Assembly (NCBI GenBank): GCA_045126095.1
Contig: JBGVOA010000475.1
Span: 1 to 40,819, forward strand
Length of the DNA stretch: 40,819 nucleotides
Source of the DNA: Christensenellales bacterium
GTDB taxonomy: Bacteria > Bacillota > Clostridia > Christensenellales > Aristaeellaceae
Direction: 5' to 3'
Part shown: piece by piece, positions 1-40,819 of the stretch
How the letters are laid out: every line of letters starts with the position of its first letter
How positions within the stretch are numbered: the first letter of the stretch is position 1
The notes under the pieces: generated by a model
Told to the model about the DNA's origin: nothing
Database searches by the model: none
Seen by the model: only the letters and a program-made list of their open reading frames with translations
Position numbers and translations under genes: made by a program

Positions 1-31
1 GAAATTTCAGAAAAAAAGTGGAGGTGGCTGT

Positions 32-385
32 ATGGCGAACATAAAACCCGAGACCCAGGTGCGAAAAGCGATGCAGTCCCTGGGCACTTACAAAAAAGAG
101 TTCGAGCCAGTCATACTGATATTATGCCAGCTGAAAAAGCAGTATGATGTGCTGACGAAAAAGTTCGAGGAAGATGGTTACCGGTTTTCCGAGATCACCA
201 GCTCCGGCACGAAAAAAGCGCCGATTGTTGTGACGCTTGAAGGCCTGAGAAGGGATATTTTGAACTATTATTCACAGCTGGGCCTCACCCCGCAGGGCCT
301 CAAGAAACTGAACGATCAGGCCATGGCTGAGAGCAAGGGCGAGAGCGCACTTGCAAGCGCCCTGAAGGAGCTGGGCGGACTGTGA
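32..385 (+). CDS. terS: terminase small subunit (P27-family-like)
   Basis: 117-aa ORF with a GGAGGTG RBS about 6 nt upstream. The C-terminal '[12 protein letters not shown]' resembles the ELGLTP-type motif of P27-family small terminases. Its stop overlaps the start of the large terminase. Confidence 0.8.
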
Positions 386-2157
386 CAGGCAAATACGCCG
401 CCGAGGTCATTGAGTACGCCAAGAGCATCGCCGAGGGCCGCAAGATCGCGTGCAAGGAAGGAATACAGGGCTGCAAGCGGTTTCTTGCCATGGTGGCCAG
501 CGATGAGTATGAGATCCGAACCCGCGACGCCGATTTTGTGATCGGCATCATCGAAAAGACGTTCCGGCACCGACAGGGCGAGCGCCTTGACGGCACACCC
601 CTTCGCGGAGAGCCGCTGCTGCTGGAACCATGGGAAAAATACATAGTTTACGGGCTGCTGATATTCTTCAAGCCCGGTACCAATGAGCGCGTCGTAAAAG
701 AGGCGCTCATTTTTGTACCCCGAAAATCCGGCAAAACGATATTCGTCGCCGCGCTTGCCTACGCGCTGGGCCTCCTTGAAAGGCTGAGCGGCTCCAAGAT
801 ATATGTCGTGGCTGCTGCACTCAATCAGGCGATGGAGAGCTTCACCAACTGGGAATATAACATCACCCGGGTGCTGTATCCAAACAAAAAAGCAGCGCAG
901 GCCGACGGCTGGCGGATCCTGGATAACAACATGGAGCACAGCCTGGGACACGACGATCTGGGCGGCGGCTCGATGTACATGCGGGCTCTGGCCTACAATC
1001 CCGACAACCAGGACGCACTCAACTGTAATATCGGCATTGCCGACGAGATCCACGCTTACCGAAGCCCGAAGCCGTACAACCGAATCAAGGAGTCCATGAA
1101 GGCCTACACAAACAAGCTGATGATCGCCATTACCACAGCGGGCGACGATCCCACCAGCTTCTGTGCGCGCCGCGTGCGCTACTGCAAGGGCGTGCTTGAT
1201 GGCACCTACCGTGACGACTCGTATTTCATATTCATCTGCAAGGCCGACGAGGACGAAAACGGCAATGTGGATTTCACCAACCCGATCGAGCACGAAAAAG
1301 CAAACCCCAACTACGGCGTTTCGGTGCGCCCGGCGGACATGATGGCCGACGCCATGCAGGCGCTCAACGATCCGCAGCAGCGCAAAGATTTCCTTACCCG
1401 CTCGCTCAATATATTCGTCTCCAGCATGCGAGCATATTTCAATCTCGACGAATTTTCCCGCAGCAATGCAAAGGCCGAGGTCAAGCTGGGCATAGCGCCC
1501 GAGTGGCCGCTGGAAAAGAAATTGCAGCACCTTGCGAAGCTGCCGATCCAGTGGTTTGGCGGCGCGGATCTGTCCAAGCTGCACGACATGACCGCCGGTG
1601 CGCTCCATGGTCAGTACAAGGATATTGATATCGCCATTACACATGCGTGGTTCCCGCTGGCCGCAGCTACAGCCAAGGCCGATGAAGACAATATCCCGCT
1701 CTTTGGCTGGCATGACGAAGGTTGGCTGGATATGTCCAACGCGCCGACGGTCAACCATGCCGAGATCGTCAACTGGTTCATCAAAATGCGCAAGCTGGGC
1801 TTCAAGATCAAGCAGGTGGGCCACGACCGAAAATTCTGCCGCGAGTATTTCATTGGCATGAAATCCGCGGGCTTCTCCATTGTTGACCAGCCCCAGTATT
1901 TTTATAAAAAGTCCGAGGGATTCCGGCATATTGAGAAAAAAGCCAAAAACGGCGAGCTGTACTATCTGGGCAGCGACGCCTATGAGTATTGCGTCAGCAA
2001 CGTCAGAGCAATCGAAAAGACCGACGACATGATCCAGTACGAAAAAGTTGAACCCGAGCGCCGCATCGACATATTCGACGCCGATATATTCGCAGTCGTG
2101 CGCATGCTCGAATCCCTAGAAAAAACAGAAAAGGCAAAGAGGTGGTTTGATGAGTAA
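382..2157 (+). CDS. terL: terminase large subunit
   Basis: 591 aa with a Walker-A-like 'VPRKSGKT'. Length and position between terS and portal fit a Terminase_1-type ATPase/nuclease. The GTG start at 382 is not certain. Confidence 0.93.
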
Positions 2158-3340
2158 ACCGAGAAAAGGGCCGAACCGCAGGGACGCCCCCCGATCCTAT
2201 CAGACGGCGTGGCTGTGCAGTCCTGATGCCTACAAGGTTCTTTGTGGCGACGGGTACCGGCGGCTGACGGATTGCCCGGAAGTGCAGATGTGCGTGAATG
2301 TATACGCGGAAATGATATCGTCCATGACGCTGCATTTGATGCAGAACACGGCCATGGGCGACGTCCGTGTCAAGAACGCGCTCTCCCGGAAGCTGGACAT
2401 TGAGCCCAACAAGCTCATGAACCGCAAGACGTGGATGTACAACCTGGTCAAGACGCTGATGCTTACCGGCGAGGGCAATCAGGTCACCTATCCGGTCTAC
2501 GACGGTAACGGTTATCTGGATGACCTTATCCCGCTGAAGCCGTCCGCAGTGTCCTTTGCCGACACCCAGGACGGCAGCTACCGCATCAGATACGGCGACA
2601 AAATATTTTCCCCGGACGAGGTGCTGCATTTTGTGCTCAATCCGGATCCGGAGCGCCCGTATATAGGCACCGGCTATCAGGTGTATCTCCGGGATGTGGT
2701 TAAGGGTCTTAGGCAGGCAGGCGCCACCAAGCAGGCGCTGCTGGAAAGTCCGTCGCCGTCGCTGATCGTCAAGGTAGACGGCCTGACCGAGGAGTTCTCC
2801 AGCAAAAGCGGACGCGAGAAACTTCTTGCGCAGTACATCGACGCCGACAACAACGGCAAACCGTGGCTGATCCCCGCCGAGGCTTTCAGCGTGGAACAGA
2901 TAAAGCCGCTCACGCTCAACGACCTTGCGATCAAAACCAATATCGAGCTGGACAAGCGCACGGTCGCCGGCATATTCGGCACGCCGCCGTACATGGTCGG
3001 TGTGGGCAGCTACAACAAGGCTGAGCACAATGACTTCATAAACACCCGGGTCATGCCCGTGGCTAAGACCATCGAGCAGGAGTTCACACGCAAGCTGCTG
3101 ATATCGCCGGATCTGTACTGGCGTTTCAATCCCCGCAGCCTGTATGCTTACGACCTGACCGAGATAATTACTGCCGGTTCGGCCATGGTAGACCGCATGG
3201 CCATGCGCCGCAATGAATGGCGCGACTGGATCGGACTCTCTCCCGACAGCGATATGGATGAGCTGCTGGCGCTTGAAAACTACATTCCCGCCAACCAGCT
3301 CGGCAACCAAAAGAAACTTACAGGAGGAGGTGAGGAATAG
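2150..3340 (+). CDS. portal protein (HK97-family-like)
   Basis: ATG at 2150 follows AGAGGTGG (the track start at 2147 is TTG). About 396 aa. Overlaps the terL stop and sits between terL and the prohead protease. Confidence 0.9.
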
Positions 3341-3924
3341 TGCCAAACAGAGAGACCAGACAGTGCCGGAGCGCTCCCACCCAGTACCGCGCCGCCAGCG
3401 AGGACGGCAAGCGATACATTGAGGGCTACTTTGCCGTGTTCGGCGATATATACGAGCTCTGGCCGGGCGCGACGGAAAGCATAGCGCCGACCGCCTTTGA
3501 CGGTGCGCTGAATGATGACATCCGCGCGCTGATCGACCACCGCACCGAGCTTGTGCTGGGCCGCAGCAACAAGAGCGTGCACACGCTTGAACTGCGCACC
3601 GACAGCCACGGCCTGTGGGGCCGAATCGAGGTCAATGACAGCGATATGGACGCCACTAACCTGTATGCCAGGCTTGAGCGCGGCGATGTAGATCAGGCGT
3701 CCTTTGGTTTTGAGATCCTTGACGAGGAGACCGAATACCGTGACGACGGCAGCGTCCACTGGACGATCAAGAAGGTCAAGCTTTACGAGGTGAGCGTCTG
3801 CACCTTCCCCGCCTACGAGGCCACCAGCCTCAACGCCCGACGTCAGGATTACGACAACATCAAAAAGCGCCGGATGGAGATCTGGCGTAACGAAACATTG
3901 AGGAGGCTTAAAAATGGCTCTTAA
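3340..3924 (+). CDS. prohead (capsid maturation) serine protease, HK97-like
   Basis: The GTG start shares a base with the portal stop, downstream of an AGGAGGAGGTGAGG RBS. 194 aa. Canonical position directly upstream of the capsid gene. Confidence 0.85.
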   Translation: MPNRETRQCRSAPTQYRAASEDGKRYIEGYFAVFGDIYELWPGATESIAPTAFDGALNDDIRALIDHRTELVLGRSNKSVHTLELRTDSHGLWGRIEVNDSDMDATNLYARLERGDVDQASFGFEILDEETEYRDDGSVHWTIKKVKLYEVSVCTFPAYEATSLNARRQDYDNIKKRRMEIWRNETLRRLKNGS

Positions 3925-5356
3925 ACAAGTTTTGATCACCAAGCGGAAAGAAGGATATCTGGCCCAGCTGGCCGAACGCCGCCAGAAGAACGACGATATC
4001 CAGCAGCGCAAAGCTGACATGCAGAAGCGGGAAGCCGAGCTGGAAGCAGCTGTGCTGGAGACCAACGAGAACACTACCGATGAAGAGCGCGCCGAGCTCG
4101 ACGGCATTGTCGCCGAGTTCGAGAATGGCCAGCAGGCCCTCGAAGACGAGGAGCGCGAGAACAACTCCGCGATCGAAGATCTCGAAGGCAAGATCGCGGA
4201 CATCGACAGGGAGCTGGAGGAGCTCAACAAGCGTGGAGCAACCCCTCCGGCAAATCCCGTCCCCCCTGAGAACAATCCCAGAAAGGATGATGTGATTATG
4301 AATAACAGAACCAAGTTTTTTGGCATGACCCATCAGGAACGCGACGCATTCCTGGCAAATCCCGATATCAAGGGCTTCCTCCAGCGCCTGCGTGATTTCA
4401 AGGGCCAGACCCGCGCGGTTACCGGTAAGGAACTGCTCGTCCCCGAAGTCGGCCTTGAGCTGCTGCGCGATCAGGTCGGTAACTACAGCCGCCTGCTCAA
4501 CAAGGTCAATCTGCGCCGCATCAAGGGTCAGGCCCGTCAGCGCATCGCCGGTATCGTCCCCGAGGGCATCTGGACTGAGATGTGCGCAAAGCTGAACGAA
4601 CTGGAGCTGTCCTTCGGAGAGATCGAGATGGACGGCTACAAGGTCGGTGGTTTCATCGCCGTCTGCAATGCCATCCTTGAGGACAGCGATATTGCGCTGG
4701 CCGCGTTCATCTTCGACGCACTCGGTCAGGCAATCGGCCTCGCGCTGGATAAGGCGATCATTTACGGCACCGGCACCAAGATGCCCGTCGGCATCGCGAC
4801 TCGCCTTGCTGAAACTGCAAAGCCCGGCTATTGGGGCGCAAATGAGCCTGAATGGGCTAACCTGACCGCCACCAACGTTGTGACCATCACCACCGCCGAA
4901 GGCACCAAGCTGTTCAAGGCGCTGGCTCAGGCAGGCGCAAAGGCCCGCAGCCGTTACGCCAAGGGCGGCCGCATCTGGATCATGAACGACACCACACACC
5001 TGAACCTGATGGCCGAGGCCATGGGCGTAAATGCCTCCGGCGCGATCGTCGCCGGCATGAACACCACCATGCCCGTCATCGGCGGCGAGGTCGTGCTGGT
5101 ATCCGATGCCGTCATCCCGGACAACACCATCATCTGCGGCTATGGCTCTCTCTACCTGCTGGTCGAGCGCGCCGGCGTCAAGATGGCCCAGTCCGAGCAT
5201 GTGCGCTTTTTCGACGATCAGACCGTATTCAAGGCCACCGCACGCTACGATGGTCGTCCCGTATTCGGCGAGGCCTTTGTCGCAATCGGCATCGGCGCAG
5301 CCCCCGTAATGACTGCCACCTTCGCTCCGGACAAGGCCAACGAAGCCAGCGCGTGA
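3914..5356 (+). CDS. major capsid protein with N-terminal delta/scaffold-like domain
   Basis: 480 aa with an AGGAGG RBS. The first ~120 aa form a highly charged coiled coil (RKEGYLAQLAERRQKNDDIQQRKADMQKREAELE...), followed by a capsid-sized body. No separate scaffold gene is present. Confidence 0.9.
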   Translation: MALKQVLITKRKEGYLAQLAERRQKNDDIQQRKADMQKREAELEAAVLETNENTTDEERAELDGIVAEFENGQQALEDEERENNSAIEDLEGKIADIDRELEELNKRGATPPANPVPPENNPRKDDVIMNNRTKFFGMTHQERDAFLANPDIKGFLQRLRDFKGQTRAVTGKELLVPEVGLELLRDQVGNYSRLLNKVNLRRIKGQARQRIAGIVPEGIWTEMCAKLNELELSFGEIEMDGYKVGGFIAVCNAILEDSDIALAAFIFDALGQAIGLALDKAIIYGTGTKMPVGIATRLAETAKPGYWGANEPEWANLTATNVVTITTAEGTKLFKALAQAGAKARSRYAKGGRIWIMNDTTHLNLMAEAMGVNASGAIVAGMNTTMPVIGGEVVLVSDAVIPDNTIICGYGSLYLLVERAGVKMAQSEHVRFFDDQTVFKATARYDGRPVFGEAFVAIGIGAAPVMTATFAPDKANEASA

Positions 5357-5370
5357 GCTAGGCGCAGGAG

Positions 5371-5682
5371 GTGAGTGTATTGGCAATGACCGCAACATCC
5401 ATGCAGACTGCGCTGGAGATGCTGAAGATCCGGCTCAACCGTTCCGCATCAGCGCTTGACGAATACTTCACCAACCTGCTGCATGCCGAGGCCGGAAAGC
5501 TGAGGGACAACGGCATACATCTGCATGACGACATGCAGGACATAATGCTGCTTGTCGACATGGCTGCATGGCGCTATAACAACCGAGACAAGCCCGGCGC
5601 AATGCCGGAGTGGCTGCGGCTGCTCCGGCGCGAGCGCTGGCTCGCTGATAACGGAAAGGAGGGCGAAAATGCTGTTGGATAA
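5371..5682 (+). CDS. head-tail connector (gp6-like) protein
   Basis: About 100-aa ORF right after the capsid gene. The start is ambiguous: GTG 5371, TTG 5380 or ATG 5386, downstream of an AGGAGGTG RBS. The call rests on position and size. Confidence 0.6.
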   Translation: MSVLAMTATSMQTALEMLKIRLNRSASALDEYFTNLLHAEAGKLRDNGIHLHDDMQDIMLLVDMAAWRYNNRDKPGAMPEWLRLLRRERWLADNGKEGENAVG

Positions 5683-6280
5683 TGGCGTGGCCTATATCTA
5701 CCGCCCCGACCGGCCCCGCGGGATCCAGACCCCGGTCGACGGCCTGATCGTGATATACCGCGACTGGTTCGGCGAGCTCCACCATGAGACAGGCAAAGGC
5801 GCCGAGGCCGGTGACATGACCCGCCGCATACGCATCCATGACACGGACATCCGTGATTATGATATCGTGCGCATCGACGGGCTTTACTGGCTGGTGACCC
5901 GCGTATACCACGGCACCGACGACGACACGGGCCAGCCCATCGCAGATCTCACCCTTTCCACCGGCGCCCGGTATTTTGTCCGCCTGTCGCTTATCCCGCG
6001 CAAAGTCGAGCTTGACGAGCTCGCCACCATGACCAGCACGCCTGACTATGACAATCAGGTCGGAATCTGGGCCAACATCGGCTCCGTCAACGCAGACGAG
6101 TATTACACCGCCGAGGCCGCCGGTCACTCGCTGGATATGCGCGTAGAAGTCCATGCGGCTGACTACCACTGCGAACCATATGTCAGGTACAATGCCACCA
6201 CCTATGAGGTGCGCCGCGCCGAACAGCGAGGCCCGGTTGTATTCCTGACCTGTGAGGCGATGACAGCATGGCACGAGTAA
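5669..6280 (+). CDS. head closure / head-tail adaptor-like protein (double length)
   Basis: ATG 5669 after GGAAAGGAGGG, overlapping the upstream stop. 203 aa. The C-terminal half (VGIWANIGSVNADEYYTAEAAGHSLDMRVEVH...YEVRRAE) resembles SPP1 gp16/HK97 gp9-type head-tail joining proteins. The N-terminal ~100 aa are extra. Confidence 0.55.
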   Translation: MLLDNGVAYIYRPDRPRGIQTPVDGLIVIYRDWFGELHHETGKGAEAGDMTRRIRIHDTDIRDYDIVRIDGLYWLVTRVYHGTDDDTGQPIADLTLSTGARYFVRLSLIPRKVELDELATMTSTPDYDNQVGIWANIGSVNADEYYTAEAAGHSLDMRVEVHAADYHCEPYVRYNATTYEVRRAEQRGPVVFLTCEAMTAWHE

Positions 6281-6690
6281 ATGCACTGGGCATAGACGAG
6301 CTTGCCAAGACCATCCGCGAATTTGGCACGATAAGCTCAGAAACATCGAAAGCGATGCTTGAGGCAGGCGGCAAGGTGCTTGTCGAAGAAACAAAGCAGC
6401 AGATGCTCATGTATGGCGTTCTGGATCGCGGTACGACACATGCATCTATCAAGCACGGCGAGGTCAAATACGCTGCCGGCGGCTCCTACATCGAAATATG
6501 GCCTGCCGGTATACGTAAAAAGGACTACGACCACCCGAAAAACACCCGAAACGCAATGATTGCATTTTTGGCAGAATACGGCACCAGCAAAACCCCGGCC
6601 AGACCGTTTATGGCAACCGCCATACGCGAAGCAGCCGATAATGTCGCCGAGGCGATGATGAAAGTATGGGAGGAGCGTGGAAAGAAATGA
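6268..6690 (+). CDS. HK97 gp10-family neck/tail morphogenesis protein
   Basis: 140 aa. 'AEYGTSKTPARPFMATAI' matches the EFGT...PF signature of the HK97 gp10 family. Overlaps its neighbours on both sides. Confidence 0.65.
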   Translation: MARVNALGIDELAKTIREFGTISSETSKAMLEAGGKVLVEETKQQMLMYGVLDRGTTHASIKHGEVKYAAGGSYIEIWPAGIRKKDYDHPKNTRNAMIAFLAEYGTSKTPARPFMATAIREAADNVAEAMMKVWEERGKK

Positions 6691-7013
6691 GCGAGAGCCT
6701 GAAGGCGCTGCTTGAAAAGATCCTGCCGACATACCAGTATCAGATGCCTGCCGGCAAAACTGCTGCGATAACGTATCAGCCGATCTACGCAGCTGACAGC
6801 GCCTACGAATCCGGCGAAGCGATACAGGAACACTGGTCGTTCCGGGTAACCATTTTCCAGAAAAAGCAGGATCCGGCGGTCATAAGAGCCGTCGTCCGTG
6901 ATCTCCGGGCCGCGGGCTGGACGATAACCGACCGCGCATGGATGATCGATCCTGACAACAAATACTATCAACACGCTATCGACATTGACAAATGGGAGGT
7001 AATCAGAACATGA
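6687..7013 (+). CDS. tail terminator / tail completion-like protein (positional)
   Basis: ATG 6687 overlaps the upstream TGA (ATGA). 108 aa. Sits immediately upstream of the major tail protein. Confidence 0.45.
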   Translation: MSESLKALLEKILPTYQYQMPAGKTAAITYQPIYAADSAYESGEAIQEHWSFRVTIFQKKQDPAVIRAVVRDLRAAGWTITDRAWMIDPDNKYYQHAIDIDKWEVIRT

Positions 7014-7585
7014 GGATAACCGTCCTGAGCTGCTATTGGGCAGATCTTTCCGTCGCCGAGGAAACCGGCGCTATCTCCTACAGCAGCGGCCGGCGACTGT
7101 GCGGCGCGACTTCTGTGGGCGTGACCCACAATAAAGTCAACAGCAACGTATTTGAATCCGGCGCATCCATCTACAACAAGTCCTACATCTCCGGCGGCAC
7201 GATCGACCTGAGCACCCACACGCTCAGCGAGGTGGACCGTGCCAGCATCCTGCACTCCATTACTGTGACCGACGAAAATGTCGACTACGAGGTCGGCGGC
7301 GACAACGACACCCCCAAGCGCGGCGCTTTCGGCTTTGCTGTGCAGGAGGAAGACGTCAACACTGGTACTCCGCTGTATCGCTGCAACTGGTATTACGATA
7401 CCACCATGGCCCCGCCCGACAACACCTACAACACGTCCGACGCCAACGGCCCCAACACCGAGCCGGACAATGTGCAGCTGAACTTCAGCCGTCGCCCCAC
7501 CGACCGCAAGTACCGCCGCACCGCCGTAGTCAAGTCCATCGAAGAAATGGAGAATTTCTTCAAGACTGTCCAGAAAACGGCCTAA
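7010..7585 (+). CDS. major tail (tube) protein
   Basis: ATG 7010 overlaps the upstream stop (ATGA). 191 aa. It is the last gene before the chaperone pair and tape measure. No sheath gene occurs anywhere, so the tail is non-contractile. Confidence 0.7.
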   Translation: MRITVLSCYWADLSVAEETGAISYSSGRRLCGATSVGVTHNKVNSNVFESGASIYNKSYISGGTIDLSTHTLSEVDRASILHSITVTDENVDYEVGGDNDTPKRGAFGFAVQEEDVNTGTPLYRCNWYYDTTMAPPDNTYNTSDANGPNTEPDNVQLNFSRRPTDRKYRRTAVVKSIEEMENFFKTVQKTA

Positions 7586-7591
7586 TTTGTG

Positions 7592-7620
7592 TTGCACCCC
7601 TCCTCTTGATAAGTTATAAT
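7592..7620 (+). promoter_or_regulatory. sigma70-like promoter of the tail-cluster moron
   Basis: TTGCAC (7592-7597), a 17-nt spacer, then TATAAT (7615-7620). It lies inside the hairpin that precedes ORF 7646-8020. Confidence 0.55.
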
Positions 7621-7642
7621 GTTATCAAACAGAGGAGGGGTG
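7595..7642 (+). promoter_or_regulatory. long hairpin sequestering the moron RBS
   Basis: CACCCCTCCTCT-TGATAA (7595-7612) pairs with TTATCA-aac-AGAGGAGGGGTG (7622-7642): 12+6 bp with a 3-nt bulge. The 3' arm contains the GGAGGGG Shine-Dalgarno for ATG 7646. Confidence 0.7.
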
Positions 7643-7645
7643 ATT

Positions 7646-8020
7646 ATGCAGAAGGTAAAAGGTGTATTTGTACTCATACTGGTGGTGCTATTTGCGATAT
7701 TCGTTGTGAAATGGACTAAGTTTATGGGAATACTATTTCCTGACGCACCGACAACAGATGTAGAATATGTGCTGTCTGACGATACTCAGCTTTATATACG
7801 AGATGGACGTGAGTGCATTGCATATCGTGTAATCATCGAAGATAAAGTAAGTGAAAAAGAACTCATTGAGGTTTTTGAAGTTGTAACTGATTCTGATGGA
7901 TACTACCTGCACACAATGTGGGTATATAGTAACGAGGAAGAACTTCGTAATCAAACCTGGACTGTTGCGTCGCTTGAAGAATATGACAAGTTTGAGGATG
8001 TAACGATTACATACCGCTGA
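7646..8020 (+). CDS. moron: small N-terminally membrane-anchored protein, unknown function
   Basis: 124 aa with an N-terminal hydrophobic helix (VFVLILVVLFAIFVV). Hand-counted GC of one 60-nt line is 38 percent inside the gene (7861-7920), against 67 percent in the neighbouring tail gene (7441-7500). It has its own promoter, RBS and terminator. Confidence 0.7.
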   Translation: MQKVKGVFVLILVVLFAIFVVKWTKFMGILFPDAPTTDVEYVLSDDTQLYIRDGRECIAYRVIIEDKVSEKELIEVFEVVTDSDGYYLHTMWVYSNEEELRNQTWTVASLEEYDKFEDVTITYR

Positions 8021-8033
8021 TAATGACATTTTG

Positions 8034-8059
8034 ACCGCGCTTTTTAGCGCGGTTTTTTT
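8034..8059 (+). terminator. rho-independent terminator after the moron
   Basis: ACCGCGC (8034-8040), a 6-nt loop, GCGCGGT (8047-8053), followed by a T run. Confidence 0.8.
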
Positions 8060-8076
8060 ATTAAAGGAGGGATTTT

Positions 8077-8436
8077 GTGAACTCGCTGAACCTTAAAACA
8101 AACGCCAGAATGATAAAGATCAACGGCAAAGCCTACCGGATGGACTTCGACATGGAGGCGCTCAGCCAGGCCGAGCAGGTGTATTTCTCCCATTACGGCC
8201 GCAATGTCAACATCTCGGAGATAATCCGGGAACTTGAAGAGGTCAAAATGTCGGCTGTGATGGCCCTTGCCTACGGCGCTCTCATATCTGCGGGCAACGT
8301 CATCGAGTGGCGGACATTCTCCAAGGAGATCTTCAACTACGCCAATTTTGATACGGTATTCGACGAGGTGTCCGAGGCCATGCGCGCCATGTTCGACGCG
8401 CCGAGCGATACCGGGAGCAGCGACGCAAAAAACTAA
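8077..8436 (+). CDS. tail assembly chaperone (G-like)
   Basis: 119 aa with a GTG start 6 nt after GGAGG. Lies directly upstream of the tape measure and ends in the slippery site. Confidence 0.75.
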   Translation: MNSLNLKTNARMIKINGKAYRMDFDMEALSQAEQVYFSHYGRNVNISEIIRELEEVKMSAVMALAYGALISAGNVIEWRTFSKEIFNYANFDTVFDEVSEAMRAMFDAPSDTGSSDAKN

Positions 8437-8618
8437 TGTTCCCGTGGCGGCAGCTGTTTGATGCATATGTAGCCGTCACGGGAGCGCCGAACATGGACGG
8501 CTTCTGGAAGTCCTCGCCCAAGGAACTGTTCGCCTGGATGGAAGCTATCTCCAAGAGATACAAGAAAACCGAGGACAATGATACGCCGAGCGACTTCTGG
8601 CAGGAGGGAGAATTCTAG
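8077..8618 (+). CDS. tail assembly chaperone G-T fusion via programmed -1 frameshift
   Basis: Slippery heptamer A_AAA_AAC (8427-8433) is in the zero frame (GCA AAA AAC TAA). The -1 frame stays open (CTA ATG TTC...) to the stop at 8616-8618. An 11-bp stem starts 7 nt downstream. Confidence 0.65.
8427..8482 (+). promoter_or_regulatory. -1 ribosomal frameshift signal (slippery heptamer plus stimulatory stem-loop)
   Basis: AAAAAAC at 8427-8433. The stem pairs 8441-8451 with 8472-8482 (CCCGTGGCGGC / GCCGTCACGGG, 11 bp including one G-U) around a 20-nt loop. Confidence 0.65.
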
Positions 8619-11600
8619 TGGCAACAAAAAAAGAATTGAAAACGATACTGACGCTGGAGGGCGAGAAGGCATATTCACAGGGCATGCAGCGCATCCAGAG
8701 CGCACTTGGCAATGTTGCCACCGAGCACGCGCTCCTCAACAGTCAGTATGAAAAGGGCGACAAGTCCCTGAGCAAGCTGACCCGCCAGCAGGACATCCTG
8801 CGCCGGAAGCTCGACGAGCAGCGCAAAAAGGTGGAGCTTATCAACAAAGCCTATCAGGAAAGCGCCAAGCGGGGCGAAGAGACAGCCGCAATTACGCAGT
8901 CACTTGCCAGCGATCTCAACATGGCATCTGCCGCCATGAACCGCACCCAGCGGGAGCTGGACGCACTCGGCAAAGAGCTTGAGCACGTCAACTCGCGTAC
9001 ATATCAGTTTGCCGAAAGCATGAAATCCATCGGCGTCAACTCCCAGAGCGTGGGCAGCATGATGCAGACCGTCGGCGATAAGGTGAGCAAGGTCTCCCTT
9101 GCGATCGCCGGCGCGGTGACCGCCACGTCGGTAAAGGGCTGGATGACCCTTGAGGACGAGATGGCCAACGTGGCCACGATCGCTGACACCTCCGAGAAGA
9201 GCCTGTCCGACCTCACCGCCGAGGCCATCGAGGCCTCCAATGTGACCGGCGTAGCCGCGGCGGAGATAGCCAAGGCCCAGTATCAGGCCATATCGGCCAA
9301 CGTGGCCACCGCTGAGTCCACCGGACTGGTCGCCAACGCCGCCAAGGCAGCAAAGGCGGGCGTTTCTGACGTCACCACCGTTATCGACGGCGCGACGTCC
9401 ATAATCAACGGCTGGGGCATTGCCATCGGCGAGAGTGAAGCAGTCTTTGACAAGCTGCTCAAAACCCAGCAGCGCGGCAAGACCACCATCGACGAGCTGG
9501 CGACCAGCATAGGTCAGGTGACCGGCCTCGCGCCGCAGCTCAACATGTCGCTGGATGAAACGCTGGCGGCAGTCGGTGCGCTGACCCAGAACGGCGTAGC
9601 CACCAGCACCGCCATGAACGGTCTGAAGGCTGTCATGAGCTCCATCCTGAAGCCCACCGCTGAGGCAAAAGAAGAAGCCGAGCGGCTGGGCCTCCAGTTT
9701 GACTCCGCAGCCCTCAAGGCCAAGGGCTTCACCGCATTCCTTGCCGATGTCGTCGAAAAGACCGGCGGCAGCGAGGACTCCCTGGCGAAGCTCTTCGGCA
9801 GCGTCGAGGGCCTGAGCCAGATAATGCTGCTTGGCGGCAGCGCAGCCGGTATGTATGCAGACATACTCGACGACCTGGGCAATTCCGCCGGAACGCTCAA
9901 CACGATGTTTGAGGAGAGAACGGCATCTTCCGCCCAGCGCTTTTCTATGGCGCTGAACAAGATCAACAACGCGGCGATATCCCTTGGCGAATCGCTGGCC
10001 CCCATGATCAATGTGGCCGCAGATTCGATCGAGAAATTCGCCGACGCATTACAGGGCATGTCCGCCGAGGAGGCGCAGAGCGTCATCAAAACGGCTCTGT
10101 GGATCGCGGGCATATCTAAGGGCATATCTGTGCTGGGCAGCCTTGTGAAGCACGCATCGACCGCTGCAACGGCCATAAAGGCCATTGGCACTCTGCTGAG
10201 CCCCGGCGGCGCTGTAATCGGAGGCATCGCCCTTGCCGGTACCGCTATTGCGGGCCTGTCGGCGCTGACAAAAAAGTTCTCCGCCGAGGCCGTGCTGGAC
10301 ATCTCCGTGGATGACTCGGAGCTTGAAAACTACCGCGTGGACACCCACACGCTTGAGGATCCTGTGGCCATCGTAGCCAAGGCAAAGCTGGAGATAGACC
10401 GCAACCTGTCCGATTACAGCACCGATGTGACCGGCTGGCTCAGCGACGGCGAGCGCGAAACAAAAGAAGAGCTTAACAGCTATGTCAACAGGCTCAATTC
10501 CATCATCGAAAAGGCTTACACCTCCGTGAGCGAGTTCCAGACCCAGAAAAAGGAGGAACTGGACGCCCAGCTGGCCGCCGGCCTCATCACTCCCGAGGAG
10601 TATTCCGCATCCCTTGAGACCCTTCAGGGACAGGCAGCGGAGATGGAGGGCGAGCTGACCACAGCTGCCGATGCCGTTATCTCCTATGTCACCACGCTGG
10701 TCGAGGGCAACAAGAAGATCACCGACGACGAGATAAGCCAGCTCAACAGCCTCCTCGAGACGCTGAACAGCACGTCGTCAGCGGTCCTTGACGCCACCAA
10801 TACCGCCAAGCAGGCATACGAATGGGCCTACCAGAAGACCGCCACCGGCATCGGCGGGGAAGAAGACCGCGCAAAGGCTGTCGAATACATCGAATTGCAG
10901 TATCAGACGAATCTGAGCAGCCTACAGTCCGCCGAAAATGCAGTAAAGGCCAAATATGCAGAGCTGGCCGTGGGCGCAACAGAAGCCGAAACAAGGGCTC
11001 TGGCAGAGCAGGAACAGACCGAACTCGCCACCATACAGGAGCAGCTGGCCGCACTGGAAGAGCAGCGCTTGCAGATGTATGCAGAACTTCTGGCAGGCGA
11101 ATTGAAACAGGCAGGCGTTGATATGGCTACTCTTGAGGACGCTGCTGCAAATATGTATGCAACCGAACTGCATGAAGCGCTGCCGGCAACGGAGCGAGTG
11201 TTCAGCCCTTACAAGGACCTGATAGCCGAAACACAGGCCGCAGTCGATGTCATAAACGGCGTTGATCTGAGCGGCGCAAAAGATATCATATCTTATATGG
11301 TCAGCAACGGTGCACTTGCACAGGAAGCGGTTGACACGACCAGCGAAGCACTTATTGAGATGGCTGATATCCTCAGGAAAAGTGAAGAACTGGAAGATGT
11401 TCCCGACGAGTTCAGCAAGGTAGGCAGCAGCGCAGTATCCGGCCTCGACAGCGCGCTCCGCAGCGGCTACACTCCGCTGCGCAACACGATGCATGAGATG
11501 GCCGGCATGATATCCTCCGAGCTCAACGGCATACTCAGCGACATGTACGCCCGTCTCGACGGAGTAAAAAGCTCCTACAGATCTGCATCGTCGTCGAGAG

Positions 11601-11764
11601 TATCGTCCGGCAACAATGCCGCTGCCGCATCGACCTCCAACTCGACCATCATCAACAACCACATCAACTATACAGCCGGAGCCGGTACCCGCCGCGAGGC
11701 CCGCATGCTCAATCAGCGACTCGCGCAGGAGCAGCAGGCTGCGCTGATATCGGAGGGACTATAA
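8618..11764 (+). CDS. tail tape measure protein
   Basis: 1048 aa, Ala/Gly/Ser/Glu-rich and helical. GTG start after GGAGGGAG. Canonical position after the G/GT pair. Confidence 0.95.
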   Translation: MATKKELKTILTLEGEKAYSQGMQRIQSALGNVATEHALLNSQYEKGDKSLSKLTRQQDILRRKLDEQRKKVELINKAYQESAKRGEETAAITQSLASDLNMASAAMNRTQRELDALGKELEHVNSRTYQFAESMKSIGVNSQSVGSMMQTVGDKVSKVSLAIAGAVTATSVKGWMTLEDEMANVATIADTSEKSLSDLTAEAIEASNVTGVAAAEIAKAQYQAISANVATAESTGLVANAAKAAKAGVSDVTTVIDGATSIINGWGIAIGESEAVFDKLLKTQQRGKTTIDELATSIGQVTGLAPQLNMSLDETLAAVGALTQNGVATSTAMNGLKAVMSSILKPTAEAKEEAERLGLQFDSAALKAKGFTAFLADVVEKTGGSEDSLAKLFGSVEGLSQIMLLGGSAAGMYADILDDLGNSAGTLNTMFEERTASSAQRFSMALNKINNAAISLGESLAPMINVAADSIEKFADALQGMSAEEAQSVIKTALWIAGISKGISVLGSLVKHASTAATAIKAIGTLLSPGGAVIGGIALAGTAIAGLSALTKKFSAEAVLDISVDDSELENYRVDTHTLEDPVAIVAKAKLEIDRNLSDYSTDVTGWLSDGERETKEELNSYVNRLNSIIEKAYTSVSEFQTQKKEELDAQLAAGLITPEEYSASLETLQGQAAEMEGELTTAADAVISYVTTLVEGNKKITDDEISQLNSLLETLNSTSSAVLDATNTAKQAYEWAYQKTATGIGGEEDRAKAVEYIELQYQTNLSSLQSAENAVKAKYAELAVGATEAETRALAEQEQTELATIQEQLAALEEQRLQMYAELLAGELKQAGVDMATLEDAAANMYATELHEALPATERVFSPYKDLIAETQAAVDVINGVDLSGAKDIISYMVSNGALAQEAVDTTSEALIEMADILRKSEELEDVPDEFSKVGSSAVSGLDSALRSGYTPLRNTMHEMAGMISSELNGILSDMYARLDGVKSSYRSASSSRVSSGNNAAAASTSNSTIINNHINYTAGAGTRREARMLNQRLAQEQQAALISEGL

Positions 11765-12448
11765 ATGGCTAACATAATGGAGTTTAACGGCACCACCAAC
11801 CTGAGGTATGGTGTGGTCGTCACCTCGCTGCCGCCGATACCCACGCCCGAGGAGCGCGGCGAGGACATCGAGATCCCCGGCCGCAACGGCAGTCTTTGGC
11901 GCGGCGACGGCTCATACAGACCGGTGACCATAACGGTGCCTATCTGGGTGCCGCCAAAGACAAGCCTCACTCAGGTGCGCGGCTGGCTCACCGGCAGCGG
12001 GCTGCTCAAATTTGACAACGGAACACTATACTGGGACGCCAGAGTAAGCGGGGAGACGCATTTCGCTCCCCGCGATTTTTACGAGGGTTATGAGGGCACA
12101 GTCACATTTACATGCCAGCCATTCCGACGGGTGAAGGACGAAGAGATAGTCGTCGACAAGAACCCAATGACTATTAATAACCCGTATTCGGCATATGCAG
12201 AGCCGCTGATCGCCGTCACATGCACGGGCGAATTTACGCTCACGGTCAATGGCACGATCTGCACCATCGCCGATTGCTCAGGCGAGGTAATGCTTGACTC
12301 TGAATTGCAGGAAGCATTTATCGGCAATGCGCTGATCAACGACAAGATGACCGGCGCGTTCCCGGTACTGACTCCCGGCGACAACGTGCTCTCATACGAG
12401 GGCGCTGTAACAAAAATCCGAATAAAGCCGAGGTGGAGAACGCTTTGA
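11765..12448 (+). CDS. distal tail protein (Dit, siphovirus tail component)
   Basis: 227 aa immediately after the tape measure. The N-terminus 'FNGTTNLRYGVVVTSLPPIPTPEERGEDIEIPGRNGS' is typical of the Sipho_tail family. Confidence 0.8.
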   Translation: MANIMEFNGTTNLRYGVVVTSLPPIPTPEERGEDIEIPGRNGSLWRGDGSYRPVTITVPIWVPPKTSLTQVRGWLTGSGLLKFDNGTLYWDARVSGETHFAPRDFYEGYEGTVTFTCQPFRRVKDEEIVVDKNPMTINNPYSAYAEPLIAVTCTGEFTLTVNGTICTIADCSGEVMLDSELQEAFIGNALINDKMTGAFPVLTPGDNVLSYEGAVTKIRIKPRWRTL

Positions 12449-15400
12449 TTAACGTATACGCGCCTACTGCTGACGATTACAGCAATAATGGCTTGCTCGT
12501 ATTGGATCCGTGGTGCGTCTCTGCCAGGATCCGGGAAAAGCTCAACGGCGAATACACGCTGACCCTTGAGCTGGAGATAAATGCGCGCACGGTCGAGGTC
12601 GTCAATGAGATGGTGATCAAGGCCCCGGCCCCTGTGCGCTTTACTCCGCAGCTGGACATCTACACCCCCAGCGCGACGGAGATCTGGAAGGTCAACACCA
12701 ACACCCGCCGCCTGAGCCTGCGCACCAAACCCAGCACGACCACGGGCCGGGTGCTGCATGCCTACAAAAAGGGCACCGAAGTCATCGTCACCGACAAGAG
12801 TAACCCCAACTGGTATGTGGTCGCCGCCCCGGACGGCCGCAGCGGATATATGGAGGTCAGATGGCTGCAATATGTCCGCGACGAATACAGCGCGCCTGTG
12901 ACTACGGGCGTTATCGAGCAGCACAAGACCAAGGAGCAGCTGTTCCGGGTGCGCTCGGTATCGTCCACACTGGACACTATTACGGTGGAGGCCCAGCATA
13001 TAAGCTATGATCTGCGCCGCAATTACATAAAATCCGCTGCCACCAAGGGCAAGGCCGGCGCCGAGGCGTTCCCGGTCATGATGGCCGCTACGCTTTCGGC
13101 CCATGAATTTGACGCCTACAGCGACATTGAAACCGAGATCACCGAGGACATCAAGCGCAAAAACCCCATTGCTGCTCTTTTCTCGGACGGCGGCCTCGTC
13201 TCCATGGCAGGCGGCGAGGTGCTCCGCGACAATTTCGATATCTACTGGGTGCGGCACATCGGTCAGGACCGGGGCGTGACAGTAGCCTATCGAAAGAACA
13301 TGGCCGGCATGGACGTGAAGATCGACACAAACGGCCTTGTCACCCGCATAATCCCGGTGGGCTACAGCAAAAACAATGAGCCCATATACGGCGATCCCAT
13401 CGACAGCCCGCACATTGACGAATATGCCCAGCCCTACATCATGGAGTATGAGTATAAGGACGTCAAGGTCGGCAGCGGCTATAAAACCGCCGCCGAGGTA
13501 AAGACCGAGATCGAGCGCCGGGCGCGGCTGGAATACGACAACGGAATAGATCTTCCTACCGTATCGGCAAGCGTCGATTATGTGGACCTTCAGAATACCG
13601 ACATCGGTGTCGACTTCAACGCCTTCACAGGCGTATTCCTGGGCGATACGATAAGGATTCGACATGAGGATTACCGCTTCGACATTGCGACCGAGATAAA
13701 CGCTTACGAGTGGGACGTGCTGCTGGGCGAGTACGTAAGCCTTGAACTTGGCAGCAAGCAGGCCTCCTTGTCTGATGTGCGCATAAGCCCGTCCCAGATC
13801 GGCAACGGCACGCTCGCCGGACGCAAGCTGGCAGCAGGCACGGTAAGCGGCGCGGAGCTGGGCGAGGGCAGCGTCGGCGAAAACCACATCACAGAAAATG
13901 CTGTAACAGAAAACAAGATCGCCGACGGAGCAGTAACGGCTGATAAGATCATCGCCGGATCCGTCACGGCGGAAAAGATCGCAGCGGACTCCATTACCGC
14001 GGAGAAGATCTCTGCGGAAGCTGTGACGGCTGACAAGATTAAGGCAGGAGCTGTGACTGCGGCAAAGATCGACGCGGGGGCCGTGACGGCGGAGAAGATC
14101 GCATCGAAGAGTATCACCGCCGGGCAGATCTCTACGGGAGCTATTACGGCGGAGTCGGGTATAATTGCCAACGGCGCGATCGGCACGGCTCAGATCGCTG
14201 ACGGCTCAATTACCGAGGGCAAGGTCGTTTCGCTGAACGCGGACGTCATCAAGACCGGCACGCTTTCTGCGGACCGGCTGCTGCTGGCCGGCGACAACGG
14301 CGTTATCTACAAGATAAACGCCACCTCTGCGGGTCTTTCCATGACCGAGCTGTCGAAGGATCAGTACAAGCATTACATCAACGGCACGGTCATCGTGGCC
14401 AAATCCATCACGGCAGCCCAGATCGCGGCGAAGACGATCACCAGTAATGAGATTTTGGCGGGAACCATTACCGCTGCTGAGATAAACGTAGAGAATCTGT
14501 TCGCCAGCGAGGCTACAATACAGGCGCTGAACGCAATGGACATTTCGGGCAACGGCTATCTGAAGCTATATGTGACGAATGCCGTGGATTCAGTTCAGGT
14601 GGGCGGCGTAAATCTGCTCAGGAACACCGGGGATCTGAAGATATCTGATTATGATTTTGACGCCTCCGGCGCGGACGCCATGGGCAGCTACAGCGAAGAG
14701 GACGAAGGATTTCGCATAGTGTGCGCGTCCCAGAACGTGCGCTGGTGGCTGGGAGTTCTTCCGGTAACACCCGGTGCGCAGTACGGCATGTCCGTAAGGT
14801 ATAGGATGAATTCCGGCGCAGCGCCGGTGGAGTTCCAGTATGTATACCGCAACTCCTCCCATGAGGCCGTGTACTATCAGACTTCGGCAAATGCCGTGCA
14901 GACCGTGCGCACAGAGGACGGCTGGACTGTGCTGATGGATGTGATCACTGTGCCGTCGGAAAATGATATAACTGAAGTGCGCCTCGCGGTGCGCACGGGA
15001 GAGGATTACAAGCTGTACACCTGTGATTACAGCATAAAGAAACCGAAGCTTGAAGTCGGAAACCGGGTGACGGACTGGTCGCCTGCGCCTGAGGATACCG
15101 ATGAGGACATCACATCGCTGCGCAGCGAGATAAACCTGATCCCGGGAAAAATAACACTTGCGGTGAACGAGGTACAGGTAGGCGGGACTAATCTCATTAA
15201 GACCGCAATGGATGATCTTATATCAGTGAGCGTGGGCAGCAAGTGGCGCGATGATAACAAGACCTATTACCAGCAGAGCGGACTTGGCATGCGCATGGAG
15301 CCGCACACCGGCGAGTATAACATACTGCACTTTCTCAGCCCTGTGCTCTTGTCGCCCGGAAATTACATGCTTAGCTTCTGGTGCTGGACATACGCTATCG

Positions 15401-16986
15401 ATATTCAGCCCACAGTACGCTGTAATCTGTGGAACGGCAACGATCGCGATCATTATTTCAGAGACATCAAGCCTACTGCGAATGACCCCGTCAAGTACGA
15501 GATACCTATTGCGGTGGATTACACAGATTCCATGTATCTCAGGTTTGTTGTCCCGGAGCAGTGGACAGCCGGATACATATACTTCACAGACGTGAAACTG
15601 GAGAAGGGAAGCAGGGCGACGGACTGGTCGCCCAACCCCGAGGAGTTCCGTGCAGGCAGCGCGGTAACGCTTACGGAGGATGAAGTCAGGATCTCCACGC
15701 CGGAGTTCAATGTGGAGATAGTGAGCGACGACGGCGAGACCAACATGCTTTCCATAGACAAGGACGGCGCGCGGATGCAGTCGCTTGTGGCCCCGGACGT
15801 TGCGCCGCGTTATAACGGGCCCGCAGCGCTGTTTGTGAACAAGTCGGCAACGTCGGAACAGATCGCATCAGGCAACTACTACCGAAGTCTGGCAGATGCG
15901 CTGGCGGCGCTGAGCAACAGATGGATCGGCAATGATGTGGAAGTATCTGTGGCTGCGGGTACTGTCGAATACGGCACTGTGACGCTACAGGGAACAGCCG
16001 GAAGCGGCATGATAACAATCACGGGAGATCTAACCAACCATGCAAAACTGGTGGGTAAGCTGCGGGTAGTATACAGCGGGTGCCCTGTAGTGCTGCAAAA
16101 TATGAATGTAGATTCAATGAGCGGCAATGTGGGCATTGAATGCGCAGGCTCTCAGACCATGGTGATCGTTGAGAATTGCGTGATCACCGGCAAGGGCGTA
16201 GGTGCGGCCGGTGGCAGAGGCGTGCTCGCATTCAGAGGCGCAAAGGCCGACGTGCACAGCTGCGAGCTGTACGACCATGAGAGGGCGCTGTACGCCCAGC
16301 AGGCGGGCGCTATACAGGCCTATGACTGCAAGGGCAACTGCAAGATCGGCGTGAGCAGCGGCATTATCCATGCGTCAGGCACTATGCCCGACACAACGAC
16401 AACCTTCGCGCCTGCAAAGTGGGCGGGCGAAGTGTTCGCAAGCAACGTAAGCGTGGATCAGGGTTCCAGACCTTCTACCGAAGCCGAACCCACGACCGTC
16501 AATGTGACGGCCAGCGCCACGGACTCCTGGTACAGCGCATCGGGAGCATGGCTGAATCAGGACAACGTTATCCGACAGGGCTATTACAGCGGCATGGGCG
16601 AATGGTCGGGCTGCTTCTGGTTCCCGACGGCATCCTTCGGCGGCAAGACCATCAAGACCGGCAGTCTTACGCTCACGCGCACCGCAGGCTCGGGCAAGAG
16701 CGGCGAGGTGACGCTCACACTGTACGGCATAACCGTCGCGTCCGCCTCCGGCGATCCCAATTCGGGCCGGGTGAGCTACGGCGCGCTGGGCACTATCGCC
16801 AATGGCGAAACAAAGCCCTTCACGCTGCCCGCAGCCGCCGCGCAGGCGCTGGCTAACGGCACGATAAAGGGATTCATGCTCTGCGCAAATGACGGCGCGG
16901 TGATGAGCGGCAGAAAGTATTCGACCAACTACTGCAAGATAGGCTCCGCGGGCAGCACGCTGCCGCAGCTGAGCGTGACATATTGA
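12445..16986 (+). CDS. tail-associated protein Tal (baseplate hub with long host-recognition extension)
   Basis: About 1513 aa. A TTG start at 12445 (6 nt after GAGGTGGAG) is preferred over GTG 12433. Features, in order:
- A prophage-tail N-domain.
- An SH3b-like insert (TGRVLHAYKKGTEVIVTDKSNPNWYVVAAPDGRSGYMEVRWL).
- About eleven 10-aa repeats (xVTAEKIxxx).
- Two CBM-like modules, each ending in KLExG(N/S)RxTDWSP.PE.
- A beta-helix-like segment (NVGIECAGSQ...VIVENCVITGKG...). Confidence 0.85.
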   Translation: MINVYAPTADDYSNNGLLVLDPWCVSARIREKLNGEYTLTLELEINARTVEVVNEMVIKAPAPVRFTPQLDIYTPSATEIWKVNTNTRRLSLRTKPSTTTGRVLHAYKKGTEVIVTDKSNPNWYVVAAPDGRSGYMEVRWLQYVRDEYSAPVTTGVIEQHKTKEQLFRVRSVSSTLDTITVEAQHISYDLRRNYIKSAATKGKAGAEAFPVMMAATLSAHEFDAYSDIETEITEDIKRKNPIAALFSDGGLVSMAGGEVLRDNFDIYWVRHIGQDRGVTVAYRKNMAGMDVKIDTNGLVTRIIPVGYSKNNEPIYGDPIDSPHIDEYAQPYIMEYEYKDVKVGSGYKTAAEVKTEIERRARLEYDNGIDLPTVSASVDYVDLQNTDIGVDFNAFTGVFLGDTIRIRHEDYRFDIATEINAYEWDVLLGEYVSLELGSKQASLSDVRISPSQIGNGTLAGRKLAAGTVSGAELGEGSVGENHITENAVTENKIADGAVTADKIIAGSVTAEKIAADSITAEKISAEAVTADKIKAGAVTAAKIDAGAVTAEKIASKSITAGQISTGAITAESGIIANGAIGTAQIADGSITEGKVVSLNADVIKTGTLSADRLLLAGDNGVIYKINATSAGLSMTELSKDQYKHYINGTVIVAKSITAAQIAAKTITSNEILAGTITAAEINVENLFASEATIQALNAMDISGNGYLKLYVTNAVDSVQVGGVNLLRNTGDLKISDYDFDASGADAMGSYSEEDEGFRIVCASQNVRWWLGVLPVTPGAQYGMSVRYRMNSGAAPVEFQYVYRNSSHEAVYYQTSANAVQTVRTEDGWTVLMDVITVPSENDITEVRLAVRTGEDYKLYTCDYSIKKPKLEVGNRVTDWSPAPEDTDEDITSLRSEINLIPGKITLAVNEVQVGGTNLIKTAMDDLISVSVGSKWRDDNKTYYQQSGLGMRMEPHTGEYNILHFLSPVLLSPGNYMLSFWCWTYAIDIQPTVRCNLWNGNDRDHYFRDIKPTANDPVKYEIPIAVDYTDSMYLRFVVPEQWTAGYIYFTDVKLEKGSRATDWSPNPEEFRAGSAVTLTEDEVRISTPEFNVEIVSDDGETNMLSIDKDGARMQSLVAPDVAPRYNGPAALFVNKSATSEQIASGNYYRSLADALAALSNRWIGNDVEVSVAAGTVEYGTVTLQGTAGSGMITITGDLTNHAKLVGKLRVVYSGCPVVLQNMNVDSMSGNVGIECAGSQTMVIVENCVITGKGVGAAGGRGVLAFRGAKADVHSCELYDHERALYAQQAGAIQAYDCKGNCKIGVSSGIIHASGTMPDTTTTFAPAKWAGEVFASNVSVDQGSRPSTEAEPTTVNVTASATDSWYSASGAWLNQDNVIRQGYYSGMGEWSGCFWFPTASFGGKTIKTGSLTLTRTAGSGKSGEVTLTLYGITVASASGDPNSGRVSYGALGTIANGETKPFTLPAAAAQALANGTIKGFMLCANDGAVMSGRKYSTNYCKIGSAGSTLPQLSVTY
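13885..14230 (+). repeat. 30-bp in-frame tandem repeats inside Tal
   Basis: Degenerate 30-nt units (for example gcagtaacggctgataagatcatcgccgga, tccgtcacggcggaaaagatcgcagcggac) encode the AVTAEKI-type decapeptide repeats. Confidence 0.8.
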
Positions 16987-16999
16987 GAGAGGTGAGAAA

Positions 17000-19900
17000 A
17001 TGGATGAATTTGAGGTAATCGGTGGACGACAGCTATACCAATGGGACACGGATCGCAGCATCGAGGTCAGACTCTGCGACGGCGAGACAGTAAATGAGGT
17101 ACATTATGCACATGCAGAGGACGATATCGCACCGGTGGTCAAAGTTCAGGATTACGATGGAAGGATGTTTGCGGATATTCCCAATATACTTTTGCAGCGT
17201 TTTGGTACTCTTAAAGTTTGGGCGGTTGTCTACACCGAAGACGGGCGGCAGACTTTGCGGAATGCATATCTTTCAGTGAGAGCGCGTGCTAAACCTGATG
17301 ATTATGTGTACACCGAGACGGAGATCATGGACTACCGCAAGGTAGCCGAGGATCTGGCGGAGCTGGTACAGCGCGTGGAAGAAATCGAAGAGAACGGCGT
17401 ACAGGGCGGCGGCGCGGTTGCATCGGTAAACGGGAAGACGGGAGAGGTGTATCTGAATGCAGCGGATGTAGGTGCGTTGCCTACCACAGGTGGAAAGCTT
17501 ACAGGCAATCTAACCGTCCCCAGGCTTATAAGTACTGCTGCGGACGCGGATGGAAACATCTACGAAGTTCAATTGTACCCTACGGCTAACGGGGGCCTTT
17601 ACATGCCTTTAAGGCATAATGGAGCAGTTGCGAATGCTATCTCGATGTCGCAGTCTGCAACTACGTTCGGCAAGCCAGTGGCGATAAGCTCTGGCGGTCA
17701 CGGCGGAAAAAATGCCGCCGAGGGCCGTCAAAACCTCAGCTTGTACAGCAAAGAGGAAATCGACGAGAAAATAACAAATACACAGAAAGAAATTGAGCGA
17801 CTTACTGAGGAGATTGCGAAACAAGCCACACCTGAGATGTTCGGTGCAACTGGTGACGGCGTGACCGATGATGCAAGCGCTATTACACAGGCTTTGGCAA
17901 GCGGTCAGAACGTTGTTTTTGATGGCAATAAAACATATGCTGTCGGCTCGACGATCACCATTCCTGCTGATGCGCATGTTGATTTCCGTGGTGCGACGGT
18001 TGTTCCGATGGGAAATCACGATGTTATCAGGGTAATGCCGGGATCGTTCGTAGAAAATTTTATTGTGCGTTGCGGCGGTGTCTCTGGTTGGGATTCGGCG
18101 GCAATCGTGCTTTATGGTGCAGATCATTTCCGCGCAATCAATCCAACGACCATTGCCAACGTCAAGCTGTATTGCAACGAAGGGTCGAACGCAGGACTTA
18201 CTACTAATGGCGTTGGTGTCAAACTGTATGGCGACGATTACGGTCATTTCATTGAGGGTATCACGACCGAGGAAATTAGCACATACGGTTTCGGTGTGGG
18301 TATGCTTTTTGAGGGTGTACCGAATGATGCCGAAAATCCAGCAGGTGGCTTTGTGTTTATTGGCGCGAACAAATTCCGAGGGTATTGGTCTTTTTATGAC
18401 AATGTTGCCATCAAAATGCCATCCATTTTTCCAAAGACACATATCACTAACAACATCTTTACAGATCTACAAATTGAACCGCGCAATAGGCCAAATAAAG
18501 ACGATCAATCCTCTTTCGGTATTTTTTGCAACGGTTTTTCCAACCTATTTGAGGGTTGTCTGTATGACTACTTTTACGGGCATACAGGCGTGTACTTTGG
18601 TAAAGGCAGCAACTCGAATGTTGTAAAGACAACCTCAGGAACTTTTTTTGATCCCGGTTGGATTATGGATTATGGCGTTTGCAACATAGTTACAAAATAC
18701 AGTGCGGAAAATCTCAACCTTGTGCCTTCCATTGCGACCACTCCGCGCATGATTGGTGACCAAGATGACTGTTTTGCTTACATGGACAAACGTGCGACTT
18801 GTACGTTGGAATCGTTAGATGCAAACCCTATTTACGGATCGCTTGCGAATTTGTTCAACCCAGCTCCAACAAAAACAGTGCGATATAGGACAATCAATCC
18901 TAACGAAAACGACAGACGTGCAAAAATCACCATCGAATGCAAAAAAAGCATCAGAAGGCTGGCACAATTGTTCTTGCAGTTTTATACGGCACCAAAGTCT
19001 ATAAGAATCACGTACTACAACGATAAGAGTGCAACGGTTGTTTACGACACTGACAACAACGTCAATACGATTGTAGGCGTTTGCGACTATGTTAAGTATG
19101 GCGAAGATTATCAATACAATGTTGCGAAAATCGTTATTGAACTTGGCGGCTGCAACGCCATTGAGGCTGACGGCTCGGAAACTTACGGCGAGTGGGAAAT
19201 TGTACGCATCATGGGTACGGACAGCTACAACAGCGGTGATGCGTGGCTCGGCAGAGGCGGCGGCGAGGTATACGGAAACGTCTTGTTTAATGCTGGTAAC
19301 GGCGTAGTTTTAACCGCCCCTAACGGCAAATTGTACCAAATTACCGTAGGCGATAACGGTGCTTTAAGCACGACGGAAATTCAGCCGGAAAACATCGAGC
19401 CACCGGAGGTAGCTACGCTCACTCCTACCATGTTGCCCGGTTCGACTTGGTATAACGCTGATGCGTCTGGTGTCGGTCAGAATGAAATAACGAGCGTTAC
19501 CTTTAACGCTGCTTATGAATCAACTGGAACGGAAGACGCAAGTTGGCCTTGTGATAAGGATGTCAACGGCAATATCATGGCATATCGTAACGGAACGGAT
19601 GTAGTGATTAAATCGACAACCGGAAGCGAAGGCGTAAAACTCAACCAGGACAGTAGCTATATGTTTGCTAACGATGGAACGAACGCCAACTTTGCTGCAC
19701 TGACTGAAATAAATGGAACAGAAACTTTGTTGGCCGATGAAAAAACGGACGCAAGCAACTTTTGCAAAAACGCGGCGAATCTTACTGGCATGATTTATGT
19801 ACCGGATGGAGTCACATCGCTTGGTTATGCATTCTCTGGCTGCACCAGTCTTGAAACGCCGCCTGTGCTACCAGACAGTGTGGTAAGCCTTCTCAGCGCG

Positions 19901-20227
19901 TTTGGAGCTTGCTCTTCCTTTAAGACGCTCCCAGAAATTCCCAGCTCCACAACAAACATCAATTACGCATTCAATGGTTGTGTTAAGGCGGAAAGTGGGC
20001 CAAGCCAAATTCCGGCAAAGGTAACTGCTATGGAATACGCATTCCGAAATTGCATCTTAGTCACAGGGACTATTGAGGTCAACGCGGTTAAAATCAACAA
20101 TTATACCGGCTGTTTCTTTAATGCAGGTAGAGATAGTGATGGTATTGTTCTTACTGGCACTAACTCGATGTTGGCTGAACTGGCTGCAACTGACACAAAC
20201 GGTAAGGTTACGGTGGCTACAGCTTAA
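17000..20227 (+). CDS. tail fibre / receptor-binding protein with pectate-lyase-like beta-helix and C-terminal BspA-type leucine-rich repeats
   Basis: 1075 aa. Recognisable elements:
- The fibre motif 'SVNGKTGEVYLNAADVGALP'.
- 'TPEMFGATGDGVTDDASAITQAL', typical of Pectate_lyase_3 / tailspike depolymerase N-caps.
- A C-terminus with LRR_5-like repeats (SLGYAFSGCTSLETPP..., LLSAFGACSSFKTLPEIP..., NINYAFNGC..., MEYAFRNC...). Confidence 0.8.
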   Translation: MDEFEVIGGRQLYQWDTDRSIEVRLCDGETVNEVHYAHAEDDIAPVVKVQDYDGRMFADIPNILLQRFGTLKVWAVVYTEDGRQTLRNAYLSVRARAKPDDYVYTETEIMDYRKVAEDLAELVQRVEEIEENGVQGGGAVASVNGKTGEVYLNAADVGALPTTGGKLTGNLTVPRLISTAADADGNIYEVQLYPTANGGLYMPLRHNGAVANAISMSQSATTFGKPVAISSGGHGGKNAAEGRQNLSLYSKEEIDEKITNTQKEIERLTEEIAKQATPEMFGATGDGVTDDASAITQALASGQNVVFDGNKTYAVGSTITIPADAHVDFRGATVVPMGNHDVIRVMPGSFVENFIVRCGGVSGWDSAAIVLYGADHFRAINPTTIANVKLYCNEGSNAGLTTNGVGVKLYGDDYGHFIEGITTEEISTYGFGVGMLFEGVPNDAENPAGGFVFIGANKFRGYWSFYDNVAIKMPSIFPKTHITNNIFTDLQIEPRNRPNKDDQSSFGIFCNGFSNLFEGCLYDYFYGHTGVYFGKGSNSNVVKTTSGTFFDPGWIMDYGVCNIVTKYSAENLNLVPSIATTPRMIGDQDDCFAYMDKRATCTLESLDANPIYGSLANLFNPAPTKTVRYRTINPNENDRRAKITIECKKSIRRLAQLFLQFYTAPKSIRITYYNDKSATVVYDTDNNVNTIVGVCDYVKYGEDYQYNVAKIVIELGGCNAIEADGSETYGEWEIVRIMGTDSYNSGDAWLGRGGGEVYGNVLFNAGNGVVLTAPNGKLYQITVGDNGALSTTEIQPENIEPPEVATLTPTMLPGSTWYNADASGVGQNEITSVTFNAAYESTGTEDASWPCDKDVNGNIMAYRNGTDVVIKSTTGSEGVKLNQDSSYMFANDGTNANFAALTEINGTETLLADEKTDASNFCKNAANLTGMIYVPDGVTSLGYAFSGCTSLETPPVLPDSVVSLLSAFGACSSFKTLPEIPSSTTNINYAFNGCVKAESGPSQIPAKVTAMEYAFRNCILVTGTIEVNAVKINNYTGCFFNAGRDSDGIVLTGTNSMLAELAATDTNGKVTVATA

Positions 20228-20265
20228 TCAACTTTCTGAAGCGTATGCGGAAATGGAGGAATGAT

Positions 20266-20358
20266 ATGATCAACGCCTTACATCTACTTTGGATTATCCC
20301 GGTCAGCTGCGCGGCGGGATACCTGCTTGCGGCGCTTCTGACGGCAAACGACAGGTAA
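20266..20358 (+). CDS. possible 30-aa hydrophobic micro-protein
   Basis: Translates as MINALHLLWIIPVSCAAGYLLAALLTANDR. A GGAGGAA RBS ends 3 nt upstream (tight spacing). Too short for the ORF track. Followed by a hairpin and T run. Confidence 0.3.
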   Translation: MINALHLLWIIPVSCAAGYLLAALLTANDR

Positions 20359-20371
20359 CCAAATGGATCAG

Positions 20372-20398
20372 GGCGCTCCTTAACGGGGCGCTCTTTTT
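20372..20398 (+). terminator. candidate terminator after the structural operon
   Basis: GGCGCTCC (20372-20379), loop TTAAC, GGGGCGCT (20385-20392): 8 bp including two G-U pairs, then CTTTTT. Confidence 0.45.
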
Positions 20399-20427
20399 AT
20401 ACCCAAATCAAAAAGGAGATGGAACAC

Positions 20428-21456
20428 ATGGTAAAACTCTTTACGGATGATCAGATACTGGGCTGGCTTAAAACGAATCTGATCCTGAGGTACTGGTACG
20501 GCTGTCATGGCCACAAGTGCACCGAAGATCTGCTCCAGCGCAAGCGCAAGCAGTACCCGAGTCACTACACGGACGGACGCATGGCCACGTATCGTAAGCA
20601 CATTGCCGCCGGCGATTCCTGCGCGGACTGCGTGGGCGCCATCAAATACGCATACTGGAGCGACCTGGGCGCGCATGGCCAGAAGTACTGCTCCAACGGC
20701 ATGCCCGATGTGAGCGCCGACGGCCTGTTCCGATTCGCCATGGAGCAGGGCTGCGACTGGGGCGCAATTGACACTATCCCCGAGCGTCCCGGCATTGCGG
20801 TGCGTTTTGCTGGCCACGTGGGCTACTACATGGGCGGCGGCGTCGTGCGCGAATGGCGCGGCTACAAGTTCGGCCGCGTGGACACCAGGCTGAAGGACCG
20901 CAACTGGACACACTGGTATGAACTGCCCTTCGTAGATTACGGCGAGGCAGACCAGCCCGAGGCAGAAACGCCCGTATCCATCGGCACGCTGGGCAGCAGG
21001 CTGCTCAAGCAGGGCCGTAAGGGAGACGACGTCAGGCTCTTGCAGGAGCTGCTGGTGGAGCTGGGTTATGCTCTGCCCAAGTACGGCGCAGACGGCGATT
21101 ACGGCAGCGAGACCATCGCCGCGGTGAAGGCATTCCAGAAGGACAACGGCCTGACCGCCGACGGCAAGTACGGAGAGAAGAGCCACGCGGCGCTCATGGG
21201 CATCCTTGCCGAGCGCGAGGCCCAGGACGGTGACGACGATAACGAGACCATTGAGCCGATATTTGTCGAGATTACTGGCAATACGGTCAATATCCGCGAG
21301 GGCGCCGGCACGCAGCATGATGTGATCACCGTTGTACGCAAGGGCACAATGTGCGTCTGGCGCGCGACGGCGGAAAACGGCTGGCATGCGGTGATCCTGC
21401 CCGGCGGCCGTGAGGGATGGGTCGGCCCGAAATACAGTAAGGTGGTGGCAGCGTAA
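20428..21456 (+). CDS. endolysin: NlpC/P60 endopeptidase + PG_binding_1 + SH3 domain
   Basis: ATG 20428 lies 9 nt after AAAGGAG; the track start 20419 has no spacing. Domain evidence:
- Catalytic-type 'DCVGAIKYAYW' and 'GHVGYYMGGG'.
- 'GDDVRLLQELLVELGY...DGDYGSETIAAVKAFQKDNGLTADG' matches a peptidoglycan-binding repeat.
- A C-terminal SH3-like segment (VNIREGAGTQHDVITVVRKGT...GWHAV). Confidence 0.85.
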   Translation: MVKLFTDDQILGWLKTNLILRYWYGCHGHKCTEDLLQRKRKQYPSHYTDGRMATYRKHIAAGDSCADCVGAIKYAYWSDLGAHGQKYCSNGMPDVSADGLFRFAMEQGCDWGAIDTIPERPGIAVRFAGHVGYYMGGGVVREWRGYKFGRVDTRLKDRNWTHWYELPFVDYGEADQPEAETPVSIGTLGSRLLKQGRKGDDVRLLQELLVELGYALPKYGADGDYGSETIAAVKAFQKDNGLTADGKYGEKSHAALMGILAEREAQDGDDDNETIEPIFVEITGNTVNIREGAGTQHDVITVVRKGTMCVWRATAENGWHAVILPGGREGWVGPKYSKVVAA

Positions 21457-21785
21457 TGGACGGACAGTTCTGCATCATACACGACGAAGATATCAAGGAT
21501 CTGCGTGCGGAGATGGCGGCGAATAACAAGGAACATGAATCGTTTCGCCGTCGCCTCCACGAGCACGACGAGCAGATCAATGCGATACATACGCTGGCTA
21601 CATCGGTTGAAAAGCTGGCCGAGGCCATGAACGAGACCAAGAAGACGGTCGAAAAGATCGACCGCCGCGTGGAGGCTATCGAAAACGAGCCCGCCGACAA
21701 GTGGAAGAAGATCTCCTTTGAGGTCGTCAAGACCATTGTGGTGCTGCTCGTCGGCGCTGCGCTGACATATTTCGGAGTAAAGTGA
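21456..21785 (+). CDS. xhlA: XhlA-like lysis accessory protein (coiled coil plus C-terminal TM)
   Basis: 109 aa. The start overlaps the endolysin stop (TAATG). It has an N-terminal coiled coil and a single C-terminal TM helix (ISFEVVKTIVVLLVGAALTYFGV), as in PBSX XhlA-family proteins. Confidence 0.55.
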   Translation: MDGQFCIIHDEDIKDLRAEMAANNKEHESFRRRLHEHDEQINAIHTLATSVEKLAEAMNETKKTVEKIDRRVEAIENEPADKWKKISFEVVKTIVVLLVGAALTYFGVK

Positions 21786-21796
21786 GGAGAAAAAAC

Positions 21797-22063
21797 ATGA
21801 ATGAACAGAATTTTACCAGACTGTGTAAAACAGTAGTGATGAACTATGCAAACGAGCACATGGACAAAACAGACGGTGTTATCATCACTACTGATGATGT
21901 GTATGTCGTCTGGATGTGCAAAACCCTTCAGAACAGCAAGGCTCTGCTGAGCACGACGCTGAGTGATGGGATGTACTATGAACTCACCTACAATGGCGAC
22001 AAAAAGGAGCTTTATCTGGATGCCTATAAAAAGTTCCAGAATGTCTGCATTAACTGCGAATAA
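21797..22063 (+). CDS. hypothetical protein within the lysis cassette
   Basis: 88 aa. ATG 21797 lies 7 nt after GAGGAG. No motif recognised. Confidence 0.6.
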   Translation: MNEQNFTRLCKTVVMNYANEHMDKTDGVIITTDDVYVVWMCKTLQNSKALLSTTLSDGMYYELTYNGDKKELYLDAYKKFQNVCINCE

Positions 22064-22074
22064 GGAGGAATAAC

Positions 22075-22305
22075 ATGAAACAGATTGCAAAAAAGCTCAC
22101 TGAGTTGATCGACGTCAAGACCATTGTGACGCTGATCGTGATGGTAGTGTTTGCTGTGCTGGCCTTGAGCGGCAAGATCACGGCGGACAATGTGATGTTC
22201 GTCACGACTACTGTGGTAGCGTTCTATTTCGGCACTCAGCACCAGAAAAAGGTTGCTGATAAGGCCAAGGCCGCAGCAGCAGCCGACCAGACCGGAGAGG
22301 AGTGA
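22075..22305 (+). CDS. holin (two TM helices, charged C-terminus)
   Basis: 76 aa with an AAGGAGGAA RBS. TM segments are TIVTLIVMVVFAVLALSG and VMFVTTTVVAFYFG. The tail is basic/acidic (KKVADKAKAAAAADQTGEE). Confidence 0.75.
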   Translation: MKQIAKKLTELIDVKTIVTLIVMVVFAVLALSGKITADNVMFVTTTVVAFYFGTQHQKKVADKAKAAAAADQTGEE

Positions 22306-22310
22306 TATTG

Positions 22311-22562
22311 ATGGGAGCTCGTCGTAAATATCCGCAGTATGACAACTGGACGTCGGAGGAGTTCGCCGGGCTCCTCAGTATCGCAAAACTCAGTCCCGAG
22401 GACAAAGAGATCGCCACACAGTGCATTGTGTGGCGGATGGATCTGATAGACGTGGGCGAGGCCCACAACATGGACCGCAGCACCGTATCCCGCCGACTCG
22501 ACAGACATATCCTGCCGGAGCTGGAGCGGATGATGGTGCGCACAAAAATAGCCGGAGCGTAA
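22311..22562 (+). CDS. small sigma-70 region-4-like HTH protein
   Basis: 83 aa from ATG 22311, 8 nt after GGAGAGGAG. 'LSPEDKEIATQCIVWRMDLIDVGEAHNMDRSTVSRRLDR' looks like a sigma region 4 / LuxR-type HTH. It is the last gene of the rightward late transcript. Confidence 0.55.
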   Translation: MGARRKYPQYDNWTSEEFAGLLSIAKLSPEDKEIATQCIVWRMDLIDVGEAHNMDRSTVSRRLDRHILPELERMMVRTKIAGA

Positions 22563-22580
22563 GCTCCGGCCTCTTTTTTT
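22551..22580. terminator. bidirectional rho-independent terminator
   Basis: GCCGGAGC (22551-22558), loop GTAA, GCTCCGGC (22563-22570), then a T7 run. Lies between convergent genes. Confidence 0.85.
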
Positions 22581-22797
22581 ATACATTTATCAGGTCATCG
22601 AGGGAGCAGTTGAGCGCTGCGGCCAATTTCAGCAGCGATTTAGTGTCCGGGGTGCATTTACCGAGCTCCCAGCGGGAGACGTGCTGATGTAGTACGCCCG
22701 CGAGGTCGGCCAGCTGACGCTGGGTCATTCCGCGCTTCCGCCTGAGGACGGCGATGGGGCTTTCATTGGTCTTGCGGGGCTGTGTGTGGTCAGTCAT
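22579..22797 (-). CDS. XRE-family HTH protein (last gene of a 3-gene minus-strand operon)
   Basis: 'RKRGMTQRQLADLAGVLHQHVSRWELGKCTPDTKSLLKLAAALNCSLDDL' is a classic HTH_3. ATG 22797 (6 nt after GGAGG) is preferred over 22803. It overlaps the upstream gene. Confidence 0.85.
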   Translation of the reverse strand: MTDHTQPRKTNESPIAVLRRKRGMTQRQLADLAGVLHQHVSRWELGKCTPDTKSLLKLAAALNCSLDDLINV

Positions 22798-23128
22798 TGT
22801 CATCCTCCTCGCCTTGGGTTAATCTGGAATGGATTTCATCGATGATGTCTCTGCGGGTGTCCTCACACCGTCTATCCAACCAACGCTCGATCAGATCGAC
22901 TACATTGATGCATTTGCCCTCCATATTGTAGTCTCTCGGGAGGTATGCTTCACCGACGCCGTACACGTTAATTTCAACGACTCCGTTATCGTCAACGCGG
23001 ACAATAACATTGGCGAGAGTTTTCACGAAATCGTGAAATATGCCACTCGATCCGGCGGGGCGATACCAGTGCCTAAACCATGTGAGGCTAGGCAGCGCAG
23101 AATTTATTGCGTGTTTGGTGATTTTCAT
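22790..23128 (-). CDS. hypothetical acidic protein
   Basis: 112 aa with an AGGAGG RBS 8 nt upstream. Acidic C-terminus (LTQGEEDDND). No motif recognised. Confidence 0.7.
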   Translation of the reverse strand: MKITKHAINSALPSLTWFRHWYRPAGSSGIFHDFVKTLANVIVRVDDNGVVEINVYGVGEAYLPRDYNMEGKCINVVDLIERWLDRRCEDTRRDIIDEIHSRLTQGEEDDND

Positions 23129-23150
23129 TGTATTTTCCTCCTGCTATTTA

Positions 23151-23543
23151 TTATGCGCCAATGAGACCTCTCTCCACGTACTCATGAAATTCCGGATCGG
23201 CTGCGAGTTCCTCGCGAGAAACATAGCCGCGCTCAAGGGCATCACGATAGAAGGCGCACTTGCCAAACCGCTGTTCGCGATATTCGATAATGAATGCGGC
23301 GTCGTCTGCACGTTCATAAATGAGACACGGAACAGAAATTGCGCGGACACGCTGCTCGTCGCGAGAAATTCTCTCCTGCAGTTTTTCTGCCTTTGCATTG
23401 TCGCCGGAGGCAACGAGATTTTCAACGCGGCTGCGACCGGAGTCAATATTGCGCTGGATCATTGCGATATCATTATTGTATTTCTCGATCCAATTGCGCT
23501 GGATGTCCTTTGCCCATGATATCTGCTTTTCAGTACCCTTCAT
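23151..23543 (-). CDS. hypothetical protein (first gene of the minus-strand operon)
   Basis: 130 aa with a GGAGGAG RBS 6 nt upstream. N-terminal 'TEKQISWAKDIQ' motif, then a helical region. No function recognised. Confidence 0.7.
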   Translation of the reverse strand: MKGTEKQISWAKDIQRNWIEKYNNDIAMIQRNIDSGRSRVENLVASGDNAKAEKLQERISRDEQRVRAISVPCLIYERADDAAFIIEYREQRFGKCAFYRDALERGYVSREELAADPEFHEYVERGLIGA

Positions 23544-23589
23544 TTTTGTCTCCTCCGCTCATTTTCGTTTACTCCCTTGATCTGATACT

Positions 23590-23618
23590 ATTATACATCA
23601 CAAATGGTGAATAATCAA
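23590..23618 (-). promoter_or_regulatory. consensus-like promoter of the 23543-22579 operon
   Basis: On the minus strand: TTGATT (23618-23613), a 17-nt spacer, TATAAT (23595-23590). Confidence 0.65.
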
Positions 23619-23674
23619 TAAGGAAAATGCATTTTTGAAATAAAAATATAGGACGCACATAAATGAGCGTACAT

Positions 23675-23727
23675 TGCACGCATGTGCAGCCCACTTGCAC
23701 CCGTGAAAATCTGGAAAATGCGATAAT
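23675..23727 (+). promoter_or_regulatory. inverted repeat plus extended -10 element upstream of the five-gene cassette
   Basis: TGCAC-GCAT-GTGCA inverted repeat at 23675-23688. Another TTGCAC at 23695-23700. TGcGATAAT at 23719-23727, about 18 nt before the RBS GGAGG (23745-23749). Confidence 0.45.
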
Positions 23728-23757
23728 CAACCCATAGAAACGACGGAGGTGATGCGC

Positions 23758-24210
23758 GTGGCATATGGATATAACCCCAGTTACAACCCTAGCGTCAACT
23801 ACTTTGGCAATCCGTATACGCCGATGATGAATACGGCGGGGCCTATGCAGTCGCCGCCGCAGATGCAGCAGCCCATACAGATGGGGCAGAGCGCGCAGCA
23901 GATGGGCGATCAGCAGCCGGGAACGCTCTTCGCCAGATACGTAGCCAGCCGCGAAGAGGCGGTCGCGGCCATGGTGGCGACCGACGGCAGGCTGAACCTG
24001 TTTGTGGATGAACAGCACGGCATGATCTACGGCAAAGCGGTGGCTCCCAACGGCGCGTCTGCGTTCCGGGAGTTTGCTTACCGGCAGCCCGTGCAGCAGC
24101 AGGAACCGCAGCAGGCACAGCGCTGGGCACCCATGGAAGTGGTCGACCAGCTGCGCGCAGAACTCCAGCAGATAAAGGACATGATGAGCGGAAGGAGTGA
24201 GCAGGAATGA
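23758..24210 (+). CDS. Q/P/N/M-rich low-complexity protein (cassette gene 1)
   Basis: 150 aa from GTG 23758, 8 nt after GGAGG. The alternative start ATG 23752 is too close to the RBS. N-terminal 'YGYNPSYNPSVNYFGNPYTPMMNTAGPMQSPPQMQQPIQMGQSAQQMGDQQ'. Q-rich C-terminal coil. Confidence 0.7.
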   Translation: MAYGYNPSYNPSVNYFGNPYTPMMNTAGPMQSPPQMQQPIQMGQSAQQMGDQQPGTLFARYVASREEAVAAMVATDGRLNLFVDEQHGMIYGKAVAPNGASAFREFAYRQPVQQQEPQQAQRWAPMEVVDQLRAELQQIKDMMSGRSEQE

Positions 24211-24431
24211 TGAATCCTATTCAGTTGATACAGATGCTTCAGCAAAGCGGCAACCCCATGCAGATGCTCACCGGCATAGCCCAGACCAATCCGCAGCTTG
24301 GACAGGTGCTTCAGATGGTCAATGGCAAGACACCCGCGGAAATGGAGAGGATGGCCTATGACATAGCAAAACAGCGTGGTGTAGACCTTAATCTGTTCGC
24401 GAAACAACTTGGCATAAGGCTCCCTAAATGA
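24207..24431 (+). CDS. small Q-rich protein (cassette gene 2)
   Basis: 74 aa. ATGA overlap with gene 1. Contains 'NPIQLIQMLQQSGNPMQMLTGIAQTNPQLGQVLQMV'. Confidence 0.65.
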   Translation: MMNPIQLIQMLQQSGNPMQMLTGIAQTNPQLGQVLQMVNGKTPAEMERMAYDIAKQRGVDLNLFAKQLGIRLPK

Positions 24432-24482
24432 TCGTAACGGCGAATGCCGTTCGAAATACAGACACACGGAGGTGGAACACAA

Positions 24483-25241
24483 ATGAGTGACGACTTTGCA
24501 ATGGGCTACGCACTCGGACAGGACAACAACAGCAACTGTAACGACGGCTTCGGTGGCGGCGGCATCGCTGGCATAATCTGGATCATCGTGATCGCCGCGC
24601 TGTTCGGCGGCGGCTTTGGCTGGGGCGGAGGTTTCGGCGGCTTTGGCGGCGGAGCTGGCCTTCAGGGCATGGCGACCCGCGCCGACATCAACGCCGGCTT
24701 CCAGTTCCAGGACCTGCAGAACGGCGTCCGCGGAATCCAGCAGGGCCTGTGTGATGGCTTTTACGCAGTCAATACAGGCACGCTTAATGGTTTCCACGCG
24801 GTAGATCAGGCGATCAGCAACCTTGGCTATCAGCAGAAGGACTGCTGCTGCGAGACCCAGCGTCTGATCGAGCGCGGCTTCTGCGACACCAACTACAACC
24901 TGGCCACCAACGCCAGCAACATCGTGCAGGCCGGTCATGCGGACACCGACCGTGTGATCGCGAAGCTGGACGCAATGGAGGCAGCGCGCCAGACAAGGGA
25001 GAACGAGGCGCTTCGTCTTGAGAATCAGACCCTGCGCTTCCAGGCCTTTCAGGCCCAGCAGAACAACTTCTTCTCGGCTAATCAGGATGCCCAGACTGCG
25101 GAGTTGATCCGCAGGCTGCGCACTCCCGAGGCAGTACCGGCCTACGTAGTGCCCAATCCCAACTGCTGCTACGGCAACCCCGTGGGCATCGGATACGCGG
25201 GCGGCTATAACAACGGCTGCGGCTGCGGTTCCTGCTGCTGA
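24483..25241 (+). CDS. Gly-rich single-TM protein with Cys-rich tail (cassette gene 3)
   Basis: 252 aa from ATG 24483, 7 nt after GGAGGTGG. Contains 'GFGGGGIAGIIWIIVIAALFGGGFGWGGGFGGFGGGAG', a 'DCCCE' motif and a coiled coil. The C-terminus is 'NPNCCYGNPVGIGYAGGYNNGCGCGSCC'. Confidence 0.7.
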   Translation: MSDDFAMGYALGQDNNSNCNDGFGGGGIAGIIWIIVIAALFGGGFGWGGGFGGFGGGAGLQGMATRADINAGFQFQDLQNGVRGIQQGLCDGFYAVNTGTLNGFHAVDQAISNLGYQQKDCCCETQRLIERGFCDTNYNLATNASNIVQAGHADTDRVIAKLDAMEAARQTRENEALRLENQTLRFQAFQAQQNNFFSANQDAQTAELIRRLRTPEAVPAYVVPNPNCCYGNPVGIGYAGGYNNGCGCGSCC

Positions 25242-25261
25242 GTGACGACGGTTGACTATTC

Positions 25262-25289
25262 GGGCGGCGGGGTATAACCCCGCCGGCCC
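25262..25289 (+). promoter_or_regulatory. GC-rich intercistronic stem-loop
   Basis: GGGCGGCGGGG / CCCCGCCGGCCC: 11 bp with one bulge and loop TATAA. No T run. Lies between cassette genes 3 and 4. Confidence 0.5.
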
Positions 25290-25306
25290 TGAGAAGGAGG
25301 GATAAT

Positions 25307-25705
25307 ATGAGCGGTAATTGCAAACTTTGCAGACGCCTGATCATATCTCAGGCCGTGACTTTTGCCGGTGGAAACCTTCTGATCAACCTGCCGGCAGGAT
25401 CCTATAACAATTGCGAAAAATACTGCATCGTGGTCGCACAGGCGATCCCGGCAGATACGACCATCACCGCCCCGGTTTTTATAACCATCGGCGACGGCAC
25501 CGTCCAGTACCCGCTCAACAACTGCAAATGCGCCCAGCTGACGGCCTGCGCGATCCGCACTCGCACGAAGTACACCACGATCGTCGGCACCACGCCCACC
25601 GGCGGTGCGTTCAAGCTGGTCGGCGGCGCCAGCTGCGCCCCTAATTACAACCTGACGGCCATTGATGGCACCGCTCCCGCGGCGCCTGCGGAAGGAGGTG
25701 CATAA
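25307..25705 (+). CDS. Cys-rich 132-aa protein (cassette gene 4)
   Basis: AAGGAGGG RBS. Nine Cys, including CKLC, NNCEKYC and NNCKCAQLTAC. No motif recognised. Confidence 0.7.
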   Translation: MSGNCKLCRRLIISQAVTFAGGNLLINLPAGSYNNCEKYCIVVAQAIPADTTITAPVFITIGDGTVQYPLNNCKCAQLTACAIRTRTKYTTIVGTTPTGGAFKLVGGASCAPNYNLTAIDGTAPAAPAEGGA

Positions 25706-25706
25706 G

Positions 25707-26360
25707 ATGAAAATGAGCCCGGTAACGCGCATGATGGTGATGAGCGATCGGTATAAAAAATCCAGCAATGGCGAACGCCAGCAAGACGGCAGACATCAGA
25801 TGGAGCAGCCGCGCTACAATGAGGACTACGTGGGGCGCAAGGCCCGGGAGCGTCAGGGTATGCGCCACGGCGGCGAAGATCCTATGGAGATGTCCGGACG
25901 CGACCCGTATTCCAGCCGCGGCATGATGGGTTATGGCCATGAACGCCGTCATTACGACGATGACGACGAGGAGTATGGAGGTAAACCGCAGCGTATGTAC
26001 GCCGCCGGTATGGCATGGACCGAGGGCCATGAAAAGAACCACAAAAAGGAGCACAAAGAGGTAGATGAGGAATGCGCCATGAAATGGGTCAGGGAAATGA
26101 AGGCGGCGGACAACAGCCAGATGCCACATTTCCGCCCGGATCTCGCCGAGCAGATGCGTAAAGCCCATTGTCCCGACTGTAAGCCCTGGGAGTGGTTCAC
26201 GGCGATCAACATGATGTACGCGGACTACATCGAGGTCGCAAAAAAGCTGGGAGTCAACCGCGACGAGTGCTACGCGCTCATGGCCAAAGCCTTCCTGATG
26301 GACGAGGATGCAGGTCCGAATAAACTCAGCAAATACATGGAGGAGATCCCAAAGAAGTAA
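25707..26360 (+). CDS. His/Asp/Glu/Arg/Met-rich protein with structured C-terminal half (cassette gene 5)
   Basis: 217 aa from ATG 25707 after GAAGGAGGTG. Contains 'GHERRHYDDDDEEYGG' and 'HEKNHKKEHKEVDEEC'. The C-half includes 'HCPDCKPWEWFTAINMMYADYIEVAKKLGV'. Confidence 0.7.
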   Translation: MKMSPVTRMMVMSDRYKKSSNGERQQDGRHQMEQPRYNEDYVGRKARERQGMRHGGEDPMEMSGRDPYSSRGMMGYGHERRHYDDDDEEYGGKPQRMYAAGMAWTEGHEKNHKKEHKEVDEECAMKWVREMKAADNSQMPHFRPDLAEQMRKAHCPDCKPWEWFTAINMMYADYIEVAKKLGVNRDECYALMAKAFLMDEDAGPNKLSKYMEEIPKK

Positions 26361-26364
26361 AAGT

Positions 26365-26397
26365 GGCTGGGGCTCAATGCCCCAGCCTGTATTTTTT
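26365..26397. terminator. strong terminator closing the cassette
   Basis: GGCTGGGGC (26365-26373), loop TCAAT, GCCCCAGCC (26379-26387), then TGTATTTTTT. Overlaps the 3' end of the convergent AP2-like ORF. Confidence 0.85.
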
Positions 26398-26652
26398 GCG
26401 GTTAGCACGAATCCCCGCATACCATTCATCGTATGTGCTCTCAGATTTATGCTGACAGGCCTCCTCGCGTAGTGAGATAGCCTCCTCAAGAGATGATCTC
26501 CACCCGAGTATGTCTTTGCCTAAACTGATTTGGTAATGACCATTTTTCGTAAGGTGAATACCGGTATATCCCGTATTAGACCTGCGTATAGGCTTATCGA
26601 GCGTAATGATAGTAACTCCATCATCAAAAGTAACTTGCAAAACTTCCTCCAT
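26374..26652 (-). CDS. AP2-like DNA-binding domain protein
   Basis: 92 aa. 'SNTGYTGIHLTKNGHYQISLGKDILGWRSSLEEAISLREEA' resembles the AP2 pattern (YxGV..., GKW.A.I, LG.F.t.EEA). The RBS is poor (GGTGA 1 nt from the ATG), so the call is moderate. Confidence 0.5.
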   Translation of the reverse strand: MEEVLQVTFDDGVTIITLDKPIRRSNTGYTGIHLTKNGHYQISLGKDILGWRSSLEEAISLREEACQHKSESTYDEWYAGIRANRKKYRLGH

Positions 26653-26712
26653 TCACCACATTTTGGCAAGTTAAAAGCAGGGACTTTGCAAACGACTGCA
26701 AACTTGCAAAAA
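26632..26712. repeat. cluster of CTTGCAAA-type motifs; includes the candidate attP
   Basis: Motif copies:
- AACTTGCAAAAC at 26632-26643.
- TTTTGGCAAGTT (inverted) at 26661-26672.
- ACTTTGCAAAC at 26683-26693.
- GACTGCAAAC at 26694-26703.
- AACTTGCAAAAA at 26701-26712.
The terminal inverted repeats TTTTGGCAAGTT...AACTTGCAAAA bracket a ~51-bp element (26661-26711) next to the int stop codon. Confidence 0.5.
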
Positions 26713-26730
26713 TGGGTAAAAATATAACAG

Positions 26731-28176
26731 TTAAAAACGCCAATGAACAAGGATATTATTATCATCGACTTCCACATAATCGACAATTGAGCAGAGGGCC
26801 TGATGGATCTCAGCGGGAGTACCGGAAGCGCGGACGGCGCAAAACTGAGTGGCTAGAGAGACTATGTCTTCGGTGGACATGATTTTTGTCTGTGCCTGCA
26901 AATCGGACAGTTCGGACTGTAGCGCCTGTTTTTCAGCGTTGAGCGGCTCGATCTTGCTGCCGATCAGTTCGTAGGGTATATTGCCTGCAGCATAGAGGTC
27001 CATCAGCCTGCTCAGCTGGCCGGAGATCTGGTCGATGCGTGTTTTGAGCGCTGCTTGTTTTTTCGTAGTATCAACAGACTTCCGCAAGCCGTCGATATAT
27101 TGCGGATTGTCGGCAAGAGCGTCAATCTGCGCATATATAATATCGTCAAGCTCAGTATCGCGGTAGTTAAGGTTGCGGCAGTTTGGATCACGTACAAGCT
27201 TTTTATCGCACTTAGATCGACTGTAGCACATATAGTATCCGTATCGGTAAGACCGGGAACTTCCATCAAGCCGCTTGGGATCTGAATGAGCCTTACGATA
27301 GTGATATTTTGCCCCGCATTGCTTGCAGTAAAGCAAGCCGCCGAGGGGCGCGGTATATTTCTTACCGGGCATATAGTGTTCGTTTTTGACTGACCGTTCA
27401 TATAGCACCTGCTGTATGCCGTTAAACTCATCGACTGTGAAGGTTGGTTCATGCAGGCCCGGATACCACTCACCGGCAAACGGGACTTCACCTAAATACG
27501 CGCGCTTTTGCAGCATGCGCCGCAGTGTAGTTACGGTCCACGGCTTACCCTTGATCCGATAGCCCTTTTCGTTAAAGCTGTTGACGATGTCGATTAAAGG
27601 CTCTCTGTTGAGAGTGCGTATTCCAGCTTCGCGTACCTGCATGTTTTCATGTTCATCTTTTATGAGTATACCGGCGGTCTCCTTATCGGTGCTTTTATAA
27701 TATCCGGTTGGTGCAGTGCCGTGCCACAATCCGGCCTTAGCACGTCCAACGAGACCATCGTGTGTGCGTTCCTTGATCTTCTCGCGTTCCAGCTCGGCAA
27801 AAACGGCCAGGATGCCGACCGTTGCGCGGCCGAATGCAGATGAAGTGTCAAAGGCTTCAGCACGCGAGACGAACGCAGCGTCATGCTGCTTAAAAGTATT
27901 AATCAGATAGAGAGTATCCTGCAAGGAGCGGCTGAGGCGGTCGAGCTTATCAACAAGGACAATATCAGCATTGTCGACATTGGCGACCATCTCCTGTAGT
28001 CCGGGGCGCGATGTAGTTGCGCCAGAATAGCCCGGATCAACATATACTTCTGCTACGAGCCAGTCCATCGCATCGGCGTACTTGTTCAGACGTTCCAGCT
28101 GCTCAGGGATTGAGTAGCCTTCCTCTGCCTGCGTTCGCGTCGACACACGGGCGTAGATAAAGCAGCGCTTTTTCAT
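26731..28176 (-). CDS. int: large serine recombinase (phage integrase)
   Basis: 481 aa. The N-terminal resolvase catalytic domain 'CFIYARVSTRTQAEEGYSIPEQ' carries the nucleophile Ser. It also has a recombinase domain, a Cys-rich zinc-ribbon region (YCKQCGAKYHY...YYMCYSRSKCDKK) and a C-terminal coiled coil. AGGAGG RBS. Confidence 0.95.
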   Translation of the reverse strand: MKKRCFIYARVSTRTQAEEGYSIPEQLERLNKYADAMDWLVAEVYVDPGYSGATTSRPGLQEMVANVDNADIVLVDKLDRLSRSLQDTLYLINTFKQHDAAFVSRAEAFDTSSAFGRATVGILAVFAELEREKIKERTHDGLVGRAKAGLWHGTAPTGYYKSTDKETAGILIKDEHENMQVREAGIRTLNREPLIDIVNSFNEKGYRIKGKPWTVTTLRRMLQKRAYLGEVPFAGEWYPGLHEPTFTVDEFNGIQQVLYERSVKNEHYMPGKKYTAPLGGLLYCKQCGAKYHYRKAHSDPKRLDGSSRSYRYGYYMCYSRSKCDKKLVRDPNCRNLNYRDTELDDIIYAQIDALADNPQYIDGLRKSVDTTKKQAALKTRIDQISGQLSRLMDLYAAGNIPYELIGSKIEPLNAEKQALQSELSDLQAQTKIMSTEDIVSLATQFCAVRASGTPAEIHQALCSIVDYVEVDDNNILVHWRF

Positions 28177-28192
28177 AGTTCCTCCTGTTACG

Positions 28193-28225
28193 AAGCCCCG
28201 TCACGATGTGGCGGGGCTTTTTTTT
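28193..28225. promoter_or_regulatory. hairpin between the HTH gene and int (terminator or attenuator)
   Basis: AAGCCCCG (28193-28200), an 11-nt loop, CGGGGCTT (28212-28219). The T8 run is on the plus strand; on the coding (minus) strand only UU follows the stem. Confidence 0.5.
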
Positions 28226-28742
28226 ATTGAGCCGAACACAAGGCCTTGAGAGCATCCAGTCTGCGGCGATTGATATCCTCGAGGTTAGATATGGTGCGCT
28301 CTTTTTCCTCCAATACTCGCTCGGCCATTTCCAGCTTGGCTTCCAGAAGTTCTATCTGGATTTCTTTTTCACGGACAAAGGCTTTCTGCTGCTGAACTTC
28401 CTCAGTCTGAATGATGATACGCTCCTGCATGGCAGCTTTATCCTCCGGGACATCGACAGCCATATCGCCAACGATCGACACAGGGACTGCATCCAATTTC
28501 AAGGCCTCGACCGGCGTATCGAATTTATCTTCGAGCGAGTCGTAAAAAGCGTCAATTGGTTCATTGAGGCATTTCAGCAGCGCGCATACATATGGGAAAT
28601 TAGGGATGTTTAACGAGGATGACAAGTACCTCGCGAGGGTACTTTTAGGCACTCCGCTTTGGAGCGACCATTCGCCAGTCGTGATACCGTGTTTATTTTT
28701 GATGCGATTGAGACCCTGACACAGCAAGGATTTACTATTCAT
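28224..28742 (-). CDS. XRE-like HTH regulator with C-terminal coiled coil
   Basis: 172 aa from ATG 28742, 8 nt after AGGAG; the long track ORF extending to 28964 is rejected. HTH 'GITTGEWSLQSGVPKSTLARYLSS'. C-terminal heptad-rich region (EKEIQIELLEAKLEMAERVLEEKERTISNLEDINRRRLD). Confidence 0.75.
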   Translation of the reverse strand: MNSKSLLCQGLNRIKNKHGITTGEWSLQSGVPKSTLARYLSSSLNIPNFPYVCALLKCLNEPIDAFYDSLEDKFDTPVEALKLDAVPVSIVGDMAVDVPEDKAAMQERIIIQTEEVQQQKAFVREKEIQIELLEAKLEMAERVLEEKERTISNLEDINRRRLDALKALCSAQ

Positions 28743-28774
28743 TATCATCGCTCCTCTCGGCGTTTTTAACAAAA

Positions 28775-28854
28775 TATCAGCGCAATTCCCAGCGTGATTA
28801 TCAGCGCAAAAATCGAATTTGGGTATTGATATTATCAGCGTAATGTCAGCTATC
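28775..28854. promoter_or_regulatory. TATCAGCG direct repeats in a divergent intergenic region (candidate operators)
   Basis: TATCAGCGCAA at 28775-28785 and 28799-28809. TATCAGCGTAA at 28833-28843. Degenerate TGTCAGCTATC at 28844-28854. Confidence 0.55.
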
Positions 28855-28889
28855 ATTAGCCTCAACAAAAACAAAGGGAGGTACAAAAA

Positions 28890-29111
28890 ATGAGGAGAAA
28901 CCACGACAAGAGACACGCAGACCCTGAGGAAAGATACGACCGGGTGTATGTGGAGTGGCCGCACCTGTGGGAGGTCAGGCAGGTGGTGGCGAGGCCGATG
29001 AAAACCATATACATTAATCGCTGCGCAAACGCATGGGCGCAGGACAAGATTTTCACCAGCGTCACCGCCCTGGAGAACTTCTGCGACAGGTGGGGAGTGG
29101 AGCTGCCGTAG
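28890..29111 (+). CDS. small hypothetical protein (paralog 1)
   Basis: 73 aa with an AGGGAGGT RBS 8 nt upstream. Shares the 'IYINxCA...FC' pattern with the next ORF. Confidence 0.55.
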   Translation: MRRNHDKRHADPEERYDRVYVEWPHLWEVRQVVARPMKTIYINRCANAWAQDKIFTSVTALENFCDRWGVELP

Positions 29112-29147
29112 TCAAGTATAAGCGACTTATACAAGGAGGTGTTTGAC

Positions 29148-29327
29148 GTGGTCGGCAGACCATACAGAGAGTTTGCAAGGATCCATTGCCGGATCCCGGA
29201 GAGGCCGGACATACTCAGGATGGTGGACGCAGTACACGGGGTTATCTACATCAACACATGCGCTGCCGAGGATGCAAAGATCATTATGTACATGACTGAG
29301 TACAGCTCCTTCTTCTGCCACGTGTAA
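29148..29327 (+). CDS. small hypothetical protein (paralog 2)
   Basis: 59 aa from GTG 29148, 8 nt after AAGGAGG. 'GVIYINTCAAEDAKII...SSFFC' compares with 'KTIYINRCANAWAQDKIF...ENFC' in paralog 1. Confidence 0.5.
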   Translation: MVGRPYREFARIHCRIPERPDILRMVDAVHGVIYINTCAAEDAKIIMYMTEYSSFFCHV

Positions 29328-29334
29328 AAATGCG

Positions 29335-29351
29335 CCCCCATTCCGGGGGGG
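29335..29351. terminator. C5/G7 hairpin between convergent genes
   Basis: The sequence is CCCCCATTCCGGGGGGG. On the minus strand it is followed by CGCATTTTTA. Confidence 0.4.
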
Positions 29352-29355
29352 AAAA

Positions 29356-30405
29356 TCAGAAGTCAATGCACTCCATTAAGACGGCATCAACTGCATCAGC
29401 ATCGCTTACAGCTCTATGTGCGTTTTTGTTGCTATATCCAATATGATTACACAGAGACTCAAGGCTGTAACTGCTGAGCTTAAAGGTCTTTTTTGCGATT
29501 GCGAGCGTATCGGCATAACCGGCGGTAAGCGGCATTGAGTGATGGTTAAGCGCTTCTTCAAGGAACGACATGTCAAATGGGGCGTTGTGGGCAACCAGAG
29601 TTACGACTCCATCGCCGAGGAAACTCAGGAAGTCTGCCAGGGCCGCGTCAATGGTCGGAGCATCTTTCACCATATCGTCCGTTATACCATTCACTTTAGT
29701 CGCTTCTGCCGGGATCTTCCGCTGAGGATTGACCAGAGTGCTGAAACGGGCCACTTCCTGGCACTGATTGTCAAAGCGGATAGCGCCGATTTCGATTATG
29801 CGGTCGCGCTTTGCTGACAATCCCGTAGTTTCCAGATCAAACGTGACATATCCGTCCTTGACCGCTCTTTTCTTGAAGCCCGAAGCAGTAAGCGCGGTAA
29901 AGGTGCAGCAGGATCCGGAAGACGACCCGGATTTGCTGTACAAGCTGGCAGCACGACTGCGGGAACGGAAATGGAAATCCTTTGCGGATTCCTCAAGAAG
30001 CAGGGCAATGCGCCGCTCCAGATCCGCGAATACCATTTTGGAACTGTCTTCAGCCTGCGACTTGATAAGTTCAGCCGAGGAGAACATGGATTCCGCTTTG
30101 CTGTTGAGCTCATTCGCGTTGTCAATGATCTGCTTGGCGTCTTGCCTAGCCGCATTTATCAGCTGATCCGCCTCATTCTTTGCGGTTGCTTTGATTCGCT
30201 CCGCCTTGTATTCGGCATCCTTGAGTATCCTGATCGCTTCGTCATTGGCGTCGGGTATTGCATCGTATACCTTTTTGAACGACCTGAGCGTGGCAAGCTC
30301 CGTCTCATAATCCTTGATGCGCAGGCTGTGGCAAGACTGGCAGTAACCGTCAAAATCCAGCTTAAGAGTAATTCCGCTGTTTTGACATTTCACACATCGC
30401 GGCAT
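29356..30405 (-). CDS. zinc-ribbon / coiled-coil / DEDDh 3'-5' exonuclease fusion protein
   Basis: 349 aa from ATG 30405, 9 nt after AGGAG. Layout:
- N-terminal CxxC-x17-CxxC (CVKCQNSG...YCQSC).
- About 100 aa of coiled coil (KAERIKATAKNEADQLINAARQDAKQIIDNANELNSKAES).
- A Ser-rich linker.
- Exo motifs 'FDLETTG', 'VAHNAPFDMSFL' and 'HRAVSDADAV'. Confidence 0.85.
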   Translation of the reverse strand: MPRCVKCQNSGITLKLDFDGYCQSCHSLRIKDYETELATLRSFKKVYDAIPDANDEAIRILKDAEYKAERIKATAKNEADQLINAARQDAKQIIDNANELNSKAESMFSSAELIKSQAEDSSKMVFADLERRIALLLEESAKDFHFRSRSRAASLYSKSGSSSGSCCTFTALTASGFKKRAVKDGYVTFDLETTGLSAKRDRIIEIGAIRFDNQCQEVARFSTLVNPQRKIPAEATKVNGITDDMVKDAPTIDAALADFLSFLGDGVVTLVAHNAPFDMSFLEEALNHHSMPLTAGYADTLAIAKKTFKLSSYSLESLCNHIGYSNKNAHRAVSDADAVDAVLMECIDF

Positions 30406-30427
30406 ACCCATCAACTCCTTTTAACAG

Positions 30428-30456
30428 ATTATAACATTGCCGCTGACATATGGCAA
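30428..30456 (-). promoter_or_regulatory. consensus-like promoter dedicated to the exonuclease gene
   Basis: On the minus strand: TTGCCA (30456-30451), a 17-nt spacer, TATAAT (30433-30428), then the AAAGGAG RBS. Confidence 0.65.
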
Positions 30457-30488
30457 GAGCACAGACAATGCAGACTGTTGAAAAGATG

Positions 30489-30509
30489 AAAAAACGCCCC
30501 TTGCGGGGC
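30489..30509 (-). terminator. rho-independent terminator after the CI-like gene
   Basis: The minus strand reads GCCCC-GCAA-GGGGC followed by GTTTTTT. Confidence 0.75.
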
Positions 30510-30526
30510 GCGGCGGGGTGATCTGC

Positions 30527-30859
30527 TCAGGGTTTCCGATGTACCTGCAGTACCAGGGCCATGAAGCCCCTTGCAAGACGCTGGCCTTCTTCGGTGAGAT
30601 TATCGAAGTCTAGGGCAAGCTGCATTGCTTCTGCTGTTACAGGGTTGCTGGATAACTGGTGCATCTTCTCATAATCATCCAAATCATCGAGCGTGAGGCC
30701 CAGAGCATGAGCGATGCTCTTTAACGAGGATATGCGAGGATCGGTGGTTATGCCGGACATTATCTTGGCGACAGTATTCTTTGGAACACCAGATTTGTCG
30801 GCTAACTCGTCGATGGTCATATCAAGAGCGATTCGCCGTTGAGTCAATAACCTGTACAC
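30527..30859 (-). CDS. CI-like XRE-family repressor (no S24 peptidase domain)
   Basis: 110 aa from GTG 30859, 5 nt after AGGTGA; the track TTG at 30889 lies over the promoter. HTH 'MTIDELADKSGVPKNTVAKIMSG'. Divergent from the Cro-like gene. Confidence 0.8.
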   Translation of the reverse strand: MYRLLTQRRIALDMTIDELADKSGVPKNTVAKIMSGITTDPRISSLKSIAHALGLTLDDLDDYEKMHQLSSNPVTAEAMQLALDFDNLTEEGQRLARGFMALVLQVHRKP

Positions 30860-30878
30860 TTTTATCACCTCGATTGAT

Positions 30879-30907
30879 ATTATAAGCAATAAATTCCATT
30901 AAGTCAA
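30879..30907 (-). promoter_or_regulatory. leftward switch promoter
   Basis: On the minus strand: TTGACT (30907-30902), a 17-nt spacer, TATAAT (30884-30879). Confidence 0.7.
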
Positions 30908-30995
30908 TAAAGAAAATGCCGAAAATGGAAAAATATTTCCCAAAAGGGGTTGACAATACCCTTTATTGGAATTATAATGGGTGCAACGATTCCAA
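30894..30995. promoter_or_regulatory. putative operator half-sites of the switch
   Basis: TTCCATT (30894-30900) and AATGGAA (30924-30930) bracket the leftward -35. TTGGAAT (30966-30972) and ATTCCAA (30989-30995) bracket the rightward -10. A near-palindrome GGAAAAATATTTCC sits at 30927-30940. Confidence 0.5.
30950..30978 (+). promoter_or_regulatory. rightward switch promoter
   Basis: TTGACA (30950-30955), a 17-nt spacer, TATAAT (30973-30978). Confidence 0.75.
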
Positions 30996-31029
30996 CAAAG
31001 GAAACAACAAGGAGAAAGGAGCAAATCAC

Positions 31030-31233
31030 ATGACTGAAGCGAAATACCCCGTACTCGTAAGCGAAATTGCCAAGAGAGGGCTTCGCAAGACGGCTATGGC
31101 CAAGCGGCTCGGCATGGACAGCAAGTCCTTTTACAACAAACTCAACGGGAACACAGAATTTGCATGGCCCGAGATCAAGATGATGCGAAACGAATTCTTC
31201 CCGGACATGAAGATAGAAGACCTGATGGCCTGA
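31030..31233 (+). CDS. Cro-like small HTH protein
   Basis: 67 aa from ATG 31030 after AAGGAGAAAGGAG. 'GLRKTAMAKRLGMDSKSFYNKLNG' looks like an HTH. It is the first gene of the rightward transcript. Confidence 0.7.
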   Translation: MTEAKYPVLVSEIAKRGLRKTAMAKRLGMDSKSFYNKLNGNTEFAWPEIKMMRNEFFPDMKIEDLMA

Positions 31234-31242
31234 GGTGTCCTA

Positions 31243-31461
31243 ATGAAGAGAAGCTTTCCTAGACGCATAACGTGGTATTCGGAAGAAGTACAGAATTTCA
31301 GAGAGCGATACTACAACGCGGAAGATCTCGATCAGGCGGAGCTCAATACTCCGCCAGCCCTGATAACGACCCTGTTCCTTATCGGCGTAATGTTGAGGAG
31401 GATATGCTGGGTGATGTTGATAACAGGCGCTGCACTTGTCGCCGTGATGCTGGTGAAATAA
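31243..31461 (+). CDS. small membrane protein
   Basis: 72 aa with a C-terminal hydrophobic stretch (ALITTLFLIGVMLRRICWVMLITGAALVAVMLV). Confidence 0.5.
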   Translation: MKRSFPRRITWYSEEVQNFRERYYNAEDLDQAELNTPPALITTLFLIGVMLRRICWVMLITGAALVAVMLVK

Positions 31462-31462
31462 A

Positions 31463-31482
31463 GCCGCATCAACAGATGCGGC
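31463..31482. terminator. hairpin between convergent genes
   Basis: GCCGCATC (31463-31470), loop AACA, GATGCGGC (31475-31482). A-rich on both sides, with no strong T run. Confidence 0.5.
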
Positions 31483-31490
31483 AAATAGAA

Positions 31491-31865
31491 CTATTTGGCT
31501 AAAAACAAGGATTTGATAAAGGCCCAGACATCTCCCAGATGTTCGATGAACAGAGTGAGAAGAACGGTCCATATCATGAGCATCCAGTCGTGACGATATT
31601 CGCGCCTCGCTTGCTTATCTGATTCGGCTTTTGAACGAGCAAGATTCTCCGCCTCTTTGGCTGCAGCATTCTTCGCTTCTACAAGCGCGAGCCGACCGGA
31701 GCGGGTTGCGTTCCAGGCATTGGGTTCGTACCAGGATTTTGAAATGTATTTCATTACATGAAGAGCATGAATATCATCTGCACGATTGGTCGCCGGTAAG
31801 TATGGATTTTCAGAGTTGCATATCAACTCAAGTAAGGCGAGTTGCGAATCGGTCAATACAATCAT
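31491..31865 (-). CDS. hypothetical protein with C-terminal TM helix, transcribed against the early operon
   Basis: About 121-124 aa. ATG 31865 abuts AGGAG with no spacer, so TTG 31856 (9-nt spacing) is an alternative start. C-terminal 'WMLMIWTVLLTLFIEHL'. Confidence 0.6.
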   Translation of the reverse strand: MIVLTDSQLALLELICNSENPYLPATNRADDIHALHVMKYISKSWYEPNAWNATRSGRLALVEAKNAAAKEAENLARSKAESDKQARREYRHDWMLMIWTVLLTLFIEHLGDVWAFIKSLFLAK

Positions 31866-31878
31866 CTCCTTGTACGTG

Positions 31879-31907
31879 ATTATAGCACAGGAGGGACAGA
31901 ATGTACA
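31879..31907 (-). promoter_or_regulatory. candidate promoter for the leftward gene
   Basis: On the minus strand: TGTACA (31907-31902), a 17-nt spacer, TATAAT (31884-31879). The -10 lies only 8 nt from the RBS, so the leader would be very short. Confidence 0.4.
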
Positions 31908-31990
31908 GAAACAAAAAAGACGAACGCTTCTGCCGCTACTTCAATAAGAGCTTTGAGTTTCTCTTCGCTCTCGACACGGAGGTGTCCTGA
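31901..31990 (+). CDS. possible 29-aa micro-ORF
   Basis: Translates as MYRNKKDERFCRYFNKSFEFLFALDTEVS. GGAGGGA lies 5 nt upstream. Its stop overlaps the next start (TGATG). Confidence 0.3.
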   Translation: MYRNKKDERFCRYFNKSFEFLFALDTEVS

Positions 31991-32205
31991 TGAAGATAAT
32001 CATCGAAGGCAGCGCAAAAGAGATTGCGGCGCTGATACTGGACCTGTCAGCGCCGCATGATGCAATAATGGTAATGCCAGAGGGAACGACAACGCGAAAG
32101 CAATTTGCCGATATGACGACTGAGGATTTCGCTGAGGCGAACAAGGATCTTGAACATATATGTCCTACAATTCCCGTGTGTACGGGTAAAGTGATTCGAG
32201 AGTAG
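31990..32205 (+). CDS. hypothetical early protein
   Basis: 71-aa ORF, translationally coupled to the micro-ORF. No motif recognised. Confidence 0.55.
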   Translation: MKIIIEGSAKEIAALILDLSAPHDAIMVMPEGTTTRKQFADMTTEDFAEANKDLEHICPTIPVCTGKVIRE

Positions 32206-32366
32206 CCCAGGACAGAATTAATGTACACAACCCGGTGAGCAAAAGCATGCGGGCGGTGTGGGGTTGTGCGGAGGCACAAATAAATAAACAAACCGCCGAG
32301 GGACAGCCCCTGGGGAGCGCGGCCCGCAGCCTTTTGCCCACCGGAGACAGCGAAAAGGAGGTTTCT

Positions 32367-32609
32367 ATGAGAATAACCCTTGAATTGCCGGACAACACGG
32401 TAAGCATAAAATACTGTGTCGACGACGGCGGCACATATCCCAGCGACGACAAGCCCGTTACGCTGGGGATGATAATCGCAGTAAACGAAAACCACCTGGC
32501 GCGTACCCAGCCGGTTTTAACGGCTACGGATCCGGACACCACCAATGTGATCAGGCCCGACAAAATCAAGCTGCCTGAAGCGCCGCATTGTTCAGAACCT
32601 CATATTTGA
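32367..32609 (+). CDS. hypothetical early protein
   Basis: 80 aa from ATG 32367, 6 nt after AAAGGAGG. The upstream part of the track ORF is rejected. Confidence 0.5.
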   Translation: MRITLELPDNTVSIKYCVDDGGTYPSDDKPVTLGMIIAVNENHLARTQPVLTATDPDTTNVIRPDKIKLPEAPHCSEPHI

Positions 32610-32658
32610 CAACTGGACAATCACCAAACACATAAAATGCCAGAAAGGAGTGATGCGG

Positions 32659-32850
32659 ATGGCACGCAGGAAGGCCGAAATCAATGTGATCCACGTATTC
32701 AAGGACGGGCTGGTCACCACCGATCCGACGGCCCGACAGGTACCGGCTGAGATAGTGAGGCAGGTATATGAGATCGCCGAGAGGATCCGTCAGAGGCAGG
32801 CGCGCGAAGCTGCCGCCCGCAGCTCCGATCCGGCCGAAGCAGATATTTGA
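32659..32850 (+). CDS. hypothetical early protein
   Basis: 63 aa from ATG 32659, 8 nt after AAAGGAG. Confidence 0.5.
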   Translation: MARRKAEINVIHVFKDGLVTTDPTARQVPAEIVRQVYEIAERIRQRQAREAAARSSDPAEADI

Positions 32851-32865
32851 AAGGAGTATTCAATC

Positions 32866-33207
32866 ATGGCAGAACAGAAGAACGATCTCAAGGTACATAT
32901 CACCGGCACGGTAGAAGGACATGAAGCAGTCGATGTAACCGACGAGGGCGTAGCGGTGCTGGCCTTCGTAGGCAATGGCGTTCAATTTGCTGGAAGCGCC
33001 TATGGGGAGATGGATGAAATAGAGCTGGCAACGGTAATAAGCGCTCTGAAGGATCTGGTCGGCTACAAGATGTTTTACAAGGCGATGTCTGTATTCCTTG
33101 CGCACAGCATGGCGAGCAGTCTGATCGGCGGCGCTGAAGAGGAAGAAGAGAACGAACGCAAGGCTGCCGAGGCGGCCGGGGAGGTACACGATGGAGAAGA
33201 ACCCTAA
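32866..33207 (+). CDS. hypothetical early protein with acidic tail
   Basis: 113 aa. Weak paralogy to the next ORF (YGEMDEIELATVISALKDL versus YGDVTVGDLGSVLHILKQT). Confidence 0.55.
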   Translation: MAEQKNDLKVHITGTVEGHEAVDVTDEGVAVLAFVGNGVQFAGSAYGEMDEIELATVISALKDLVGYKMFYKAMSVFLAHSMASSLIGGAEEEEENERKAAEAAGEVHDGEEP

Positions 33208-33484
33208 TTTCGTGGCAAAAATAGTCGGAAACACGTGGGACAAGGACGGCGAGCCGATCATGGTCGAGACTGCGGACCAGTGCCGCGGCGTGATACAGTT
33301 CACGATCGACGATGACGCGGTTCACAGCCGGGTGTACGGTGACGTGACCGTGGGCGACCTTGGCAGCGTTCTTCACATACTCAAACAGACGTTTGATGCT
33401 GATGGTTACGCCACCGCGGAGAAGGTCGCCGAGGCGATCGCAGCCATCGAGGCCGAAAGCCATGAGACGCGAGCGGAGGCTTGA
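33191..33484 (+). CDS. hypothetical early protein
   Basis: 97 aa. Overlaps the previous ORF by 17 nt. Confidence 0.55.
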   Translation: MEKNPNFVAKIVGNTWDKDGEPIMVETADQCRGVIQFTIDDDAVHSRVYGDVTVGDLGSVLHILKQTFDADGYATAEKVAEAIAAIEAESHETRAEA

Positions 33485-33689
33485 CAACGTCCGGAGCTGC
33501 CATGGCTGCCCGGACAGGACGAGGAGCTGCAATGAGACATGCGAGGATTTCGCGATCCGCGAGATAATTGACGCTCTCGTGCAGTCGGAGATCCGGGCGA
33601 CAGTACAGCTCAATTACGACCTTAACGGTATAAAGCGCGCCGATATCGCGCGGATCGCACGGAAAAAGAGTCAGTCGAGGAGACGATAA
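33462..33689 (+). CDS. small Cys-containing basic protein
   Basis: 75 aa from ATG 33462. Contains 'CHGCPDRTRSCNETC'. Confidence 0.45.
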   Translation: MRRERRLDNVRSCHGCPDRTRSCNETCEDFAIREIIDALVQSEIRATVQLNYDLNGIKRADIARIARKKSQSRRR

Positions 33690-33690
33690 C

Positions 33691-33912
33691 GTGAGAAACT
33701 GTATCACATGCGGAAAGCGCCTGCATGGCGGCGGCTGCCGCGACCATCTGGAGGGCGAGTGCTGCGAGGGCGGCGGATATGAAGCCTGGCAGCCGAGGAC
33801 GAGTTTTGTGTTTCACGACATGGTGGAGGACTATCTGGCCGAGATCGGCTGGAAAGGCGACTACACCGTAAAGAAGGAAAAAGGGCATTACGTGCTGACG
33901 CTGCTGCCCTGA
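33691..33912 (+). CDS. small Cys-rich protein
   Basis: 73 aa from a GTG start 8 nt after GAGGAG. Contains 'CITCGKRLHGGGCRDHLEGECCEGG'. Confidence 0.5.
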   Translation: MRNCITCGKRLHGGGCRDHLEGECCEGGGYEAWQPRTSFVFHDMVEDYLAEIGWKGDYTVKKEKGHYVLTLLP

Positions 33913-33933
33913 CGCATATGAGGAGAGCTTGCA

Positions 33934-35265
33934 ATGATCACATATATCAACCGGGACCGGCTGGAGCCGCACCCGGATAACCCGAGGAAGGATCTGGGCG
34001 ACCTGACCGAGCTTGTCGCCAGCATATCGAAGCAGGGCCTTCTTCAAAATCTGACGGTGGTGCCCTCGCCGGAGAATGAGGGCAAATACCGGATCGTCAT
34101 CGGTCACCGGCGCTTCGCTGCCGCAGGCCTTGCCGGCATGCAGGAACTGCCCTGCGCGATCGACGAGCACATGGATTACCCCGAGCAGCTGGCGGTCATG
34201 ATGTCGGAGAACATCCAGCGCAGCGACCTGACGATCACCGAAAAGGTCGGCGGCGTGCAGATGATGATGGATCTGGGCCTCAACGCGCTTGACGTCGCGC
34301 AGAAGACCGGCATATCAAGCTCGACGGTCTACAAATACGCCAAGCTGGCCCAGCTCAACCGCAAGGAGATGCTCAAGGCCGAGCAGCGCGGCGCGACGCT
34401 GATGCAGTTTGCAGAGATAAACGATATCGAAGACGCCCAGCTGCGCAAGGAAGCGCTGGCCAAGGCAGGTACCGGCGAATACGGCATGGTAATGGCCAAG
34501 GTCAAAAGAGAGCGCACCAAGGCCGATATGCTCCCGCGCATCAGAGAGATATGCGAGGAGTTCGGCGTCACTGAGATCGAACAGCAGGACTGGAATAAAC
34601 ACAGATGGCTGAACTATTACAGCTATGGTGACCCAAGTACCCCCGAGGCGCTGCGCGGCTATCTGAAGGGCAAGAAGAAGGAGCATGTATACTGGGCGCG
34701 TGACTACGATATCGCCCTTTATGAGGTGATGAAGATCGACCCGGACGCCGACGCAAAGGCCGAGGCGAAGCGCATTGCGCAGGAGAAGATCGCCGCAAGA
34801 TTCCGTGACCAGCAGGAGCTCGCCAGAGCCTTCCGGGAAAAACGTGACGCTTTTATCCGGACATTTGACCCTGTCGGCAGCGACATGACCAAAGAGGTGC
34901 TGCGGTTTGTGGTCTGGGTGCAGACCCGGACGAATTATCAGTACTGCCCCATGGTCAACGGCCTTTTCGATCAGGAACTCATGCGCGGAGTCGAGCGGGA
35001 GCCCAGCTATACGGGCAGCGTGAAGGTCAGCGCAGATCTGATCTACACTTTCAACGTCCGCAAGCTCTGGTGCGCGCTGCTGATCGGTGCTTACGAAAGG
35101 TTCTGCGGCACCGGATCCAAGGATCAGATGGACAGATACACGGGCAAGTACAAGCCCGACGACGATCTTATCGGCCTATACGAATGGCTTCAGGTGCTTG
35201 GCTATGACCTGAGCACCGACGAGATGGACTGGCTGGACGGTACACATCAGATATATCAGGAGTGA
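33934..35265 (+). CDS. ParB N-terminal domain (ParB/Srx-like nuclease fold) protein
   Basis: 443 aa. 'RLEPHPDNPRKDLGDLTELVASISKQGLLQNLTVVP...YRIVIGHRRFAAAGLAG' carries the ParB GxRR-type box. An HTH-like 'ALDVAQKTGISSSTVYKY' follows. Confidence 0.85.
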   Translation: MITYINRDRLEPHPDNPRKDLGDLTELVASISKQGLLQNLTVVPSPENEGKYRIVIGHRRFAAAGLAGMQELPCAIDEHMDYPEQLAVMMSENIQRSDLTITEKVGGVQMMMDLGLNALDVAQKTGISSSTVYKYAKLAQLNRKEMLKAEQRGATLMQFAEINDIEDAQLRKEALAKAGTGEYGMVMAKVKRERTKADMLPRIREICEEFGVTEIEQQDWNKHRWLNYYSYGDPSTPEALRGYLKGKKKEHVYWARDYDIALYEVMKIDPDADAKAEAKRIAQEKIAARFRDQQELARAFREKRDAFIRTFDPVGSDMTKEVLRFVVWVQTRTNYQYCPMVNGLFDQELMRGVEREPSYTGSVKVSADLIYTFNVRKLWCALLIGAYERFCGTGSKDQMDRYTGKYKPDDDLIGLYEWLQVLGYDLSTDEMDWLDGTHQIYQE

Positions 35266-35269
35266 GATT

Positions 35270-35536
35270 ATGCAGGGAGCAGTTATCCGGCTTGCCGGGG
35301 ACAATGAATTTGCTGGAGCCATCGCCGAGGGCATGGTGAAGGCTGAGAACGCCGCGCTGCGGGAGACGATCGACATGCTGATGTGCGAAATCGCGCGGAA
35401 GGACGAGATCATAGAGATGTACCGGGCCCGGGAGATACGCGCCCGAGAGCGGAGCCTTGAACGCCTCCGCGAGAGCAACAAAAAGACCCGCACGCCGGCA
35501 GGGCTGCGGATCGCGAAGATCATAGGACTTATCTGA
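35270..35536 (+). CDS. hypothetical coiled-coil protein
   Basis: 88 aa. Followed by the hairpin ACCGCCGTG (35546-35554) / CACGGCGGT (35562-35570). Confidence 0.55.
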   Translation: MQGAVIRLAGDNEFAGAIAEGMVKAENAALRETIDMLMCEIARKDEIIEMYRAREIRARERSLERLRESNKKTRTPAGLRIAKIIGLI

Positions 35537-35634
35537 CAAAAACCAACCGCCGTGATGAGCACACGGCGGTCTTAACAAGGAGGAACCTGCAGTTCCAATA
35601 TACCACAATTACAGGCGAAAGGCAAGGTGAAAAT

Positions 35635-35826
35635 ATGGGAGATAAATGGTACAGTTTCCCGGCATACAAGCCCATGAAGCCCGGCAGATATCTGGTCACC
35701 TTACGCAGACCGCGGGCCGGGCGCTGGGTGGACATACGCAGGTGGAACGGGGAGATCTGGGAGCGCAACGACGATGTGAGCGCCTGGATGGTACTCCCGG
35801 AAAGGTTCGGTGTGCGGCATGCCTAG
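35635..35826 (+). CDS. DUF551-like small protein
   Basis: 63 aa with the W...P...W...VSAWMVLPERF pattern typical of DUF551. Confidence 0.5.
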   Translation: MGDKWYSFPAYKPMKPGRYLVTLRRPRAGRWVDIRRWNGEIWERNDDVSAWMVLPERFGVRHA

Positions 35827-36202
35827 CTGGAATATTGAAGCCTGCGCACGCTGCGGCAAAGAGGCAAGGCTTGTGTACAACGGACCGGAGTGGAAGCGGC
35901 AGTACAGTGTTCAGTGCACCGAGAACCCGCAGCATATATCTAGGCTATATCGTACCGGCCGCGAAGCTGTAAGCAACTGGAACGAGACTCAGCGCAGGAC
36001 ATATGACGACTGCGGCCTCAATGAGCTCATGTGGATCCCGAAGAAAGACAGGATGCCGACCGAGGCCGACGCCGACCCATACGGCTGCGTCATGATCTGG
36101 GACAGGCTGAACGGTGCGAAGATCACCGGCTGGCGGAACACTCAGGAACTTGGCCGCGAGGCAGTGACTCATTGGGCAAGACTGCCCGAGGGCCCGAAGT
36201 AA
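35819..36202 (+). CDS. Lar-like (restriction alleviation) zinc-ribbon domain fused to a DUF551-like domain
   Basis: The N-terminus 'CARCGKEARLVYNG...YSVQCTENPQH...REAVSNWN' matches the Lar-family pattern. The C-terminus 'WIPKKDRMPTE...VTHWARLPEGP' is DUF551-like. The start is uncertain (ATG 35819 or GTG 35810). Confidence 0.55.
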   Translation: MPSWNIEACARCGKEARLVYNGPEWKRQYSVQCTENPQHISRLYRTGREAVSNWNETQRRTYDDCGLNELMWIPKKDRMPTEADADPYGCVMIWDRLNGAKITGWRNTQELGREAVTHWARLPEGPK

Positions 36203-36213
36203 GGAGGTATATC

Positions 36214-36498
36214 ATGGCAACTAAAAGAGAATGGCTTATCGCCGCCCGGGAAAAACAGAAAATGACGGTCCAGCAGGCCGCGGGGAAGCTGAAGATCTCG
36301 CCCACGCTGCTGCTCTGGCTGGAGATGGACGAGAACACGATAACCCATCCGGGCATTGCCGACAGGATCCGCAAGCAGTACAAGCTGAGTGTCGAGCAGC
36401 GCAACGACATGGTGGCTGTGCAGTACGAGATAAAGGAAAAACCCAAGAAGAAGGCCCGCGCGGAGTACGAGATGGTGAACGGGGTGAAGCAGGGATGA
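36214..36498 (+). CDS. hypothetical, possibly HTH protein
   Basis: 94 aa from ATG 36214 after AAGGAGGT. 'KMTVQQAAGKLKISPTLLLWLE' is HTH-like. Confidence 0.55.
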   Translation: MATKREWLIAAREKQKMTVQQAAGKLKISPTLLLWLEMDENTITHPGIADRIRKQYKLSVEQRNDMVAVQYEIKEKPKKKARAEYEMVNGVKQG

Positions 36499-37454
36499 AA
36501 CTCAGCAGGATAAAGGCGCTTTGCAAGGCGCGGGAGATGGTGGAGCTGTTCACCCGGCGCGACGGCAAGCAGTTTCTGAGCGACGGCTGCGGAGTGTGGC
36601 CTGTGGACGAAAATCTGAAGCTGGACGAAGGCGTCGTGCGGACCATCTTCGAAGTCACCCGCAAAAAGTGGGAAGAGTCATGGCATTTTCAGGACATCGA
36701 CTTCACGAATGACGATGACGCCGAGGCCTGTGGACTGCCCGAGTGCCTGCTGGATGATTATTACGATCCCGGCAGAGAGGTGGAGCTTCTGCCGCTGAAC
36801 GAAAAGGCGCTGATCATCGGCGCGGAAATGCGGCTTTACAAGACCAATGACGGCAAAGAGAAGTATGTCTGGGCCAATGTGGAACAGTTCACCGCATGCC
36901 CCGACAATGTGCGCATGTATGCGCTGCGCACGGCCCCGGACACCACGCGCGCGATCGCGGTCTATGACGACATGTTCCTTGGCGGTCTGGTGCGCGTGCT
37001 GGGTACCGGCCAGCAGCTGAAGATACAGGAGACGCTCAGAGGCCTGAGCGAGAAGGAGGTAACTGATATGAAATGCCCGCAGTGCGGCAGCGACTTTGAC
37101 GGCTGCCAGGAGATCGGCAGCAGGATGATTAACACCTGCGAATGCGGCTGCCGAGTAATGACCGATACGAAGGTATACAAGCCCATGACCGAGGAGCAGA
37201 TCCTTCGCGGAGTGCAGCAGGAATACGGCACGAGCTACGAGATGGTAGTCGCCATCGAGGAGCTGACCGAGCTTGCCAAGGAGCTGTGCAAGGACATGCG
37301 CGATCAGGGCGACGAAGACGCTATCGCCGAGGAGATGGCGGATGTGGAGATCGTGCTGGCACACCTGAAAATGATCTACAGGAACGCAGCAGCCGTCGCC
37401 GGTTGGCGGCAGCAGAAGCTGCGAGAACTTGAGCAGATGCTCAGAGAGGCATAA
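36495..37454 (+). CDS. two-part protein: unknown N-domain plus zinc ribbon plus MazG-like NTP pyrophosphohydrolase C-domain
   Basis: 319 aa from ATG 36495 (ATGA overlap). The C-terminal 'EMVVAIEELTELAKELCKDMRDQGDEDAIAEEMADVEIVLAHL' matches the MazG EExxE...D pattern. An in-frame internal ATG at 37068 has a strong AAGGAGGT RBS. Confidence 0.65.
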   Translation: MKLSRIKALCKAREMVELFTRRDGKQFLSDGCGVWPVDENLKLDEGVVRTIFEVTRKKWEESWHFQDIDFTNDDDAEACGLPECLLDDYYDPGREVELLPLNEKALIIGAEMRLYKTNDGKEKYVWANVEQFTACPDNVRMYALRTAPDTTRAIAVYDDMFLGGLVRVLGTGQQLKIQETLRGLSEKEVTDMKCPQCGSDFDGCQEIGSRMINTCECGCRVMTDTKVYKPMTEEQILRGVQQEYGTSYEMVVAIEELTELAKELCKDMRDQGDEDAIAEEMADVEIVLAHLKMIYRNAAAVAGWRQQKLRELEQMLREA

Positions 37455-37503
37455 ACACATTTCTGTTGTTTGAGGTGCTGTGAAAAAGGAAAGGAGGTAT
37501 AGA

Positions 37504-37875
37504 ATGAAGGCTGATCAGGTAAATGAGGTCATTGAGACTGTTGCTGAGAAATTAGGGATAGCTATAGAACAGATTTACCCTGAACTAAGTAAGCAGGCAA
37601 CGGTTTATTGCAATGTTTACACTGTTGTACTATGGATATTTGGTATAAGCTGTATTGCACTTCTTGTTAGCCTAATAGGCATTTCAATATTTACGGACAG
37701 ATATTCTGACGTTGCTACTGGGTTTCTTATTGGGTCTATTGCCGTTGCAATACTGTCTGGAATAACGTTTTTGATCAGTGGAATATGGGCGCTTGGTTCA
37801 CTGGCATCATATCAAACTGCGCTTAACAACCCTGAGTGGTGGGTTATAGAGTATGTTCTGAATATGATAGGCTAG
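37504..37875 (+). CDS. low-GC membrane protein (second moron)
   Basis: 123 aa from ATG 37504, 5 nt after AAGGAGGT. It has 2-3 TM helices (VVLWIFGISCIALLVSLIGISIF; FLIGSIAVAILSGITFLISGIWALG). Hand-counted GC is 37 percent for 37621-37680 versus 53 percent for 37321-37380. Confidence 0.65.
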   Translation: MKADQVNEVIETVAEKLGIAIEQIYPELSKQATVYCNVYTVVLWIFGISCIALLVSLIGISIFTDRYSDVATGFLIGSIAVAILSGITFLISGIWALGSLASYQTALNNPEWWVIEYVLNMIG

Positions 37876-37958
37876 TGGTGAATGTAAGCCATAATGCAAT
37901 TGATCTTCTCAGGATGTTGGTTGTAATGCTGTGAACGACTGTTCGATTGCTTGTGAAT

Positions 37959-37984
37959 AGGGGCCGTGAAGGTGCGGCCCCTTT
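37959..37984 (+). terminator. hairpin or weak terminator after the second moron
   Basis: AGGGGCCG (37959-37966), an 8-nt loop, CGGCCCCT (37975-37982), then TTA. Confidence 0.45.
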
Positions 37985-38105
37985 ACAGAGGGAATCGAAT
38001 CGGGTTTCTTCTATATAATAGGCGTACTGCCTTGAATGTGCTTGTATTACGTATTAATAAGTCGTGCACAGGCGAGACGACAGGCGAAAGGAAGGGAGGC
38101 GGAGC

Positions 38106-39038
38106 ATGGCACGTTTAGAGGCTGGATCCAAATACGAAATCCTGTACGACCAGACCGAAGGCGAGGTCGATATAAAAGCCATGGGCGGAGTCCGCACCCG
38201 GACCATCCGCGCAGGCGAAACGCTGGAGCTGGAAGTGTTCCCGCTGATCAACGTGTCGGCCCCAGCCCGTCAGGAGTACCGCAGGCGCAAGTCCAGCCCT
38301 GCCCAGGTGGAGATCAACCGCCGCAACTCCGAAAATCGCATCCGCAGGCTGTGTGAAACGAACTTTGGAACCGGCGATATCGTCATGCATCCCACCTTCG
38401 ATTACAGTTTTGAGGACTATGCATTCTGCAACCCTAAGGACCGCCGTGCAGAGTTCGACAGGCTGGGCCTGCCAGTAGACGAGAACGAAGCCCATAAGTA
38501 TTTTGAGAAATTTATACGAAAAGTGCGCAGATACATCAAAAAGTGCGGCAAGGATCCGAAGGAGCTGAAATACCTGTACGTTCTCGAGAAAACTAAGGAG
38601 CCCCGCGACGAGGACATCAATGCCCTGCCGGCGCAGTTTCATTTCCACGCGATCATCAGCGGCATGGACGGCTGCCTGACCATCGAAAAGCTGAATGAGC
38701 TCTGGGGCCACGGCTACACCCGCGCTGAGCCGGTCAACATGCGATTCAATGGCCTGAAGGGCTTCGCCAGGTACATATCCAAGCGCATCAATGGCAGGAA
38801 CGGCCGAAAGCTCCGCTGGGGCCGCAGCAAAGGTAACCTGACCGAGCCGGAAGTCCGCGAGAGCGACCGGCGTATTTCACGTACCCGTCTGGCGAAGATC
38901 GCCCGCGACGTGATGGCCGACGGCAAGGAAATACTCGAAAAACTGTACCCTGAGTACCGGCTGGAGGAGGTGCCTGTTGTCAGGTATTCCGATTTCGTGG
39001 CCGGGGCTTACATATACGCGAGAATGCGAAGGAGGTAG
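38106..39038 (+). CDS. HUH-superfamily rolling-circle replication initiator-like protein
   Basis: 310 aa from ATG 38106, 6 nt after GGGAGG. Three candidate motifs:
- 'IVMHPTFDY', motif I-like.
- 'QFHFHAIISG', an HUH motif.
- 'GFARYISKRI', a catalytic Tyr motif of YxxK type. Confidence 0.7.
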   Translation: MARLEAGSKYEILYDQTEGEVDIKAMGGVRTRTIRAGETLELEVFPLINVSAPARQEYRRRKSSPAQVEINRRNSENRIRRLCETNFGTGDIVMHPTFDYSFEDYAFCNPKDRRAEFDRLGLPVDENEAHKYFEKFIRKVRRYIKKCGKDPKELKYLYVLEKTKEPRDEDINALPAQFHFHAIISGMDGCLTIEKLNELWGHGYTRAEPVNMRFNGLKGFARYISKRINGRNGRKLRWGRSKGNLTEPEVRESDRRISRTRLAKIARDVMADGKEILEKLYPEYRLEEVPVVRYSDFVAGAYIYARMRRR

Positions 39039-39041
39039 ATT

Positions 39042-39284
39042 ATGGCAAGACAGGTAAAAACGGTTTGTAAATGCGACATGTGTGGTAAAACGGAAGAAAT
39101 AATTGGTGATGGAACTCTCCCGTTCGGCTGGGAAAAAGTTGAGGTGCCAAAGATGCGAACAGAAGCATACGGCTGGGAAACAATAACAAGGCGAATTATT
39201 GAAACCAAGGAGATCTGCTTCGAGTGTTCATGCAAATATAAAATGGTGCTGGAGTCATTATTCGGTGGTGATTCGAATGAGTAA
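39042..39284 (+). CDS. small zinc-ribbon protein
   Basis: 80 aa with 'CKCDMCGK' and 'CFECSC'. Confidence 0.5.
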   Translation: MARQVKTVCKCDMCGKTEEIIGDGTLPFGWEKVEVPKMRTEAYGWETITRRIIETKEICFECSCKYKMVLESLFGGDSNE

Positions 39285-39579
39285 CGACCTGATAAGCCGG
39301 AAGGCGTTGGTAAGCGGATTGAGCCTTATGGCGAAGTATCAGCCAGAATGTAAACAGAGCACAATTTTAGGAGTATGTGCAACCATTAAAGCAGTTCCAG
39401 CCGTGGACGCTGAACCCGTGCGGCATGGGCGGTGGTTGCCTACCAATGACGATAACAAGAAACGGTGCAGTGAATGTGATGTTATACATCTGATTGCTCA
39501 ATACCCACACGGTCAGGCGAACTACTGCCCCAACTGCGGCGCAAAGATGGATGGAGGTAAAGACAATGCAGATAATTAA
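39277..39579 (+). CDS. small protein with C-terminal zinc ribbon
   Basis: 100 aa from ATG 39277. Contains 'CSECD...YCPNCGAKM'. Confidence 0.55.
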   Translation: MSNDLISRKALVSGLSLMAKYQPECKQSTILGVCATIKAVPAVDAEPVRHGRWLPTNDDNKKRCSECDVIHLIAQYPHGQANYCPNCGAKMDGGKDNADN

Positions 39580-39757
39580 GCACGGAGACCCGAGATGGAC
39601 GGACAGGCTCCACAGATTCAGATGCGTGTTTTGTGGCTGCGAATGGATCGCTGGCCCGCATGAGGTATACCGGAATATCAATGGGCTGGATAACGCCTGC
39701 TATTGCCCGGACTGTCATGAGCTGACAAGAGCGAAAGACGACGCAAATGAATCCTAA
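39566..39757 (+). CDS. small zinc-ribbon protein
   Basis: 63 aa from ATG 39566. Contains 'CVFCGC...YCPDCH'. Confidence 0.5.
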   Translation: MQIIKHGDPRWTDRLHRFRCVFCGCEWIAGPHEVYRNINGLDNACYCPDCHELTRAKDDANES

Positions 39758-39968
39758 GCTGGATAAGCGCAAGGTCCTTTACTCGGTCTACCTGACAAAG
39801 GATGACCGCATTATTGCGTTTGAACTCCCGGCGGCCAGAGTCGCAGAGATAATGGGCATTACGCTACCCACGTTTTACTCATATGTGAGCCAGCAGGCCC
39901 ACATACCAAACCGCAGATATAAATACAAAGTTTATCGCACAAAAGTATCAGATCTGACCGACGATTGA
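39747..39968 (+). CDS. small HTH-like protein
   Basis: 73 aa. 'PAARVAEIMGITLPTFYSYVSQ' is HTH-like. Confidence 0.5.
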   Translation: MNPKLDKRKVLYSVYLTKDDRIIAFELPAARVAEIMGITLPTFYSYVSQQAHIPNRRYKYKVYRTKVSDLTDD

Positions 39969-39986
39969 CGAAAGGAGTGTGATGCA

Positions 39987-40391
39987 ATGGCTGATATGCA
40001 GCGCTGGCTGCTCAGGGCGCGGGGAATAAACGCAAAGATCGACGCGCTGGACGAGCTGATAGAGCGGATCGAGTCAAAGGCAGAAGGCGGCGGCTCCAAA
40101 GGCGGCGGTGGCGGCGGAAGCCGGAAGCCCGGAGGACTCGACAAATATCTCATCCAGATCGAGACCTACAAGAGCAATCGCGAGAAGATGGTCCGGATCC
40201 GCGACGAGGTCTACGACGCGATATGCATGCTTGAGAATAATGTCCACCAGAGCGCGCTTATCAGCTATTACATCACCGGAAGGGACTGGGAGGATATCGC
40301 CGCTGATCTGGGCAAGGACAGGACGACGATATACAGGTGGCATAAAAAAGCGCTGCTTGATCTGGAAAATATTTTAGAAATTGCAACATAA
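39987..40391 (+). CDS. sigma-region-4-like late-gene transcriptional regulator (ArpU/RinA/DUF1492-type position)
   Basis: 134 aa. The C-terminus 'LISYYITGRDWEDIAADLGKDRTTIYRWHKKALLDL' resembles sigma-70 region 4. There is a Gly-rich linker (GGGSKGGGGGGS). It is the last early gene before the packaging genes. Confidence 0.7.
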   Translation: MADMQRWLLRARGINAKIDALDELIERIESKAEGGGSKGGGGGGSRKPGGLDKYLIQIETYKSNREKMVRIRDEVYDAICMLENNVHQSALISYYITGRDWEDIAADLGKDRTTIYRWHKKALLDLENILEIAT

Positions 40392-40430
40392 TGCAACATA
40401 ATGCAACATGTTGCAGTTGAATGCAACACG
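40381..40430. repeat. 10-bp-phased TGCAAC array containing a perfect 14-bp palindrome
   Basis: TGCAAC occurs at 40382, 40392, 40402 and 40422, and inverted (GTTGCA) at 40410. TGCAACATGTTGCA (40402-40415) is a perfect palindrome. Confidence 0.85.
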
Positions 40431-40445
40431 GGGAATGAGTACAAT
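40417..40445 (+). promoter_or_regulatory. candidate late promoter
   Basis: TTGAAT (40417-40422), a 17-nt spacer, TACAAT (40440-40445). Overlaps the TGCAAC array. Confidence 0.5.
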
Positions 40446-40495
40446 AGTACCATCAAGAGCTTCAGGAGAGAGGCGCTTGGTTCACTCCTTTCGCG

Positions 40496-40529
40496 AGCCC
40501 CGACGCAGCCATGAGCGCCGGGGCTTTTG
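40496..40529 (+). terminator. intrinsic terminator-like hairpin in the late leader
   Basis: AGCCCCG-a-CGC (40496-40506), an 8-nt loop, GCG-c-CGGGGCT (40515-40525), then TTTG. Lies about 45 nt downstream of the predicted start site and 34 nt before the HNH start. Confidence 0.55.
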
Positions 40530-40562
40530 CTATCAATAAGACACTGACATGGAGGTGAGCGC

Positions 40563-40805
40563 GTGGCCAACGATCCGTATTACAAGACCGGGAAACACCG
40601 CAAGTGGCGGGCGGCAGTCCTTCGTAAAGACAAGTACCTTTGCCAGGAGTGCGCACGGTATGGACGCAGGACAGCGGCGACCCACGCGCACCACAAGATC
40701 CCAAGATCAGAGCGTCCGGATCTGGCGCTGGTAATCAGCAACGGAGTCGCGCTTTGCACCTCTTGTCACGACAAGATAGAGCCGAGGGTACCGCGGCGGG
40801 GGTAG
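40563..40805 (+). CDS. HNH endonuclease (packaging-associated)
   Basis: 80 aa from a GTG start 4 nt after GGAGGTGA. 'CQECARYGRRTAATHAHHKIPRSERPDLALVISNGVALCTSCHDK' contains the HNH/CxxC motifs. Adjacent to terS when the window ends are joined. Confidence 0.9.
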   Translation: MANDPYYKTGKHRKWRAAVLRKDKYLCQECARYGRRTAATHAHHKIPRSERPDLALVISNGVALCTSCHDKIEPRVPRRG

Positions 40806-40819
40806 CCCCCCCACCCCGG

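Follow-up and report, generated by a model that had tools for sequence, protein, structure and literature searches.

A probable autoregulated anti-defence operon of acr-aca type in a temperate phage of gut Clostridia

Introduction

What function is served by a group of small genes of unassigned family when it is closed, on a phage chromosome, by an overlapping gene for a helix-turn-helix (HTH) regulator? The question is raised by a locus in a 40,819-nucleotide stretch of DNA (hereafter the window) from a Christensenellales bacterium. The initial annotation, made from the letters alone, proposed two readings of this layout, an anti-defence (acr-aca) operon or a toxin-antitoxin (TA) module such as HigBA. 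To our knowledge, few anti-defence genes have been described from phages of strictly anaerobic gut Clostridia. Here we compare the three genes of the locus, their promoter and their relatives with known systems and weigh the two readings against each other and against further ones.

Results

Layout and genomic context of the operon

Three minus-strand genes lie under one promoter and are closed by a terminator, an anatomy that is read directly from the sequence. Promoter, three open reading frames, acidic tail and overlapping HTH gene are all present as initially annotated, and the three frames are real genes, homologues of each of them having been found elsewhere. The features are as follows.

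23624-23635, minus strand: A/T-rich perfect palindrome AAAATGCATTTT, 5 nt upstream of the -35 hexamer
23613-23618, minus strand: -35 hexamer TTGATT, read directly, with a 17-nt spacer to the -10 hexamer
23596-23609, minus strand: predicted operator CACCATTTGTGATG, an imperfect palindrome of 14 bp that takes up the 3' end of the promoter spacer as far as the -10 hexamer
23590-23595, minus strand: -10 hexamer TATAAT, read directly
23544-23589, minus strand: 5' untranslated region, read directly, containing the block AGTATCAGATCAAGGGAG common to locus L025
23151-23543, minus strand: ORF1, 130 aa, ribosome-binding site GGAGGAG
22790-23128, minus strand: ORF2, 112 aa, ribosome-binding site AGGAGG
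22579-22797, minus strand: ORF3, 72-aa XRE HTH protein; an alternative start at 22803 would give 74 aa
22550-22571, both strands: bidirectional intrinsic terminator, a 9-bp GC-rich hairpin with a T run, right after ORF3

The terminator is common to the operon and to the convergent plus-strand late/lysis transcription unit. Placing the operon directly after the lysis genes was correct, with the amendment that the holin-like genes are separated from the terminator by an 86-aa sigma-region-4-like gene (22302-22562).

The operon is carried by a temperate phage of gut Clostridia, in which genes for terminase, tail, lysis and recombinase functions are present. Within it, the operon occupies an accessory region, with the lysis genes on one side and a serine recombinase (integrase) gene on the other; it lies outside the replication module, which extends from 33934 onward, and is transcribed against its neighbours. 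Its GC content is 0.50, compared with 0.55 for the structural genes. As is expected of an acr-aca operon, the small cargo genes are thus transcribed together with the HTH gene, and the element that carries them is mobile.

Neither DNA nor protein matches were found among 50,697 GenBank phage records, and close relatives of ORF2, of the serine recombinase and of AcrIE7 were absent from GTDB representative genomes. A scan of 22300-23900 against Rfam returned no RNA family, and a literature search for the N-terminal peptides gave no match. The relatives L016-L018 carry Oscillospiraceae, Subdoligranulum and Clostridiales affiliations.

ORF1 is a distant relative of AcrIE7

The family of ORF1 comprises at least 200 clusters from Clostridia phages; most of its members are about 100 aa long, and it is marked by the motifs MKGTEKQIxWAxDI and DDAxxIIxxR. 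When profiles of this family were compared with the 177,635 sequences of the PDB, the best match was AcrIE7, with an E-value of 0.009 for a profile of 15 sequences and of 5.6e-5 for one of 101 sequences, the latter meeting AcrIE7 in two stretches in the correct order. It was also the family's sole match among solved structures in this sequence-profile search. Direct alignment of the family with AcrIE7 by hhalign yielded a probability of 95.5 % (P 1.6e-8). The score was 48.8, as against at most 16.3 in 200 controls with shuffled AcrIE7, and each of the two motifs scores by itself. The similarity is significant and covers only about 40 residues in the two motifs; at that level, sequence comparison identifies ORF1 as a distant homologue of AcrIE7.

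AcrIE7 was discovered upstream of the aca1 HTH gene and has been described as having a unique fold; it binds single-stranded DNA (ssDNA) without sequence specificity, and K6/R49 mutants lose this activity and protect less well from Cas3 (PMC12002350). Both residues of the ssDNA-binding patch coincide in the alignment with the conserved motifs of the ORF1 family. K6 aligns with K6 of ORF1, invariant in all 101 family members of the profile, and R49 aligns with R89 of ORF1, an arginine in 79 of the 101.

The predicted model of ORF1 (pLDDT 93.4) consists of six helices, two of which form a long hairpin. A Foldseek search with this model did not place AcrIE7 in the top 50 and so gave no confirmation of the kinship. 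Since, according to the AcrIE7 authors, AlphaFold models of AcrIE7 itself deviate from its crystal structure (PMC12002350), this outcome was not counted as negative either. Those fold matches that were returned are generic long-hairpin proteins, ESCRT-III first, with E-values of 0.05 or higher, and were rejected as meaningless. DSSP assigns single bridge residues to positions 2 and 81 of the model, one in either motif region, as might be expected if the motifs touch.

No match to ORF1 or ORF2 was obtained in Pfam, PHROGs, NCBIfam or PADLOC. Some relatives of ORF1 match only phrog_16123 and phrog_6775, families of unknown function, and AcrIE7 matches nothing in PHROGs. The motif module is also embedded in larger phage proteins (phrog_16123); it may therefore be a general ssDNA- or partner-binding module rather than one restricted to anti-CRISPR proteins.

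ORF2 has a confident model and no known structural relative

ORF2 is acidic (charge -6, pI 5.1, C-terminal EEDDND), as is its family, with a median pI of 5.4. This family is small, about 30 clusters. An exhaustive search at E<=1e-3 gave 37 cluster representatives, three of which (P0129, P0133 and P0151) are long repeat proteins and were discarded as repeat-driven artefacts. The alignment of the family is very divergent and offers no pattern usable for locus searching; no conserved catalytic-type residues were found across it. One relative, P0150, is fused to an HTH domain, and acr-aca fusions are known.

The alpha/beta model of ORF2 (pLDDT 92.8) has no neighbour in the PDB, the best hit having an E-value of 1.2 and a TM-score of 0.21, and neither a known toxin fold nor a sequence match was found. 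Among viral models, one unnamed protein, A0A2R2ZHC9, was retrieved (E 5e-3, TM 0.62). ORF2 is a candidate for a second anti-defence protein, with a predicted new fold.

ORF3 is a small XRE protein of a distinct subfamily

ORF3 matches Pfam HTH_3 with an E-value of 1.5e-14. Its annotated size of about 72 aa and the overlap of its start with the ORF2 stop codon were both borne out, the overlap being the 8 nt ATGACTGA. The start at 22797 is almost certain, because the ribosome-binding site GAGGAGG abuts the ATG at 22803 and this first ATG is missing in the relative L028. The exact protein is absent from the contig index that was searched.

Its subfamily is a distinct XRE group of proteins 72-81 aa long that share the N-terminal arm PRxxxNxSP, in ORF3 the basic PRKTNESP. 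Among solved structures, ORF3 resembles the P22 C2 repressor and HigA at about 1e-5 (HigA E 5.9e-5). Weak matches to MqsA and HipB were also obtained; PADLOC gave generic HTH matches only. A comparison with Aca families, as the initial annotation had suggested, covered solved structures: the nearest was Aca3 with an E-value of 0.3, which gives no membership in a named family (Aca1-Aca13). We presume ORF3 to be an Aca-like autorepressor.

Promoter, predicted operator and leader

The annotated promoter TTGATT-17-TATAAT (23618-23590, minus strand) agrees with the consensus at 10 of 12 positions. Promoter-like sites are not more frequent than expected by chance between 21500 and 25000 (three found, 2.8 expected); this one occupies the only sizeable intergenic gap of that region. 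In L029 and L030, near-identical copies from other metagenomes, the promoter reads TTGACT-17-TATAAT, and TTGACA is the -35 hexamer in most sister operons.

The operator first proposed for the HTH protein was the inverted repeat TGTGAT-N10-ATCAGA (23602-23581). This repeat exists, with complementarity at 5 of 6 positions, but it is not conserved, its left half being TGTGGT in L029/L030 and TTGGGT in L025, and we rejected it. By our own estimate, about five such repeats are expected by chance per 100 nt if the spacing is left free, and an inverted-repeat search over 23602-23581 reported none.

Overlapping the left half of the rejected repeat, the palindrome CACCATTTGTGATG is the likely operator, judged from its conservation. 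The L029/L030 version is CACCA-N4-TGGTG, with all five outer pairs kept. The copy in the window is the weakest of the set: the common register gives it 4 of 7 pairs, an alternative one, TCACCA-T-TTGTGA, 5 of 6. Because the window has no second copy of the site, ORF3 seems to be a regulator dedicated to its own operon, not a global one.

Further upstream, the palindrome AAAATGCATTTT is kept in L029 and L030, and L017, L019 and L033 have A/T tracts at the equivalent place; it could be an UP element or part of a divergent promoter. In the 5' untranslated region, a unit of Shine-Dalgarno sequence and ATG is duplicated, and the first ATG, at 23562, opens a 10-codon upstream frame that overlaps the start of ORF1.

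Sister operons combine a shared regulator with changing cargo

A near-consensus promoter, a spacer palindrome and an HTH gene of the same subfamily were found together in the window and in about 13 further loci (L017, L019, L025, L029, L030, L033, L038, L039, L041-L045 and L049). The palindrome of the sister operons comprises the last 14 bases of the spacer, is of the type TACCCA-NN-TGGGTA and stands in the same register. Its presence was predicted blindly for 15 loci fetched independently, with the HTH protein alone, and eight of them bore the prediction out. Among 65 promoter-like sites in these loci, ten had 5 or more of 7 possible palindromic pairs, as against about 0.85 expected; a clear palindrome was missing in the remaining seven loci, six having none and one (L035) a doubtful one.

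The distance from promoter to HTH gene varies between 349 and 3404 nt and gene content differs from locus to locus, the HTH gene closing a changing set of small genes. The cargo differs among the window, L017, L019, L025, L033, L038, L039, L041, L042, L044 and L049, so that variable cargo stands beside a conserved regulator, as in acr-aca operons. In L041 it includes the anti-restriction protein ArdC (ArdcN, E 1.5e-21; MPTase-PolyVal, E 4e-38).

Modularity extends to the two genes of the window. In L025, the closest relative, whose contig begins inside the promoter spacer, the same -10 hexamer and 5' untranslated block drive ORF2 directly and ORF1 is absent; ORF1 and ORF2 occur together only in the lineage of the window. 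An ORF1-family gene is again the first of the operon in L044 and L045, both of which had been found through the HTH protein and not through ORF1. An HTH gene directly follows ORF2 in three lineages (window, L025, L026), whereas in L033 it stands 1.2 kb from the ORF2 homologue with two other genes between, and in L034 the ORF2 homologue has no HTH gene downstream.

Sister operons are also found at varying genomic positions, beside terminase genes in L001 and L019 and just upstream of a recombinase gene in L033. In L017 and L019, further HTH genes follow the operon, and L017 has early-looking genes there as well.

Discussion

The locus is, in our estimate with a probability of roughly 60%, an autoregulated acr-aca-type anti-defence operon of a temperate Clostridia phage. 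Between the two layouts initially considered, this one gains support from the distant homology of ORF1 to AcrIE7, from the HTH subfamily, whose genes invariably stand last behind changing sets of small genes, from the palindrome conserved between the -35 and -10 hexamers of such operons and from the ArdC protein in a sister operon.

After entry of the phage DNA, the near-consensus promoter would be fired by the host sigma-70 RNA polymerase without any phage factor. The first product would be ORF1, an AcrIE7-like helical protein keeping the Lys/Arg patch, which might keep ssDNA intermediates, for example the strand displaced in a CRISPR R-loop, out of reach of Cas3 or another host nuclease. ORF2, with no enzyme-like motifs, may be a second inhibitor that acts by stoichiometric binding. 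ORF3, translationally coupled to ORF2, would accumulate until its dimer binds the 14-bp spacer palindrome and turns the promoter off. Known Aca proteins repress their own synthesis through a promoter palindrome.

The toxin-antitoxin layout would make ORF2 and ORF3 a toxin-upstream type II pair, or an abortive-infection pair, of the HigBA/MqsRA kind and ORF1 an unrelated passenger. A small protein gene followed by an overlapping HTH gene is the HigBA order, ORF3 does resemble HigA and, weakly, MqsA and HipB, and its gene directly follows ORF2 in the three lineages named above. RNase toxins of such modules, however, are typically basic, whereas ORF2 and its family are acidic and lack conserved catalytic-type residues, and a confident ORF2 model without a PDB fold match implies that the protein is not RelE/HigB-, MqsR- or HicA-like. 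L033 and L034 break the strict pairing. At 72 aa, ORF3 is too small for a separate toxin-binding domain, and the same subfamily with the same N-terminal arm stands behind quite different cargo, so the arm is not the neutralising segment for one particular toxin; ORF1 and ORF2, moreover, match no PADLOC model, and ORF3 only generic HTH ones. Cargo variation, an acidic ORF2 without toxin fold, L034 and the constant arm thus disfavour such a pair, which we consider quite unlikely.

Rather unlikely, too, is a prophage moron that benefits the lysogen through superinfection exclusion or defence against other phages, with the HTH protein keeping expression low. The site between lysis genes and integrase is a classic one for morons, and an own sigma-70 promoter and terminator, a GC content below that of the structural genes and small proteins without function in family libraries would all agree with it; yet ORF1 and ORF2 match no PADLOC defence family, the only informative homologies of the cassette are to counter-defence proteins (AcrIE7, ArdC), and related operons are not confined to the site of lysogenic conversion. 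We also consider it quite unlikely that the operon serves ordinary phage physiology, in which case ORF1 would be a general ssDNA-binding protein or an accessory one for recombination or replication, partnered by ORF2, and ORF3 would regulate early genes. The binding of ssDNA by AcrIE7 irrespective of sequence (PMC12002350), the motif module inside larger phage proteins and the surroundings of the operon in L017 and L019 speak for such a role. Against it stand the dispensable and modular nature of the operon, from which ORF1 is missing in L025 and in which ORF1 and ORF2 meet in a single lineage, its location and orientation away from the replication module and against its neighbours, and the single copy of the operator in the window.

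If the acr-aca reading is right, its meaning may be wider than one locus. We offer as a tentative proposal, held at somewhat below even odds, that the XRE subfamily with the PRxxxNxSP arm and the spacer palindrome mark widespread undescribed anti-defence islands in phages of gut Clostridia, that ORF2 represents an anti-defence family with a new fold, and that the ORF1 family makes the AcrIE7 strategy an ancient one that crosses phyla. AcrIE7-type sequestration of ssDNA or R-loops would then be no Pseudomonas oddity, as the AcrIE7 family would have a large Firmicutes branch with hundreds of phage members, and ORF2, with its confident model and no structural relative, would be a new candidate inhibitor. 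The HTH subfamily could be used as bait for anti-defence genes, as aca1 was in Pseudomonas, and the searchable signature of regulator plus operator would lead, by guilt by association, to more such genes from gut viromes. This would bear on the dynamics of phages and hosts in the gut, and small inhibitors of defence systems are also wanted as tools. Were the reading wrong, the locus would be an ordinary prophage accessory operon.

Comparison with known systems

The nearest counterpart of ORF1 is AcrIE7 of Pseudomonas aeruginosa (PDB 9KJB, 9LA6), which, in addition to its binding of ssDNA, prevents Cas3 from cleaving in type I-E/I-C systems. Both proteins are all-helical and acidic, both start at residue 1 with M-x-G-S/T-E-K-Q-I/V-x-W-A-x-x-I and share D-A-x-x-I-I-x-x-R as a second motif, and the gene of each, carried by a mobile element, precedes one for an XRE-type HTH protein. 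Their sizes are similar (106 aa for AcrIE7, 130 aa for ORF1). They differ in the helical hairpin between the motifs, about 40 residues longer in ORF1, in their C-terminal halves, which do not align, and in host phylum, Pseudomonadota for AcrIE7 and Firmicutes for ORF1. AcrIE7 is a seven-helix bundle; the ORF1 model has six helices.

As a whole, the operon is similar to acrIF1-aca1 of JBD30, acrIF8-aca2 of ZF40 and acrIF11-aca7, which likewise have a strong promoter, small unrelated cargo and the HTH gene last. In these operons a palindromic operator overlaps the promoter, as is predicted here, and cargo varies beside a conserved regulator, as among our sister operons. Unlike in them, the predicted operator lies wholly inside the -35/-10 spacer, and ORF3 stands apart from the named Aca families comparable here.

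The acrIIA1-type loci of Listeria prophages also belong to temperate Firmicutes phages, and in them, too, an HTH autorepressor accompanies acr genes that vary; HTH/Acr fusions occur among them, to which the ORF2-HTH fusion P0150 may be compared. We know of no sequence similarity to AcrIIA1 here, and the regulator of our operon, unlike theirs, is a separate gene at the operon end.

With HigBA and MqsRA the operon shares a small protein gene followed by an overlapping XRE HTH gene and, probably, autoregulation. Unlike in those modules, the upstream protein is acidic, with a predicted new fold, and its pairing with the HTH protein is not strict; the latter lacks a toxin-binding domain.

ArdC, with the Pfam domains ArdcN and MPTase-PolyVal, is not homologous to ORF1 or ORF2 and is absent from the window; as cargo of L041, it is closed by the same HTH subfamily. 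ArdC binds ssDNA, as ORF1 is predicted to do.

Position and anatomy of the operon

The window has the look of a full temperate phage genome of the siphovirus type, whose gene order places the minus-strand operon ORF1-ORF2-ORF3 in an accessory region between lysis genes and integrase. No close relative of the window was found among GenBank phages; distant relatives occur in MAGs of Clostridiales, Subdoligranulum and Oscillospiraceae.

Features of the window
382-20227, plus: terminase through tail genes
20419-21456: endolysin with PG_binding_1 and SH3 domains
21456-22305: three small genes (coiled-coil protein, DUF6275 protein, 76-aa protein of phrog_13256)
22302-22562, plus: 86-aa sigma-70 region 4-like/HTH-regulator-like protein (phrog_36, E 3.4e-4)
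22550-22571: bidirectional terminator
23128-22790, minus: ORF2, 112 aa, charge -6, C-terminal EEDDND
23543-23151, minus: ORF1, 130 aa
23749-26360, plus: cluster of unknown genes between operon and serine recombinase
26731-28176, minus: serine recombinase
29356-30414, minus: 352-aa protein with C-terminal RNase_T/DnaQ-like 3'-5' exonuclease domain (E 1.3e-36)
30527-30889, minus: CI-like HTH
from about 30916 on, plus: further genes, presumably early and replication

Every element listed by the initial annotation was found in the window sequence, including the promoter TTGATT-17-TATAAT (23618-23590) and an ORF3 encoding an XRE HTH protein (HTH_3, E 1.5e-14). The second ATG of ORF3 (22797) is the most likely start codon, because the first one lies immediately next to the GAGGAGG ribosome-binding site and is missing in the related locus L028. 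From 22797 the protein has the annotated 72 aa and overlaps the ORF2 stop by 8 nt. Four further metagenome contigs (L028-L031) hold near-identical copies of the operon, with TTGACT as -35.

The 5' UTR (23530-23575, minus) contains a Shine-Dalgarno+ATG unit twice in tandem, GGAGTAAACGAAAATGA and GGAGGAGACAAAAATGA, spaced 19 nt. The ATG of the first unit (23562) opens a 10-codon upstream ORF, MSGGDKNEGY, overlapping the ORF1 start in a different frame. This duplication is absent from L025, a locus without ORF1, and may thus be a scar of ORF1 insertion. A perfect 12-bp palindrome, AAAATGCATTTT, lies at 23624-23635, 5 nt upstream of the -35, and is kept in L029 and L030; it could act as an UP element or a second binding site, or belong to a divergent promoter for the plus-strand gene at 23749.

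Several neighbouring features were also recorded. The coiled-coil and 76-aa proteins look holin-like in our own reading. The 86-aa gene is the last of the lysis cassette; similar small genes lie directly past the holin in L017 (6729-7091) and L022 (weak Sigma70_r4_2), and its product may be a conserved late regulator. The products of the cluster at 23749-26360 are a Gln/Pro-rich protein of 153 aa (phrog_21718), a Gly/Cys-rich one of 265 aa with CGCGSCC at its C-terminus (phrog_16490, E 5.9e-52), a DUF7841 protein of 232 aa, and two others of 74 and 132 aa. The exonuclease-domain gene sits in the lysogeny-side minus-strand block, with the recombinase on one side and the CI-like repressor on the other. 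GC content, about 0.55 in the structural genes, falls to 0.44 at 18001-19000 within a tail-region gene of 1075 aa (17000-20227); this segment may be an exchanged receptor-binding module.

Relationship of ORF1 to AcrIE7

ORF1 matched nothing in any family library. Pattern and profile searches gathered a family of 206 clusters from phage and prophage contigs, comprising proteins of about 90-135 aa that always begin with MKGTEKQIxWAEDI and share a second common motif, DDAxxIIxxR. The best PDB match of the family profile was the Pseudomonas aeruginosa anti-CRISPR AcrIE7, at E 0.009 with 15 sequences and E 5.6e-5 with 101, both motifs being aligned in order. Alignment of the family with AcrIE7 by hhalign gave a probability of 95.5 % (P 1.6e-8); 200 shuffled AcrIE7 sequences all scored at most 16.3 against 48.8 for the real one, and each motif contributes independently. 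The AcrIE7 sequence was verified against PDB 9LA6.

PMC12002350 describes AcrIE7 as a helical monomer with ssDNA-binding activity that shields the ssDNA from Cas3; the mutations K6W and R49W abolish this binding. AcrIE7 K6 aligns with K6 of ORF1, invariant in the family (101/101), and R49 with ORF1 R89 (Arg in 79 of 101). In the confident AlphaFold model of ORF1 (pLDDT 93.4), DSSP assigns isolated bridge residues at positions 2 and 81, one per motif region, which would fit motifs touching each other. Foldseek returned only generic hairpin proteins for this model, AcrIE7 being absent; according to the AcrIE7 authors, AlphaFold mispredicts AcrIE7. Judged by sequence, ORF1 is a distant AcrIE7 homologue, at least across the module forming the ssDNA-binding patch.

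The ORF1 family also shows variant forms (L007, 5714-6273; L010, 5887-7595; P0065, P0079, P0091). Some phage contigs carry two same-strand family genes, adjacent in L007 and separated by about 0.9 kb in L010; one variant of 134 aa has an additional N-terminal segment (MKKYNLSKIMKRAWELVKK…), and in phrog_16123 the ORF1 module is embedded in a 368-position profile.

ORF2 and the variable cargo

Between promoter and HTH gene lie 349 to 3404 nt, with cargo that depends on the locus.

Cargo between promoter and HTH gene in the window and related loci
Window: ORF1 + ORF2
L025: ORF2
L017: ORF1 family + small genes
L019: ORF1 family + four small genes + 308-aa zinc-ribbon/HTH protein
L033: ORF2 fusion + two unknown genes
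L044, L045: ORF1 family
L042: acidic 78-aa protein, present in L017 and L019 too
L041: eight genes including a full ArdC anti-restriction protein (ArdcN 1.5e-21, MPTase-PolyVal 4e-38)

In L041, an IMG/VR phage contig, the ArdC gene (ArdcN plus zincin metallopeptidase; 2725-3603) lies two genes upstream of the HTH. The very acidic 78-aa protein (…DDSSWGEGDFDGIVADLESNDPDFQIVEEREIDD) is encoded in three operons of the HTH subfamily (L017, 8632-8868; L019, 5587-5823; L042, 3654-3890); Pfam offers no match for it, and it could be a further anti-defence candidate, possibly a DNA mimic. The rest of the cargo tested gave no matches in Pfam.

For ORF2, exhaustive HMMER found 37 cluster representatives versus 2 clusters by word-indexed search; three of the 37 were discarded as repeat artefacts. 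The remaining relatives, mostly about 100-120 aa and aligned over full length, are acidic (median pI 5.4), and their alignment contains no conserved catalytic-type residues. The confident ORF2 model (pLDDT 92.8, pTM 0.84) has the order alpha-alpha-beta-beta-alpha-beta-alpha-alpha, with no fold neighbour (best E 1.2, TM 0.21) or profile match in the PDB and one unnamed neighbour among viral structure models.

The pairing of ORF2 with the HTH varies. In L025 (73 % identical) the order is ORF2, HTH, 89-aa gene; the window's -10 element and 5' UTR block stand directly upstream of ORF2, and the contig begins within the promoter spacer. L026 has ORF2 followed by an HTH, convergent with a holin gene. 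The L033 operon starts with the fusion containing the ORF2 domain and ends with the same small HTH, a serine recombinase coming right after; in the protein P0150 a C-terminal HTH is fused to the ORF2 domain. No HTH follows the ORF2 homologue in L034. ORF1 and ORF2 occur together only in the window's own lineage.

ORF3 subfamily and predicted operator

In databases ORF3 resembles generic XRE proteins (P22 C2 repressor, 1.5e-5; HigA, 5.9e-5), with Aca3 matching only at 0.3. The HTHs ending the related operons nevertheless constitute a subfamily of their own, 72-81 aa long and marked by a basic N-terminal arm, PR(K/P)xxN(D/E)SP...R, together with an (I/V)SRWE motif. The operons tabulated below have a near-consensus promoter, in which the final 14 spacer bases next to TATAAT form a palindrome in constant register. 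At pair 5/10, C-G and A-T replace each other between lineages with complementarity kept.

The 14-bp spacer element
L033: TACCCATCTGGGTA, 6/7 palindromic pairs
L025: TACCCAATTGGGTA, 7/7 pairs
L019: TACCCATTTGGGTG, 5/7 pairs
L017: TACCGAATTAGGTA, 6/7 pairs
L029, L030: CACCATTTGTGGTG, CACCA-N4-TGGTG, 5/5 outer pairs
Window (23609-23596): CACCATTTGTGATG, 4/7 pairs

In a blind test, IMG/VR was searched with nothing but the HTH alignment; of the 15 new loci retrieved, eight (L038, L039, L041, L042, L043, L044, L045, L049) carry such a palindrome in a same-strand upstream TTGACA-17-TATAAT or near match. L035 offers a doubtful candidate only, and the remaining loci no clear palindrome. At least 5/7 pairs were present at 10 of 65 promoter-like sites, about 0.85 being expected. 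The element occurs once in the window. The inverted repeat at 23602-23581, proposed earlier as operator, does not hold up: its halves are not conserved, and it meets the 14-bp palindrome through its TGTGAT half only.

Interpretation

We consider it probable (about 60%) that this is an autoregulated anti-defence operon, with ORF1 as an AcrIE7-like protein, ORF2 as a second inhibitor and ORF3 as repressor. The near-consensus host-type promoter would permit immediate expression; ORF1 would sequester ssDNA as AcrIE7 does, ORF2 would inhibit by binding, and ORF3 would then close the promoter via the spacer palindrome. A prophage moron benefiting the host is an unlikely reading, and a role in ordinary phage physiology very unlikely. 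We give equally little credence to a toxin-antitoxin or abortive-infection pair: ORF2 is acidic and has a new fold, its pairing with the HTH is loose and the cargo varies, all of which speaks against toxin-antitoxin.

No paper with these protein motifs was found in the literature. The link, seen in sequence comparison, between AcrIE7 and a large Firmicutes phage family appears to be new, as do the ORF2 family with its fold and the HTH subfamily with its operator signature. The architecture of the operon is of a known kind, acr-aca (PMC12658196), since a conserved, presumed autoregulator accompanies variable small unknown genes, two of them with counter-defence homologues.

Follow-up and report, generated by a model that had tools for sequence, protein, structure and literature searches.

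The 40,819-nucleotide stretch of Christensenellales DNA analyzed here (the window) carries a five-gene cassette, P1 to P5, which comparison of the 83 loci retrieved shows to be phage-restricted, mobile, fixed in order, and very common in gut phages. None of its products matched an enzyme, defence, lysis, or coat family in profile and structure searches, and we infer that the cassette builds a structure rather than performing catalysis. Five packed open reading frames (ORFs) on the plus strand had been proposed in the initial annotation, and an ORF check of the window located all five in those places, with the chosen start codons identical to those of the entries in the public protein collection. 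Because thousands of conserved homologues exist and synteny is conserved, these ORFs are, on comparative grounds, real genes. The features of the cassette and its upstream region are as follows.

22302–22562, plus strand: REG, an 86-amino acid small HTH protein, last gene of the lysis-region operon
22551–22570, plus strand: intrinsic-terminator-like hairpin with a T-run, ending the operon of the lysis genes and REG
23675–23699, no strand assigned: TGCAC motifs, with TGCAC at 23675 and 23695 and GTGCA at 23684
23719–23727, plus strand: extended -10 element TGCGATAAT, 39 nt 5' of the P1 start, with no good -35
23758–24210, plus strand: P1, 150 amino acids, GTG start, with GGAGG 8 nt 5' of the start
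24207–24431, plus strand: P2, 74 amino acids, in ATGA overlap with P1
24483–25241, plus strand: P3, 252 amino acids
25307–25705, plus strand: P4, 132 amino acids
25707–26360, plus strand: P5, 217 amino acids, starting 1 nt past the P4 stop
26365–26387, plus strand: closing terminator, strong, bidirectional, and intrinsic, with a 9-bp perfect stem containing 8 G-C pairs and a T-run, TGTATTTTTT, found where a strong terminator had been said to close the unit

Gln accounts for 15% of both P1 and P2, Met for 11% of P2 and 8–11% of P1, P2, and P5, and Gly for 16% of P3. The composition check bore out that P3 contains 12 Cys and the sole hydrophobic segment of the cassette, and it detected no signal peptide and no second transmembrane (TM) segment in P1, P2, P4, or P5. 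The count for P4 is 8 Cys and not the 9 first given. P5 does have the two halves described for it, an N-terminal disordered half rich in Arg, Met, Gly, Asp, Glu, and Tyr and a C-terminal half bearing all 4 of its Cys, but the His/acidic tract of this protein, which has 9 His, is not kept in the aligned homologues, where R/G/Y/S/D-rich linkers of very variable length are present. The GC content of the cassette (0.58–0.60), which had been likened to that of the phage backbone, matches the structural module (0.55–0.62) but differs from the flanks (0.49–0.50). A second, independent moron is inserted right beside the cassette in the window.

The proposal that the five families co-occur as a fixed block was upheld by a neighbourhood census, in which the order P1-P2-P3-P4-P5 was repeated in the 83 loci, far beyond the source phage. 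Packing is tight across these loci, with P1 and P2 overlapping by 4–8 nt and P4 and P5 overlapping or abutting. P1 and P3 form the constant core, and positions 2, 4, and 5 are each filled by one of two non-homologous alternatives. P1 was found upstream of P3 in 73 of the 83 loci, and in essentially all loci the gap between them is occupied by a small Q/M-rich ORF with two HMM-distinct forms, the form co-varying with that of P5. The homologues of P3, the signature protein of the cassette, fall into at least 7,596 clusters when grouped at 90% identity and into 2,141 when grouped at 50%. Its carriers are Clostridia prophages, isolated C. perfringens phages, a Bacteroides uniformis phage, many crAss-like phages, and a Methanomassiliicoccales virus; no P3 was found on true plasmids. 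P3, a P4-like protein, and DUF7841 occur together in the B. uniformis phage C3_41T2LP and in crAss-like phages, and the full P1–P5 block is present on a 557-kb Prevotella scaffold. Most hosts are monoderm Clostridia and all are strict anaerobes.

The neighbours of the cassette are phage genes. Holin, endolysin, or XhlA-like genes adjoin it in many Clostridia loci, and the order in the crAss-like phage cr125_1 is holin, LysB-like gene, DUF7841, P3. The cassette is often downstream of tail-fibre or RBP genes, precedes a scaffold gene in 6 loci, and is followed by an integrase within the next two genes in ~22 of ~55 loci. Whether the block is bound to the integrase/lysis junction had been asked, and it is not, as copies also lie in head modules, where genes for a TM and coiled-coil protein, P0, and REG are directly upstream, and among early/recombination genes in isolated C. 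perfringens phages and C3_41T2LP.

The cassette was rightly described as an autonomous transcription unit, since a terminator closes the upstream operon and the cassette is equipped with both a -10 element and a terminator for itself. It is self-contained in that the five families form a block, but the unit appears to be larger and to include a small HTH regulator gene upstream. In 58 of the 83 loci such a gene (66–87 amino acids) precedes P1 on the same strand. REG matched an HMM built from these proteins (E 1e-5 among window ORFs), and 14 of them were recovered in the reciprocal search. Its relatives matched the Pfam families GerE (2.7e-6, 27.3 bits, cut-off 23.5) and Sigma70_r4_2 (7.5e-6, 25.9 bits, cut-off 25.7); the window copy has no Pfam match and is tied to these relatives only through the HMM built in this analysis. 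These comparisons suggest that REG is a dedicated cassette regulator of the sigma70-region-4/GerE type. In the window, REG overlaps the upstream gene for a 76-amino acid TM protein by 4 nt and is, judging from the gene arrangement, translationally coupled to the lysis-region operon.

In the near-identical phage L089 the same hairpin is directly 5' of the cassette, and the order of terminator, repeats, and -10 element is kept. The inverted repeat TGCAC-N4-GTGCA noted earlier is present at 23675–23688 as the unique exact inverted repeat in the window, but its 5-bp arms are at chance level on their own. Statistical support for the repeat motif comes from L089 only, where four direct TGCAC copies with spacings of 10, 11, and 21 nt stand at the same spot (shuffle fraction 0.002). 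The TGCAC motifs are possibly an operator to which REG would bind. The extended -10 element upstream of P1, also reported earlier, is present, and the call has comparative support because, of 73 related loci, 11 have TGnGAnAAT in the 250 nt preceding P1, where 1.8 would be expected; the motif often lies 37–41 nt from the start codon, as in the window.

In P1, a Y/N/P/Q-rich N-terminus is followed by a small domain in the center and a helix at the C-terminus; the protein matched the function-unannotated phrog_21718 in a profile search (4.3e-8) and has a homologue in C. perfringens phage XP41-N3 (E 1e-25). P2, at interchangeable position 2, is Gln/Met-rich, helical, and translationally coupled to P1. 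P3 matched phrog_16490 (4.4e-52), likewise without functional annotation. It has a Gly/Phe/Trp-rich anchor at residues 28–60 with the hydrophobic segment at 28–46, two long helices (64–118 and 125–212) joined by an invariant CCC, and an invariant tail, PAYVVPNPNCCYGNP...GCGC; its central region is recombinant. The AF2 model of P3 is of low confidence (pLDDT 47.5), with secondary structure alone usable, and the arrangement of anchor, two long helices, and Cys clusters is a prediction, as are the membrane placement and topology.

P4, at interchangeable position 4, was modelled by AF2 as an eight-strand beta-sandwich (pLDDT 68.7). It has 4,356 homologues, with 63–85% identity across those aligned, C8, C40, and C110 invariant, and 3–4 conserved Cys in all. 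The model had no PDB match at E<0.1. Foldseek matches in BFVD were to its own family and to C-terminal domains of collagen-repeat, tail-fibre, RBP, and tail-collar proteins; superposition on the fibre C-terminal domains had a probability of 1.0, and matches to the fibre/collagen-repeat proteins had E 1e-3 to 1e-2 and query TM-scores of 0.43–0.54 for a query model of pLDDT 68.7. P4 is predicted to be a fibre-tip-like beta-sandwich "knob". The alternative position-4 protein, which has no detectable homology to the window P4, aligns full length to Pfam BclA_C (8e-8 and 5e-7) with scores of 32.7 and 30.1 bits, below the cut-off of 38. P5, at interchangeable position 5, joins its variable R/M/G/D/E/Y/H-rich disordered half to a C-terminal DUF7841 (PF25223; residues 107–212, 75.4 bits against a cut-off of 25.2, E 5.4e-21), a family with no assigned function of which no mention was found in the literature. 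DUF7841 also adjoins P3 homologues in Bacteroides and crAss-like phages. The optional cassette protein P0 has an invariant Cys-His-Asp set that is compatible with a papain- or transglutaminase-type fold.

The earlier statement that no enzymatic motif is recognizable agrees with these searches, in which no cassette protein matched an enzyme family, and the cassette can indeed be called an undescribed system in that profile and structure searches place no member in a known pathway. PADLOC-DB 2.0 gave no match at E<=0.1 to P1–P5, P0, P2alt, P4alt, or P5alt except a chance-level Csn2 (0.044). The window proteins had no BclA_C, CotZ/CotY, or DUF3992 match in Pfam, and P3 had no similarity to spanin, XhlA, or holin profiles. 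A search for a spanin partner found no second hydrophobic or signal segment in P1, P2, P4, or P5 and no lipobox in the cassette.

We consider it conceivable, with more doubt than conviction, that the cassette is a new phage apparatus: a self-regulated, enzyme-free, membrane-nucleated, Cys-held stalk-and-knob, horizontally exchanged between viruses that are unrelated and infect strictly anaerobic bacteria and archaea of the gut, with an envelope-independent job. That job would lie outside every known lysis, defence, or virion module and might be, for example, that of a novel device for egress or for remodelling membranes, or of a coat whose cross-linking is set off by oxygen.

The likeliest specific role, put forward tentatively, is that of a late accessory device on the host cytoplasmic membrane, acting in lysis or virion release. 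P3 would enter this membrane by way of its short Gly/Phe/Trp-rich hydrophobic segment, oligomerize via the two long helices that the invariant CCC loop connects, and display its invariant Pro/Asn/Cys/Gly tail, at which the Cys-bearing P4 would dock to give a stalk and knob. P1 and P2, which are coupled and Q/M-rich, and the co-varying P5 would be assembly or scaffolding partners, and REG, made alongside the lysis genes, would turn the cassette on late. The absence of a signal peptide or second TM segment from P1, P2, P4, and P5 implies cytoplasmic assembly. The spread of carriers over Clostridia, Bacteroidota, crAss-like phages, and an archaeal virus speaks for a target that all hosts share, and the cytoplasmic membrane is the sole envelope layer common to monoderm Clostridia, diderm Bacteroidota, and the archaeon. 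This late membrane role is favoured by the fixed order and tight spacing across the 83 loci, the size of the nameless family, its restriction to phages and phage-gene neighbourhoods, the lysis-gene neighbours in many Clostridia loci and the cr125_1 order, the coupling of REG to lysis-region genes together with the upstream order kept in L089, and the secondary structure and invariant Cys clusters of P3 and the fold of P4. However, temperate Firmicute morons by default adjoin lysis genes too, placement is among early/recombination genes in the C. perfringens phages and C3_41T2LP, carrier phages already have holins and endolysins, and four soluble, partly disordered partners are atypical of lysis systems. 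The P3 model is also of low confidence, the P3–P4 contact and control by REG are conjectural, and the upstream repeat statistics come from L089 alone.

The same stalk and knob could instead decorate the virion as an accessory fibre, with the hydrophobic N-terminus of P3 fixing its coiled-coil stalk in the capsid or tail, P4 as the distal knob, and P1, P2, and P5 helping in assembly as chaperones or adaptors; cross-linking through the Cys clusters would set in when virions of strictly anaerobic hosts encounter oxygen. We regard this as rather doubtful. The BFVD matches of P4, the sub-threshold full-length BclA_C alignment of its alternative, the lack of signal peptides, the frequent position after tail-fibre/RBP genes, the position before a scaffold gene in 6 loci, and the presence in virulent phages all fit a fibre, and other authors have labelled crAss-like P3 homologues "spike protein/glycoprotein" or "outer capsid protein/viral fiber", but those labels probably reflect coiled-coil similarity only. 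One cassette would have to fit the unrelated virions of siphoviruses, crAss-like podoviruses, and an archaeal virus. Placement among early/recombination genes in the C. perfringens and B. uniformis phages and transcription as a unit of its own past a terminator also speak against a fibre, and a membrane-type hydrophobic segment and long disordered partners are unusual for one. A search for proteomic data on carrier phages returned none.

It is unlikely that the cassette is a superinfection-exclusion or other envelope-modifying moron, a membrane-anchored complex that alters the host surface or membrane and so blocks phages or changes host fitness, with a promoter of its own active in lysogens or, in virulent phages, early. 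It does occupy the classic lysogenic-conversion slot in temperate Clostridia phages (an integrase lies nearby in ~22 of ~55 loci), beside a second moron in the window and with its own promoter element and terminator; the interchangeable genes and recombinant P3 center are typical of arms-race loci, and the early-region position in C. perfringens phages is also consistent. Against it, no component matched a PADLOC model, five to six genes are many for exclusion, P4 is unusually conserved, the coupling of REG to late lysis genes speaks against expression in lysogens, and one mechanism would have to act against phages of three very different envelope types.

The two remaining explanations follow the likenesses first drawn from composition. 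Remodelling of the spore coat or exosporium by mother-cell proteins cross-linked on the forespore through Cys, Tyr, or Gln is very improbable: most hosts are Clostridia, the proteins are Cys- and Gly/Tyr-rich and lack signal peptides, the P0 residue set suits a papain- or transglutaminase-type fold, and a near-identical phage has a CotH-domain tail protein, but the BclA_C-like P4 alternative and GerE-like regulator are echoes only, the window P4 has no BclA_C, CotZ, DUF3992, or PDB fold match, the promoter resembles a housekeeping extended -10 with no sporulation-sigma promoter evident, and the non-sporulating hosts (B. uniformis, crAss-like phage hosts, Prevotella, and Methanomassiliicoccales) already largely refute it. 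A spore-specific role is in any case unlikely with carriers among Bacteroides/Prevotella, virulent crAss-like phages, and an archaeal virus. Equally improbable is metal or redox buffering, with metals bound or oxidants scavenged by the Cys clusters, the Met-rich proteins, and the His/Asp/Glu tracts. The Cys and Met contents, the His/acidic tract of P5, and the strictly anaerobic hosts suit it, but that tract is not conserved, CCC, CC, and GCGC match no known metal-site pattern in profile searches, and an anchor with long helices and a knob is a structural architecture.

With 2,141 P3 clusters at 50% identity, the cassette is among the larger function-unassigned multi-gene modules of gut phages. 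Accessory genes rarely span Crassvirales, Clostridia siphoviruses, and an archaeal virus, and this spread implies that the function does not depend on the type of envelope the host has; its own putative regulator and its promoter architecture allow the cassette to be treated as a system. Because several carriers can be cultured (C. perfringens phages XP41-N3, CPD1, and vB_CpeS-17DYC, as well as Bacteroides phage C3_41T2LP), the function is directly testable, and any answer, be it an egress device, a portable virion fibre, or an exclusion system, would assign a function to thousands of "hypothetical protein" genes of the gut virome.

Among known systems, i-spanins of the lambda Rz type and XhlA/holin-T-type proteins resemble P3, as predicted, in having an N-terminal anchor, two long helical segments, and conserved Cys, and resemble the cassette in being phage-encoded and frequent beside holin/endolysin genes, but share no sequence or profile similarity with P3. 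Unlike a spanin, the cassette lacks both a partner lipoprotein and a lipobox, is present where hosts are monoderm or archaeal and have no outer membrane to fuse, accompanies P3 with four soluble proteins, and is carried by phages that already have holins (cr125_1 also has a LysB-like gene). The BclA exosporium fibres and L-Ena tip fibrillae of Bacillus/Clostridium spores share with the cassette, as proposed here, a stalk and a knob (there a small jelly-roll-like beta domain, to whose BclA_C family the P4 alternative aligns), Cys-rich connectors, the lack of signal peptides, and a small putative GerE-like regulator nearby, whereas the predicted cassette stalk is alpha-helical, a separate polypeptide, and free of collagen repeats, the window P4 has no BclA_C match, and the cassette is carried by phages, including those of hosts that do not sporulate. 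Phage fibre/RBP knobs are the domains on which the P4 model superposes in BFVD, and reovirus sigma-1 is, like P3 as predicted, a long helical protein with a hydrophobic N-terminal anchor; P4, in contrast, would be a free-standing knob of 132 amino acids, and the cassette is transferable between viruses with unrelated virions and has no fixed place in the tail module. Finally, the cassette shares with the lysogenic-conversion morons of Firmicute prophages the slot from lysin to attR/int, in the window and many relatives, as well as an own promoter and terminator and dispensable accessory content, but it is also found in virulent crAss-like and C. perfringens phages and its associated regulator is coupled to late genes.

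Profile annotation of the window identified a temperate siphovirus genome, in which the five open reading frames (ORFs) of the cassette were recovered where the initial annotation had placed them.

Genes of the window (coordinates, strand, product)
382-2157, + strand, terminase
2147-3340, + strand, portal
3914-5356, + strand, major head protein
8618-11764, + strand, tape measure protein
12433-20227, + strand, tail proteins
20419-21456, + strand, endolysin
21456-21785, + strand, XhlA-like protein
21782-22063, + strand, DUF6275 protein
22075-22305, + strand, 76-aa transmembrane (TM) protein
23758-24210, + strand, cassette protein P1
24207-24431, + strand, cassette protein P2
24483-25241, + strand, cassette protein P3
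25307-25705, + strand, cassette protein P4
25707-26360, + strand, cassette protein P5
26731-28176, - strand, large serine integrase

Each of P1-P5 is preceded by a GGAGG-type ribosome-binding site and begins at the start codon chosen in the public protein collection; P1 and P2 overlap by an ATGA, and the P4 stop and P5 start are spaced by 1 nt. The compositions first described hold for all but P4, which contains eight Cys residues rather than nine. The strong terminator closing the cassette was located at 26365-26387, and the GC content (0.58-0.60), earlier judged by eye, is indeed that of the structural module, unlike the flanks (0.49-0.50). The inverted repeat proposed at the start of the unit exists at 23675-23688, but with 5-bp arms alone it is not above chance, and as no second copy occurs in the window, a role as an operator common to the immunity region was set aside. 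No near-identical DNA to the window was found among GenBank phages. In L089, a near-identical phage among the cassette-bearing loci fetched, the distal tail gene differs: its product there (2280-4565) is 761 aa long and bears a Pfam CotH domain, and in the window (17000-20227) it is a 1075-aa tailspike with LRR_5/BspA and endosialidase-N-terminal matches, a host-range module swap.

Among PHROG profiles, P3 matched phrog_16490 (4e-52) and P1 matched phrog_21718, and Pfam DUF7841 accounts for P5's C-terminal half (5e-21). Searches of P1-P5 against Pfam, NCBIfam, and PADLOC returned nothing beyond DUF7841, in agreement with the initial view that none of the five is a recognizable enzyme; the PADLOC search likewise gave no backing to a defence system. 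The families are large, with at least 7,596 clusters of P3 homologues at 90% identity, 2,141 P3 clusters at 50% identity in a profile search of 1.84 billion representatives, and 4,356 homologues of P4. The best 150 of the 2,141 P3 clusters all have lengths of 80-330 aa, and the matches listed for the 90%-identity set all lack both Pfam domains and informative names. A word-index search with P1 resulted in 43 close relatives, none named. GenBank labels the cassette proteins "hypothetical protein" or gives them coiled-coil-driven names, and the literature searched held no mention of DUF7841, the PHROG identifiers, or the carrier phages in the context of the cassette, nor anything on the crAss "spike/fibre" annotations.

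The gene neighborhood was then compared across 83 loci (80 genomic loci and three GenBank phages) that were fetched via P3 and then analyzed with iterative HMMs. The order P1-P2-P3-P4-P5 on a single strand is invariant across these loci, establishing that the families recur as a fixed block well beyond the window phage. P1 was found in 73 of the 83, most of the others being cut by contig ends. Between P1 and P3 there is always a small Gln/Met-rich ORF, either P2 or P2alt, two types that HMMs tell apart; position 4 is occupied by P4 or the ~140-aa P4alt, and position 5 by P5 or P5alt, in which an R/G/Y/S/D-rich linker joins one helix at the N-terminus to another at the C-terminus. No homology was detectable with hhalign within any of the three pairs. 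P2 goes with P5 and P2alt with P5alt, and P4 and P4alt assort independently. A P2-like segment fused to the N-terminus of Bacteroidota P3 was considered and dropped, as the HMM score was only 5 bits. Three prophage loci (L022, L024, and L064) have P3 broken up over two or three ORFs, which may reflect frameshifts, decay, or assembly errors. A possible sixth, optional component is a 66-80-aa ORF that some loci carry in the P3-P4 interval or immediately 3' of P4; its product is hydrophobic near the N-terminus, and its helical tail (..sndElm.EL..Q...YLekII.qn.eIl..L) is conserved.

Optional 66-80-aa ORF (coordinates, locus)
6723-6965, L017
6594-6830, L037
6672-6911, L070
4845-5045, L087

Family alignments of P3 revealed an invariant N-terminal part, comprising a 12-14-residue hydrophobic core flanked by Trp and then a G/F/W-rich stretch, a recombinant central segment, and further invariant elements: Thr-Arg, QQGLCD..YA, CCC, a helix with the pattern ENQ.L.F.ASQ..QN, and PAYVVPNPNCCYGNP, after which the protein ends in GCGC. 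Flanking charges favored no topology in a positive-inside analysis. The AF2 model of P3 (46-sequence alignment) has a pLDDT of 47.5 and is thus usable for secondary structure only; it places one helix at 29-40 and two more, at 64-118 and 125-212, on either side of the CCC loop, and leaves the tail disordered, as would be expected for an oligomeric coiled coil modeled as a monomer. P4 shares 63-85% identity with its aligned homologues, with C8, C40, and C110 invariant, and is modeled as an eight-strand beta structure (pLDDT 68.7). Foldseek gave no match to this model in the PDB below E 0.1. In BFVD it retrieved its own family first and then the C-terminal domains of entries labelled collagen triple-helix repeat, tail fibre, receptor-binding protein (RBP), and tail-collar fibre. 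It also matched A0A8S5LXP6 (CrAss-like virus sp. ctRQZ5, 294 aa, "DUF7841 domain-containing protein") with a query TM-score of 0.54 and an rmsd of 1.8 over 85 columns. Given that name, a single polypeptide seems to combine a P4-like fold with the P5 domain, a Rosetta-stone hint that P4 and P5 may work together. P4alt aligns full-length to Pfam BclA_C, below the cut-off. P5 homologues have in common a short MN..KMMLM start and the DUF7841 helices, with a linker that differs greatly in length and composition from one to the next; the His-rich tract that had suggested metal binding is not conserved among them. Profile searches of the PDB with P3, P4, P4alt, P5, and P0 (an optional protein upstream of P1) gave no meaningful match.

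In L089 the cassette directly follows the lysis-region genes: after the gene for the 76-aa TM protein come that for an 83-aa protein, a terminator hairpin, four copies of TGCAC spaced 10, 11, and 21 nt apart (shuffle fraction 0.002), TGCGATAAT, and P1. The 83-aa protein, 86 aa in the window (22302-22562), overlaps the TM gene by 4 nt and belongs to a family of 66-87-aa helix-turn-helix (HTH) proteins, termed REG, some members of which reach or exceed the Pfam thresholds for GerE and Sigma70_r4_2. A REG gene lies upstream of P1 on the same strand in 58 of the 83 loci, in 24 of them within 250 nt. Of 73 loci, 11 have TGnGAnAAT in the 250 nt preceding P1 (1.8 expected), typically, as in the window, 37-41 nt before the start codon. 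REG, made together with the lysis genes, would activate this -35-less promoter. Often, two to five degenerate direct repeats (TGATA, TGACA, or GGCACA) with ~11-nt spacing lie between the regulator gene and P1, followed by a hairpin with a T-run leading straight into TATGnGAnAAT.

Degenerate repeats (coordinates, locus)
5046-5137, L036/L037
5057-5163, L071
5164-5257, L061
5063-5182, L016
4726-4895, L070

An exact 5-mer test of the stretch between REG and P1 was significant in L089 only, reducing a general direct-repeat array to a lead. The second-best REG HMM match in the window is a 134-aa protein (39987-40391, + strand) with DUF1492/Sigma70_r4_2 matches. It lies upstream of the packaging genes, probably acts as the general activator of this phage's late genes, and is distantly related to REG.

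In the window, the lysis-operon terminator is separated from the cassette promoter by a - strand trio (22579-23543) encoding proteins of 130 aa, 112 aa, and 73 aa, the last an XRE/HTH_3 protein, with a promoter-like site at 23618..23590. Because it is missing from L089, the trio is a separate, independent insertion (moron), possibly a toxin/antitoxin-like or abortive-infection unit. P0 (phrog_3754; ~125 aa) was found in 37 loci (e.g., L049 4718-5095 and L001 2702-3100), in 26 of them directly upstream of P1 and always with a P2alt-type cassette; neither Pfam nor the PDB gave a match for it, and the window lacks a copy. Its invariant features (NxNP, GDC..RA, His, and Asp) include a Cys/His/Asp set that, by sequence, is a putative papain- or transglutaminase-like catalytic pattern.

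The cassette does not always adjoin integrase or lysis genes, as had been asked. Upstream neighbors are often endolysins, holins, or XhlA-like proteins, and within two genes downstream, among ~55 loci with a complete 3' end, there are tyrosine integrases (18), serine-recombinase domains (~4), or a phage scaffold protein (6). The cassette behaves as a portable unit: besides the site behind the lysis genes and beside int, it occupies early regions, the interior of head modules, and positions 3' of RBP genes. Genome matches come mostly from Oscillospiraceae, Acutalibacteraceae, Lachnospiraceae, Ruminococcus, and other Clostridia of animal guts, and a complete P1-P5 block is present on a 557-kb Prevotella scaffold. 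A genuine P3 in the isolated Bacteroides uniformis phage C3_41T2LP keeps the Gly/Phe/Trp anchor and both the CCC and PAYCVPNPNCCYG motifs, and ends in GCGCGC. Genes 3' of it encode a P4-like beta protein, a coiled-coil protein with YNPS at its N-terminus, a 77-aa protein rich in R/D/Y, and a DUF7841 protein. P3 also occurs in more than 10 crAss-like genomes, with the order holin, LysB-like, DUF7841 plus disordered tail, P3, and P4-like in cr125_1. Annotated genes of cr125_1 (e.g., 4452-5108, 5776-6675, and 7164-7724 of L085) contain in-frame stops under table 11, consistent with stop-codon reassignment, which has been reported for some crAss-like phages. A phrog_16490 gene is also present in a predicted Methanomassiliicoccales virus, and six isolated C. 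perfringens phages encode P3 homologues. In one of these, XP41-N3, P1-P4 were all confirmed (HMM E 1e-25, 6e-19, 1e-42, and 5e-23) 3' of an antirepressor gene and 5' of Gam/Erf genes, a layout identical in vB_CpeS-17DYC. Among 72,556 plasmids, the window P3 had no match and the C. perfringens P3 two marginal ones (an 861-kb replicon and a 2.4-kb fragment). Together, these ranges show that the cassette is phage-restricted and neither spore- nor lysogeny-specific.

The lack of enzymes and signal peptides, the single membrane-type anchor, long helices, conserved Cys clusters, fibre-tip-like knob, low-complexity partners, fixed and coupled order, and dedicated regulator all point to a structural assembly, which P3 would nucleate. 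We tentatively favor, with low confidence, a late device acting at the cytoplasmic membrane in lysis or egress. Portability across unrelated virions and across monoderm, diderm, and archaeal hosts favors a common target, the cytoplasmic membrane, over virion-specific attachment, and the coupling of the regulator to lysis genes and the holin adjacency in crAss-like phages favor late action. A portable virion fibre, as the P4 matches might suggest, is only slightly less probable, and an exclusion or conversion function a little less probable again; both fit much of the same evidence. The early-region location in the C. perfringens and B. uniformis phages weighs against both late-function readings, including the egress device that we prefer. 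The spore-coat likeness raised initially stays an analogy, as the host and virus range is not spore-specific, and metal binding found no conserved support. In membership tests against known lysis, defence, coat, and fibre families, the cassette could be assigned to none. Single cassette families are already catalogued, as unknowns; the whole system of regulator, promoter, P1-P5, interchangeable slots, and cross-domain spread appears, as first proposed, to be undescribed.
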